DNA of 32,000 nucleotides, from contig JADFLH010000002.1 of NCBI GenBank assembly GCA_022564515.1, positions 25,007 through 57,006 on the forward strand. Direction: 5' to 3'. Shown here piece after piece: positions 1-32,000 of the stretch. Source of the DNA: Nitrososphaerota archaeon (lineage in GTDB: Archaea; Thermoproteota; Nitrososphaeria; Nitrososphaerales; Nitrosopumilaceae). A program made the position numbers and the translations under genes. Positions within the stretch are counted from its first letter, which is position 1. Every line of letters begins with the position of its first letter. The notes below the pieces were generated by a model. That model did no database searches. It was not told the DNA's origin and saw only the letters and a program-made list of their open reading frames with translations.

Positions 1-2
1 CA

Positions 3-1736
3 GCTGGGCAAGGCGGTTGGCCGCTTAGTGTATTCTTAACGCCAGATCAAAAACCATTCTATGTAGGAACATATTTTCCCATTTTAGATTCTTATGGGCG
101 CCCAGGATTCGGCAGCATCCTAAAACAACTCTCACAAGCTTGGAAAGAAAAACCTCAAGACGTCAAAAAATCCGCAGAAAAGTTCTTACAAACTCTACAA
201 AAAACAGAGACTACAAAAATTTCTTCAAAATTGGAAAAATCAATTCTGGATGAGGCTGCGATGAATCTTCTACAGATGGGTGATCAGATTTTTGGGGGAT
301 TCGGTACGGCTCCAAAATTTCCAAATTCGGCCAACATTTCATTCATGTTTAGGTATTCAAAACTATCAGGCATATCAAAATTCAACCAGTTTGCACTAAA
401 GACTCTCAAAAAAATGGCAAAAGGCGGAATCCATGATCAAATTGGAGGGGGCTTTCATAGGTACTCTACTGATCAAATGTGGCTTGTTCCTCACTTTGAA
501 AAAATGCTGTATGATAATGCATTGATTCCAATTAATTTTATTGAAGCTTATCAGATTACAAAAGATAATTTCTATCTCGGTGTTCTTAGAAAAACCTTGG
601 ATTTTGTTTTAAGAGAGATGACCTCGCCTGATGGAGGATTTTATTCTGCAAAAGATGCCGATTCTGAAGGAGAGGAAGGAAAATTCTATGTATGGAAAAA
701 AAGTGAAATAAAGGAAATTCTTGGAAAGGACTCGGAGGTTTTTTGTCTTTATTATGATGTAACAGATGGTGGCAACTGGGAAGGAAATTCAATACTATGC
801 AACAATATCGGTTTATCAACTCTTGCGTTTAAGCTAGGAATTTCTGAGGACAAAGTCAGAGAAACAATAGAATCATGTTCTAAAAAATTACTAGACATTC
901 GTTCAAAACGAGTGCCTCCTGGCCTTGACGATAAAATTCTAACATCATGGAATGCATTAATGATCTCAGCATTTGCGAAAGGCTTTCGCGTGACAGAAGA
1001 TGGTCAATATCTTGATGTAGCTGAAAAATGTATTGCATTTATTGAAAACAATTTGGTTAAAGATGGATTTTTGCTTCGAACATACAAAAACCAAGTTGCA
1101 AAGATACAAGGATATCTTGAGGATTATGCTTACTTTGCAAGCGCAATTCTTGACGTTTTTGAAATTAATCCAGAATCAAAATACCTTGCACGGGCAAAGG
1201 AGCTTGGAAACCATCTAATTGAACACTTTTGGGATTCTGATCACAACAGCTTTTTCATGACTGCAGATAACCATGAAAAGCTAATCATCAGACCAAAAAA
1301 TAACTACGATTTGTCTCTTCCCTCAGGAAACTCTGTGGCTGCCAGCCTGTTGTTGAGACTATTTCATATAACACAGGAAAAGGAATTTCTTGAAATTTCA
1401 ACAAAGATAATGGAAAATCAGGCTCAAATGGCAGCTGAGAATCCATTTGGATTTGGTCATTTGCTAAATACAATCTTCATGTATTTACAAAAACCAATAG
1501 AAATCACCCTCTTGAACACAAAAAATAAAGAGATTCTAAATTTATTAACTAAGAGATTCTTGCCAGAATCAATTCTTGTGACAGTAAACAATCAAAATCA
1601 AACAAACGATCTTTCAAAATATCCATTCTTTGAAGGAAAACAATTCAATATCGAAAAAACCACCGTCTTTATCTGCAAAGACTTTACATGCTCACTTCCA
1701 TTAGAATCGATCTCAGATATTGAAGCTCAACTTTAG
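3..1736 (+). CDS. Thioredoxin-domain / DUF255 (YyaL-like) protein with a six-hairpin alpha-alpha-barrel C-terminal region; 5'-truncated by the window edge
   Basis: The frame-3 reading frame is open from base 3. It translates to AGQGGWPLSVFLTPDQKPFYVGTYFP..., the characteristic end of the DUF255 thioredoxin-like domain. It continues into GGFHRYSTD..W.VPHFEKMLYDNA, which is typical of the family. The TTG at 231 in the ORF track is internal. Confidence 0.85.
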   Translation, partial: AGQGGWPLSVFLTPDQKPFYVGTYFPILDSYGRPGFGSILKQLSQAWKEKPQDVKKSAEKFLQTLQKTETTKISSKLEKSILDEAAMNLLQMGDQIFGGFGTAPKFPNSANISFMFRYSKLSGISKFNQFALKTLKKMAKGGIHDQIGGGFHRYSTDQMWLVPHFEKMLYDNALIPINFIEAYQITKDNFYLGVLRKTLDFVLREMTSPDGGFYSAKDADSEGEEGKFYVWKKSEIKEILGKDSEVFCLYYDVTDGGNWEGNSILCNNIGLSTLAFKLGISEDKVRETIESCSKKLLDIRSKRVPPGLDDKILTSWNALMISAFAKGFRVTEDGQYLDVAEKCIAFIENNLVKDGFLLRTYKNQVAKIQGYLEDYAYFASAILDVFEINPESKYLARAKELGNHLIEHFWDSDHNSFFMTADNHEKLIIRPKNNYDLSLPSGNSVAASLLLRLFHITQEKEFLEISTKIMENQAQMAAENPFGFGHLLNTIFMYLQKPIEITLLNTKNKEILNLLTKRFLPESILVTVNNQNQTNDLSKYPFFEGKQFNIEKTTVFICKDFTCSLPLESISDIEAQL

Positions 1737-1819
1737 AATAAATTTTTAAGCTGATTACTATATAGTGACTATAGTATACATAAGTCATTCTTTAATACAG
1801 TAAATTTTTTACAAAAATT

Positions 1820-2452
1820 ATGGTACAATTGTTTTCTTGGATGAAATCACGCGAAAAAGAAATTCTAGGCATCTTAGATAGTCTTGCAAAAAAAGCAGTT
1901 GAGACATCAAAAGAGCTAGTTATCTTATTCTCAGATATTGAGCGTGTAGATGATCATCATAACAACATAAAAAAGCTGGAACGTGAGGCAGATAGTTTGA
2001 CACGTTCAGTTTTTGCTGAATTGAATAAAACCTTCATCACTCCTCTTGACAGGGAGGACATTCAAAGAATAGCCTCAAAAATTGACGATGTGATTGATTT
2101 TATTGAGGGAGTTTCAGGAAGGGCGACGAGATATAAAATCACTTCAACCCCCCCATACATGTTAGACATTTCAAAAGAGCTAGTCAAGGCAGTAGAAGAG
2201 GTAGAGTTTATGATTTCCGAGCTAAAAAACCTTAAAAAAAATGCTGATATCATTAACCACTGCAGAACAACAAGTGATATAGAACATACAATCGATGAAC
2301 TGTACCGGGAAGCATTAGGAAAATTATTTCAAACAAATGATGCCATAAATATAATCAAACTGAAGGACATCTATGAAGCTATAGAAAATGCAGCAGACAG
2401 ATGTGTTGATGTTGCGGATGTTGTAGAAGATATTGTTCTAAAATACGCCTAG
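1820..2452 (+). CDS. DUF47 / PhoU-like putative phosphate transport regulator
   Basis: It carries the LEREADSL and FITPLDREDI motifs typical of DUF47 (TIGR00153-like) proteins. It lies 9 nt upstream of a PiT transporter, which is the conserved gene pair. Confidence 0.85.
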   Translation: MVQLFSWMKSREKEILGILDSLAKKAVETSKELVILFSDIERVDDHHNNIKKLEREADSLTRSVFAELNKTFITPLDREDIQRIASKIDDVIDFIEGVSGRATRYKITSTPPYMLDISKELVKAVEEVEFMISELKNLKKNADIINHCRTTSDIEHTIDELYREALGKLFQTNDAINIIKLKDIYEAIENAADRCVDVADVVEDIVLKYA

Positions 2453-2461
2453 GTTTTTTCA

Positions 2462-3448
2462 ATGTTAGAATTAGCTATTGGAGCAATAATTATAGCACTG
2501 GTATTTGATTTTGTTAATGGTTTTAACGACGCTGCAAATTCAGTTGCAACTGTCATTGGAACTAAAGTGCTAAAACCATTACATGCTGTGACCCTTTCAG
2601 CTGTCGCAAACTTTGTAGGCCCATTTGTGTTTGGAGTAGCAGTAGCAACAACCATAGCAAAGGGAATTGTGAGTCCAGAAGACATTACTGTTTACATGAT
2701 CATTGGAGGCTTGGCTGGCGCTATTACTTGGAGCGTCTTTTGTACAATGTTAGGTTTACCGATTTCAAATAGCCATTCTCTCATAGGTGGAATAATGGGA
2801 GCAGGAATTGCTGGACTTGGTTTTGAGAAATTAGTTTTTGATGGGTTAGCAAAAGTTTTGATTGGAATTGTAACATCACCTATTATTGGCATGATTATAG
2901 GTTTTCTTTTAGCTGGTGCAATTATAATGTTCTTTGCACGACATCGTCCTGCAACCGTAAACAAAACTTTTGGAAGACTGCAACTAATTTCTTCTGCGTG
3001 GTTTGCTTTAACGCATGGTGCAAACGATGGTCAAAAAGTAATGGGCATAATAGTTCTTATTTTGTTTGCAGAAGGATTAATCTCTGAAATTGAAATTCCT
3101 CTGTGGGTAATCTTTGCAGCAGCAAGTGCCATTGGTCTTGGAACCTTCTTTGGAGGATACAAAGTAATTAGAACACTTGGACTAAGAATAGTCAGATTAA
3201 AACCATATCAAGGATTTGCAGCTGAAACTGGAGGTGGAATTATTCTTGCAATTTTTGCCATTCTAGGAATTCCAGCTAGCACAACTCATGCTATTACTGG
3301 TTCAATTATGGGGGCAGGAGCTATAAGACGCAAACATGCAGTACGATGGAGGATTGGAAGACAAATTGTATTTGCATGGTTGATAACTATTCCAGGTAGT
3401 GCAGGTATTGCATTTGTAAGCACGTACATCATTTATCTATTCGTGTAG
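2462..3448 (+). CDS. Inorganic phosphate transporter, PiT (PHO4) family
   Basis: Polytopic membrane protein with both PiT signature repeats: GFNDAANSVAT near the N-terminus and THGANDGQK in the second half. Confidence 0.9.
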   Translation: MLELAIGAIIIALVFDFVNGFNDAANSVATVIGTKVLKPLHAVTLSAVANFVGPFVFGVAVATTIAKGIVSPEDITVYMIIGGLAGAITWSVFCTMLGLPISNSHSLIGGIMGAGIAGLGFEKLVFDGLAKVLIGIVTSPIIGMIIGFLLAGAIIMFFARHRPATVNKTFGRLQLISSAWFALTHGANDGQKVMGIIVLILFAEGLISEIEIPLWVIFAAASAIGLGTFFGGYKVIRTLGLRIVRLKPYQGFAAETGGGIILAIFAILGIPASTTHAITGSIMGAGAIRRKHAVRWRIGRQIVFAWLITIPGSAGIAFVSTYIIYLFV

Positions 3449-3455
3449 AAAAATT

Positions 3456-3776
3456 CTAAATCTTTGTAAAATTAATTATTAAAATCTCGCCAACTTGAGG
3501 TCTACCCATTGCTTCGTATCTATTTTTTGGCATACTAATGATAATTGATGTTTGTTGATAGCTTTTGATCTTTATTGTTGGCTGAGCTTGTAGAATTATA
3601 TCTAAGAGTGGCATCACTTGCTTCTGTGTTTCAGGATCAAGTTTTTGTGATGCTGCCTCTCTGATCATTTGTTTTTGGGAGATAGGCTCAGTTTGAACAT
3701 TTTCTAAAAGCGATAATTGAACTATTTGACCACTGTCTACTATTTGTGATACTTTAAACTCGTTAATTTCTGCCAT
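3456..3776 (-). CDS. Hypothetical protein (106 aa)
   Basis: Clean ORF with no competing frame. No motif recognised. Confidence 0.5.
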   Translation of the reverse strand: MAEINEFKVSQIVDSGQIVQLSLLENVQTEPISQKQMIREAASQKLDPETQKQVMPLLDIILQAQPTIKIKSYQQTSIIISMPKNRYEAMGRPQVGEILIINFTKI

Positions 3777-4089
3777 AAGGAAAAATCATATCAATTGCAT
3801 TTATCTCTAACCATTTACATTTAATACGAACTGTTAAGGAATTTCTTAATTACAAACTATCTGTTCCAAGTAAATCTCTAACAAGAAATTACTAAAAAGA
3901 ATTAGGCTAACGAATATCAAAACTAAGGTAGGGCCATTACTATATGAAATTGATTTAGTTTGTTACTGATAATTTCTGCGTAAGTGTTTTAATACTTGAC
4001 GTTAAAGGTTCCATATCGCAAATTCCCAGACCAAAAAATGACTTTAACCATCCTACTGCGATAACCATGTCCCAAGAGTGTCATGAGGG

Positions 4090-4111
4090 CTGGTCCCAAA
4101 CCTGGGACCAG
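4090..4111. terminator. Perfect 8-bp GC-rich hairpin (CTGGTCCC-aaacct-GGGACCAG) about 33 nt downstream of the 4144..4461 gene
   Basis: The inverted repeat was read directly from the sequence. It is a GC-rich island in AT-rich spacer with T-runs on both sides. A role in 3'-end formation is only inferred. Confidence 0.3.
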
Positions 4112-4143
4112 TTTCTCAATTAGAATAAGACTATTGAAAATTA

Positions 4144-4461
4144 TTAATCAGTGTTTGATTCATTTTTTTCTTGACTCTCCGAAGTTTCTTCTAAGATAGC
4201 TTTTTTGATTAAATGCGCCTTATCTTTAATTATCTTATTAAATTCTTGAATGTCCTCAACATTAACCTCAATCTTCTGATTTTGATACGCTTGCAAAAAC
4301 TCGGAATAAATACTTCCGACAATGATCCCAAAGGCTGCATCAGCCACAGATTCTACTTCAGGAACGTAATTTTCTGCAATTTGCCTATAAGAAGCCGCCT
4401 CGCTAATATAATAATGGATTAAACTGTCAATGAATTTTTTGTTCTCCTGAGAAATTGCCAT
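4144..4461 (-). CDS. Hypothetical protein (105 aa, acidic C-terminus)
   Basis: Clean ORF; the antisense ORF 4213..4422 is low-complexity. No motif recognised. Confidence 0.55.
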   Translation of the reverse strand: MAISQENKKFIDSLIHYYISEAASYRQIAENYVPEVESVADAAFGIIVGSIYSEFLQAYQNQKIEVNVEDIQEFNKIIKDKAHLIKKAILEETSESQEKNESNTD

Positions 4462-4527
4462 TGCAGTACCTAATTATGACTGGTTTATTTAAGAATCGAA
4501 ATTCATCTAAAATTGTTTTGAAGATGC

Positions 4528-5286
4528 CTATGTTGTATATGACTCATAAATGAGGTTTCCCATTGACCGGCTTGTGTATCTTATCATGAGTAAATAAGAA
4601 GATACAGAACCTGCAAGCAATAAAACTGAGCCAAGTGGAAATTCTGGAACTGCGGCATATTCTTCTGATTCGGCAACAAGAGAATAATCAACTACTATCT
4701 TGGTTTGTGGTTTATCTAAAACAGAAACCAAAAAGAATGCTTCATCATTTGATCTTAGATAATCAGGCTCTATTAGAGATTTTGAAACAGCAACGACATT
4801 TCCTTCTTTATCGTAAAGTGTAGCAACAATAGATACTGTGTTTGCAGTATGGTCCCCTCTGTTGGCTACCATTCCCGTTATTACCAAATTATCAAAATTA
4901 TCTCGTGAAATCTTAGATGAAGTAATATCGATTGCTTGATTTTTTGGCTCGCTTATCTTGTAGTTAATCTCCAAAGAATAATTATCAACCATCTTTGCTT
5001 TTTGACCATGAATGACAAGGTCAAATGGGCTTTTCATTCCCGGCATTATTGTGTTGACCAGTGAATTTGTGTTTCTAGTATCAATAACTTGATTTCCAGA
5101 ATACAGGATTATGTAGACATAAACCTGGTTCAATGGAACATCCAAATGGTTTTGAATTTCTCCAACAATATGTAGTGTGCCATCACTTGCAAGATATTGC
5201 TGATGATTATCAATTGAAATTTCCGCCCACGCATTTGAAAATCCAAAGGCAAGAGGCAGAACAAGCAAAAAATATTCTTTCAACAA
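4528..5286 (-). CDS. Secreted protein with two beta-rich repeats and a PEFG-CTERM-like sorting signal
   Basis: It has an N-terminal signal-like segment (MLKEYFLLVLPLAFGFSNAWA). The C-terminus is VPEFPLGSVLLLAGSVSSYLLMIRY, i.e. PEF..G, then a TM helix, then a basic tail. The internal TLYDKEGNVV motif resembles archaeal FxLYD-type domains; this is a weak call. Confidence 0.7.
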   Translation of the reverse strand: MLKEYFLLVLPLAFGFSNAWAEISIDNHQQYLASDGTLHIVGEIQNHLDVPLNQVYVYIILYSGNQVIDTRNTNSLVNTIMPGMKSPFDLVIHGQKAKMVDNYSLEINYKISEPKNQAIDITSSKISRDNFDNLVITGMVANRGDHTANTVSIVATLYDKEGNVVAVSKSLIEPDYLRSNDEAFFLVSVLDKPQTKIVVDYSLVAESEEYAAVPEFPLGSVLLLAGSVSSYLLMIRYTSRSMGNLIYESYTT

Positions 5287-5314
5287 ATTATTGTGCTCAG
5301 TTTAGTTAAAGAAG

Positions 5315-5809
5315 TTATGGGGTCATACCCAATTGAGCATTTTTGAATTTTGCCAAAGCTGCCAATTCATATTCGAATGATTCTTGAAGAAGTAAATTAG
5401 AACGAATCTTGAATGAACTATCTTGAGTTTCTATCCATTTGATATATTCTCCATAACTTTCAAGTTGAGTCTCAGTTGATAATTTGAATAGTTCAACTGA
5501 GGCAATGAAGGGTACTGGAGGAGTTAGTTTATCATACCTTGTAATAAGGCCCTCCAATCCTGAAATGTAAATTTGAGAATATTCTAAAAGCTCTTCTTTG
5601 CTCAGGTCTCCTTCTGTCCATTGTATTATCTTTGATTCATAATCATCTTGCATTTTTTTTAGGTCATTTTGGATTTGCAGTATTTTATTTCCAAAATTGA
5701 AACCCTTGATCTTGATTTGATCTATGTAATAATTATAGGCTATTATCCCCACTATAATGACCAAAGCAATTACAGCTAATACAATATTCTGCTTTTGTTT
5801 TTTTTTCAA
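5315..5809 (-). CDS. N-terminally membrane-anchored hypothetical protein (164 aa)
   Basis: Basic N-terminus followed by one TM helix (IVLAVIALVIIVGIIAY), then a helical soluble part. Confidence 0.55.
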   Translation of the reverse strand: MKKKQKQNIVLAVIALVIIVGIIAYNYYIDQIKIKGFNFGNKILQIQNDLKKMQDDYESKIIQWTEGDLSKEELLEYSQIYISGLEGLITRYDKLTPPVPFIASVELFKLSTETQLESYGEYIKWIETQDSSFKIRSNLLLQESFEYELAALAKFKNAQLGMTP

Positions 5810-5896
5810 AATTAATCGTTGATGTTTAAACTTTAAGTTGCTATTATTCTATTCTTTTCTCTTTAGCAGTTTGCATCAAATGTAAATGAAAAAATC

Positions 5897-6184
5897 CTAA
5901 TCGATGTAATTTCCATCAGCGTCAGTTTTAAGCTCTATCGTCATAACGGAACAGCTGATAAACGATTCATTTCGAATTTTTCTCACACGACCAATATCAA
6001 GATGATAGGGCCAAATCTCTACGATTATTGAACCAACCTTGACATTTTCAGGAGCATCTGTCAACACAATATCTTCTTTTTTTATTCCATATTGTTTTAA
6101 TTTTTTAATCGAATGCTCTACCAAAGGTTCAGGGTATTTGTGATTAATTGCCCAAACAGTTCCTTCGTATTCAATTTTATCCAT
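5897..6184 (-). CDS. Hypothetical protein (95 aa)
   Basis: Clean ORF. No motif recognised. Confidence 0.45.
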   Translation of the reverse strand: MDKIEYEGTVWAINHKYPEPLVEHSIKKLKQYGIKKEDIVLTDAPENVKVGSIIVEIWPYHLDIGRVRKIRNESFISCSVMTIELKTDADGNYID

Positions 6185-6251
6185 TTTTAATCAAAGATTT
6201 GCATTGTGTTATAACAATCATTCGGGATTTGCCACATTCAACATCATGATA

Positions 6252-6452
6252 CTAACAACTCTGCAAATTCCTAATTTTTGATGACACGATTTTTTCAAAA
6301 TCTTTCTGACTGTTTGTATGTAACTCTGATATCACATCATAAGCACCAAAAGTAAGATAAGCGTTTTTTACTTCGGGTATTTGTCTTAGTTCTTCAACAA
6401 TGTATTCTTCTGCTCCAATATCACAGTTCAACAAAACATAGCCAACATGCAT
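6252..6452 (-). CDS. Stand-alone Lrp/AsnC ligand-binding (RAM) domain protein, about 66 aa
   Basis: MHVGYVLLNCDIGAEEYIVEELRQIPEVKNAYLTFGAYDVISELH fits the AsnC-type effector domain. The track ORF (to 6659) overlaps the helicase 3' end by about 150 nt. I therefore start the gene at the internal ATG at 6452. Confidence 0.6.
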   Translation of the reverse strand: MHVGYVLLNCDIGAEEYIVEELRQIPEVKNAYLTFGAYDVISELHTNSQKDFEKIVSSKIRNLQSC

Positions 6453-6510
6453 TGTTTTTTCTTCACAATCATTTATTGAAACTTCTCTATAAGTTTTAAA
6501 ATCAAATAAT

Positions 6511-7821
6511 TTACCATCTACTACGTAATCCGTAATTGCTACTTCTCTTACCCCTAAATCGTTTTTTTTGTACACGCCTTTCTCTTCTTTCATCCCTAGC
6601 ATCACCTCTACCACTTGAATGACCAATTTGCTTCTGTGGTCCTTTGGAAAACACTCCATATCTTCGAGAGGGTGTTTCTCGTTTTAGGGGATCGGGAATT
6701 TTTATCGTAATGTTCATTTCTTTGTTCAAATCAACCATCTCTGTTTTTATTTGTCTCTTGATTATGTTGAAATCGCCTATGGATGAATAAGAAACAAGTG
6801 TTATAGCTTTTCCTGTTCCACCTGCTCTGGCAGTTCTTCCAATTCTATGGAAATAAAGCAACTCTTGGTTAGGAACATCATAATTAACCACAAGAGCAAC
6901 TTGAGGAACATCTATTCCTCTTGAAGCAACGTCCGTAGCTACTAAAATTTCAGCTTTTCCGGTTCTAAACTTTGACATTGACATTTCTCTTTGGTGTTGG
7001 GACATATCGCCCTCAATGGCCACAATATTGAATGTTTTATGCAACAACATTCTGGCAACATCTCTAGTCCTGTGTTTTGTTGAACAGAAAACAATTGTTT
7101 GGCCTGCTTTGTTTTCATTGATAAAATCAACAAGGAAGGTCATTTTTTCTCGGTCTCGTATAATTAGGAAAGCCTGTTCTATGCCTTCTACACTTAGATC
7201 ATCAGCATCAAGAAGGAAGTGTTTTGGGTTTCTCAAATAGTCTTCTGATAATCTTAAAATCGCAGATGGCATTGTTGCTGAAAACAGTGACATAACTTTT
7301 TTGTCTGGAGTAAGATCTAAAATGAATTGAATATCCTCAATGAAGCCCATATCCAACATAGTGTCAGCTTCATCAAGCACTAGATGTGAAATATCATTAA
7401 GTTTGATAGATCCACGTTTAACGTGATCAATTAATCTACCTGGAGTTGCGACAACTATTTCCACACCTTTGGCCAAAGCCGCAAGTTGAGTGCCCATTCC
7501 CTGTCCTCCATAAATTGTAGCGGTTCTGATTCCCGTATACTTACCAAACTTTTTGAACTCGCCAGTAATCTGGAGTGCAAGTTCTCGGGTTGGAGCCATG
7601 ACAAGCCCTTGGATCCCTTTTTTAGGAATAATATGCTGTAACATAGATATTGCAAATGCAGCAGTTTTTCCAGTTCCAGTATGTGCCTGACCAACAACAT
7701 CTCTACCTGATAGCAAAACCGGAATTGCGGCTTCCTGAATAGGGAATGGTTTTAAAAATCCAATATCCTTTAACCCATTTAAAATGGATTCTTTAATTCC
7801 AAATTGATTAAATGTTGTCAT
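6511..7821 (-). CDS. DEAD-box ATP-dependent RNA helicase with a basic RG-rich C-terminal tail
   Basis: Motifs present: Q motif (F..F.I......L), AHTGTGKTAAF (I), PTRELA (Ia), VLDEAD (II), SAT (III), HRIGRTARAG (VI). The tail reads SSGRGDARDERRERRVQKKRFRGKRSS. Confidence 0.95.
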   Translation of the reverse strand: MTTFNQFGIKESILNGLKDIGFLKPFPIQEAAIPVLLSGRDVVGQAHTGTGKTAAFAISMLQHIIPKKGIQGLVMAPTRELALQITGEFKKFGKYTGIRTATIYGGQGMGTQLAALAKGVEIVVATPGRLIDHVKRGSIKLNDISHLVLDEADTMLDMGFIEDIQFILDLTPDKKVMSLFSATMPSAILRLSEDYLRNPKHFLLDADDLSVEGIEQAFLIIRDREKMTFLVDFINENKAGQTIVFCSTKHRTRDVARMLLHKTFNIVAIEGDMSQHQREMSMSKFRTGKAEILVATDVASRGIDVPQVALVVNYDVPNQELLYFHRIGRTARAGGTGKAITLVSYSSIGDFNIIKRQIKTEMVDLNKEMNITIKIPDPLKRETPSRRYGVFSKGPQKQIGHSSGRGDARDERRERRVQKKRFRGKRSSNYGLRSRW

Positions 7822-7951
7822 TCTTTTTCTTCTCTAAGCAATGACAGAAAAAGCTCATTGCTAAGTCTATCATTATTCCTATTTCCAAAGTCATTTTTAC
7901 GGCCTAATAAACCATTGTTAATAATTTATGAGCTTTTCAGTTAGGCGATAA

Positions 7952-8026
7952 AGCCAATGATGGGATCTGAACCCATGACCTTTCGCTTACAAGGCGAATG
8001 CTCTAGCCAGGCTGAGCTACATTGGC
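7952..8026 (-). tRNA. tRNA-Thr (anticodon UGU)
   Basis: The reverse complement is GCCAATG-TA-GCTC..GAGC-..TTCGC-CTTGTAA-GCGAA-..-ATGGG-TTCAGAT-CCCAT-CATTGGC-T. This folds as a 75-nt cloverleaf with a 7-bp acceptor stem and TGT in the anticodon loop. No intron. Confidence 0.9.
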
Positions 8027-8134
8027 ACGAAATAAAATGAAAGTTTGGGTGGTTTAAAGTGTTAGCTCAACAAATCCATTTCCATATTTTCAATCCCCAT
8101 CAATTTTTAATAACGTAACCCAAGCAAATCTACA

Positions 8135-8335
8135 ATGAGATATGTCCCACCAAAAAAACTTAAAGTTCTGATGATGGTTTTTTTTGGAACGGGGGTTTTT
8201 GGAATAGCAGTTGGGCTAACTCAAGAAATTTTCATGATGACATTTATGGGAGTTATCAACCTCTGTTTAGGCGGTTTTTTTGGCTGGATTTTTCTAAACC
8301 AAGAACCACGTTCAAAACATAAACGAAAGAAATAG
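8135..8335 (+). CDS. Small two-TM membrane protein (66 aa)
   Basis: Two hydrophobic helices and a basic C-terminus. The 3' end overlaps the convergent neighbour by 24 nt. Confidence 0.4.
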   Translation: MRYVPPKKLKVLMMVFFGTGVFGIAVGLTQEIFMMTFMGVINLCLGGFFGWIFLNQEPRSKHKRKK

Positions 8336-8860
8336 TGTTATTACAATCAAAATGTTTGTTGCAAAATGCGTTGCATAGGAGTGATTAATTCCTTTTTTAT
8401 CATAAATGATTTTGAAAAAAAATCCAAGTGGTAACAACATTAGTGCTGTGTGAACCTTTATCCCCATTGCAATATGCATCAAAGCCCAAATCACAACCAT
8501 CTTTTTTGATTTTCTAAAATACAATTCTTCCACATGGTTTATGTGAATAAACATGTAAATTAGCAAGGGTACAAATGGGACGATTCCCCAAAATCCTTGA
8601 TCAGCTAATGGACCAAACGCAATATTGTATCCTAGCCAACTCCAATTTAGAATTGGGATGAGATCTACATAGTCATAAACCAAAAAGATGTATGCAATAA
8701 GCATGCCAAAAGCTATGGGTGCAAACTTTATTGATCCTATTCCTTTTTTGAGATCGGACAATCTCTTTTTTGTGTCTTTGACTAGTAGAAGCGAGGCAGC
8801 TACAATTAAAACATAATACCCAATCACAAAGATGTCAGATTCTAAAAAATCTAAAACCAA
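8312..8860 (-). CDS. CPBP-family (CAAX-type) intramembrane glutamic endopeptidase
   Basis: Polytopic membrane protein with EELYFR (the EExxxR motif), a later ALMH, and HFATN (HxxxN/D). Confidence 0.65.
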   Translation of the reverse strand: MVLDFLESDIFVIGYYVLIVAASLLLVKDTKKRLSDLKKGIGSIKFAPIAFGMLIAYIFLVYDYVDLIPILNWSWLGYNIAFGPLADQGFWGIVPFVPLLIYMFIHINHVEELYFRKSKKMVVIWALMHIAMGIKVHTALMLLPLGFFFKIIYDKKGINHSYATHFATNILIVITLFLSFMF

Positions 8861-8942
8861 ATCAAGAAAACATTTACTCTAATCTATAAATACTCTGGTT
8901 GGTTTTTCTGGGAATTATCTAGCCATTTGTTATATAACCTAT

Positions 8943-9416
8943 ATGAAAAATAATAACATGGAGGAAGGAGAAAAGGCACCAAATTTTGAATTAAATGCTG
9001 ACGATGGAAGCCTAATTTGCCTAGACTCCTTTAAGGAGAAAAAAAATATCGTTTTGTGTTTTTATCCAAAAAATCATCTCTTTGCATGTCCTTCAAAAAA
9101 AGTATTCAAAATGGCAAAAAGTGTAATTTCTGCCCACCAAGAAATTTTGTCAACTGATTCAGTCTTATTTGCAATCTCAATTGACACTGTTGAGGCTCAG
9201 AAAAGATTTGTTGATGAATACAATATACCATACCGGCACCTTAGTGATCCCACCAAAGGAACATGTAAAAATTATGCAAGTCTTAACATTGTAGGACTTG
9301 CAAAACGTTCAACATGTATAGTTGACAAGAAAGGGATTATTCGAAAAATTTTTCGAAATATTGATGTAGAAAATCATGGCAAAGAGATCTTAGAATTTTT
9401 AAAGCAGCTTAATTAG
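8943..9416 (+). CDS. Peroxiredoxin-like (AhpC/TSA/Bcp-fold) protein with an atypical active-site context
   Basis: GEKAPNFEL....G..ICLDSFKEKKNIVLCFYPKN matches the Bcp N-terminus, but the usual T-P-G-C-T is replaced by LFACPS. Confidence 0.6.
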   Translation: MKNNNMEEGEKAPNFELNADDGSLICLDSFKEKKNIVLCFYPKNHLFACPSKKVFKMAKSVISAHQEILSTDSVLFAISIDTVEAQKRFVDEYNIPYRHLSDPTKGTCKNYASLNIVGLAKRSTCIVDKKGIIRKIFRNIDVENHGKEILEFLKQLN

Positions 9417-9461
9417 AAATCTGTTGATAATCAAAATATAAATAATTAAACACTTTCAAAA

Positions 9462-10022
9462 ATGAAAGAGTTGCTTGATCTTGTTCCAAAGCTGTTATTT
9501 CTGACCAAAGGTAAAGGCGTTCATGAAGATAGGCTAACTAGCTTTGAGTATGCCTTAAGGGATGCAGGAATCGCCAGTACTAATTTAGTCTTAATTTCGA
9601 GTATTTTTCCGCCTCGAGCTAAACTTATTTCAAAAAAAGAAGGTCTAAAACTGATAAAGCCTGGTCAGATTTTATTTTCAATTTATTCTAGAAACCAAAC
9701 AAATGAACCACATAGACTATGTGCATCTTCTGTTGGAATAGCTCAACCAAAAGATCCAAATCGTTACGGTTATCTTTCTGAATATGAATCATTTGGGCAA
9801 ACAGAAAAACAGGCTGGTGATTATGCAGAGGATGTGGCAGCTCAGATGCTGGCATCTTCGCTGGGAATTCCCTTTGATATAGAAAAAAGCTGGGATGAAA
9901 AAAGACAACAATGGAACATTTCTGGAGAAATTTACAAAACTAGAAACATCACTCAAACCGCTATAGGTGACAAGAATGGAAAATGGACATCAGTTTTTGC
10001 GGCTGCCGCTTTGTTGGTCTAA
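9462..10022 (+). CDS. pdaD: Pyruvoyl-dependent arginine decarboxylase
   Basis: LTSFEYALRDAGIASTNLVLISSIFPP contains the SS self-cleavage site, and the C-terminal FAAAALL is typical of PdaD. Confidence 0.9.
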   Translation: MKELLDLVPKLLFLTKGKGVHEDRLTSFEYALRDAGIASTNLVLISSIFPPRAKLISKKEGLKLIKPGQILFSIYSRNQTNEPHRLCASSVGIAQPKDPNRYGYLSEYESFGQTEKQAGDYAEDVAAQMLASSLGIPFDIEKSWDEKRQQWNISGEIYKTRNITQTAIGDKNGKWTSVFAAAALLV

Positions 10023-10024
10023 AC

Positions 10025-11182
10025 TCACTTTTGGTATCCTTTAAGGTAAAATGCAGTTGCACCACCAGCTACAATCACTATCATAATCAAAATAATAATT
10101 GATTCATCAAAATCTGGAATCTCTGATGGAGGAATTTGATTTATTTGTGCCGTGCCAAGAGTAAAAACCAATTCATTTTTTTCTAAATACAATTTGTGAC
10201 CAAACAGATATTTTCCCTCTATCTTATTTCCCGAGTCTGGATCAAAAACCCATCCATCTTGAGAAAGCTCAACTGGAATTTTATCACCGCCAATTATTTT
10301 AGTTTGAAGAACGTTGGCATTAACCTCATTAACAGTAACATTCACAGATGATAAAATTACCACTTGTAAAATTGAATTAAGAGGATAAAAATTGCCTGAA
10401 AAATAATCTGATCTTTTTAGAACATCTATCTTCAAAAATTCTAATGGACTTATCACATCAATATTTGCAGAGTTTGGATAAGAGACCGAAAGCTTTAGCT
10501 GATAAAGAAATGAATTTTCTTTTGAAATCATTGAAAAGGTAACTGCAGAATTTGGTTCTGAAGACAATTTTTTGGCAGTTTCATAAAATCCGCCAGAATC
10601 TCTAATTACTTGGTGAATTAACATTGAAGAAATTTTAGTATACATTGATTCAGTTTCTTCTAATGGCATGGTGTATACTGCTGAAATAGTTCCTATGCCA
10701 GAAATCACTCCCGATGTCTCAAGTACTCGATTCACTTCTCCACTTTGATGAACATAAACAGAATGAAATTCTGCACGGGTATCAAAAACTTCATTCAGAC
10801 TATCAATTAATGAGTCTCCTATCTGCCTTGCACCTTCTTGAATTTCTATAATGCCTTTCTCAGATAGGTCTCTTGAAACATTAATCATAATACAAGATTC
10901 ATCTTGAACTCCAAGAACACATTGTTTTTCACTAGTCAACACAATTGCAATAATTCTTTCATTTTCTCGAATTTTTTGTTCCAGTTCAGATGGGATTTGT
11001 ATTTCTTGATTGCTAGTACTTTGGAGGGTTATTGAGGCAGTTACATTATTTGATAATTGTTGGTCGATGAAAACTTGGGCAGTTTCTTGAAAAGTTGCAA
11101 GCTGTGGTTGTTGTGCATAAACCTCAAAAAAACTGTAAAACAAAAGACAAAATATTGCAGTTAATAGTATAAGTTTGTACAC
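10025..11182 (-). CDS. Secreted, C-terminally membrane-anchored hypothetical protein (385 aa)
   Basis: N-terminal signal-like helix and a C-terminal TM helix (IIILIMIVIVAGGATAFYL) followed by KGYQK. Confidence 0.6.
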   Translation of the reverse strand: MYKLILLTAIFCLLFYSFFEVYAQQPQLATFQETAQVFIDQQLSNNVTASITLQSTSNQEIQIPSELEQKIRENERIIAIVLTSEKQCVLGVQDESCIMINVSRDLSEKGIIEIQEGARQIGDSLIDSLNEVFDTRAEFHSVYVHQSGEVNRVLETSGVISGIGTISAVYTMPLEETESMYTKISSMLIHQVIRDSGGFYETAKKLSSEPNSAVTFSMISKENSFLYQLKLSVSYPNSANIDVISPLEFLKIDVLKRSDYFSGNFYPLNSILQVVILSSVNVTVNEVNANVLQTKIIGGDKIPVELSQDGWVFDPDSGNKIEGKYLFGHKLYLEKNELVFTLGTAQINQIPPSEIPDFDESIIILIMIVIVAGGATAFYLKGYQK

Positions 11183-11214
11183 AAAGTGCTCGTTTTAGTG
11201 CGAAACTATTAATG

Positions 11215-11370
11215 TTACTCGTATAATTTCTCGATTTTAATTATGAATCTATGAAACGGTTCTTCAGCATAATGTTTTTCACAAACAAGTATTGTTTGGT
11301 TTTTTTCAGGGGTGCAATCATATGTAATTTTATACTTTGGCATTTGATTACAGCATCTACAATACTTCAT
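11215..11370 (-). CDS. Small Cys-rich protein (51 aa), below the ORF-track length cut-off
   Basis: My own translation gives MKYCRCCNQMPKYKITYDCTPEKNQTILVCEKHYAEEPFHRFIIKIEKLYE*. It is more protein-like than the opposite-strand track ORF 11251..11442, which is Phe/Ile-rich low complexity. Confidence 0.35.
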   Translation of the reverse strand: MKYCRCCNQMPKYKITYDCTPEKNQTILVCEKHYAEEPFHRFIIKIEKLYE

Positions 11371-11702
11371 CAAGTTAATATCGTAACAAAAAATAAAACA
11401 TTTTCAAGAATTAAAGAATATTTGAAACTTATTCTCTTATAACCTACGCATTAAAAGAAACAAAACAATTCCCAACAACTACCCATTAATCCAAATATCC
11501 AAAATAATAGGAAATCATTCTCAAAATACAGTATAATTTTTGCCAACAGTGAAAATCTTGGAATCTAGAATCAAGATTTAAATTCCATTCATTCTGCACC
11601 AAAAGTGACATCGATTCAAACCGATCGGGGAACAATGACTGGCAGTCTGTGCGTTAGGCTGCCAGCCCCACTTTGTTATAAAATTCCATTTCAAATTTGT
11701 AT

Positions 11703-13484
11703 TTAATTTAGGGTAGATAGTGTCCTAACTTGGTTTTTTATATAATCAAACCCATCCTGCCAGAATTTTGTTGAACGGATATCAATTTGGTATTCTGATA
11801 ATAGAGTTTCAGGCTTTATCGAACCTCCAGCACCAAGGATGCTAGCATAAGAAGATACAAAGTCTTTTCCATCATTTTTGTATCTCTGGAATAGCGAAAG
11901 TGCTAGCAGATTTCCAAAGGAATAGGCATAGCAGTAAAATGGTGAGTGAAAAAAGTGAGGTATACAGTTCCACTCTATCGAAAAATCATCTGTCAACGAA
12001 ACCGAATTACCAAATTGTACTTTAAGATTTTGTAAATATGTTTTCGATAACTCATTAACAGTCGTACTGTTAGCAATTTGTTTATGTGCGTCAATTTCAA
12101 AAATCGTGAAAAAGGATTGTCGCATAATTGTTGCATAAAGATCATCAATTTTTTCAGTCAGCATTAACCTCTTTTCATCATCAGTGATTTTATCTGACAA
12201 ATTATCATACAGTAACAATTCTGAAAATGTAGATGCAGTCTCTGCAAGAGGAAGTGATGCGTCCTGAACAAGAATTGATTTATCTGACGCCAACTGACTG
12301 TGGATTGCATGTCCTAATTCATGAGCTAGTGTAAACACATCTCTTGATTTACCAGTAAAATTGATTAATACATATGGAGTAATATTTGGTGCCAGAGTGC
12401 TACAAAACGCTCCATCTCTTTTTCCAGTTCTGACTTTAGAATCAATGTGATTTTGATCAAATATCTTTTTTGCAAATTCTGATAATTTTGGGCTAAACTT
12501 TGAAAGGGATTCTAAAACTAGTTTAACTGATTTGTCATAAGGGTAATTCTTCTCTTTAATTTTAGTAGTGGGAGCATAAAGATCATATCTTCTCAATTTT
12601 TTTACTTTAAGCATTTTTGCTTTTTGTAAAAAGAATTTTTGAAAAACTGGGGCGTTTATTTTACATACTTGTAACAATGAATTGATAGTTTTCTCACCAA
12701 CATCATTTCCAATATTTCGCATGGAAATTGGAGATGGATATCCTCTAATCTCAATTCCCTCATCTTTCCAATTTAAAACGATGTTTTGATAAATTTCTCC
12801 AAGAACTCCCTTGTTATTTGAAAATTTTGATAATAGTGCTTTGTAAGCTGCCTCCCTTGTCTTGGAGCTTGTGCTCCTAACAAGTGTAGTCAGTACCTCT
12901 CTGGAAAGCTTTTTCTTTTTGCCTTTAACAGTTACCGGATATTCAAATGCATTGGTAATCTTATCATACAATTTTACTAGGGCAGTTACTCCAGTAACAT
13001 CAAGCGTGTTAATTATTCTCTCTTCTGCTTCTGTTAGTGAGTATTTTGCAACTAGCCTTTTATGTCTCAAGTATCCTGATAGTTCTCCAGAATCTTTTAT
13101 CAATCGCTGTGCATTTTTTTCATCTATTCCTCTTTTCCACCACAAATCAAAAAAGAGAATCTGGTTTGAAATGCTTGCGCCAAGCATTGTCATGCGAGTC
13201 ATCAATGATGTCGCTTCATCCGATTGAGTATCCGCAGCATAAGCAAGGGATGAGTAACCCCCTAAAATGCTAATTTTCTCGGTAAGCCCTTCAAGTGAAT
13301 GTAATATCTTTAGAAAATTCTTTGAGGTAATTTTTGATTCTAGTATTTTTTTGTTTTTTTCAAAATCTTTGGCCTTTGTTTGAACGTATTTGATTTGTTT
13401 TTCAAAAACTGGATTTTTTGGATCCTTTACTAATTCTTCAAGATTCCATTCTCCAAGTTTGTATCTCTTCATATTAATTCTCAA
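11703..13484 (-). CDS. pepF: Oligoendopeptidase F (M3B family zinc metallopeptidase)
   Basis: Length of about 590 aa, HELGHAIH zinc motif, and a downstream ETASTFSE (third ligand Glu). The start may instead be the ATG at 13472 (MKRYKLGEW). Confidence 0.9.
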   Translation of the reverse strand: MRINMKRYKLGEWNLEELVKDPKNPVFEKQIKYVQTKAKDFEKNKKILESKITSKNFLKILHSLEGLTEKISILGGYSSLAYAADTQSDEATSLMTRMTMLGASISNQILFFDLWWKRGIDEKNAQRLIKDSGELSGYLRHKRLVAKYSLTEAEERIINTLDVTGVTALVKLYDKITNAFEYPVTVKGKKKKLSREVLTTLVRSTSSKTREAAYKALLSKFSNNKGVLGEIYQNIVLNWKDEGIEIRGYPSPISMRNIGNDVGEKTINSLLQVCKINAPVFQKFFLQKAKMLKVKKLRRYDLYAPTTKIKEKNYPYDKSVKLVLESLSKFSPKLSEFAKKIFDQNHIDSKVRTGKRDGAFCSTLAPNITPYVLINFTGKSRDVFTLAHELGHAIHSQLASDKSILVQDASLPLAETASTFSELLLYDNLSDKITDDEKRLMLTEKIDDLYATIMRQSFFTIFEIDAHKQIANSTTVNELSKTYLQNLKVQFGNSVSLTDDFSIEWNCIPHFFHSPFYCYAYSFGNLLALSLFQRYKNDGKDFVSSYASILGAGGSIKPETLLSEYQIDIRSTKFWQDGFDYIKNQVRTLSTLN

Positions 13485-13496
13485 GTCATTACAAAT

Positions 13497-13754
13497 TCAA
13501 TAATATTCTTCGTGGACATGACACCATTTCCACGATTTTGTAGGCAGAGCTAGCATCACTGGATGTTCAGTATCCTCAAAATGTTTTGCTGCGTATCGTC
13601 CTACTGATGAATCACAACAACCAACATGACCACAAGTAAGACACATTCGGAGTGCAACCCATGGTAAATGTTCTTTTTCACACTCTTCACAACCTTTTGT
13701 GTTTGGTTCAATACTTTCTTTAACTTGGTGAAAATGATTACATAAATCTGACAT
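13497..13754 (-). CDS. UBP-type zinc-finger (zf-UBP) domain protein, 85 aa
   Basis: CEECEKEHLPWVALRMCLTCGHVGCCDSSVGRYAAKHFEDTEHP shows the Cys/His spacing of zf-UBP. It ends 12 nt upstream of pepF on the same strand. Confidence 0.8.
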   Translation of the reverse strand: MSDLCNHFHQVKESIEPNTKGCEECEKEHLPWVALRMCLTCGHVGCCDSSVGRYAAKHFEDTEHPVMLALPTKSWKWCHVHEEYY

Positions 13755-13894
13755 GTGACAGATGTTATGTTTGCAATTTTAAAATGTTAGCTTTACCAAA
13801 TTTTGAAAAATTTAGGTTCAAAAAAATTAGGTTGTTCTAATTAGTTTTTACTAATTTTCAATGTATTTAATTAATGTAAATAATATCATATAGT

Positions 13895-14197
13895 ATGAAT
13901 CTATGGAAAAGATTTTGGAATTGGTATGAGAATAAAATTCTTGGAAGTGTAATAATTATTGCAATCATTCAATTCATACAAATTCCACACATGATTTGGA
14001 ATGCAGACCTTTATTTAGAACTCGGTTTTGTTGCAAGGATTCATCCGGCTTTAGATTGGCTGTTGTATGGAGTAGATCTGATTGAGATCGTTTCAATAAT
14101 AAATGTGGGAATGATTATTTTCAGTTTAATAAAGAAAAGAAAAAAAAGTTACGAAAAACCAATACAGGTATTAGGTTTACAACAGAAAAAACCTTAG
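13895..14197 (+). CDS. Small membrane protein (100 aa)
   Basis: Two or three hydrophobic helices and a basic tail. Confidence 0.45.
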   Translation: MNLWKRFWNWYENKILGSVIIIAIIQFIQIPHMIWNADLYLELGFVARIHPALDWLLYGVDLIEIVSIINVGMIIFSLIKKRKKSYEKPIQVLGLQQKKP

Positions 14198-14409
14198 AAA
14201 ATTTTTCGAGGTTTTGATAAAGAATAGAAAATTAGTAGGACTGATACATACCTCATTTTGTTTACTGTGTTCAAGTATCCATTTTGGATGATGCCCACAA
14301 CAAAGAAGTATAAGCAAATCTGCCTATGCCTCTAGAACTATGATTGTATCATATTGAAATCAAAATTGAGTTCCAAATTCTATATGCGTTGAATATACAT
14401 AAATGAAGA

Positions 14410-15351
14410 TTGCTGCTGTATGTGTGGGTTCTAGTATGTAGCTGGATAGTACTTACTAGTTATTTTTACCAAAACGGGAATAAGTCATTTAGATGTAAAT
14501 TGGCTACTAAAAAAGTTATTTTCGGAAACTATCCAGTTGACGTTAAAAAATATGAAGAGATTAGAGATGAGCTTTTAAAATTTGGTTTGACATCAAATCA
14601 AGTAAAGGTATTTTTTTATCTTGGAAAATTTGGTTCAAAAACGGCAATTGAGATAAGCAGAAATTTAAGAATGCCAAGAACTGAAACGTATCATCTTTTG
14701 TCATCACTTCAAAGTAAAGGAATGGTTATGTCAAGTTTTAATCATCCAACTAAGTTTTCTGCAATTCCATTTGACAAAGCAATGGTTGCTCTTCTCAATG
14801 CAGAATCAGAACGGCTAAAATCTTTAAAAAATTCAGAAGATATCCTAAAAAAACTATGGGCTAAAATTCCTAACTTTGGATCCAGCCTTAATGAGATAGA
14901 AGAAGAGAAATTTCAGATATTAAGAGGTGAAAATCAGGTAAAAAGTAAAATCATGGATATGATTTCTGATGTTGAAAAAAAGTTTTTAATTCTTGGCTGC
15001 GAGGATGATTTTTTGAGATTTTATCGTGCAAATTTCCTTGAACTTTTTGAAAACAGCTCGATCAATTTCAAATTCCTTACTTCCACTTCAGAAAATGCAT
15101 GGTACATTTTTGATGATATTGACAAATCAAAGATAAGACAAGTTGCCAATTCAGTTATAGAAAATCTCTGCTTTCTCATTAAAGATGATAAAGAAATCCT
15201 CATTTTTGTAAAAAATTCGAAAATTATCCAAAAAGAGGTAATTGCACTTTGGACAAATTCTAAATCTTTAATTTATTCTAATATTCTTTTGTTCAAGAGT
15301 TTGTGGTCTATCCAATCAGAATCCATTATAGAACAAAAGATTTCAAAATAG
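14410..15351 (+). CDS. TrmB-family transcriptional regulator
   Basis: LLKFGLTSNQVKVFFYLGKFGSKTAIEISRNLRMPRTETYHLLSSLQSKGMV is a TrmB winged helix-turn-helix. The start is uncertain: no ATG precedes the HTH, and the candidates are TTG 14410, GTG 14422 and TTG 14500. Confidence 0.8.
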   Translation: MLLYVWVLVCSWIVLTSYFYQNGNKSFRCKLATKKVIFGNYPVDVKKYEEIRDELLKFGLTSNQVKVFFYLGKFGSKTAIEISRNLRMPRTETYHLLSSLQSKGMVMSSFNHPTKFSAIPFDKAMVALLNAESERLKSLKNSEDILKKLWAKIPNFGSSLNEIEEEKFQILRGENQVKSKIMDMISDVEKKFLILGCEDDFLRFYRANFLELFENSSINFKFLTSTSENAWYIFDDIDKSKIRQVANSVIENLCFLIKDDKEILIFVKNSKIIQKEVIALWTNSKSLIYSNILLFKSLWSIQSESIIEQKISK

Positions 15352-15463
15352 GTTCAATTCGGACCTAAAATGATGGATGATAGATTCTAACGGATAGTTG
15401 GTATTTCTGGCCTATACTGAGTGATGAAAAGAATTTACTGGTGGGTATTGTGTAGAATTTGTT

Positions 15464-16288
15464 TTGGATTTAAAATCAATCATTGGACTTGGCGTGGCAG
15501 GAAATTTCACCGGTCATCTGGAACAAGCAGGTGAAGCAGAAGATTTTGCAAATATTAAAGTTCAAGACGAAAAGGCGCCAAAGGGCTTGTTTCCTTTTTA
15601 TTCAAATTCCAAAACGGGAAAGTTCATAGAAATTTATCCATTATCATCGAGCAAAATTTCTAGGCCGCCAAAAGGCGAGAGCCTACAAATTGAACCAGAG
15701 GTAGCACTAATTTGCGAAATTTCTTATAATAAGGGTCAAGTCATTGATCTCAAACCAAAAAAATTTACGGCATTTAATGATTGCACCATTCGCAAGCCAG
15801 GAGCTAAGAAGATAAGTGAAAAGAAGAACTGGGGAAAAAACTCAAAGGGTATTTCCTTGACTCATATAGACATTGATGGATTCTCACGCGGAGGTGTAAT
15901 GGATACATACCGCCTTGCCTGTTATTTGAAAAGGGATAACGAATTGCATGAATATGGTATAGATAGTCCTCTTATTGGTTATAGCTATTTTTATGAGAAG
16001 CTGCTCAACTGGATAGTTTTTAAAATGAATACACAGAACGATGAAGGTCCTTTGGAATCCATTGCAATGCATTTGAAAGAGTCCGGATACCCTGCTAATG
16101 CAGTTATAGCGATTGGCTCAACACGCTATACCGAATTCGGCGAAAGTACGTTTCTAGATGTTGGAGATGAGAGTTTCATTATAATTTATGATTCAAAACT
16201 CCATACCAGAAGATCCGTTGAGAAACTTATACAAGATTCAAATTACACTGTTAGTGGGCTATCTATTTTACATCAAATAGTTGTTTGA
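15464..16288 (+). CDS. Conserved hypothetical protein (274 aa), possibly a distant fumarylacetoacetate-hydrolase-like fold
   Basis: Long clean ORF with a TTG start. The N-terminal GLGVAGNFTGHLEQAGE loosely resembles the G.N(Y/F)..H..E motif of FAH-family proteins; this is a weak call. Confidence 0.5.
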   Translation: MDLKSIIGLGVAGNFTGHLEQAGEAEDFANIKVQDEKAPKGLFPFYSNSKTGKFIEIYPLSSSKISRPPKGESLQIEPEVALICEISYNKGQVIDLKPKKFTAFNDCTIRKPGAKKISEKKNWGKNSKGISLTHIDIDGFSRGGVMDTYRLACYLKRDNELHEYGIDSPLIGYSYFYEKLLNWIVFKMNTQNDEGPLESIAMHLKESGYPANAVIAIGSTRYTEFGESTFLDVGDESFIIIYDSKLHTRRSVEKLIQDSNYTVSGLSILHQIVV

Positions 16289-16430
16289 ATTTTTGCCAAA
16301 TACCCCTAGCTAAAGCTCAGTGGACAAGTAATCTTTAATGACTGGAAAACAAACAGCAACCCGTTTCATAAATCTTGGAATCTTTTCAAGAAAAAGAAAA
16401 AGAGGTAGTTCTCCATTCAGGAGAATTTAG

Positions 16431-17567
16431 TTACGTTGCTGGTATTGAATACCATGGCTTGCGTGGCCACATGCCCCATTTCACAATAAGTGAAATTACG
16501 GTAAGGTATATCATGACAATTATTGGTTCGATCCAGTTTGCATTTGCAGTTCCAGGTTCGATTCCCATAGCCGGCTCTACTCCATAGAGAAGTAATGCTC
16601 CTGCTCCTAGAGGCATTATTGCAACGAAGACAAACATGAGACTCCATGATCTTGCTATTGCGCCTCCCAAGTCACGATATGTGCCGTGTGGTTCTTTCCA
16701 CTTGTCTTTTCCTAAATACGTCTGCATACCACCGCAGTACCAATACACCATTCCTTGTAACAGCATAGCACCTATAATGTTACCCAGAGTTACTGGAACA
16801 AGATTATTGAACCATGCTTCACCCCATGTAACTTCGGCACCAGCCCAAATTCCAGCTGACAGGGCAAAATGATTAACGATGCTGTGTTCAAACCCTGTAG
16901 CAAAGAATACTGATACTGGTATTCCGATCAAGACAATCTTGGCGATCACTTCTTGTGTTCTGAAGGCTCCCCATACACCCATGCCAATCATCCAGTTTGC
17001 AAAGATTCCACGGTAGAACAGCTGGTCCCATTGAAGACCGACTGACTTTACAGTAGCGATTTTTGCAAGCATGTTCATAAGTGGAGCTCCTACTGCGCCT
17101 GCTTGATCTGCGCCAATGACAATCATCCATCCAATGACAAATCCTGATATCCAGTGACCTGCATGTGTTATGCCCCATTGATAAAACACCTCTAGCCACT
17201 TTAGTTGACCCGTCATCAGCGATATGCCCGTAGTCATATAGTCCCCAGTTACTAGGTTGGAACCATATATGATGACGAGTACTAATGCGGCGAAGCCGAA
17301 GATGCCGAACATGAGGAACTTTCCAAGTCCTGGAGATAGGTCTGTTGCCACAGTTGACATGACCATCCATGCAAAGAAGGCTGCAAATGCAAGATAACAC
17401 ATTGACTGCCAGCCCATTATTATGCCCTGAGCTGGATTACATTTTGCCTTTGCAACTCCTAAGGTACTTAATGTTTTGATTGTATCCCGTATGCCAAGTA
17501 ATGCTGCATTCATCCGTGGTGGAGGAACATCAGTTGGCGTACTAGGAGGTTCTGTTTGCGTACTCAT
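16431..17567 (-). CDS. Formate/nitrite transporter (FNT) family anion channel with N- and C-terminal extensions (378 aa)
   Basis: FNT signatures are present: NLVTGD, FANWMIGMGVW, GFEHSIVNHF and NLVPVTLGNIIG. About 98 further residues follow the normal C-terminus, with two more hydrophobic helices. The sampled lines are about 45% GC. Confidence 0.85.
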   Translation of the reverse strand: MSTQTEPPSTPTDVPPPRMNAALLGIRDTIKTLSTLGVAKAKCNPAQGIIMGWQSMCYLAFAAFFAWMVMSTVATDLSPGLGKFLMFGIFGFAALVLVIIYGSNLVTGDYMTTGISLMTGQLKWLEVFYQWGITHAGHWISGFVIGWMIVIGADQAGAVGAPLMNMLAKIATVKSVGLQWDQLFYRGIFANWMIGMGVWGAFRTQEVIAKIVLIGIPVSVFFATGFEHSIVNHFALSAGIWAGAEVTWGEAWFNNLVPVTLGNIIGAMLLQGMVYWYCGGMQTYLGKDKWKEPHGTYRDLGGAIARSWSLMFVFVAIMPLGAGALLLYGVEPAMGIEPGTANANWIEPIIVMIYLTVISLIVKWGMWPRKPWYSIPAT

Positions 17568-17636
17568 ACTTCACGTAGCTGACTTTTCTTATTATATAAC
17601 GTTAATTGTATTATTCCGGTTTATATCATCAATTTC

Positions 17637-17656
17637 AGATCTATGTAACTAGATCT
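17637..17656. promoter_or_regulatory. Palindrome AGATCTA-tgtaac-TAGATCT in the divergent FNT/LTD intergenic region; a third AGATCTA lies at 17717..17723
   Basis: Read directly from the sequence. It sits about 40 nt distal to the TATA-like ATTATATAA at about 17592..17600, which is itself about 25-33 nt upstream of the FNT ATG. Confidence 0.5.
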
Positions 17657-17853
17657 TTTATCTACAGTTAGTTGAGCAAAAAATGACAAAAATTTAGAGT
17701 TCGCTTACAATATAAAAGATCTAGCCATCTTATTGACTTTGTAAAGACAACATAAATTCTAATAAAATTCCCCGACATCGGGTAATTTGCATCCAGTCCA
17801 TGCACATGTGTTAAAAAAACCAATTTAAGGCTGTATAATATCACAAAAATGGT

Positions 17854-18813
17854 TTGGGGAGTTTATTATTGCTCATACATCTAGCTTTATCATTACTCGT
17901 TTTACCAGCAGCTTTTGGGGAAGAGTCTAGTGGTATGATTATCAACGAGCTTGAACTAAATCCGCCTCCAGGGGAAGCTCAATGGATAGAACTGTATAAT
18001 CCAACCACATCTTCAGCTTCTTTGAACTCTCTTGAATTATTGTCCGTCGATGGTGAAAAAGTCAAAAAAAGATTCAGTCTTTCACCTATCTTCCAGGAAA
18101 ACATCAAACCCGGGGAATACTATGTAGTACAAATAGGGGAACCGCAAAATAATTTCTTTGACTATAGACTTAATTCATTTGTTTTATCGGATGGACAAAC
18201 AACTTTAGATTCTGTACGTGGGTTAAGTGATGAACTTGCAAATGAACGGACTTGGCAGCGCTTTCCAGATGGTGGAGATACGGGAGAATTCAAGGATTGG
18301 ACTTTTAGACCAGCTACAAAGGGGACAGAAAATAGCGACGTAATGACACTTGTTGCCGAGTGTTACCTCAATCCATTCTGCTGGGGGGCACTAGATGTAT
18401 TTATGCACAGAGCACATATCGTAAAAGTAGAAGATGTTCAGTTTTCGATTGGCACATTTTATGATCCCACTTTACTTAGGGTATACTTAATTCCTGAAGA
18501 AAAAAAAATTACAATAAAGAAACCATTAGTAGACTTGGCTCAGGGGGATAGACCTGCATTTATGCACGTAACAATACCTATTGAACTTTTGAGTGGGACC
18601 TATTCTGTCAATTCTGAAAAGGGTCCACTGCCTTTTGAACAAATAGATAATGGAACCCACTCTCGGTTGATAATAGGAGGGCTTTCACACGAAAGCTTGA
18701 TTGAAATAACCGGGACAGTGATTGTTCCTGAATTTTCACTTGGCACGCTAATGCCAATGGTGGCTGCAATTTTTCTAGTCATATTGTTAAAGCAGAGATT
18801 TTGGAAATATTGA
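17854..18813 (+). CDS. Secreted lamin-tail-domain (LTD) protein with a PEFG-CTERM-like anchor
   Basis: Signal peptide (LLLLIHLALSLLVLPAAFG). LTD motif INELELNPPPGEAQWIELYNPT...L.SLELLS. C-terminal VPEFSLGTLMPMVAAIFLVILLKQRFWKY. TTG start; the exact start is uncertain. Confidence 0.8.
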   Translation: MGSLLLLIHLALSLLVLPAAFGEESSGMIINELELNPPPGEAQWIELYNPTTSSASLNSLELLSVDGEKVKKRFSLSPIFQENIKPGEYYVVQIGEPQNNFFDYRLNSFVLSDGQTTLDSVRGLSDELANERTWQRFPDGGDTGEFKDWTFRPATKGTENSDVMTLVAECYLNPFCWGALDVFMHRAHIVKVEDVQFSIGTFYDPTLLRVYLIPEEKKITIKKPLVDLAQGDRPAFMHVTIPIELLSGTYSVNSEKGPLPFEQIDNGTHSRLIIGGLSHESLIEITGTVIVPEFSLGTLMPMVAAIFLVILLKQRFWKY

Positions 18814-18938
18814 GGTTCTCATAAGAAAACATGTTTTGGTCAAGCTGTATAACACCTGTAAGAAATTTTCATCTTGTCAAGAAATTTTTATGTCTTGAAT
18901 TATTCAGCGCATTATTGTTATGTGTTTGATTGTACTGC

Positions 18939-18986
18939 GATCTAAATATTGATCGGTCGATCTAAATCGATCATGTAGATCTAAAT
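18939..18986 (+). repeat. Three exact direct copies of GATCTAAAT (starting at 18939, 18959, 18978) interleaved with further GATC sites, upstream of cynS
   Basis: Read directly: gcGATCTAAATattGATCggtcGATCTAAATcGATCatgtaGATCTAAATaaag. A TATA-like TATAATA at about 19011 follows, 29-36 nt before the ATG at 19047. Confidence 0.85.
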
Positions 18987-19046
18987 AAAGTAGCAATCCC
19001 AAAAAAAGAGTATAATACTACTTGATCGATTACACTATTGAGCAAT

Positions 19047-19598
19047 ATGGCAGATTTAGTAGTAACAGATGAAACCATAATGGCCGCAAAACTTGCTATG
19101 GAAGCAAAAGGATACAATTACACAGGCGCTGGCGGGAAGAAATCACTGGCAGCAGTCATTAAGAGAAATCCTGTATTCTTAGCTGCAGCAATAAATGGAG
19201 TGCAAAGACTTACAACCTCTGATGCGGACGCGATCGCAAATACTCTTGGCCTTTCGGCACAACAAAAGGCAGAGTACAATCGCCACCCAAGGAGAAAATT
19301 CTCAGCATTGCCAAATGATCCATTCAATTACAGATTGATAGAGGTCATAGCAAACTATGGGGATCCCGTAAGAGAGATTGTCAATGAATTGTTCAATGAC
19401 TTCACCCTCCCAGGAAGTGGAGATTCAGGACGTGGTGGAGACGGAATAATGAGTGCAATTGACTTTAGTTACCACGTCTTTAGACGTACAGAAGGTAACC
19501 AAATACCTGAAACAATATTACAAGAAGCAGATCCAAAGATGAACAACAGATGCACCATATTAATGGACGGCAAGTGGCTAAACTTCAAAGCATTCTAG
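19047..19598 (+). CDS. cynS: Cyanase (cyanate hydratase / cyanate lyase)
   Basis: Compared from memory with E. coli CynS: PNDPFNYRLIEVIANYG vs PTDPTMYRFYEMLQVYG, GDGIMSAIDF vs GDGIISAINF, and the C-terminal MDGKWLNFKAF vs LDGKYLPTKPF. The catalytic Arg, Glu and Ser are all present. The ATG at 19047 is preferred over the TTG at 19038. Confidence 0.85.
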   Translation: MADLVVTDETIMAAKLAMEAKGYNYTGAGGKKSLAAVIKRNPVFLAAAINGVQRLTTSDADAIANTLGLSAQQKAEYNRHPRRKFSALPNDPFNYRLIEVIANYGDPVREIVNELFNDFTLPGSGDSGRGGDGIMSAIDFSYHVFRRTEGNQIPETILQEADPKMNNRCTILMDGKWLNFKAF

Positions 19599-19643
19599 CA
19601 AAAAAGTAAAGCGGTTATAACCAAACTTTCCCTTTTTTTATTT

Positions 19644-19805
19644 TCAACAATCGGTAAGAAGGTGTCCGATAAATTTCAAACCAATTGTTAAATCGAGATC
19701 CCCAAAAGGATTTTTACATTTGCAACGAACCTACATTCCTTTTACTTGGTTTGCTTTGGGATTTTTTGTCACACGATATTTTATTGTTTTAAGATTGCAT
19801 TTCAT
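19644..19805 (-). pseudogene. Small Cys-rich reading frame interrupted by an in-frame TAG (19731..19733)
   Basis: My own translation gives MKCNLKTIKYRVTKNPKANQVKGM*VRCKCKNPFGDLDLTIGLKFIGHLLTDC*. It shares the CNLKTI motif with the neighbouring small ORF. Confidence 0.25.
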
Positions 19806-19832
19806 TCTTTGGGCAGATAAACCATTCCAGTT

Positions 19833-19994
19833 TCAATCTTCCACCGCTTTCCACTTTTTGCAACAAAAATAATACATTGTTCCTCTTGGTTCTTTACCCT
19901 CTTCAAAATATGATCCTACTCCTTGTAATCTCATTGGCTTACCGCATTCATCACAAATTGTTTCCTTTTCTTTGATTTCTTCTATTGTTTTCAA
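19833..19994 (-). CDS. Small zinc-ribbon-like protein (about 53 aa) with a putative TTG start overlapping the upstream stop
   Basis: My own translation gives (M)KTIEEIKEKETICDECGKPMRLQGVGSYFEEGKEPRGTMYYFCCKKWKAVED*. It has a CxxC ... CC pattern. The TTG at 19994..19992 overlaps the TGA at 19993..19991 of the 94-aa ORF. No ATG occurs before Met21, so this may instead be a frameshifted remnant. Confidence 0.3.
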   Translation of the reverse strand: MKTIEEIKEKETICDECGKPMRLQGVGSYFEEGKEPRGTMYYFCCKKWKAVED

Positions 19995-20275
19995 GTTGCA
20001 TCTTCCCTTGCATGAGAACTCGTTACTTCATTGGCTGCACTCCATACCATAGAACAATACCTGCATTTTTCTACATGCTTGGCTAAAAAGACCCCCTCTT
20101 GAAATCGAACGTCTTGTGGACTCAATCCTATTCTATGAGCCAAGTCCTCAACTCTTGCTCTCTTTTCTTCATCCATTTCAACTCCTTCTGCTATTTTTTC
20201 TAAAAGTGGATCATTTCTGAAAACATCTTCTTCATCAAAATTTTCCGAATGCAACAAGATAGAAAAAAGCTCCAT
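19991..20275 (-). CDS. Hypothetical acidic protein (94 aa) with one CxxC
   Basis: Clean ORF with an ATG start. No motif recognised apart from CRYC. Confidence 0.45.
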   Translation of the reverse strand: MELFSILLHSENFDEEDVFRNDPLLEKIAEGVEMDEEKRARVEDLAHRIGLSPQDVRFQEGVFLAKHVEKCRYCSMVWSAANEVTSSHAREDAT

Positions 20276-20620
20276 GAATAAAACATTGGTAATAAAAGGA
20301 ATTAGACAAACTAAGCTCTAACAAAACATATTTTCGACTACCTAGTCAAACGCAGTTTTTCAATCGTAAAAGCGATTAAAATTGCTTATCTACAGGCGTA
20401 AGTTTTCATCTTTCAAACCTGAATGGTCAAAAGTGGGATGCCATTCTCAATTAAATGTCGATCAGTCAACCGATTGCACTAAAGGATCAATCCTCAAGTG
20501 AATAGATCTTTTTTGCTAGGAGTGAAGTCTTTCATAATTTTGTATGGTGGAAAATCTACCTCATTTTACATGTTAAATCATAACTTAAGAATCGAAATAA
20601 ACAAGGGTCTAATTATTTTT

Positions 20621-21556
20621 TTATTTGTTTAACACATTATTTAATTCTAAAATGCTAGACTTTTTCTTTAATTCCTTGATAACTATAATATTGTCATCTA
20701 TCATTGAATGTGTATTTAGCCTAAATTTCATTAGCACATTTAAAAATTCAACTCGTTCTTCAGGATTCAGAGTTTCATTGGCCTCATTTATGAGACCATC
20801 CAGATTTGAAAGTAACATCCTCAGAACTAACAAAGACTTCTTGAATATTTTGATCTGTCGCTTTGGTGACGTATCTTGTTGTGAGGAAGTATTGTAATTA
20901 TAGTCACCAATAACTTGCTCTAACTCTATTTCCTTCTTCGAAGCTTTAGTGATCTCTCTAATGTTCTTAACGGACAAGTTTTCATCAATGATTGCATCTT
21001 TAAGCAATTGTTGGTACCCCTCATCCAGATTAACCAGTTCCATTGCATGAGAAACGCCAAGATTTTTTTGAGATATTTCATATAGGATCTCTTTTGGAAG
21101 TCTAAGTAACTGAATTCTGGCAGAGATGTTTTGCTCGCTTTTGGAAATGACTTTTGCTAGATGAGAAACTCCTCCCCAACCATAGTCCACGATGTATTTC
21201 TTGAAAGCCTCTGCCTCTTCTATAGGATCAAGACTTTTTCTTTGTATATTTTCAACAAGCTGGATTTCAAACGCTGCCTTGTCAGACAGTATCCTAACAA
21301 TACAGGGAATTTTTTTCCACCTTAAGAGTTTACATGCATTATATCTTCGGTGACCTGAAACTATTTCAAAACCTACTTCTGCTGGTCTGACCGTTATGGG
21401 TTGAATAAGGCCATGCTCCCGTATGCTTGCAGCTAATTCCCTTTTTGCATCAACTTGAACAATTAGAGAATTTCCTGTCCTGACTGTTAGCACTGCAGGT
21501 TTTATGCTGCGAATTTCAATGAGGTCTTGAATAGATTGGTCAGTAATAAGGATCAT
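20621..21556 (-). CDS. ParB/Spo0J-like protein (N-terminal ParB/Srx domain, HTH, helical C-terminal region); no ParA partner nearby
   Basis: LAASIREHGLIQPITVRP....FEIVSGHRRYNACKLL is the ParB N-terminal box including the GxRR motif. IQLVENIQRKSLDPIEEAEAF and the HTH-like VSHLAKVISKSEQNISARIQLLRLP follow. Confidence 0.8.
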   Translation of the reverse strand: MILITDQSIQDLIEIRSIKPAVLTVRTGNSLIVQVDAKRELAASIREHGLIQPITVRPAEVGFEIVSGHRRYNACKLLRWKKIPCIVRILSDKAAFEIQLVENIQRKSLDPIEEAEAFKKYIVDYGWGGVSHLAKVISKSEQNISARIQLLRLPKEILYEISQKNLGVSHAMELVNLDEGYQQLLKDAIIDENLSVKNIREITKASKKEIELEQVIGDYNYNTSSQQDTSPKRQIKIFKKSLLVLRMLLSNLDGLINEANETLNPEERVEFLNVLMKFRLNTHSMIDDNIIVIKELKKKSSILELNNVLNK

Positions 21557-22070
21557 TGGTACCCCTCGGTGATGTACTCCACGTCTTTACTCATGTTAAT
21601 TCCAAAAGGTAGTGATATTAATAAACTTAAATTTATTGTTGAGGTCTCCCGATATTTTCCCAACATTATAGATATGCAGGTGTTGTGAAACACAGAAATG
21701 AAATGATGTTTTTTCCAATAAAATAAATTTCATTTAAAATTATAAATCACTAAAACTACGAAAATCCTTCAACAATCAAAGATTCATGCGAAAAGGTCTT
21801 TTTTGGCCAATCTTAATTCCAGTTTTTTGGTTTTTTTAAAAAACTAAATTACACAATATTTTAGTAATAGAAATTATATTTTTTAAGACTCAGTTCTGAA
21901 ATGCCTAAAAATCCAATTCCATGTTTATTTTCATGTGCAAGTTTTTCATATTATTTTTCTTTGATGAAAATTTGGCATTGCTTTTGAATATTCGTTTCTA
22001 CTACGGTAAAAAAACAGAACCTTAAAAGTTAAATCGAAGCCAAAAATATTCTAAGGGTGGAATCAAAGAA

Positions 22071-22193
22071 ATGAAAGACAAGAGTGGAGATGTAAAAAAA
22101 AAGAAACCAGCTTCTAGGAGGTTTTGGATTGTTTATGGGATAGTAGCTATCGGTGGGGCCGCTATACTATACTTATTGGGCTGGGTTATTTGA
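22071..22193 (+). CDS. Small single-TM protein (40 aa), below the ORF-track cut-off
   Basis: My own translation gives MKDKSGDVKKKKPASRRFWIVYGIVAIGGAAILYLLGWVI*, a basic N-terminus plus one TM helix. Confidence 0.3.
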   Translation: MKDKSGDVKKKKPASRRFWIVYGIVAIGGAAILYLLGWVI

Positions 22194-22279
22194 TGGCCAA
22201 AAATCGAGTCCATGTATAAGACCTGATTTTGTACATGAGATGTAGATCTTATATACCGACAGCAAGATTATCTTTTTGA

Positions 22280-23173
22280 TTGGATTACCAAAAATATGAA
22301 AAAATGCCTCTTGAAAGGGAGGTATTGTGGCAAGGTCCAGTAAAAATAGACCAAAGTTTCGTTAAACATCTTTCAGACTCAGACCATCATGAAGATTTTC
22401 AAATATACACAATAAGAGATTCTAAATATCATAAGGAGGATAATGGACAATATGACAACACCGAATTGGTGGGAGATTTTCCTAACACGGTAACAGTAAT
22501 TGTAAAAGGTAAAGAAATTTTGGATTATATGCAGTGTTCCGCATTTAAGGACTATGAATATGTGGAGAGGACTAAGGGATTCTTCTTCAAGGCCGGTGTA
22601 AAAAAAAGGATAGTGGTTAAAGGCTTTGTCCTTGAACCTCTTTCAGATACTAAAGTAGTGGATCATGCATGCTTAGCCTCAATTCAATTCGATAATCAAG
22701 AAACTGGCAACGAAATACAATGGAATTTCGTTCATACGGGACTAACCGATAAATTTGTTTCAGAAAGTGATTTTTTTACTTTGGGGGGATCATTTACTCT
22801 AGAAAAGTTGGGATTGGCAGGGTTCGCCTCAGGCTCTCATGGTTCAACTATCACCTTCGCTACCGACCCCAAACACTCCGCAACAATTGCTTTCGTTGCT
22901 TCAGACTCTAAGCCTTTCACAGTACTCCTTTATTCCAAATACGGAACGAGGAGGCTTACATACACCAATGCTGGGTTGAAGACAGAGGAGTGGAAACCAG
23001 AAGAACTCACAGACCCAGCTCCAAAGTCAGGGCAGTCAGAAGCCTCCAACGATGCGTTAAAGATTCTTAATACTCGACTCGCTAGAGGAGAATTAACGAT
23101 ATACGAGTATGAGGAGCTTCGAAAGGCAATAGAAGGTGAAAATCGCCATTCTTATACTGACTATTGGGCATAA
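22280..23173 (+). CDS. Protein with an uncharacterised beta-rich N-terminal region and a C-terminal SHOCT domain
   Basis: The C-terminal ALKILNTRLARGELTIYEYEELRKAIEG fits the SHOCT pattern (L..L..L...G.I(T)..E(Y/F)...K..L). The TTG at 22280 lies about 25-30 nt downstream of the TATA-like TTATATA at about 22249. The alternative ATG is at 22304. Confidence 0.65.
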   Translation: MDYQKYEKMPLEREVLWQGPVKIDQSFVKHLSDSDHHEDFQIYTIRDSKYHKEDNGQYDNTELVGDFPNTVTVIVKGKEILDYMQCSAFKDYEYVERTKGFFFKAGVKKRIVVKGFVLEPLSDTKVVDHACLASIQFDNQETGNEIQWNFVHTGLTDKFVSESDFFTLGGSFTLEKLGLAGFASGSHGSTITFATDPKHSATIAFVASDSKPFTVLLYSKYGTRRLTYTNAGLKTEEWKPEELTDPAPKSGQSEASNDALKILNTRLARGELTIYEYEELRKAIEGENRHSYTDYWA

Positions 23174-23367
23174 TCAAAACCGAATCATTTCAAATCTTTT
23201 GATATGAAATTGTCATGACTGATATTCTCAATCTGGCAAGTTGTCACAAGGGATGATGTATAACAACTCATCAATCAGGATGGAAATTAATTGGAACCAC
23301 AAAAAACATTTTTGCAAAAACCAACAGATTGCAATTGATTATCCGTCTTCATTTGGGTATTGTATTA

Positions 23368-23562
23368 TTATATTATATTTTGAACGCGTCCTATTTTTCC
23401 ATTGTCCAATTCAACTTTAATTCCATGAGGATGAAAATTACTCGAAGTAAGAATTCTCTTAACTATGCCTTCAATCAAATTTTCGGTACGTTGATCTTGT
23501 TTTTGTACTATCTGTACCTTCACTCCAATTTTTATTTTATCCCTTGAAGGTACAGCACACAC
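23368..23562 (-). CDS. ywbE: YwbE-family (DUF2196) small protein
   Basis: IKIGVKVQIVQKQDQRTENLIEGIVKRILTSSNFHPHGIKVELDNGKIGRV matches the family hallmark (DQ..G.L..G.V..ILT.S..HPHGIKV.L..G..GRV). GTG start. Confidence 0.8.
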   Translation of the reverse strand: MCAVPSRDKIKIGVKVQIVQKQDQRTENLIEGIVKRILTSSNFHPHGIKVELDNGKIGRVQNII

Positions 23563-23642
23563 TGATTTTTGGTACTGATGATGGATTCTAAATCTTTGTT
23601 TTGATAAAATTGCGGAGTTTTGAGAGTTACTCTAAACAATTT

Positions 23643-24242
23643 CTAATTTTGTTTGTGATTTTGGAAACATTCTTTGCAATAAACAGGTCTGTCGTCTTTT
23701 GGCTTGAATGGTATTTGACATTCATTTCCACAGTCACCACAGGTTACGGTAAACATTTCTCTTGGTATGTCGCCTCTTGAACCTCTACTAAACCTGGAAC
23801 CTCTGTCATTTCTACCATAACTCGATACTCTACCATAACTCGATCCTCTGCTAAATCTAGAGCCACCACTACGTTCTTGTGGTTTGTGATTTTGGAAACA
23901 TTCTTTGCAATAAACAGGTCTGTCGTCTTTTGGCTTGAATGGTATTTGACATTCATTTCCACAGTCACCACAGGTTACGGTAAACATTTCACTTGGTCTG
24001 TCGTCTCTTGAACCTCTACTAAACCTGGAACCTCTGTCATTTCTACCATAACTCGATACTCTACCATAACTCGATCCTCTGCTAAATCTAGAGCCACCAC
24101 TACGTTCTTGTGGTTTGTGATTTTGGAAACATTCTTTGCAATAAACAGGTCTGTCGTCTTTTGGCTTGAATGGTATTTGACATTCATTTCCACAGTCACC
24201 ACAGGTTGCGGTAAACATTTCTCTTGGTCTGTTAAATGACAC
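23643..24242 (-). CDS. Protein with three CxxC-x17-CxxC zinc-ribbon modules separated by RG/SY-rich low-complexity linkers
   Basis: The module EMFTVTCGDCGNECQIPFKPKDDRPVYCKECFQNHK occurs three times, separated by ERSGGSRFSRGSSYGRVSSYGRNDRGSRFSRGSR linkers. The start is either GTG 24242 or ATG 24218. Confidence 0.8.
   Translation of the reverse strand: MSFNRPREMFTATCGDCGNECQIPFKPKDDRPVYCKECFQNHKPQERSGGSRFSRGSSYGRVSSYGRNDRGSRFSRGSRDDRPSEMFTVTCGDCGNECQIPFKPKDDRPVYCKECFQNHKPQERSGGSRFSRGSSYGRVSSYGRNDRGSRFSRGSRGDIPREMFTVTCGDCGNECQIPFKPKDDRPVYCKECFQNHKQN
23652..24242. repeat. Tandem DNA repeat with a 231-bp period, about 2.6 copies (23652-23882, 23883-24113, 24114-24242)
   Basis: Compared by eye, units 1 and 2 differ at 3 of 231 positions, all within about 20 nt. 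Unit 3 is identical to unit 2 over its first 94 nt and differs at only 2 positions before the two diverge at the gene's 5' end. Confidence 0.95.
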
Positions 24243-24410
24243 GTTCTTCCAAAACTTTGTGAAATCGTGTTATAATTAAACTATTACAAAATTGTTAGAG
24301 AAATCCAACTATAATTGAGAGAAAAATTATTTCTTTTTTCATTTTCTTTGCCTCTTAGTTAAATTACTCATAAATTCTTCTAAAATTTTGTACTCAAAAA
24401 AATATGAAAA

Positions 24411-24504
24411 TAGACCGGATGGGATTTGAACCCATGACCATTGCGGGATTTAAAATCCATACGCAGTGTGAGTGCGTCATCCTAAACCACTAGACAACCG
24501 GTCC
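24411..24504 (-). tRNA. tRNA-Val (anticodon CAC) carrying a roughly 20-nt insert between the anticodon stem and the T stem (putative non-canonical intron)
   Basis: The reverse complement is GGACCGG-TT-GTCT-AGTGGTTTA-GGAT-G-ACGCA-CTCACAC-TGCGT-[ATGGATTTTAAATCCCGCAATGGTC]-ATGGG-TTCAAAT-CCCAT-CCGGTCT-A. The total is 94 nt, against 74-75 nt expected. Confidence 0.7.
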
Positions 24505-24555
24505 ACTGGTTTTAGAAATTAAGAACTTTTTTGTCTTTAGATTATGGAAAAGAAT

Positions 24556-24723
24556 TTATTTCTTGACGCCCAGAGTTCTATTTTTTAGTCTGAGATACTT
24601 ATTATGGCATTTTCTGCATCTAGTAGCATCGATTGAATTTCTTGCACCACAGTTAAAGCATATTTTTATGTGAAGACGAGCTTTTTGTGCTATCTGTTTC
24701 TTCACTGGGTCTGTTATTGGCAT
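24556..24723 (-). CDS. rpl40e: Ribosomal protein L40e (55 aa), below the ORF-track cut-off
   Basis: My own translation gives MPITDPVKKQIAQKARLHIKICFNCGARNSIDATRCRKCHNKYLRLKNRTLGVKK*. The K.IC..CGARN...A..CRKC....LR.K zinc-ribbon pattern is characteristic of L40e. Confidence 0.85.
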   Translation of the reverse strand: MPITDPVKKQIAQKARLHIKICFNCGARNSIDATRCRKCHNKYLRLKNRTLGVKK

Positions 24724-24755
24724 CTTATTTCAAACTAAAGATACTCTCTTTTAAT

Positions 24756-25673
24756 TTAATCGCCAGATTGTTCCAGCTTACCTGCTAAGAGTATAGGAAC
24801 CTCAATTGGGCGTTTTGCAACAGGAATATTTGCCTTGTTAAACATTGAAACTTTTGATTCTGCAGAACCGTAATTTCCATAAACAATTGCACCTGCATGG
24901 CCCATTCTTTTTTCTTTAGGAGCTGTTCTCCCTGCAATGTAGGCTACAATTGGTTTTTTGAAGTCAATTTCTATAAGGTGTTGAGCAAGAATTTCTTCTG
25001 CATCTCCTCCAATTTCTCCAACAATTACTATACCTTGCAAATCAGGAATTTCTTTGACCATATTGAATGCATCAATTAGTCTTGTACCGTTGATAGGATC
25101 TCCACCAATTCCAATGGTGATGCTTTGACCAAAACCTGCCTCGGAAAGACAGTCTGAAATCTCATAAAGCAAAGTTCCACTTTTTGATAAAACCACAATG
25201 TTGCCAGCTTTGAAGGGACTAGCAGGCATAATTCCTATCTTAATTAATTCTGGGATCAGCACGCCAGGCGTATTTGGACCTATCATTATGGAGTCATTTT
25301 TCTTTGCAAACTCGACAATTTGCATTGTATCACGAACTGGAACATTTTCTGGAATTGCAACAAGAAGTTTGATTCCTGCTTCCAGTGCTTCTTTTGCGGC
25401 ATTTAGAAAGAATTTTGCAGGAACAAAAATTATAGAAATTTTTGCGCCAGTAGCGTCAACCGCTTCTTTTACATGTTCATAAATGGGGACATTACCAAAT
25501 TTTTGACCGCCTTTTCCTGGAACAACTCCAGCTGCAACATTTGTTCCATAATCAATCATGTTTTTGGTATGTAACGATCCAAATTTGCCAGTTATTCCCT
25601 GAACGATTATGGGTTTTTTCTTGTAATCCGAGTCTCCTGGGTTGCCCCTTAATAATTCAAAAATGTCTATCAT
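24756..25673 (-). CDS. sucD: Succinate--CoA ligase (ADP-forming) alpha subunit
   Basis: VQGITG..G, SKSGTLLYE and the phosphohistidine loop MGHAGAIV are present. The start overlaps the sucC stop by 4 nt. Confidence 0.9.
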   Translation of the reverse strand: MIDIFELLRGNPGDSDYKKKPIIVQGITGKFGSLHTKNMIDYGTNVAAGVVPGKGGQKFGNVPIYEHVKEAVDATGAKISIIFVPAKFFLNAAKEALEAGIKLLVAIPENVPVRDTMQIVEFAKKNDSIMIGPNTPGVLIPELIKIGIMPASPFKAGNIVVLSKSGTLLYEISDCLSEAGFGQSITIGIGGDPINGTRLIDAFNMVKEIPDLQGIVIVGEIGGDAEEILAQHLIEIDFKKPIVAYIAGRTAPKEKRMGHAGAIVYGNYGSAESKVSMFNKANIPVAKRPIEVPILLAGKLEQSGD

Positions 25674-26776
25674 TTTTTAACTCTCAAAACCGCAGCATTG
25701 ATTGCTTCTTCAACAGAATCAAACATCTTTGTTTTAGTGTCTTTTAGCATTTCTTTTGATTTTTCGGATTCTGCACCCTTTAATCTTGCAAAAACTGGTA
25801 GGTCAATCAAGTTTTCTTCATATGCTTTGATGAAAGATGATGCGACTGTTGTGGTTTTTACTATACCTCCATACAGATTTACTAGAATTGCTTTTACTTT
25901 ACTCATTTTACTAATTAGGGCTAATGCTTCGTAAACTGACTCGGTTGTTGCACTGCCACCAACATCCAAAAAACATGCGGGCTTTCCACCATTGTCAGAT
26001 AGCATATCAAGAGTTGACATTACAAGACCTGCACCATTTCCAATCACTGCAATATTCCCTTCTAATTCCACAAGAGAAAAGCCACTTTTTTCTGCCTTCT
26101 TTTCAATCTCTGATTTTTCTTGATACTTTTCTAATTCATTATGTCTAAAAATCGCGTTATCATCAATCACGACTTTACCATCAAGCGCAATCAAAGAATC
26201 ATCCTCTAATTGTACAAGAGGATTAATTTCTGCTAGTTCAACTTCTTTTTCTATTATGAGTTTTGATAATTTTTGGAGAATTTCAACAAGATCGTTTGCG
26301 GTTTTTCCTTCAAGATCCATCTCATTTGCAACTTGCCTGGCTACACCCTCTTCCACCTTTCCCAATCCAATCTCCCGAATAATTTGATTTTTGACTGATT
26401 CAATTTCAACTCCCCCATCAGCAGAAGCAATAATGGTATAGCATCTTTTACTTCGATTCAGAAATATGGATAAGTATAGTTCATCTTTTATCTCTACCAT
26501 TTTTTCCAGTAAGACTGCCCGAGCTTTTTCTCCTTTGATAGCCATCTCTAAAATTTGAGGATATTTGAGCTCAAATTCATCCTCGTTGTGACATTTTTGA
26601 ATTCCTCCAGCTTTTCCTCTTCCTCCAACCGGGACCTGAATTTTTATTACAAGAGGAAATCCCAATTTTTCAGCATCTTTTCGACCTTTTTCAATGTCTT
26701 TTGATGATATTCCTGGCGGAACTCGAATTCCAAATTCTTTGAATAACTCTTTAGCTTGATACTCTAGTAAGCGCAT
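25670..26776 (-). CDS. sucC: Succinate--CoA ligase (ADP-forming) beta subunit
   Basis: MRLLEYQAKELFKEFGIRVP marks the ATP-grasp N-terminus. GGRGKAGGI and the C-terminal ligase-CoA domain (NIAVIGNGAGLVM) follow. Confidence 0.9.
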   Translation of the reverse strand: MRLLEYQAKELFKEFGIRVPPGISSKDIEKGRKDAEKLGFPLVIKIQVPVGGRGKAGGIQKCHNEDEFELKYPQILEMAIKGEKARAVLLEKMVEIKDELYLSIFLNRSKRCYTIIASADGGVEIESVKNQIIREIGLGKVEEGVARQVANEMDLEGKTANDLVEILQKLSKLIIEKEVELAEINPLVQLEDDSLIALDGKVVIDDNAIFRHNELEKYQEKSEIEKKAEKSGFSLVELEGNIAVIGNGAGLVMSTLDMLSDNGGKPACFLDVGGSATTESVYEALALISKMSKVKAILVNLYGGIVKTTTVASSFIKAYEENLIDLPVFARLKGAESEKSKEMLKDTKTKMFDSVEEAINAAVLRVKK

Positions 26777-26817
26777 CCAAAAATTCTGGATTGTGATACT
26801 TATAATCTGTAGGGTAC

Positions 26818-27147
26818 TTATTTGAGATGGTCCTCAAGTAGAGAAACAACCTGTAAGAATTGATCTCTGCTTTTTCTCATCAAACGTCCAGGATATTCTT
26901 CTAATGTAAACACAAATTGTTGATTGAAATTTGGGACTAAAGGACCGCCCGAGGTCACTAACTGTTCTATCACATAATTCGAGGCAAGCGTACAAACAAT
27001 TTCTTCATAGGAATTTTCTTCTTCTTCAATAGTTTGTCTATAAAGAACAATTGGGGAATTTGTTTTGGCAACAATTAATGAACCCTGTCTAAGCAAATCT
27101 GTAAGGTGTTTGATTTGCCAAGCATCCAGGCTGATTTGTTTTACCAT
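26818..27147 (-). CDS. Hypothetical protein (109 aa)
   Basis: Clean ORF. No motif recognised. Confidence 0.45.
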   Translation of the reverse strand: MVKQISLDAWQIKHLTDLLRQGSLIVAKTNSPIVLYRQTIEEEENSYEEIVCTLASNYVIEQLVTSGGPLVPNFNQQFVFTLEEYPGRLMRKSRDQFLQVVSLLEDHLK

Positions 27148-27416
27148 GATAGTTATTGGCAGATTTTCTATTTATTATGCCAGATCAGCTAAAAGCTAAC
27201 CACTTGGTGCATGCTAGTTACTACAAAATTGCAAGCGTGATGCTGTCCTTTGTCGAAGAGTAACGTGGGACACTAACATTTGCTGCGAAATTGTGGTGCA
27301 TAAAATTTTTCCTAATGTTCTAACTTGTTCGTTCATATTATGTGATAGGCACATAGAACTTTAAGCAGGGTAGAAATCCGAGGCTAGAAACAGTTCCAAA
27401 GTGAATTTTCAATAAA

Positions 27417-30400
27417 TCATTCAACTGAAATTCTAATTTTCTGACCATCAATCTCATCTTCTTTGTATTCCTTACATGATTGTGTAAAATTTACCTCTTT
27501 TACTCGTACCAAAAACGCAAGATCTTTTGTTTTTTCTTTTACCATCTGTAATAATTCCTCATCCAAATCTAAAATCGAGGCAACGCTGAGTATTTTAGTT
27601 GGGGTGTAGCCTCGCTCTTTTCGTAGCATTTGGAGTCGTCTTGCAAGATCCTTTACTAGACCTTTAGCCACAATTTCTCGATTTCTAGTGGTTGAAATAA
27701 ATACAATTAATTCATCACGTTGAGAGACTGCAAATCCCTCCTGTGCATTATAATCAATAACAAAGTCATCCACACCCAGGAGAATTTGTTCGCCCTCAAT
27801 TTCAAATGTAAACTTTGCGTCTTTTCTCAGACCATCCATTATTTCAGCTGGGTCAGTATCAGAAAATCTCTGAACCAATTTTTCCATATTTTGTTTTGCT
27901 TTTGGGCCAATTCTTTTCCTTTCAAGTTCAATGTGTGGAACTGCGGGAAGTCCTAATTGCTTTAGTTGTAAAATTTGTTCTAACCCTTCTTTTTTTTCTA
28001 ATTCCACAATGTTGTATTTTTCAACATTTAACTGAGAGATCAAAAGGTTTGAAAGTGATTCTAACTTTTCTTTTTTACCTTTACCAACACAAATTATTGC
28101 TTCATTCAAAGGCCATCTTCGTTTGAGTTTTCCTTTCATTCGGGCTGCAGCTGAAATTGATGTGACTTCTTTTAGTAAATCAAATGACTCTTCTAACTTT
28201 TCATCTTCTAAAGATTCTTGAGCTATTGGCCACCGCTCCAGCAAAATACTCTTTTTCTGTTTAGCTAGTCCCAAATACAGATATTCGCTGGTGTACGGAC
28301 AAAGTGGATGAATCAAAACATCAAGTGTAATTAATGTCTTAAACAAAATAGTATAGATTGTAAATCTCCGGTTCTTTTTTTCTGGGTCATCCTCCCAAAG
28401 CTCACCTCTTGTAATTGGAATGTAGACCTGGCTAAGTAAATTTATAATAAAATCTTCAATCGCTTTTGCTGCTTCATGAAATCTACAGCTATCATAGTAA
28501 CTTGTTGTGTTTTTAATTAATTTTTGAAGCTTTGATAATAACCAATTGTCTGCTGATGAAAAAAGATTTTTTTCTTTTACCCACTGTGTGGTTAAGCTAG
28601 AATCAAATTTATCATATTCACTATTTTGTTTAAAATAAAGGTGTATGTGGTACAGTGTACTAACAACTTGGTATGGCCTTGCCATTAATTCATCTGTACT
28701 AAAATTGAGTTGCTCAATAGGACTAGATTTCCACATATAATAGAATCGAATAAGATCAATTGGAAATTTTTTTAGAAGATCCTCTGCATAAATTACATTT
28801 CCTAAACTTTTACTCATCTTGTTTCCATTTTTGTCAAGCACATGTCCATGAAACAAAAATGCTTTGTATGGAGAGATTGCTGCATTATTTAGAATTACAT
28901 TTTCAATAAGAAGAGTGTACGCCCATCCTCTTGTTTGATCAATTCCTTCAGTGAAAAATGGAGCAGGTATGCTATTGGCATATTCCTCATCAGTTAAGGA
29001 AGAATAAGGTGCTGAACCACTATTATGCCATGTATCTAAAACATATTTCTCTCGTGTTGTGTTAGTACTCCCGCATTTTTGACATTTGATTTTGATATTA
29101 TCTATCCAAGGGGTATGCAATTCAAAATCTGGCCCATCAGGAAGATCAGAGGATGCATCAACAATCTCTTTTCTGGAAAAGAACCAATTCTTTTTTTCAC
29201 AATCATTACATAACCAGATTGGTAGTGGGCAGCCCCAAAACCTTTCACGAGATATACACCAAGGATGTTTTTCCTTAATTATTCCCAAAAATCGGTTCCT
29301 AGGTTGTTCATAAAAATACTCTACATTTTCTGCCGCTTGTATTGCTTTGTCTCCAAGTTTCTTAATCGTGTAAAACCAGCCTTTTCTTGCAAGCCAAACA
29401 AGTGAATGGTGTGAACGCCAGCAAAAAGGATATTTGTGTCTAATTTTGCCTATTCTAACAAGAGCATTTTTATTTTTAATGTCTGTTACAATTTTTTCAT
29501 CAGCATCTCTGACAAAAAGGCCTGCATATTTTCCAGCTTTTTCAGTGAATTTTACTTCATCATCAATTGGATTGAAAATTTCAACTTTTCTTTTTTTTGC
29601 AATTTTAATATCTTCTTCACCATTTGCAGGTGAAAGATGAACAAGGCCACTCCCGGCAGTAACATCGACAAATTCTTCAGCAACTGTAATATGATAATTT
29701 TCATTCATCGAAAATTTCTTAAGTTCTGGAATCTCTTCTAAGAGAGGATGGATGTATTTTTTTCCTTCAAATTCTGAACCGTGTACAGTTTTTTCAATAG
29801 AATATTTTTCAACTTTTACTTCTTTCAAAAATTCTTCTAGCCTTGTTTTTCCTAAAACCCAAGTCTCATTTTCTACTTTAACATAATGGTAATCCTCTTC
29901 AGGATTTATACCAACCATTGCATCAGTCACCAAGGTAAATGGCATTGTTGTCCATACAATGAGATACGCATTTTCGTCTCTAAGCTTCGCTTTGTAATAT
30001 AGAGATGGGTCATTTACCTCCTCATATCCTTGGTTAACTTCAGAGTGACTTAGAGATGTTTGGCAACCAGGGCAATATGCAATGACAGTATAATCATTTT
30101 CTAAAATCCCACTTTGATTTGCTTTTTTTAGAAATTGCCACTCTCTTTCAATAAATTCATCTTTGTAAGTCCAGTAAGCCTTTTCATGATTAAAAGATAT
30201 GCCAAGAAGTTTGTCAGCTTCAACCCACTTTGAATTATATTTTTGAACCAAACGTTTGCACTCAGCAACAAGCTTTTCAATCCCAATTTTTTCTAAAATT
30301 TCGTTTTTGCCTCCAGTAATTCCAAGCTCCTTTTCTGCCTGAAGCTCAACTGGGAGTCCTTGAGCATCCCAGCCCCCATTGAAAACCACCTTGTAACCTT

Positions 30401-30617
30401 GCAGTGTTTTGTATCTGTACCACAGGTCCTTAATGACACGTCCTCTGAGATGTCCTATGTGAGGAACTCCGTTCATCGTGGGAGGGCCATCAATAAACAT
30501 GATTTTTTGATCTTTTTCTTTAGATTCAAAAATCATTTTTTCTAAATCAAATTTTTCTAAATAATCTCTGATTTGCACTTCAATCTTCTTTGCGTCAAAC
30601 TCTTTTGCTTGTTCCAT
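27417..30617 (-). CDS. ileS: Isoleucine--tRNA ligase
   Basis: 1066 aa with PPTMNGVPHIGH (HIGH), KMSKS and WCISRERFWGCPLPIW, plus the Zn-binding CPGC / CQKC pairs typical of archaeal IleRS. Confidence 0.93.
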   Translation of the reverse strand: MEQAKEFDAKKIEVQIRDYLEKFDLEKMIFESKEKDQKIMFIDGPPTMNGVPHIGHLRGRVIKDLWYRYKTLQGYKVVFNGGWDAQGLPVELQAEKELGITGGKNEILEKIGIEKLVAECKRLVQKYNSKWVEADKLLGISFNHEKAYWTYKDEFIEREWQFLKKANQSGILENDYTVIAYCPGCQTSLSHSEVNQGYEEVNDPSLYYKAKLRDENAYLIVWTTMPFTLVTDAMVGINPEEDYHYVKVENETWVLGKTRLEEFLKEVKVEKYSIEKTVHGSEFEGKKYIHPLLEEIPELKKFSMNENYHITVAEEFVDVTAGSGLVHLSPANGEEDIKIAKKRKVEIFNPIDDEVKFTEKAGKYAGLFVRDADEKIVTDIKNKNALVRIGKIRHKYPFCWRSHHSLVWLARKGWFYTIKKLGDKAIQAAENVEYFYEQPRNRFLGIIKEKHPWCISRERFWGCPLPIWLCNDCEKKNWFFSRKEIVDASSDLPDGPDFELHTPWIDNIKIKCQKCGSTNTTREKYVLDTWHNSGSAPYSSLTDEEYANSIPAPFFTEGIDQTRGWAYTLLIENVILNNAAISPYKAFLFHGHVLDKNGNKMSKSLGNVIYAEDLLKKFPIDLIRFYYMWKSSPIEQLNFSTDELMARPYQVVSTLYHIHLYFKQNSEYDKFDSSLTTQWVKEKNLFSSADNWLLSKLQKLIKNTTSYYDSCRFHEAAKAIEDFIINLLSQVYIPITRGELWEDDPEKKNRRFTIYTILFKTLITLDVLIHPLCPYTSEYLYLGLAKQKKSILLERWPIAQESLEDEKLEESFDLLKEVTSISAAARMKGKLKRRWPLNEAIICVGKGKKEKLESLSNLLISQLNVEKYNIVELEKKEGLEQILQLKQLGLPAVPHIELERKRIGPKAKQNMEKLVQRFSDTDPAEIMDGLRKDAKFTFEIEGEQILLGVDDFVIDYNAQEGFAVSQRDELIVFISTTRNREIVAKGLVKDLARRLQMLRKERGYTPTKILSVASILDLDEELLQMVKEKTKDLAFLVRVKEVNFTQSCKEYKEDEIDGQKIRISVE

Positions 30618-30725
30618 CAGTTGTTGAGCAGTTTAATGATTTTATAAATCTCATTAACATCTACTCATCAAAATTTTTGATTCTTACAATCTGGGATTAT
30701 ATAGTAGATTCCAAAAGTTTGTTTA

Positions 30726-31988
30726 TTGGTTAATGTTCTTGTTGTGGGCTCTGGGGGAAGAGAACATGCCCTAAGTTGGAAATTATCACAAAGTTCTCAC
30801 GTTGACAAGGTTTACACCGCTCCAGGAAATGGAGGAACAGAAAATAACATTCCAATTTCAGTTGATAAAATTGATGAACTAGCAGCTTTTGCATTAGAAA
30901 ATAATTGTTTTACAGTTGTAGGTCCTGAAGCCCCTCTAGCATTAGGAATTGTTGATAAATTCAATGAAAAAAATCTTCAGATTTTTGGTCCAACAAAAAA
31001 CGCAGCTCAACTAGAATCAAGTAAAATTTGGGCAAAACAATTCATGAAACGCAATGAAATTCCAACAGCAGAGTTTGAGGTATTTGATGACCCAAAACAA
31101 GCCTACGAATATGTAAAGTCAATTTCTCATCCAGTAGTAATTAAAGCAGATGGGCTTACAGCAGGAAAAGGTGTAATAATATGTGATAGCACTCAAGAGG
31201 CACTTGTAGCAATTGACATAATTTTAGTAAAGAAAACCTTTGGTGATGCTGGCAACAAAATTATCATTGAAGAACGGATTGATGGAATTGAAGCATCTTA
31301 CATTGCATTATGTGATGTAAACATTACAATCCCTATGGCTTCAAGTCAGGATCATAAAAGAATTTACGACAATGACAGGGGCCCAAACACAGGTGGAATG
31401 GGAGCATATTCTCCAACACCCATCATTAATGATTCCATGGCAGAAAAAATCCAAAAAAGAATAATAGAAAAAACTAGCTCATCAATGAAAAATGAAGGAA
31501 TTCCCTTCATAGGCTTCCTATACGCTGGCATCATGATAAAGAATGGTGAACCATGTGTATTGGAATTTAATGTTAGAATGGGAGATCCTGAATGTCAACC
31601 AATTACTATGAGAATGGATTTTGATTTGTATGATTATTTGTTTGGAGCAGTTGAGGGAAGATTATCATCGTTACCTCCAATTTCATGGAAAAAACAAACG
31701 GCAGTTTGTGTTGTTTTAGCCTCTAAAGGGTATCCCAAGTCCTATCTAAAAAATGAAGAAATCAAGGGATTAGACCAAAAAGATGAAGCGACCTTTGTTT
31801 TTCATGCAGGAACGAAGAAAAAAAATAATTCTATTTTTACAAATGGTGGAAGGGTTTTAGGAGTTACATCACTTGGTAATACACTAGAATCTGCAATATC
31901 TAATGCCTACTCAGCAACAGAAAAAATCTCATGGCCAAACAAATATTGTAGGACCGATATTGGTAAAAAAGGATTGGTTTACCGATGA
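30726..31988 (+). CDS. purD: Phosphoribosylamine--glycine ligase
   Basis: VLVVGSGGREHALSWKL, the ATP-grasp core, GGMGAYSP and the C-terminal TNGGRVLGVT are present. TTG start. Confidence 0.93.
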   Translation: MVNVLVVGSGGREHALSWKLSQSSHVDKVYTAPGNGGTENNIPISVDKIDELAAFALENNCFTVVGPEAPLALGIVDKFNEKNLQIFGPTKNAAQLESSKIWAKQFMKRNEIPTAEFEVFDDPKQAYEYVKSISHPVVIKADGLTAGKGVIICDSTQEALVAIDIILVKKTFGDAGNKIIIEERIDGIEASYIALCDVNITIPMASSQDHKRIYDNDRGPNTGGMGAYSPTPIINDSMAEKIQKRIIEKTSSSMKNEGIPFIGFLYAGIMIKNGEPCVLEFNVRMGDPECQPITMRMDFDLYDYLFGAVEGRLSSLPPISWKKQTAVCVVLASKGYPKSYLKNEEIKGLDQKDEATFVFHAGTKKKNNSIFTNGGRVLGVTSLGNTLESAISNAYSATEKISWPNKYCRTDIGKKGLVYR

Positions 31989-32000
31989 CATTTTTTATCT

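Follow-up and report, generated by a model that had tools for sequence, protein, structure and literature searches.

Relation of the locus to described systems

In Nitrososphaera gargensis and in some Nitrospira, the cyanase gene cynS adjoins a gene for a channel of the FNT (focA/nirC) family, which has been hypothesised to import cyanate (PMC10753782). Here, we analysed a 32-kb stretch of DNA from a Nitrososphaerota archaeon (the whole stretch is called the window below), in which a cyanase and an FNT channel are likewise encoded in one cluster. The N. gargensis locus was compared by its published description, and an extended gene set (HTH24, ParB, SHOCT, cynS, LTD and FNT) was read in a Nitrososphaera sp. 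MAG, locus L117. The window resembles this Nitrososphaera type, but its cyanase has 183 aa (not ~140–163), carries insertions of 14 and 13 aa and is 43% identical, and its host has a 35%-GC genome of the Nitrosopumilaceae type. Moreover, the HTH24 regulator and the o121-family protein, present with the cluster elsewhere, are missing from the window, while a DUF5718 gene and two small ORFs are added.

E. coli CynS (cynTSX; PDB 1DW9) shares with the window cyanase the equivalents of Arg96, Glu99 and Ser122, the C-terminal DGK.L..K.F motif and the two-domain fold. However, identity is only ~25–30%, both insertions of the window protein lie in the C-terminal domain, and the window has an FNT channel instead of carbonic anhydrase (cynT) or cynX. 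The best match of this channel among solved structures is LCIA, a NAR1-type FNT of Chlamydomonas (E = 4.8e-31); the central His motif (FEHS) is conserved, but the window protein has a C-terminal extension of ~100 aa, which is typical for the thaumarchaeal family (378–440 aa). The locus is also reminiscent of tRNA-linked genomic islands and integrative elements in its deviant codon composition, in the variable region at the 3' side of a tRNA gene and in the differing contents of that region in relatives. Unlike such elements, it has no integrase, att direct repeats or mobility genes in the window, two genes of native composition intervene between tRNA and island, and no tRNA was found beside the cluster in other hosts.

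Gene content and borders of the island

Genes were identified by Pfam/NCBIfam and the tRNA by ARAGORN/Rfam, and the assignments agree with the gene identities and the tRNA-Val to the right given in a preliminary description made from the sequence alone. The features are as follows (L032 is a close relative).

14410–15351, + strand: TrmB-family regulator (Pfam TrmB); GC3 0.255, native-like; left anchor outside the island
15464–16288, + strand: DUF5718 protein (PF18985, 350 bits), bacterial type; leftmost island gene
16305–20510: FNT-LTD-cynS-o53-o94 segment, inverted in L032 (blastn)
16431–17567, − strand: FNT anion channel (PF01226, 174 bits)
17568–17853: FNT/LTD divergent intergenic region, 30% GC
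17854–18813, + strand: LTD protein, secreted, with a PEF-CTERM-like anchor (LTD 31.8 bits; Pfam cut-off 34.3)
19047–19598, + strand: cynS, divergent 183-aa cyanase (PF02560, 70.9 bits)
19833–20275, − strand: two small ORFs, o53 and o94 (53 and 94 aa)
20621–21556, − strand: ParB/Spo0J-type protein (PF02195, PF17762; TIGR00180, 122 bits)
21557–22070: AT-rich divergent spacer between ParB and o40/SHOCT, 514 bp, 28% GC
22071–22193, + strand: o40, 40-aa single-pass membrane protein
22280–23173, + strand: SHOCT-domain protein (SHOCT 24.1 bits; cut-off 27)
23284–23304: right junction of the island (identity drop across an indel relative to L032)
23368–24242, − strand: DUF2196 protein and triple CxxC zinc-finger protein (PF09962; PF23477, three copies)
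24410–24505, − strand: tRNA-Val(CAC), 96 nt (ARAGORN, Rfam)

The left border had been placed at 16300, but the DUF5718 gene belongs inside, and the true extent of the island is ~15400–23290. A decayed DUF5718 fragment (74% aa identical) lies between LTD and cynS in the L030 cluster; among GTDB species representatives, the relatives found for the protein are bacterial only (45–56% identical). Further to the left, a 68% identical orthologue of the TrmB regulator flanks the variable region in another relative, L028. At the right junction, the zinc-finger/DUF2196 flank is 97% identical to L032 at the DNA level, a value that rests on only ~400 nt, and beyond it identity drops to 83–89%. The DUF2196 and zinc-finger genes, placed between the island and tRNA-Val, have native GC3 (0.20 and 0.27).

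The compositional shift is mild

The baseline for composition was formed by the 26 neighbouring outside genes within the 32 kb; against only these, the in-window signal is small, ~3 points in GC and ~8 points in GC3. For the block at 16300–23200, 40–50% GC had been proposed against 27–37% in the flanks. This contrast is overstated, as the block has 37.7% GC, the left flank 34.2%, the right flank 35.4% and the whole window 35.3%. The single-line readings were too high for the LTD, SHOCT and ParB genes and too low for ileS. Whole-gene GC is 45.3% for FNT, 42.6% for cynS, 39.9% for SHOCT, 39.4% for LTD and 35.8% for ParB, compared with 34.6% for ileS and 38.5% for PiT, and by this measure no island genes other than FNT (45%) and cynS (43%) are conspicuous. 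Over 1-kb intervals, GC ranges from 31.8% to 45.1% in the block, exceeding 40% only at 16001–18000, and from 30.7% to 38.0% in the flanks. The block is the highest-GC 6.9-kb stretch anywhere in the window.

GC3 of the outside genes is 0.262 ± 0.037 (n = 26, maximum 0.322), while it reaches 0.398 in FNT (z +3.7), 0.375 in cynS (+3.1), 0.366 in o40 (+2.8) and 0.352 in SHOCT (+2.4), with z of +1.5 to +1.7 in the ParB, DUF5718 (+1.5) and LTD genes. Pooled values are 0.341 for island and 0.259 for outside genes (Mann-Whitney p = 5e-4), and codon-bias distance is 0.34–0.38 for long island genes versus 0.16–0.28 for native genes that are 900 nt or longer. The block is thus compositionally distinct, by a smaller shift (GC3 0.34 versus 0.26) than the GC difference first put forward; although mild, the shift is genuine.

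A divergent cyanase and its conserved partners

The cynS product is annotated by NCBI as cyanate hydratase (MCH7967819.1). It scores 69.7 bits, below the NCBI equivalog cut-off of 113.3, and the Pfam CYNS_N model misses its divergent N-terminal domain. The catalytic residues R96, E99 and S136 are invariant across 60 sequences, and the top 18 Foldseek (PDB) matches of the AF2 model (pLDDT 86.6) are cyanases, 18 out of 18. Alignment and structural model together identify the protein as a predicted cyanase of a divergent subfamily in which the catalytic Arg, Glu and Ser are kept. In the cynS tree, archaeal cyanases form a single clade (100% bootstrap), and the window clade with its two extra insertions is separate from the Nitrososphaera type and common only to Nitrosopumilaceae-like hosts, of 35% and 56% GC.

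The FNT protein belongs to a thaumarchaeon-specific family (60–96% identity), the next relatives being at most 37% identical. Since an FNT gene adjoins cynS in 14 of ~78 bacterial loci retrieved, as well as in the described systems above, the protein may be regarded as a candidate cyanate channel. Cyanate is not the sole candidate substrate, because the nearest solved relative, LCIA, is bicarbonate-associated; bicarbonate or nitrite could also be transported. In all eight lineages seen, the LTD gene is at most a few kb away from FNT and mostly adjoins it directly. All LTD homologues have a signal peptide and end in '...VPEF..', a transmembrane segment and a basic tail, as expected from the PEF..G anchor recognised earlier. 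Shared promoter motifs had also been reported for the block, but we found only weak AGATCT-containing palindromes: the FNT/LTD intergenic region has three AGATCT sites, among them AGATCTTTT in inverted orientation at 17651(+) and 17714(−), with weak statistical support.

The ParB protein consists of an N-terminal CTPase-type domain and an HTH, with no ParA present alongside. It matches PHROG ParB families with E down to 6.5e-36, and copies 54–90% identical occur within the same cluster in L032, L030, L034, L037 and L117; most likely, it either acts as a regulator or is left over from the maintenance system of an element. The ParB and SHOCT genes are also divergently arranged in L032, L034 and L037. 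The spacer between these genes is as long and AT-rich as first described, and has no Rfam family match. The SHOCT protein has a β-rich N-terminal region and a C-terminal SHOCT domain, and searches of PDB, PADLOC and PHROG gave zero matches. Its homologues (35–72% identical) are found at every cluster locus, including L035, which is without cynS, and o40 is kept beside it in L032 (79%), L021 and L030 (60%), L117 (58%) and L035 (41%). ParB and the SHOCT protein are therefore conserved cluster members rather than stray accessory cargo, as they had been viewed. The small ORFs o53 and o94 are 96–97% identical in L011 and missing from all other cluster loci, and were thus seen solely in the window's own population; they gave no family matches except a weak Zn-ribbon and are unrelated to the o121 family.

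The cluster recurs in other thaumarchaeal lineages

The set of FNT, LTD/PEF-CTERM, cynS, 40-aa membrane protein, SHOCT and ParB genes occurs, in differing contexts, in six or more further thaumarchaeal lineages (L032, L030, L021-26, L034, L035, L037 and L117; host taxonomy inferred for L030, L034 and L037), where flanks and gene order vary. The order of identity to the window is consistent across genes: L032, then L030, L021/25, and finally L034, L037 and L117. In L117 (~47% GC) the order of genes is HTH24-o113-ParB-o82-SHOCT-cynS-LTD-FNT, and the cluster has the composition of its host (GC3 0.45–0.58 versus 0.46–0.62 in the flanks). In L034, whose host has 60% GC, it stands out as a sharply bounded low-GC island of 10 kb, with GC changing from 61% to 42% at ~3750 and from 40% to 56% at ~14000, and with GC3 of 0.33–0.50 versus 0.68–0.85 for the host. 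It is also GC-poor in 56%-GC Cenarchaeum-like genomes (GC3 0.52–0.61 versus 0.75–0.85), where IS3, IS66 and IS630-type transposases are scattered through it, while in three 35–37%-GC hosts its composition is above that of the host.

Identity of window proteins to those of L117 is 43% for cynS, 37% for LTD, 40% for SHOCT, 54% for ParB and 64% for FNT. The nearest relatives of the window genes (66–90%) are in other Nitrosopumilaceae-like genomes, and no donor candidate outside the window's own lineage was closer than 61–77% aa identity.

The island site in relatives

The locus was independently assembled in at least 10 samples, so it is no assembly artefact. Two relatives keep the flanks and hold different, shorter gene sets at the site. 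L118 (sucD 82% identical, 34% GC) retains o109-sucC-sucD-L40e-tRNA-Val on one side and o100-zfUBP-M3 peptidase-o385-PvlArgDC-AhpC-o182-tRNA-Thr-DEAD on the other; DNA homology ends at window position 24378 and resumes at 14141, with 2.6 kb of unrelated genes at the island site. In L028 (sucD 85%), homology breaks off at 24383 and is regained within TrmB, the gap being filled by 3.8 kb of other genes. In three genomes, the variable region begins ~30 nt past the 3' end of tRNA-Val. Since L028 and L118 are fairly distant, and the closer relatives seen all carry the island at the same site, synteny alone leaves room for loss in these relatives. Gene-family and repeat searches of the window revealed neither an integrase or transposase nor an att repeat or a duplicate of the tRNA 3' end; the lack of an integrase and of an att repeat had been noted before.

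Compared with L032, a 4.2-kb segment is inverted: L032 positions 3567–7092 match window 16305–19790 and 591–3576 match window 23304–20511, in opposite relative orientations, and the junction sequences were read. The island is a mosaic of stretches 66–98% identical to L032; FNT, LTD and ParB are 86–90% identical and cynS 71–83%. In the cynS tree the window groups with L030 and P0002, apart from L032 (78% bootstrap). The mosaic, the tree conflict and the inversion indicate that the island undergoes ongoing exchange, as far as sequence comparison can tell.

Origin of the cluster

The reading that we favour, at a probability of about 0.65, is that ~15400–23290 is an accessory cyanate-utilisation cluster, mobile as a unit among Thaumarchaeota and acquired or re-acquired from a higher-GC member of the phylum; when and in which direction it was transferred, and by what mechanism it was mobilised, is what we infer. 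The earlier proposal of a horizontally acquired island is retained in that the block is lineage-specific at its site and of foreign composition elsewhere, while its GC figure, borders and reading of the cargo had to be changed. A donor within the phylum is upheld by the thaumarchaeon-specific FNT family, the PEF-CTERM tails and the match of cluster to host in L117; because of this match to a ~47%-GC Nitrososphaera MAG, an origin at intermediate GC is reasonable. A recent transfer from a ~48%-GC Nitrososphaerales donor, as first suggested, is very improbable. Transfers of the Nitrososphaera type do occur, because the island of the 60%-GC host is 78–83% identical to L117 in FNT, cynS and HTH24. 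However, the window proteins are only 37–64% identical to that version, their nearest relatives are in Nitrosopumilaceae-like genomes, and the window cyanase belongs to the separate clade of those hosts. That there is no real feature, merely gene-to-gene variance of GC sampled through single 60-nt lines, is largely refuted: such lines have an SD of 6.5–7.9 points, on average the block exceeds the flanks by only ~3 points and several quoted values were 4–10 points off, but each of the seven island genes that reach 250 nt has a GC3 higher than the average of the outside genes, four of nine island ORFs exceed all 26 outside genes, and the independent comparison with L028 and L118 marks the block as accessory.

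We consider it rather unlikely that the cluster is old within the Thaumarchaeota and was passed on by vertical descent, with loss from most Nitrosopumilaceae and relocation inside genomes, and that its higher GC reflects amino-acid composition or selection. The architecture common to the Nitrososphaera MAG and Nitrosopumilaceae-like genomes, the single archaeal cyanase clade, the constant identity ranking and the fixed site in the window's own lineage agree with it, as do the small GC shift and the high GC1 and GC2 of FNT (0.51 and 0.45), expected of a membrane protein. Yet GC3, largely free of protein constraint, is raised too; high-GC hosts show the opposite deviation with sharp borders, both of which would have been lost during long vertical residence; the context differs in every lineage, with IS elements flanking the cluster in some, and the cynS tree conflicts with neighbouring genes between window and L032. 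An integrated plasmid or virus remnant at tRNA-Val, with ParB as partition gene, cyanate genes as cargo and the integrase lost, appears improbable. ParB is a typical plasmid/phage maintenance gene, as its PHROG match illustrates, it lies inside the low-GC island of L034, and the variable region starts next to the tRNA. Against this, integrase, replication, capsid and conjugation genes are absent from all eight cluster loci, no viral relatives of the cluster were found in IMG/VR, neither att repeats nor tRNAs beside the cluster in other hosts came to light, native-composition genes separate tRNA and island, and a regulatory role better explains why ParB has been conserved together with the metabolic genes across deep divergences.

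If the cluster was indeed mobile as a unit, it would have come to occupy the variable region starting at the tRNA-Val 3' side, the window lineage having gained it, or regained parts by recombination, from a higher-GC member of the phylum; its GC3 may since have drifted mostly, but incompletely, toward the 35%-GC host. The FNT channel would admit cyanate, possibly bicarbonate, and the cytoplasmic cyanase would convert cyanate and bicarbonate to ammonia and CO2, with the ammonia being used in ammonia oxidation or nitrogen assimilation. Channel and cyanase are accompanied by four conserved partners: the surface-anchored LTD/PEF-CTERM protein, the 40-aa membrane protein, the SHOCT protein and the ParB-type DNA-binding protein. 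In the literature searched, no cyanase is reported for Nitrosopumilaceae-type (marine-type) ammonia-oxidising archaea. The locus would thus represent a cyanate cluster with an unusual cyanase in a marine-type ammonia-oxidising archaeon, a member of a group said to be cyanase-free.

Extent and gene content of the cluster

The gene calls of the preliminary description were confirmed by Pfam and NCBIfam, and the genes of the island are as follows.

Genes of the island (window coordinates)
15464-16288, DUF5718 protein (Pfam/NCBIfam)
16431-17567, minus strand, channel of the formate/nitrite-transporter family, FNT (PF01226)
17854-18813, lamin-tail-domain (LTD) protein, secreted, with a PEF-CTERM-like tail (Pfam/NCBIfam)
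from the ATG at 19047, cyanase-like protein, cynS (called gene)
19833-20275, two small ORFs, o53 and o94
20621-21556, ParB (PF02195 and PF17762)
22071-22193, 40-aa membrane protein, o40
22280-23173, SHOCT-domain protein

A TTG start for cynS was dismissed, as no such record exists and the called gene begins at the ATG. The possibility that o94 and o53 are diverged o121 or HTH24 genes, which accompany the cluster elsewhere, was ruled out by hhalign and tblastn. Searches of PDB sequences with the DUF5718, SHOCT and LTD proteins gave no match, the single-sequence AlphaFold model of the SHOCT protein had a pLDDT of 40, too low for use, and an Rfam scan of the window returned nothing beyond two tRNAs.

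Housekeeping genes lie on both sides of the island: PiT, DEAD helicase, tRNA-Thr, AhpC, PvlArgDC, M3 peptidase and zf-UBP on the left, and DUF2196, a triple CxxC zinc-finger protein, tRNA-Val, L40e, sucDC, ileS and purD on the right. The window sucD is 100% identical to that of an NCBI MAG labelled 'Thaumarchaeota archaeon', followed among named relatives by 'Nitrosopumilaceae archaeon' entries at 85%. The locus was assembled independently, with identical junctions, in at least 10 samples and is therefore not a chimera. We placed the right border at about 23290, because DNA identity to L032, a close relative carrying the island at the same site, drops there. On the left, the island reaches to about 15400, DUF5718 included. 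All relatives of this protein found among GTDB species representatives come from bacteria, with 45-56% identity (Pasteurellaceae, Campylobacterota, Treponema, Aliivibrio), a decayed fragment of the gene (74% identical) sits within the cluster of the sediment locus L030, and neither FNT nor cynS was seen near DUF5718 genes in the retrieved bacterial loci. From these relationships, DUF5718 appears to be of bacterial origin and to have been added to the archaeal cluster.

The CxxC-x17-CxxC zinc-finger gene of the right flank (23651-24343) consists of three tandem 231-nt units, the first two of which share 99% identity. Since its counterpart in L028, a relative without the island, has a single domain, the gene looks like a recent tandem triplication.

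The compositional deviation is present but small

The preliminary description had contrasted 40-50% GC in the block at 16300-23200 with 27-37% in its flanks. This contrast did not hold: the block has 37.7% GC, the left flank 34.2% and the right flank 35.4% (35.3% for the whole window). In 1-kb windows GC exceeds 40% solely in 16001-18000 (peak 45.1%), while the remaining block (31.8-39.1%) overlaps the flank range (30.7-38.0%). The earlier values were inflated because single 60-nt lines vary with an SD of 6.5-7.9 GC points. Over whole genes, GC is 45.3% for FNT, 42.6% for cynS, 39.9% for SHOCT, 39.4% for LTD and 35.8% for ParB, with 34.6% for ileS and 38.5% for PiT in the flanks.

No other 6.9-kb stretch of the window is as GC-rich as the block, and pooled GC3 is 0.341 in the island genes vs 0.259 outside (rank test, p = 5e-4). 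With the 26 outside genes of the 32-kb window as the only host reference (GC3 of 0.262 ± 0.037, maximum 0.322), FNT (0.398), cynS (0.375), o40 (0.366) and SHOCT (0.352) lie above every outside gene, and ParB, LTD and DUF5718 lie 1.5 to 1.7 SD above the mean. Codon-bias distance is also raised (0.34-0.38 in long island genes vs 0.16-0.28 in native genes of at least 900 nt). Thus, the block is compositionally distinct from its host as judged on 32 kb, but the amplitude is only about 3 GC points.

The syntenic site is variable among relatives

The island is absent from the syntenic site of two related genomes, L118 and L028, which keep the flanks and hold other genes between them. L118 (sucD 82% identical, 34% GC) retains both flanks of the window, with o109-sucC-sucD-L40e-tRNA-Val on one side and o100-zfUBP-M3 peptidase-o385-PvlArgDC-AhpC-o182-tRNA-Thr-DEAD on the other, and the two are separated by just 2.6 kb, which carries unrelated genes (CBS, Pyr4-TMTC, CSD, eIF-1A, CxxCxxCC); DNA homology to it ends at window position 24378 and restarts at 14141. 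For L028 (sucD 85%), homology ends at 24383 and restarts in TrmB, with 3.8 kb of different genes between. The tRNA-Val(CAC) gene, found at 24410-24505 in the window, 11170-11263 in L028 and 11339-11430 in L118, is 92-96 nt long, which we read as the presence of an intron. Conserved synteny stops about 30 nt past its 3' end in all three genomes, and this common end point indicates a hypervariable locus beyond tRNA-Val; among the three, only the lineage of the window has the cyanate cluster there.

The closest relatives, L011-L020 and L032, all carry the island. In L032 it occupies the same site, and the ZnF-DUF2196 flank DNA is 97% identical over about 400 nt. The island itself is a mosaic of windows of 66-98% identity to L032. 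The cynS DNA (window 19041-19600 vs L032 6349-6897) is only 71-83% identical, whereas the neighbouring genes mostly reach 83-98%. The cyanase tree joins the window with L030 and P0002 and leaves L032 outside this group (78% bootstrap), whereas FNT, LTD and ParB share 86-90% identity with L032 but no more than 61-77% with L030. This low cynS identity, together with the conflicting tree position, points to an allele swap confined to the cyanase gene. The two islands also differ by a 4.2-kb inversion that covers FNT-LTD-cynS(-o53-o94) (window 16305-20510 vs L032 3567-7092). A short CCTAGC-type motif is contained in both inversion breakpoints. We read these differences from L032 as signs that exchange is still going on.

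The same gene set occurs in other thaumarchaeal loci

Homologous blocks were found in other lineages and unrelated contexts (L030, L021-L026, L034, L037, L035 and L117), and in several of these hosts their base composition is foreign.

Loci with the homologous gene set (GC content; protein identity to the window)
L030, sediment, host 35% GC: cynS 75%, FNT 77%, LTD 61%, ParB 64%, SHOCT 53%, o40 60%
L021-L026, host 56% GC, called Cenarchaeum-like from the related FNT cluster P0251 (which includes 'Cenarchaeum sp. SB0663_bin_5' and is not shown to be their own cluster): cynS 66%, FNT 76-77%, LTD 46-47%, SHOCT 45%, o40 60%
L034, host about 60% GC: FNT 66%, LTD 34%, cynS 42%, SHOCT 37%, ParB 57%
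L037, contig 41% GC: FNT 66%, LTD 33%, cynS 43%, SHOCT 35%, ParB 54%
L117, NCBI 'Nitrososphaera sp.' MAG, about 47% GC: FNT 64%, LTD 37%, cynS 43%, SHOCT 40%, ParB 54%
L035, circular, 1.88 Mb, 49% GC: FNT 70%, LTD 44%, SHOCT 43%, o40 41%; without cynS and ParB

Host taxonomy of L030, L034 and L037 was inferred from flanking genes of archaeal type, from membership of the FNT in its thaumarchaeal family and from the PEF-CTERM tails. The flanks of the L030 cluster differ from those of the window, and the L021-L026 contigs (up to 2.25 Mb) have IS3, IS66 and IS630-type transposases interspersed with the cluster. The identity ranking of these loci is the same for every gene, which indicates that the cluster genes travelled together. 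ParB and the SHOCT protein belong to the conserved part of the cluster and are no incidental cargo. The absence of cynS and ParB from L035 indicates that the LTD-FNT-SHOCT trio can exist without cyanase. At 7188-12500 of this contig, LTD-FNT-SHOCT-o40 adjoins an IS605 OrfB (TnpB-like) gene.

Two further genes, encoding an HTH_24 regulator (about 177 aa) and an o121-family protein (about 120 aa), accompany the cluster in five lineages and are missing from the window (L030 1577-2580; L021 8166-8519 and 19589-20179; L034 12586-13598; L037 6036-7066; L117 4239-5225). The HTH_24 copies of L030 or L021 are 58-65% identical to those of other lineages, and the gene order in L117 is HTH24-o113-ParB-o82-SHOCT-cynS-LTD-FNT. 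A CLC-type chloride-channel gene, called as two ORFs in both cases and not present in the window, adjoins cynS in L030 (8893-10559, 35% GC) and L025 (10782-12149, 56% GC). A metagenome scan with the cyanase alignment gave no loci of the long-insertion type described below, only L037, the short locus L038 and bacterial cyanases.

The composition of the cluster was also compared between hosts. In the three hosts of 35-37% GC, FNT (45-46% GC) and cynS (43-46% GC) are both above the host. In the 56%-GC genomes, the cluster has a GC3 of 0.52-0.61 vs 0.75-0.85 for the host, and L034 holds a sharp 10-kb island, with GC dropping from 61% to 42% near 3750 and climbing from 40% to 56% near 14000 (GC3 of 0.33-0.50 inside vs 0.68-0.85 outside). 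In the Nitrososphaera MAG L117, the cluster matches its host (GC3 of 0.45-0.58 vs 0.46-0.62 in the flanks). Such opposite deviations, converging on an intermediate GC, would be expected if the cluster had been transferred between hosts that differ in GC, and they are not explained by selection on expression. The proposed origin within the phylum, from a source of intermediate GC, thus gained support. A recent Nitrososphaerales donor did not, as identity between the window proteins and those of the Nitrososphaera cluster is no higher than 37-64% and the cyanase belongs to a separate clade (100% support), found only with 35%-GC and 56%-GC hosts.

A divergent putative cyanase is paired with a candidate cyanate channel

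GenBank already names the window cyanase 'cyanate hydratase' (MCH7967819.1, encoded in the MAG with the identical sucD, on the same 84,938-bp contig). The protein matches Pfam PF02560 with 70.9 bits (cut-off 25), whereas the N-terminal Pfam model gave no match and the NCBIfam scores lie below their cut-offs (equivalog TIGR00673, 69.7 vs 113.3 bits; NF002773, 82.2 vs 150). From the work on structure 1DW9, the catalytic residues of the E. coli cyanase are reportedly Arg96, Glu99 and Ser122. The corresponding R96, E99 and S136 are invariant across alignments of 17 and 60 sequences, and the alignment with PDB cyanases agrees. The protein carries one 14-aa and one 13-aa insertion, and an 8-aa version of the first in Nitrososphaera-type enzymes makes this a graded series. 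In a collection of 5.8 billion proteins, this long-insertion clade is represented by 7 clusters (at least 65% identity). In the MSA-based AF2 model (pLDDT 86.6, pTM 0.82), the top 18 Foldseek matches in the PDB are all cyanases (probability 1.0, 166-177 aligned columns). TM-scores were low (0.32-0.38 normalised to the query, 0.37-0.47 to the target), probably because a monomer model was set against domain-swapped crystal chains.

The FNT protein matches PF01226 with 174 bits (cut-off 34.6) and reached no cut-off of the NCBIfam equivalogs FocA and NirC. Its family is thaumarchaeon-specific, with about 100 clusters at 60-77% identity and then a fall to 37% or less. The nearest solved structure is Chlamydomonas LCIA, rather than FocA or NirC, and the central His motif is kept ('GFEHSIVN' aligned with 'GLEHSVAN' of LCIA). 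As LCIA is low-CO2-inducible and bicarbonate is the co-substrate of cyanase, bicarbonate is a candidate substrate of the FNT. In N. gargensis and Nitrospira, cynS is likewise paired with FNT, and the latter was hypothesised to be a cyanate importer (PMC10753782). Among about 78 bacterial cyanase loci retrieved by metagenome scan, FNT adjoins cynS within the fetched flank in 14 (L043, L045, L048, L049, L052, L055, L063, L073, L075, L078, L080, L089, L095, L109), so the pairing is widespread beyond nitrifiers. Cyanate, and perhaps bicarbonate too, would thus enter via FNT, cyanase would release ammonia and CO2, and the ammonia would feed ammonia oxidation or assimilation.

Partner proteins, motifs and mobilisation

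ParB has the N-terminal (GxxRxxA) domain, visible as 'GHRRYNA', followed by an HTH (TIGR00180, 121.9 bits, cut-off 58.45). A ParA-like gene was found neither within the 32 kb of the window nor at any of the cluster loci, and no convincing palindromic parS site was detected. We favour a regulatory role for this protein. The LTD protein ends in 'VIVPEFSLG...KQRFWKY', i.e., a PEF motif, a TM helix and a basic tail, which is also found in six homologues; no NCBIfam model matched it at an E value of 0.01 or less. A defence-system or prophage reading of the island was rejected, as PADLOC and PHROGs gave only generic ParB matches. IMG/VR scans with SHOCT, ParB and FNT found no relatives.

A promoter or operator motif shared within the island had also been proposed. 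The candidate AGATCTTTT was counted 4 times (1.2 expected), with 3 of the copies in spacers of the island. As it is not conserved in L034 or L037, we regard the motif as weak, and the proposal was not upheld. Palindromes centred on AGATCT cluster in the intergenic regions of the island (17637-17722, 20504, 22244) and are conserved in L032, but not in the distant clusters L034 and L037. A scan for sigma-70 promoters and terminators, a bacterial-type model unsuited to archaea, stayed at chance level.

As the preliminary description had stated, neither an integrase nor an att-like repeat was found. Positions 15400-23300 of the window contain no integrase, transposase or other mobility gene. An old tRNA-targeted integration is one possible route of mobilisation. 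A search for a further copy of the tRNA-Val 3' end, allowing up to 3 mismatches, found none, and no tRNA was seen beside the cluster in other hosts. Direct repeats in the window were limited to chance-level ones of 14-16 nt, and none of the att type surround the L034 island. A 14/15-nt match between 15466-15480 and 24446-24460 was rejected as att: it falls mid-gene in tRNA-Val rather than at the 3' end, and about 20 similar pairs occur at chance level. Homologous recombination through the conserved flanks is another possible route, and in the symbionts IS elements may have served; among the cluster loci, flanking elements of this kind are confined to the Cenarchaeum-like genomes.

Significance of the cluster

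According to the reviews and comparative studies consulted, N. gargensis and a few Nitrososphaeraceae MAGs are alone among ammonia-oxidising archaea in having a cyanase, and sponge and marine Nitrosopumilaceae are without it. Nitrogen from cyanate is nevertheless oxidised by marine Thaumarchaeota, through a route that these studies leave unknown. The Ianthella basta symbiont has no cyanase, as stated in its paper. The cynS-FNT pairing, the concept of genomic islands and the GenBank gene name are already known. As variations on these known kinds, the locus adds a cyanase clade with long insertions in hosts of Nitrosopumilaceae type, a larger set of conserved cluster genes and the compositional footprint of this cluster across hosts.

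The most far-reaching interpretation, to which we assign a probability of roughly 0.4, is that an undescribed, self-contained cassette moves horizontally across Thaumarchaeota without a recognisable integrase. In its full form it would comprise the HTH_24 regulator, the o121-family protein, the ParB-type protein, the 40-aa membrane protein, SHOCT, cyanase, the PEF-CTERM LTD protein and FNT, and it would occur in Nitrososphaera, Cenarchaeum-like sponge symbionts and AT-rich sediment Nitrosopumilaceae. Some marine-type ammonia oxidisers would thereby be able to convert cyanate directly into ammonia, by means of a new long-insertion cyanase subfamily, with LTD, SHOCT and ParB as working parts of cyanate sensing or uptake, and not hitch-hikers. 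The rarity of the clade suggests that its ecological weight is probably limited.

In genomes of Nitrosopumilaceae type (35% and 56% GC), the locus combines a predicted cyanase, divergent but intact in its catalytic residues, with what would be its own channel, and it offers a concrete candidate gene set for direct cyanate use. The cluster also illustrates the spread of metabolic genes between archaeal lineages of very different GC, and it points to four conserved partner proteins, LTD, o40, SHOCT and ParB.

Follow-up and report, generated by a model that had tools for sequence, protein, structure and literature searches.

The locus raises the question of whether an ammonia-oxidising archaeon (AOA) of the marine type carries a system for the utilisation of cyanate. 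The window, the whole stretch of 32,000 nucleotides that was analysed, represents an uncultured, AT-rich, marine-type lineage (35% GC) with relatives labelled Nitrosopumilus and Cenarchaeum. According to a 2023 review, N. gargensis is the sole genome-sequenced AOA with a known cyanase (PMC10432482). This agrees with the position taken in an earlier, sequence-only reading of the window. The genome papers on sponge AOA do not mention a cyanase, and in our literature search we met no paper that describes cynS for Nitrosopumilaceae or for sponge AOA. The three open reading frames that had been singled out, for a cyanase, an FNT-family channel and a surface protein, are all present at the positions proposed. 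Together with their neighbours, they probably form a thaumarchaeal cyanate-utilisation cluster, akin to the cynS-FNT pairs of N. gargensis and Nitrospira, in a 35% GC genome of the Nitrosopumilaceae type. Lineages thought to be without a cyanase would then gain a likely direct route from cyanate to ammonia and CO2.

The gene at 19047..19598 (+) encodes a divergent cyanase of the CynS family. Translation from the ATG at 19047 gives a protein of 183 aa, and translation from the TTG at 19038 gives the 186-aa form used by NCBI, where the protein is already labelled 'cyanate hydratase [Thaumarchaeota archaeon]'. The Pfam profile of the catalytic C-terminal domain (Cyanate_lyase, PF02560) matches residues 90-184 with E = 7.6e-20 and 70.9 bits, compared to a cut-off of 25, and thus confirms the family identity. 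In an alignment of 63 cyanases, we also found the predicted Arg96/Glu99/Ser122 triad (E. coli numbering) in the window protein, and the three residues are conserved in all aligned members of its clade. The length of the E. coli CynS reference, 156 aa, and the aligned ranges agree with PDB entry 1dw9.

The expectation of a canonical cyanase was not borne out, since the protein misses both NCBIfam whole-protein cut-offs (TIGR00673, 69.7 versus 113.3; PRK02866, 82.2 versus 150), has no match to the N-terminal domain model PF21291 in the Pfam search, and carries three insertions. It belongs instead to a strongly divergent, insertion-bearing clade. The insertions are specific for this clade: one of about 6 aa is located in the N-terminal domain, one of 14 aa immediately precedes GDGIMSAI, and one of about 17 aa precedes the last strand. 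They break the NCBIfam match into two stretches. As the 14-aa insertion is located six residues ahead of the catalytic Ser, and as the NCBIfam cut-offs are missed, an altered specificity is possible. The clade is tiny, with 2 of 1.84 billion 50%-identity clusters at E < 1e-30.

The gene at 16431..17567 (-) encodes an extended FNT-family anion channel of 378 aa. Family membership is supported by the Pfam profile Form_Nir_trans (PF01226, E = 3.9e-51, 174.2 bits versus 34.6), which is matched over positions 2-240 of 240. The description as extended is also correct. A core of approximately residues 29-280 is followed by a C-terminal extension of about 100 aa, which is conserved, has two predicted TM helices and contains residues that are invariant across 21 sequences; the N-terminus is variable and Pro/Ser-rich. 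Every NCBIfam FocA or NirC equivalog cut-off is missed (FocA, 114 versus 290; NirC, 65 versus 293), and about 105 thaumarchaeal clusters are at least 57% identical to the protein over the full length, with ordinary FNTs falling to about 30%. Judged by its sequence, the window FNT belongs to a subfamily separate from the FocA and NirC equivalogs.

Among FNTs of solved structure, Chlamydomonas LCIA (9v2a, E = 4.8e-31) ranks first, ahead of HSC, FocA and NirC. The pore motifs are kept: FEHS is aligned with LEHS of LCIA and LVTGD with its LFTGN, HSC has the same motifs, and the central His (H228) and the omega-loop Thr (T107) are invariant in alignment A4. LCIA, a proposed bicarbonate or nitrite channel, is the closest solved relative, and therefore the window FNT may carry nitrite, bicarbonate or formate instead of cyanate. 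The earlier suggestion of a cyanate importer is plausible, but specificity for cyanate is not supported, because the subfamily often occurs without cynS (L029, L031-36). Since it is far commoner than the cyanase (about 105 clusters versus about 14 for module-type cyanases) and often stands alone, cyanate transport is a role that we infer.

Between the two genes, the reading frame at 17854..18813 (+) encodes an LTD protein of 319 aa, which is predicted to be secreted and anchored in the membrane at its C-terminus. A signal-like helix is present at the N-terminus. The predicted layout comprises a lamin-tail-like beta-sandwich, a highly conserved linker (TWQRFPDG...AEC.L.P.C), a second beta-sandwich, a PEF motif, a TM helix and a basic tail, and the C-terminal end reads ...VIVPEF, a hydrophobic stretch and KQRFWKY. 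The Pfam LTD profile (PF00932) scores 31.8 bits, just below its cut-off of 34.3, and homologues carry precomputed PF00932 matches. With the AF2 model (pLDDT 62, pTM 0.43), Foldseek retrieved Ig-like folds only, including the lamin tail (probability 1.0, TM 0.57) and archaeal pilin/FlaG. An LTD/PEFG-anchored surface protein had been proposed. The anchored surface protein stands, the PEFG motif does not: in alignment A2, PEF is invariant but the residue after it varies, and none of the NCBIfam sorting-signal models matches the protein (the best is Loki-CTERM, E = 0.053, 13.8 versus 19.9 bits). Only 16 full-length clusters make up this small family.

The distance from the FNT start to the cynS start is 1,479 bp, in line with the estimate of about 1.5 kb. 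The proximity of cynS and FNT, within a few kb, is conserved across about 20 loci, and every module locus shows the linkage of FNT to cynS/LTD. The LTD gene is at most about 1.4 kb away from FNT in every one of these, with no convincing gene in between. The order is FNT(-) LTD(+) CynS(+) in the window and in L001-6, CynS(+) LTD(+) FNT(+) in L007-12, CynS(+) .. LTD(-) FNT(+) in L013/14, FNT(-) LTD(-) CynS(+) in L015/16, and CynS(-) LTD(+) FNT(+) in L027/28 and L030. At least five different arrangements bring together FNT, LTD, CynS and a SHOCT-domain protein, usually with a ParB-family protein as well. The host genomes are MAGs labelled Nitrosopumilus sp., Cenarchaeum sp. or Nitrososphaera sp., with a locus GC of 35-56%. 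Adjacency of cynS and FNT is also found independently in bacteria, in Moraxellaceae (L019) and Synechococcus (L022), with FNTs that are 27-30% identical to the window FNT. The cynS-FNT pairing is not due to chance. It is not core content either: in a pattern-limited scan of 185,579 species-representative genomes, the close clade was detected in 4 loci only.

Downstream of cynS, the small orf94 (94 aa, 19991..20275, -) is found on same-species contigs only and gives very weak HTH hints, so that its membership in the cluster is uncertain. The gene at 20621..21556 (-) encodes a ParB-family protein with Pfam and NCBIfam matches (ParB_N and HTH_ParB). Homologues with 54-59% identity adjoin the module in L013-L016, L023, L027/28 and L030, and are absent beside L007-12. 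The protein is possibly a DNA-binding regulator, or else a chromosomal landmark. The product of the gene at 22280..23173 (+), 297 aa in length, is cytoplasmic; its N-terminal region is uncharacterised, and a SHOCT domain (Pfam 24.1 bits, cut-off 27) is located at its C-terminus. By tblastn, homologues with 37-45% identity are found in L007, L013-16, L023, L025/26, L027/28, L029 and L030, and the SHOCT gene accompanies the LTD gene in every related locus that is long enough to check. In L025/26, the SHOCT and LTD genes are present as a pair but FNT and cynS are absent, so that the tie of this pair to cyanate may be positional only.

The intergenic regions of the cluster contain repeats. In the divergent FNT/LTD intergenic region (17568..17853), there is an inverted repeat AGATCTA-N6-TAGATCT at 17637-17656, and a third AGATCTA at 17717. 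Three direct copies of GATCTAAAT, with a spacing of 20 and 19 bp, form a candidate operator at 18939..18986 (+), 61-108 bp upstream of the cynS ATG, and no further exact copy is present in the window. All six intergenic AGATCT sites of the 32-kb window are upstream of module genes, one of them 36 nt upstream of the SHOCT gene. More broadly, AGATCT-type repeats precede FNT, LTD, cynS, orf94 and the SHOCT gene, and are missing from all other intergenic regions of the window. The AGATCT motif is not conserved in other cluster loci.

In the mechanism that we favour, cyanate, an anion at seawater pH, would enter through the pentameric FNT channel. The cytoplasmic cyanase, with its family assignment and triad established, would convert cyanate and bicarbonate to carbamate, and this to NH3 and 2 CO2. 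NH3 would then be assimilated, or would exit the cell to reach the ammonia monooxygenase (no amo genes are located within the 32-kb window), and CO2/HCO3- would be available for carbon fixation. In this reading, the enzyme itself is an offshoot of the archaeal cyanase clade that has evolved fast but has been maintained by selection, and its three loop insertions are specific to the lineage. We can only guess that the surface protein might assist the extended FNT outside the cytoplasm, and that the ParB and SHOCT proteins might be regulators that act on the AGATCT-type repeats upstream of each gene.

The divergence of the cyanase could also mean that the protein is no longer a cyanase: its substrate or its oligomeric state would have changed, or its role would be non-catalytic, with the motifs kept by ancestry. 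The missed NCBIfam equivalog and subfamily cut-offs, the modest best PDB match by phmmer (E = 3.3e-8), the three insertions, one of them beside the catalytic Ser, and the long branch in an NJ tree are in favour of such a scenario, as is the low confidence of the C-terminal half of the AF2 model. Nevertheless, we regard it as improbable. The triad residues are kept throughout the aligned clade, the flanking motifs PNDP..YR..E and GDGI.SAI are almost unaltered, and the linkage to FNT is retained. At dN/dS values of 0.05-0.11 among clade members, the divergent cynS is under strong purifying selection. Moreover, an intermediate archaeal clade with a 7-aa insertion at the site of the 14-aa one matches both Pfam cyanase domains and has the same gene context. 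In the AF2 model, the N-terminal helices have a pLDDT >90. Every significant Foldseek match of the model is a cyanase, and the top 18 matches align over 163-181 columns with TM 0.37-0.44 and an rmsd of about 17 A; the low TM-scores probably reflect the comparison of a monomer model with domain-swapped crystal dimers. A chimeric or mis-assigned contig, which would make the cluster foreign to the Nitrosopumilaceae-type archaeon, is extremely improbable, even though the related locus L014 in a MAG labelled Poribacteria demonstrates that binning errors occur. The representative cyanase of the window's 90%-identity cluster is found on at least 17 contigs, and the six contigs that were inspected, from six different samples, agree in their gene order and, if long enough, have archaeal housekeeping genes on either side. 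The relatives are part of single-contig chromosomes of 1.6-2.5 Mb that bear the label Cenarchaeum or Nitrosopumilus. The thaumarchaeal host assumed earlier is supported by identical proteins (MCH7967817/19/31) named 'Thaumarchaeota archaeon' at NCBI, by archaeal housekeeping genes in the window, and by a tRNA-Val of 96 nt, which is long enough to contain an intron.

More weight has to be given to the possibility that the cyanase is a housekeeping or detoxification enzyme for cyanate that arises intracellularly from carbamoyl phosphate or urea, or scavenges nitrogen solely for assimilation, that the FNT is a general thaumarchaeal channel for nitrite, bicarbonate or formate, and that their nearness is due to an old conserved neighbourhood and not to the import of cyanate. 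This would fit the wide occurrence of the FNT subfamily, which is present alone or duplicated in several 2-3 Mb genomes, the kinship of the channel with LCIA, and L029, where LTD, FNT and SHOCT genes are next to sucCD and a cyanase is absent. The ParB and SHOCT neighbourhood, kept from a Nitrososphaera-labelled MAG to the window, would also fit inherited synteny. However, the genes have stayed within a few kb through at least five rearrangements and IS insertions, and no transporter is needed to remove cyanate that forms internally. In bacteria, unrelated FNTs adjoin cynS (our own loci and PMC12342949), which suggests a functional rather than a historical link. On balance, we consider the housekeeping explanation rather unlikely. 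At the other extreme, the four or five genes could be a dedicated AOA system for cyanate capture, import and conversion, in which the surface protein partners the two-helix module of the FNT and binds or funnels the anion, and in which the ParB protein has been recruited as a regulator on the AGATCT palindromes. Such a system would imply true growth on cyanate for some marine and sponge-associated Nitrosopumilaceae, and appears distinctly doubtful to us. The cyanate-utilisation cluster that we favour does not explain the cultured Nitrosopumilus strains.

In comparison with the E. coli enzyme and other solved cyanases (1dw9, 6xgt, 5uk3, 7o74), the window protein shares the Arg96/Glu99/Ser122 triad, the motifs PxDPxxYRxxE and GDGIxSAI, the DGK(Y/W)L strand at the C-terminus, and probably the two-domain layout. 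It differs by an identity of only 24-28%, and by a length of 183 aa versus about 156 aa, with insertions of about 6, 14 and 17 residues. In contrast to E. coli, the window cluster lacks the cynT/cynX operon arrangement. The channel has the six-TM core, the central His and the omega-loop Thr in common with FocA, NirC, HSC and Chlamydomonas NAR1/LCIA, whereas the two-helix C-terminal module and the variable N-terminus mark a Thaumarchaeota-specific subfamily. Its identity to any of the characterised FNTs is about 30%. The tail of the LTD protein has the same three parts as archaeosortase/exosortase signals (PEF-CTERM, PGF-CTERM), namely the invariant PEF, a hydrophobic helix and a basic end, but it matches none of the NCBIfam sorting-domain models and its PEF is without a fixed G.

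The closest parallel is the cynS-FNT (focA/nirC) cluster of N. gargensis and Nitrospira, which later papers (PMC10753782, PMC12342949) credit to Spang et al. 2012 and Palatinszky et al. 2015. There, as in the window, a cytoplasmic cyanase gene is found beside an FNT gene. cynS and nirC are adjacent in 83.7% of cynS-positive lineage I Nitrospira (PMC12342949), cynS and FNT are also adjacent in N. gargensis, and the import of cyanate in these nitrifiers has been attributed, as a proposal, to the FNT (PMC12342949, PMC10753782). All five genes of the window cluster recur in L030, a locus from a MAG labelled Nitrososphaera sp., and their products have identities to the window proteins of 54% (ParB), 40% (SHOCT), 42% (CynS), 37% (LTD) and 64% (FNT). 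The window cluster is therefore a relative of the known AOA arrangement and not a new invention, and we infer, via this MAG, that it is orthologous to the cluster of N. gargensis. We found no published mention of LTD, SHOCT or ParB partners of a cyanase. Most likely, the cluster is a version of the known cynS-FNT cyanate module of AOA and NOB that is particular to the Nitrosopumilaceae type, with a strongly modified enzyme and with partner genes for which we found no description. With respect to L030 and the known AOA cluster, the window is set apart by its marine-type host with 35% GC, and by a cyanase with three insertions and an identity of only about 42%.

The three open reading frames of the sequence-only reading exist as proposed; its observation as a whole is confirmed, and its interpretation is supported in part. 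An FNT channel of 378 amino acids (16431..17567, minus strand) matches the FNT model over its whole length (174 bits). The cyanase gene, cynS (19047..19598, plus strand), encodes 183 residues, or 186 with the TTG start at 19038 used by NCBI. An exact-sequence look-up retrieved identical NCBI proteins for the cyanase (MCH7967819.1, the TTG-start form, already annotated "cyanate hydratase"), the FNT (MCH7967817.1) and PurD (MCH7967831.1); all three are encoded on an 84.9-kb contig of a MAG labelled "Thaumarchaeota/Nitrososphaerota archaeon". The window has an overall GC content of 35% and elsewhere carries ordinary chromosomal genes, for IleRS, the alpha and beta subunits of succinyl-CoA synthetase, PurD, a DEAD-box helicase, a PHO4 phosphate transporter, peroxiredoxin, pyruvoyl arginine decarboxylase and tRNA-Thr. 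The length of the tRNA-Val(CAC) gene (24410-24505, 96 nt) points to a probable intron, which fits an archaeal host.

The cynS product scores 70.9 bits (cut-off 25) with the Pfam model for the catalytic domain of cyanate lyase. In an alignment with 62 other cyanases, the predicted Arg/Glu/Ser triad is present (Arg96, Glu99 and Ser122 in E. coli numbering), and the PNDPxxYRxxE and GDGIMSAI motifs are also intact. The description of the enzyme as canonical is not borne out. The scores fall below both NCBIfam cut-offs (82 versus 150 for PRK02866, 69.7 versus 113 for TIGR00673), the N-terminal Pfam cyanase model has no match in the protein, and the top match among solved structures, the fungal enzyme 6xgt, reaches only E=3.3e-8. 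The alignment traces these weak matches to three insertions, one of about 6 residues within the N-terminal domain, one of 14 residues (NDFTLPGSGDSGRG) directly before the Ser motif, and one of about 17 residues ahead of the last strand. All significant Foldseek matches of the AF2 model (pLDDT 76) are cyanases; their global TM-scores are low, which is to be expected because the model is a monomer and the matched structures are domain-swapped dimers.

The insertion-bearing clade is tiny. When the representatives of 1.84 billion clusters were searched exhaustively with phmmer, only two clusters reached E<1e-30; nine clusters of this type, defined at 90% identity, came from a word-indexed search. 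The divergent cynS is not decaying: between clade members dN/dS lies at 0.045-0.106, and conservation extends to the insertions. The clade is long-branched in a neighbour-joining tree built from anonymous database matches and six named bacterial loci, and the sequences closest to the window cyanase by identity are other archaeal cyanases linked to the same genes. The window clade appears to be a fast-evolving branch of these archaeal module-linked cyanases. A second insertion-bearing sub-clade (P0008/P0009; 46-48% identical, 191-193 aa), with a third insertion that is longer still, is represented at 924-1505 of L024, a short contig on which TatA and HicA genes adjoin.

Comparison with related genomes, a check that the earlier reading had called for, revealed that FNT, LTD surface protein and CynS are linked across relatives, in gene orders and orientations that vary between loci. 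The cyanase that represents the window's 90%-identity cluster shares 98% identity with the window protein and is found on at least 17 contigs, and the window gene order is repeated in all six fetched contigs of the same type, from six different samples. Remoter cyanases of the clade (64-67% identical) lie on contigs of 1.6-2.5 Mb labelled Cenarchaeum sp. or Nitrosopumilus sp., at loci with a GC content of 50-56%; these high-GC genomes are probably those of sponge symbionts. Each of these loci contains, by tblastn, homologues of the FNT (74-76% identity), the LTD protein (42-47%) and the SHOCT-domain protein encoded at 22280..23173 of the window (43-45%). A ParB-family protein (58-59% identity) is encoded near the module in L013-L016 and not in L007-L012. 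IS elements (rve, DDE_3, HTH_Tnp_1) surround the cluster in the high-GC genomes of L007-L012; in L010 such an element separates cynS from the LTD gene, so that the locus varies between strains. L014 (CBDAOT010000006.1, 33.8 kb), from a MAG labelled Candidatus Poribacteria, carries archaeal cynS, LTD, FNT, SHOCT and ParB genes with identities and order nearly those of the Cenarchaeum sp. chromosome L013, and probably comes from an archaeon in a sponge sample and was binned wrongly.

The same gene context surrounds a second, less divergent cyanase clade (163-164 aa, 40-42% identical to the window enzyme), in which both Pfam domains are matched and only a 7-residue insertion is present where the window protein has 14. 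It was seen in L023, L027, L028 and L030. L023 is archaeal (its contig carries Cdc6, Kae1 and RIO), and L030, from a MAG labelled Nitrososphaera sp. at NCBI (GC 48%), has ParB, SHOCT, CynS, LTD and FNT together. As this context extends to the less divergent cyanases, including the Nitrososphaera-labelled locus, the cluster is old within ammonia-oxidising archaea (AOA). It is also rare rather than core content: 185,579 genomes, each representing a species, were scanned with patterns that detect the divergent clade only, and four loci were found.

Within 16431-23173, GC3 is somewhat raised in the FNT gene (0.40), cynS (0.38) and the SHOCT gene (0.35), against 0.20-0.32 in the other genes examined, which points weakly to codon selection or to acquisition from a relative with higher GC. 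Despite this, a mobile island was rejected, because housekeeping genes lie on the flanks and the region contains no integrase; recent transfer is for the same reasons only weakly suggested. Next to the FNT gene on its upstream side (14410-16288) are genes for a TrmB-family regulator and for a DUF5718 protein. These are not counted in the module, since they were seen in contigs of the same species only and none of the other module loci has them.

About 105 clusters make up the subfamily of the FNT, which is specific to Thaumarchaeota; its members have 345-440 aa and at least 57% identity over the full length, beyond which identity drops sharply to about 30% for ordinary FNTs. The C-terminal extension contains two extra helices; it is not peculiar to the window gene, being kept throughout the subfamily, so that "extended" describes all members. 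Among FNTs of solved structure, Chlamydomonas LCIA is nearest; it has been proposed as a channel for bicarbonate or nitrite. The suggestion that the FNT imports cyanate is favoured by its persistent linkage to cynS and by the independent adjacency of the two genes in bacteria (among the fetched loci, Moraxellaceae L019 and Synechococcus L022) and in published cases, namely Nitrospira lineage I and N. gargensis. Against it stands the frequent occurrence of the channel without cynS: subfamily members adjoin a large periplasmic-binding-type protein gene in L031/32 and UbiA in L033/34, and in L035, from a 3-Mb genome, two copies of the extended FNT gene lie 6 kb from each other. As many members stand alone, the FNT has roles independent of cyanase, and from the linkage and the bacterial parallels we infer that it may be used for cyanate here. 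Two copies a few kb apart, without cynS, were seen in some thaumarchaeal genomes of 3-4 Mb (L035, 1-8134; P0190/P0191), next to Ldh, AIRC and radical-SAM genes.

The 7.5-kb contig L029 (1-7507, GC 37%) contains sucD, sucC, LTD, FNT, two ORFs without assignment and the SHOCT gene; its sucCD are 74-75% identical to those of the window, and the contig has no cyanase gene. L029 could be explained either by loss of cynS, or by an FNT/LTD/SHOCT core that predates it. L025/26 retain LTD and SHOCT genes, and lack both FNT and cynS.

The surface protein (17854..18813, plus strand) does lie between the FNT and cyanase genes, with a signal-like N-terminus and a tail consisting of VIVPEF, a hydrophobic helix and KQRFWKY; the motif is PEF and not the PEFG claimed earlier, and curated sorting-signal models do not match the tail. 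The lamin-tail match is just below threshold (31.8 versus 34.3 bits). Only 16 full-length clusters belong to this small family, most of them from module contexts, and it has invariant TWQRFPDG, a Cys pair (AEC.L.P.C), two His and the PEF motif. Its AF2 model (moderate, pLDDT 62) has two beta-sandwiches on a C-terminal helix; Foldseek matches are lamin-tail, archaeal pilin or FlaG-type Ig folds, with no enzyme fold among them. The SHOCT gene (window 22280-23173; L007 14660-15541; L013 16225-17046; L025 9208-9987; L030 3767-4552) accompanies LTD in every related locus long enough to check, even without FNT and cynS. It encodes 260-297 residues with a C-terminal SHOCT domain and an unassigned N-terminal region, of which 250 residues match nothing in Pfam or PDB even at lenient thresholds. 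One might guess that the surface protein is an accessory to the FNT, and the SHOCT protein a regulator.

All six intergenic AGATCT sites of the 32 kb lie upstream of FNT/LTD (17637-17723), cynS (18939-18986), orf94 (20503-20509) and the SHOCT gene (22243-22249), whereas by our own arithmetic about 0.3 would be expected in the roughly 2 kb of module intergenic DNA, from 5 sites in about 30 kb elsewhere. The repeats include three exact copies of GATCTAAAT at 18939-18986, 61-108 bp upstream of cynS and nowhere else in the window, an AGATCTA-N6-TAGATCT palindrome upstream of FNT/LTD, and AAGATCTA. No shared motif emerged when intergenic DNA from eight loci was scanned for common k-mers, and AGATCT is confined to the window species among the loci compared. 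The repeats suggest co-regulation in this species only, and may serve as operator for a regulator peculiar to it.

In the ocean, cyanate is present at measurable levels as a source of nitrogen and energy, and it is oxidised by marine Thaumarchaeota. Some Nitrosopumilaceae-type lineages carry a cyanase with a linked channel, among them an AT-rich lineage from several metagenomes and the high-GC genomes that are probably sponge symbionts. As the enzyme scores below curated equivalog thresholds, surveys based on such thresholds may under-count AOA cyanases. With the cluster, cyanate use by AOA of marine type or associated with sponges becomes open to direct test: its genes can be expressed, assayed for transport and used as read-mapping targets when cyanate is traced, and the surface and SHOCT proteins stand out as conserved, uncharacterised partners. 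How N. maritimus uses cyanate is not explained by it; no search returned a close homologue under a cultured-strain name.

According to a 2023 review (PMC10432482), no genome-sequenced AOA other than N. gargensis has a known cyanase, in agreement with the premise of the sequence-only reading. Genome studies of sponge AOA report no cyanase, and a 2025 MAG study places cynS in Nitrososphaeraceae genera only. Our literature searches found no report of cynS in Nitrosopumilaceae, nor any account of the insertion-bearing clade or of LTD, SHOCT and ParB proteins as its conserved companions. Two papers (PMC10753782, PMC12342949) describe cynS beside an FNT gene in Nitrospira lineage I and N. gargensis, and propose the FNT as a cyanate importer. 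The present cluster differs from that arrangement in its apparently unreported occurrence in Nitrosopumilaceae-type genomes, and resembles it in placing a cytoplasmic cyanase beside an FNT channel in a presumed nitrifier.

Follow-up and report, generated by a model that had tools for sequence, protein, structure and literature searches.

The promoter region of cynS in the stretch of DNA analyzed here, 32,000 nucleotides in length (the window), carries a dense cluster of GATC-bearing repeats. The cluster is real and statistically unusual, it lies on and beside the putative core promoter of a cyanase gene, and it is confined to one lineage of marine-type ammonia-oxidizing archaea. We favor, tentatively and at somewhat less than even confidence, the possibility that this array serves this one lineage as a methylated cluster of operator-like sites on the cynS promoter and works with a putative binding factor.

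A sequence scan of the window placed six GATC sites here, starting at 18939, 18951, 18959, 18969, 18978, and 19024. None of 2,000 dinucleotide shuffles contained five GATC sites in 45 bp, one of 2,000 contained six in 90 bp, and any non-overlapping exact triple 9-mer within 60 bp appeared in 5 of 1,000 shuffles (p ~0.005). The maximum in 233 kb of other ammonia-oxidizing-archaeal loci was three GATC per 45 bp. The window as a whole is not enriched (98 GATC observed versus 112 expected), and its totals for GATC, GATCTA, and AGATCT equal chance expectation. An initial annotation of this DNA had put the background at about one GATC per 300 bp, close to the 98 per 32 kb that we measured (~1 per 327 bp), and had called the cluster strongly non-random, a judgment borne out by the shuffles and the 233-kb comparison.

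The cyanase module and its rearrangements

The window has a G+C content of ~35%, and its closest database relatives bear Nitrosopumilaceae names. Its housekeeping genes include ileS, purD, sucCD, and the gene for arginine decarboxylase. The cyn module is located in the variable stretch that separates TrmB from sucCD. Its order is DUF5718, FNT (a formate/nitrite-type transporter, on the minus strand), LTD (a lamin-tail-domain protein), cynS, a 94-aa ORF, and the genes for a ParB-like and a SHOCT-domain protein. Relatives without cyn genes keep the flanks, TrmB included, and have different genes in between; since it is kept there, TrmB is a core neighbor and not a module regulator. We rejected it as a regulator on this ground and because the regions upstream of TrmB itself and of DUF5718 contain no GATC. 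An Rfam scan of the window returned two tRNAs only. A replication origin with iterons was also rejected, given no initiator among the ORFs scanned, no skew switch, and an ordinary chromosomal gene context, and a scan for sigma-70 promoters and intrinsic terminators was set aside as irrelevant to an archaeal promoter.

The gene downstream of the array (19047..19598, plus strand, ATG at 19047) had been annotated as cynS, and this identification stands: its 183-aa product matches the cyanate-lyase C-terminal domain PF02560 (E=7e-20) and has 13 homologues at E<=1e-20. The cyanase is an atypical one, scoring 70-82 bits versus NCBIfam cynS cutoffs of 113-150, and no CYNS_N domain is detectable in the 183 residues. 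Its database relatives number about a dozen, and most come from sediment MAGs and the symbionts of sponges. When 70 complete genomes of nitrifiers (AOA, AOB, NOB, and comammox) were surveyed in 2023, Ca. Nitrososphaera gargensis was the one AOA in which cynS was found (PMC10753782).

Gene order within the module varies among relatives. The related loci L003, L004, and L019 have FNT and LTD on the minus strand set opposite a plus-strand cynS, and the window has both LTD and cynS on the plus strand. Because LTD points away from cynS in those three loci, the LTD-cynS spacer of the window lineage is a new junction. In L017, the one moderately diverged relative that keeps the array, the FNT-LTD-cynS block is inverted relative to ParB. 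Positions 877-1107 of L017 show the 3' flank of ParB fused to the 3' flank of FNT (window ~16300-16320 and 20513-20525), which implies that a ~4.2-kb block, FNT-LTD-cynS-orf94, was inverted between inverted copies of CCTAGCNAAAG. The cyn module is thus structurally polymorphic within the population.

A recombination breakpoint relative to L017 is also seen at the 3' edge of the array, at ~19031. Identity between L017 and the window is 96.0% in the FNT coding region, 92.4% in the FNT-LTD spacer, 95.6% in the LTD coding region, 95.9% in the non-repeat part of the LTD-cynS spacer, and 96.9% in the array, and it is 86.7% over 19032-19046 and 77.2% in the cynS coding region. This pattern looks like an allelic replacement of cynS via recombination, with the crossover within the promoter. 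Taken gene against gene, cynS at 19047-19598 and its counterpart at 3731-4288 of L017 share 77% nucleotide and 74% protein identity, compared to 92-97% for the flanking FNT, LTD, and spacer DNA.

Several smaller features of the module were recorded. The DUF5718 protein (15464-16288) adjoins the cyn module, and L019 retains, between LTD and cynS (5618-5839), a 73-aa remnant of a protein of that family; an older association of DUF5718 with the cyanase cluster is hinted at. Between cynS and ParB, at 19833-20275 on the minus strand, are two small, lineage-specific ORFs that overlap by TTGA, which holds the stop of one and the start of the other. The 94-aa ORF carries an HTH-like segment, LAHRIGLSPQDV, and the 53-aa ORF has CxxC...CC. 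We considered orf94 (19994-20275, minus) as a lineage-specific small regulator and make no call, its only homologues being a handful of 57- to 75-aa proteins and its structural model being of low confidence (pLDDT 46).

Anatomy, variation, and distribution of the array

Two motifs, not one, are interleaved in the array: motif A, GATCTAAAT, and motif B, TGATCGATT. Motif A is present in three exact copies, at 18939, 18959, and 18978, all in direct orientation with spacings of 20 and 19 nt. Motif B is found at 19023-19031 on the plus strand and at 18965-18973 on the minus strand, with a degenerate copy at 18950-18958. What the repeats share is a core of only 9-12 nt, the spacers being unlike one another, and Tandem Repeats Finder (score >=30) called no tandem array, so that head-to-tail iterons are not seen.

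Along the plus strand, repeat A1 (18939..18947; GATCTAAAT in the context TGCGATCTAAAT) is an exact match and is invariant in the 11 aligned near-identical sequences and in L017. Repeat B1 (18950..18958, plus) reads TGATCGGTC, a degenerate TGATCGATT; in three contigs a GGTC-to-GATC change converts it to TGATCGATC, which creates (GATC)3 and a seventh site. Repeat A2 (18959..18967, plus) reads GATCTAAAT in the window; nine of the 11 aligned near-identical sequences have GATCTAAAG here, and L017 shares the final G. Next comes the left arm of a 14-nt inverted repeat, AATCGATCATGTAG (18965..18978, plus), which includes B2, AATCGATCA, the reverse complement of TGATCGATT. Repeat A3 (18976..18986) has a palindromic core, TAGATCTA, at 18976-18983; the sequence at A3, ATGTAGATCTAAAT, is a 12/14 palindrome, and A1 and A2 are non-palindromic. 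The right arm, CTACTTGATCGATT (19018..19031, plus), lies downstream of the TATA box and ahead of the ATG; within it are B3 (TGATCGATT) and the sixth GATC. The two arms are complementary at 13 of 14 positions with 39 nt between them, and they form the central helix of both the DNA and RNA folds. They bracket the putative BRE/TATA of cynS, AAAAAAGAGTATAATA (19003..19017, plus), as read from the sequence.

Repeated sites above chance thus overlap and flank the putative core promoter. Measured from the TATA-like box GTATAATA (19010-19017), the three copies of GATCTAAAT are 24-71 bp upstream and one further site is 6-14 bp downstream. The annotation had regarded the array as positioned to control cynS, and this placement agrees with that view: the sites are found beside the core promoter and within it, three upstream of the TATA box and one between it and the ATG. 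The TATA-like box, the sixth GATC before the ATG, and the imperfect tandem upstream are all present in the sequence as it had described them. The tandem, a 19-nt unit reading AAGAAATTTTCAT / AAGAAATTTTTAT with a T5 run (18860..18898, plus), forms a direct repeat (D3; 18860 and 18879) and a hairpin (I10); LTD probably has its terminator here. The helical phasing that had been proposed for the GATC sites holds only approximately: the best-fit period is 9.65 bp, and a helical repeat of 10.5 bp gives a resultant R of 0.65. The same GTATAATA box is found at LTD (17833-17840) and at cynS (19010-19017), 36-37 nt before TTG 17869 and ATG 19047, respectively, which suggests that the two genes may share a similar promoter geometry and a short 5' leader.

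More than 20 near-identical metagenomic contigs carry the array. The alignment of 11 near-identical sequences has eight variable columns, six of them in the 233-bp intergenic region and two inside repeats. The GATC and GATCTA cores are unchanged across the near-identical contigs and L017, and SNPs fall at flanking repeat positions. Since most aligned strains differ in copy 2, the triple repeat that had been described as exact is best seen as an allele; it is exact in the window and in only one other contig.

Whether the array is conserved can be judged against L017 only, because searches with CynS in genome contigs and metagenomes recovered relatives that are either near-identical or at most 75% identical, with none intermediate. 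In that comparison the array shows no excess conservation over the adjacent non-repeat intergenic DNA (96.9% versus 95.9%). No GATC array lies upstream of the orthologous cynS genes of L001-L004, L019, L149-L152, L156, and L157. These array-less loci include L019, with 75% CynS identity, the sponge-symbiont loci L001-L004, with 64-67%, and Nitrososphaeraceae-type loci with a canonical cyanase. The LTD-cynS spacer has zero homology to the cynS upstream region of L019, and the same is true for all more distant cynS loci. The annotation had accepted that its proposal would be refuted if orthologous cynS loci lacked a comparable array, and loci at 64-75% CynS identity do lack one. Being restricted to one lineage, the array is at most a local regulatory add-on.

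The core of the array recurs elsewhere in the module. When the array is masked, the 6-mer and 7-mer most enriched in the intergenic DNA of the module are still AGATCT and AGATCTA, respectively. Of the 10 copies of AGATCTA in the window, 5 fall within these 1.7 kb (p=2e-5 in a directed test), and the remaining 3.7 kb of intergenic sequence contains none. Recurrence of the motif in other promoters of the module is thus significant as a directed test and not as an unbiased k-mer search, in which the enrichment fails Bonferroni correction (0.09-0.15). At 17637..17656 is a palindromic pair, AGATCTA-N6-TAGATCT, 38-57 bp upstream of the putative FNT TATA box, so that the FNT promoter has upstream of it an 18-bp palindrome, GATCTA-N6-TAGATC, whose GATCTA cores are kept in L017. 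A minus-strand copy, ATAAAAGATCTAG (17712..17724), forms a perfect 13-nt inverted repeat (I16) with CTAGATCTTTTAT at 17649-17661. Two plus-strand copies of TAGATCTT complete the set, one in the ParB 3' flank (20502..20509), 3 bp from the inversion junction relative to L017, and the other abutting the TATATA box of the SHOCT-domain gene (22242..22249). The FNT-LTD spacer holds a 76-bp unit (17649-17724) between CTAGATCTTTTAT and ATAAAAGATCTAG, with a third similar terminus at 20498-20512; the unit may represent a paired operator or a very small MITE-like element. A scan of viral contigs for GATCTAAA-N9-13-GATCTAAA was uninformative, giving >120 scattered AT-rich matches, none linked to the locus.

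The ParB-like gene and a conserved palindrome

The ParB-like gene (20621..21556, minus strand) encodes a protein with ParB_N and HTH_ParB domains and a GHRRY box, the GxRR arginine box, a CTP-binding motif. The best solved relatives of the protein are Noc and Spo0J, with a weaker match to KorB, and it is a bona fide ParB/Noc-type protein. No ParA gene was found among the window ORFs scanned. The SHOCT-domain protein (~290 aa) is encoded at 22280-23173 on the plus strand.

Both genes are conserved members of the cyanase module. They are syntenic with cynS and FNT in every lineage sampled (L149-L152, L156, L157, L003, L004, and L146-148), and eight further ParB homologues from Nitrosopumilaceae and Nitrososphaeraceae (54-64% identity) all (8/8) lie within FNT - x - CynS - SHOCT - ParB modules. 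This association suggests a ParB-family regulator of archaeal cyanate metabolism. Our literature search found no paper joining cyanase, ParB, and Nitrososphaera.

A second sequence element, outside the array, follows the module far more closely. The palindrome ATTCCCCGACATCGGGTAAT (17767..17786) occurs once per locus: as the 20-bp sequence ATTACCCGAnnTCGGGTAAT, with the core TTACCCG-N4-CGGGTAA (at most two mismatches), it is present in exactly one copy in 13/13 cyn loci spanning Nitrosopumilaceae and Nitrososphaeraceae, and the core is absent from both 20-kb cyn-less control loci. Positions in other loci are 9894 in L001, 5661 in L003, 5656 in L004, 5163 in L019, 20059 in L148, 7364 in L149, 8014 in L151, 8104 in L152, 5367 in L156, and 1762 in L157. 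In every case it lies in a promoter region, that of LTD/FNT or that of cynS; in the window it lies 84 bp before the LTD start and 1.2 kb upstream of the array. Its half-site, ATTACCC, resembles the Noc site, ATTTCCC. We consider the 20-bp palindrome a strong candidate for the conserved operator of archaeal cyanase clusters, to which the GATC array would be an add-on, and a likelier site for the ParB-like protein than the array.

Candidate binding factors and alternative explanations

GATC carries N6-methyladenine (m6A) at >99% of sites in Ca. Nitrosomarinus catalina, an activity assigned to Nmar_1319 homologues, and GATC m6A has also been reported in Nitrosoarchaeum and in marine Thaumarchaeota MAGs (PMC11033074, PMC8919816). 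Since Nitrosopumilaceae methylate GATC, the array is expected to be heavily methylated, and because GATC is an m6A target in this family, the annotation's suggestion of a cluster of methylation-sensitive sites is a live option.

As we picture it, the array would be a young cis-regulatory cluster of GATC-centered half-sites on the cynS promoter, with three direct GATCTA(AAT) half-sites and an inverted pair of TGATCGATT bracketing the BRE/TATA. A putative DNA-binding protein would read the core (T)AGATCT(A)/CGATC. At the upstream sites it might modulate the recruitment of TBP and TFB; at the one that follows the TATA box and precedes the ATG, it might block RNA polymerase. Every site is expected to bear N6-methyladenine because the family methylates GATC, and binding would be either methylation-tolerant or methylation-tuned. 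The earlier proposal of a cooperative operator array is thus partly sustained: the cluster is non-random, sits on the cynS core promoter, and has a core that recurs in the module, but orthologues are without the array, and the binders proposed for it are ill-fitting. TrmB, the stand-alone Lrp domain, and the ParB-like protein are all poor candidates. The Lrp domain is 12 kb off among unrelated genes, and the ParB-like protein is conserved with cynS in array-less lineages and has a better candidate site elsewhere. No binding protein for the array was assignable from the sequence.

The array might instead be a neutral by-product of local DNA turnover, an explanation that we regard as somewhat less likely though a serious one. 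Inversion of LTD would have made the new LTD-cynS junction, the repeats would stem from short duplications or from slippage of a GATC-bearing 19-20-bp unit and (GATC)n, and they would persist because they are young and not because they are used. A gene order unlike that of all other cyn loci, the further 4-kb inversion in L017 and the breakpoint at the 3' edge of the array, the strain differences (GGTC/GATC leading to (GATC)3, and the last base of copy 2), a spacer without homology to the L019 cynS upstream region, and array conservation not above background all agree with this account. However, Tandem Repeats Finder saw no tandem structure, and simple duplication explains neither the inverted TGATCGATT pair around the TATA box nor why four further intergenic regions of the module contain AGATCTA. 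Another reading, in which AGATCTA-type sites are recombination sites or the termini of a small mobile element that drives the module inversions, seems to us very improbable. Copies of this type are found near both ends of the LTD segment (17632-17656 and 18976-18987), one is 3 bp from the ParB-flank inversion junction, and the 76-bp unit has perfect 13-nt terminal inverted repeats; yet LTD has a single orientation in all 20+ contigs, the L017 junction is at the CCTAGCNAAAG repeat and not at AGATCT, and no recombinase is encoded nearby, the closest being a weak Zn_ribbon_recom match (E=0.008) of the 53-aa ORF. It is about equally hard to credit that the array acts as RNA, as the 5' arm of a structure in an LTD-cynS read-through transcript in which 18930-18978 pairs with 19018-19068 and occludes the cynS start codon. 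The fold of 18930-19075 has a predicted energy of -29.6 kcal/mol (z=-2.3; 1 of 200 shuffles as stable), and its nested helices include CAAUAU beside the AUG, but palindromic GATC content inflates such self-complementarity, the natural variants 18967 T>G and 18948 A>C and the L017 differences at 19031-19035 break pairs uncompensated, and the region has no Rfam match that would mark it as a structured RNA.

Methylation might also matter by itself. A dense m6A patch, with up to 12 methyl groups in 45 bp, could alter DNA stability or curvature, or be read by a methyl-sensitive factor, so that cynS would follow the replication or methylation state, as Dam-dependent promoters do in enterobacteria. 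GATC m6A is near-universal in the family; GATC is all that the two repeat types share, it does not vary among strains, and one strain variant gains a GATC rather than losing one. We nevertheless think this improbable, as the window encodes neither a reader of hemimethylated or unmethylated GATC nor the methyltransferase itself and as the flanks CTAAAT and CGATT are repeated too, which methylation alone would not need. Docking of a ParB/Noc-like CTP-binding protein is the other specific mechanism that we weighed, and we give it little credence: the array would be a docking or roadblock site akin to KorB operators or plasmid centromere iterons, where ParB that had loaded in the vicinity would be retained on the cynS promoter. 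The module does encode, 1.6 kb from the array, a protein with ParB_N and HTH_ParB domains and a GHRRY box, its gene is syntenic with cynS in all lineages sampled, and ATGTAGATCTAAAT is a 12/14 palindrome of parS/NBS size with ATxT...AAAT outer arms. However, two of the three GATCTAAAT copies are non-palindromic and do not form palindromes of 13-16 bp; the lineages with 54-64% identical ParB have no GATC array and all share TTACCCG-N4-CGGGTAA instead; and with ParB present and the array absent in 8+ other lineages sampled, site and gene do not co-occur. There is a slender chance that the two mechanisms act jointly on cynS: a CTP-dependent ParB/Noc-like clamp would load at the conserved palindrome, 1.2 kb upstream, and be stopped or retained where it meets the methylated GATC patch of the array. 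Such an arrangement would regulate an archaeal metabolic operon over a long range, in the manner of KorB, and would add an epigenetic input.

The operator-like cluster that we favor has partial counterparts among known systems. Enterobacteria have Dam-dependent GATC clusters, such as pap GATC-I/II with Lrp, agn43 with OxyR, and the SeqA sites at oriC and dnaA. Like these, the array has several GATC sites about one helical turn apart on or beside a promoter, in a family that methylates GATC adenine; unlike them, it is in an archaeon, on a TBP/TFB promoter, its flanking bases are repeated as well, and SeqA, OxyR, and a promoter-linked Lrp were not found here. To our knowledge, there is no archaeal reader of hemimethylated or unmethylated GATC and no established archaeal case of methylation-dependent transcription switching. 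Archaeal multi-site operators include the three regularly spaced Ss-LrpB boxes, the NrpR/MDR1 operators that overlap the TATA box or transcription start, and the TrmB/TrmBL1 palindromes. The array resembles them in having short repeated sites upstream and just downstream of the TATA box, ~1-2 helical turns apart, and a palindromic form of the core in a neighboring promoter, but here a cognate regulator was not found and the array is not conserved in orthologous promoters. Neither GATCTA nor TGATCGATT matches any published consensus known to us.

Sites of the ParB family (parS, Noc NBS, and KorB OB) invite comparison through the ParB/Noc-like gene 1.6 kb away and the single 14-bp near-palindrome of parS size, and plasmid parC/parH arrays likewise have direct repeats beside a promoter; unlike such sites, however, the array does not covary with the ParB gene, and the palindrome at 17767-17786 is the better parS/NBS analogue. 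Bacterial cyn genes are controlled by CynR at cynTSX and by NtcA at cynABDS. The window is similar in pairing a cyanase gene with a transporter of the cyanate/nitrite type and, presumptively, in promoter-proximal control of that gene, and it differs in lacking a LysR or NtcA homologue and in promoter type, motif, and likely regulator class (ParB-like). We know of no transcription factor tied to an archaeal cyanase gene and of no account of how ammonia-oxidizing archaea regulate their use of organic nitrogen (cyanate and urea). If functional, the array would be a tractable, lineage-specific promoter variant with which to ask whether GATC methylation affects archaeal transcription, and a route to the factor controlling cynS. 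The more general result of the comparison is the conservation of a ParB/Noc-like gene, a SHOCT-domain gene, and a near-invariant 20-bp palindrome in archaeal cyanase clusters; this ParB-palindrome-cyanase module points to a possible regulatory logic not previously described, and it merits more attention than the array.
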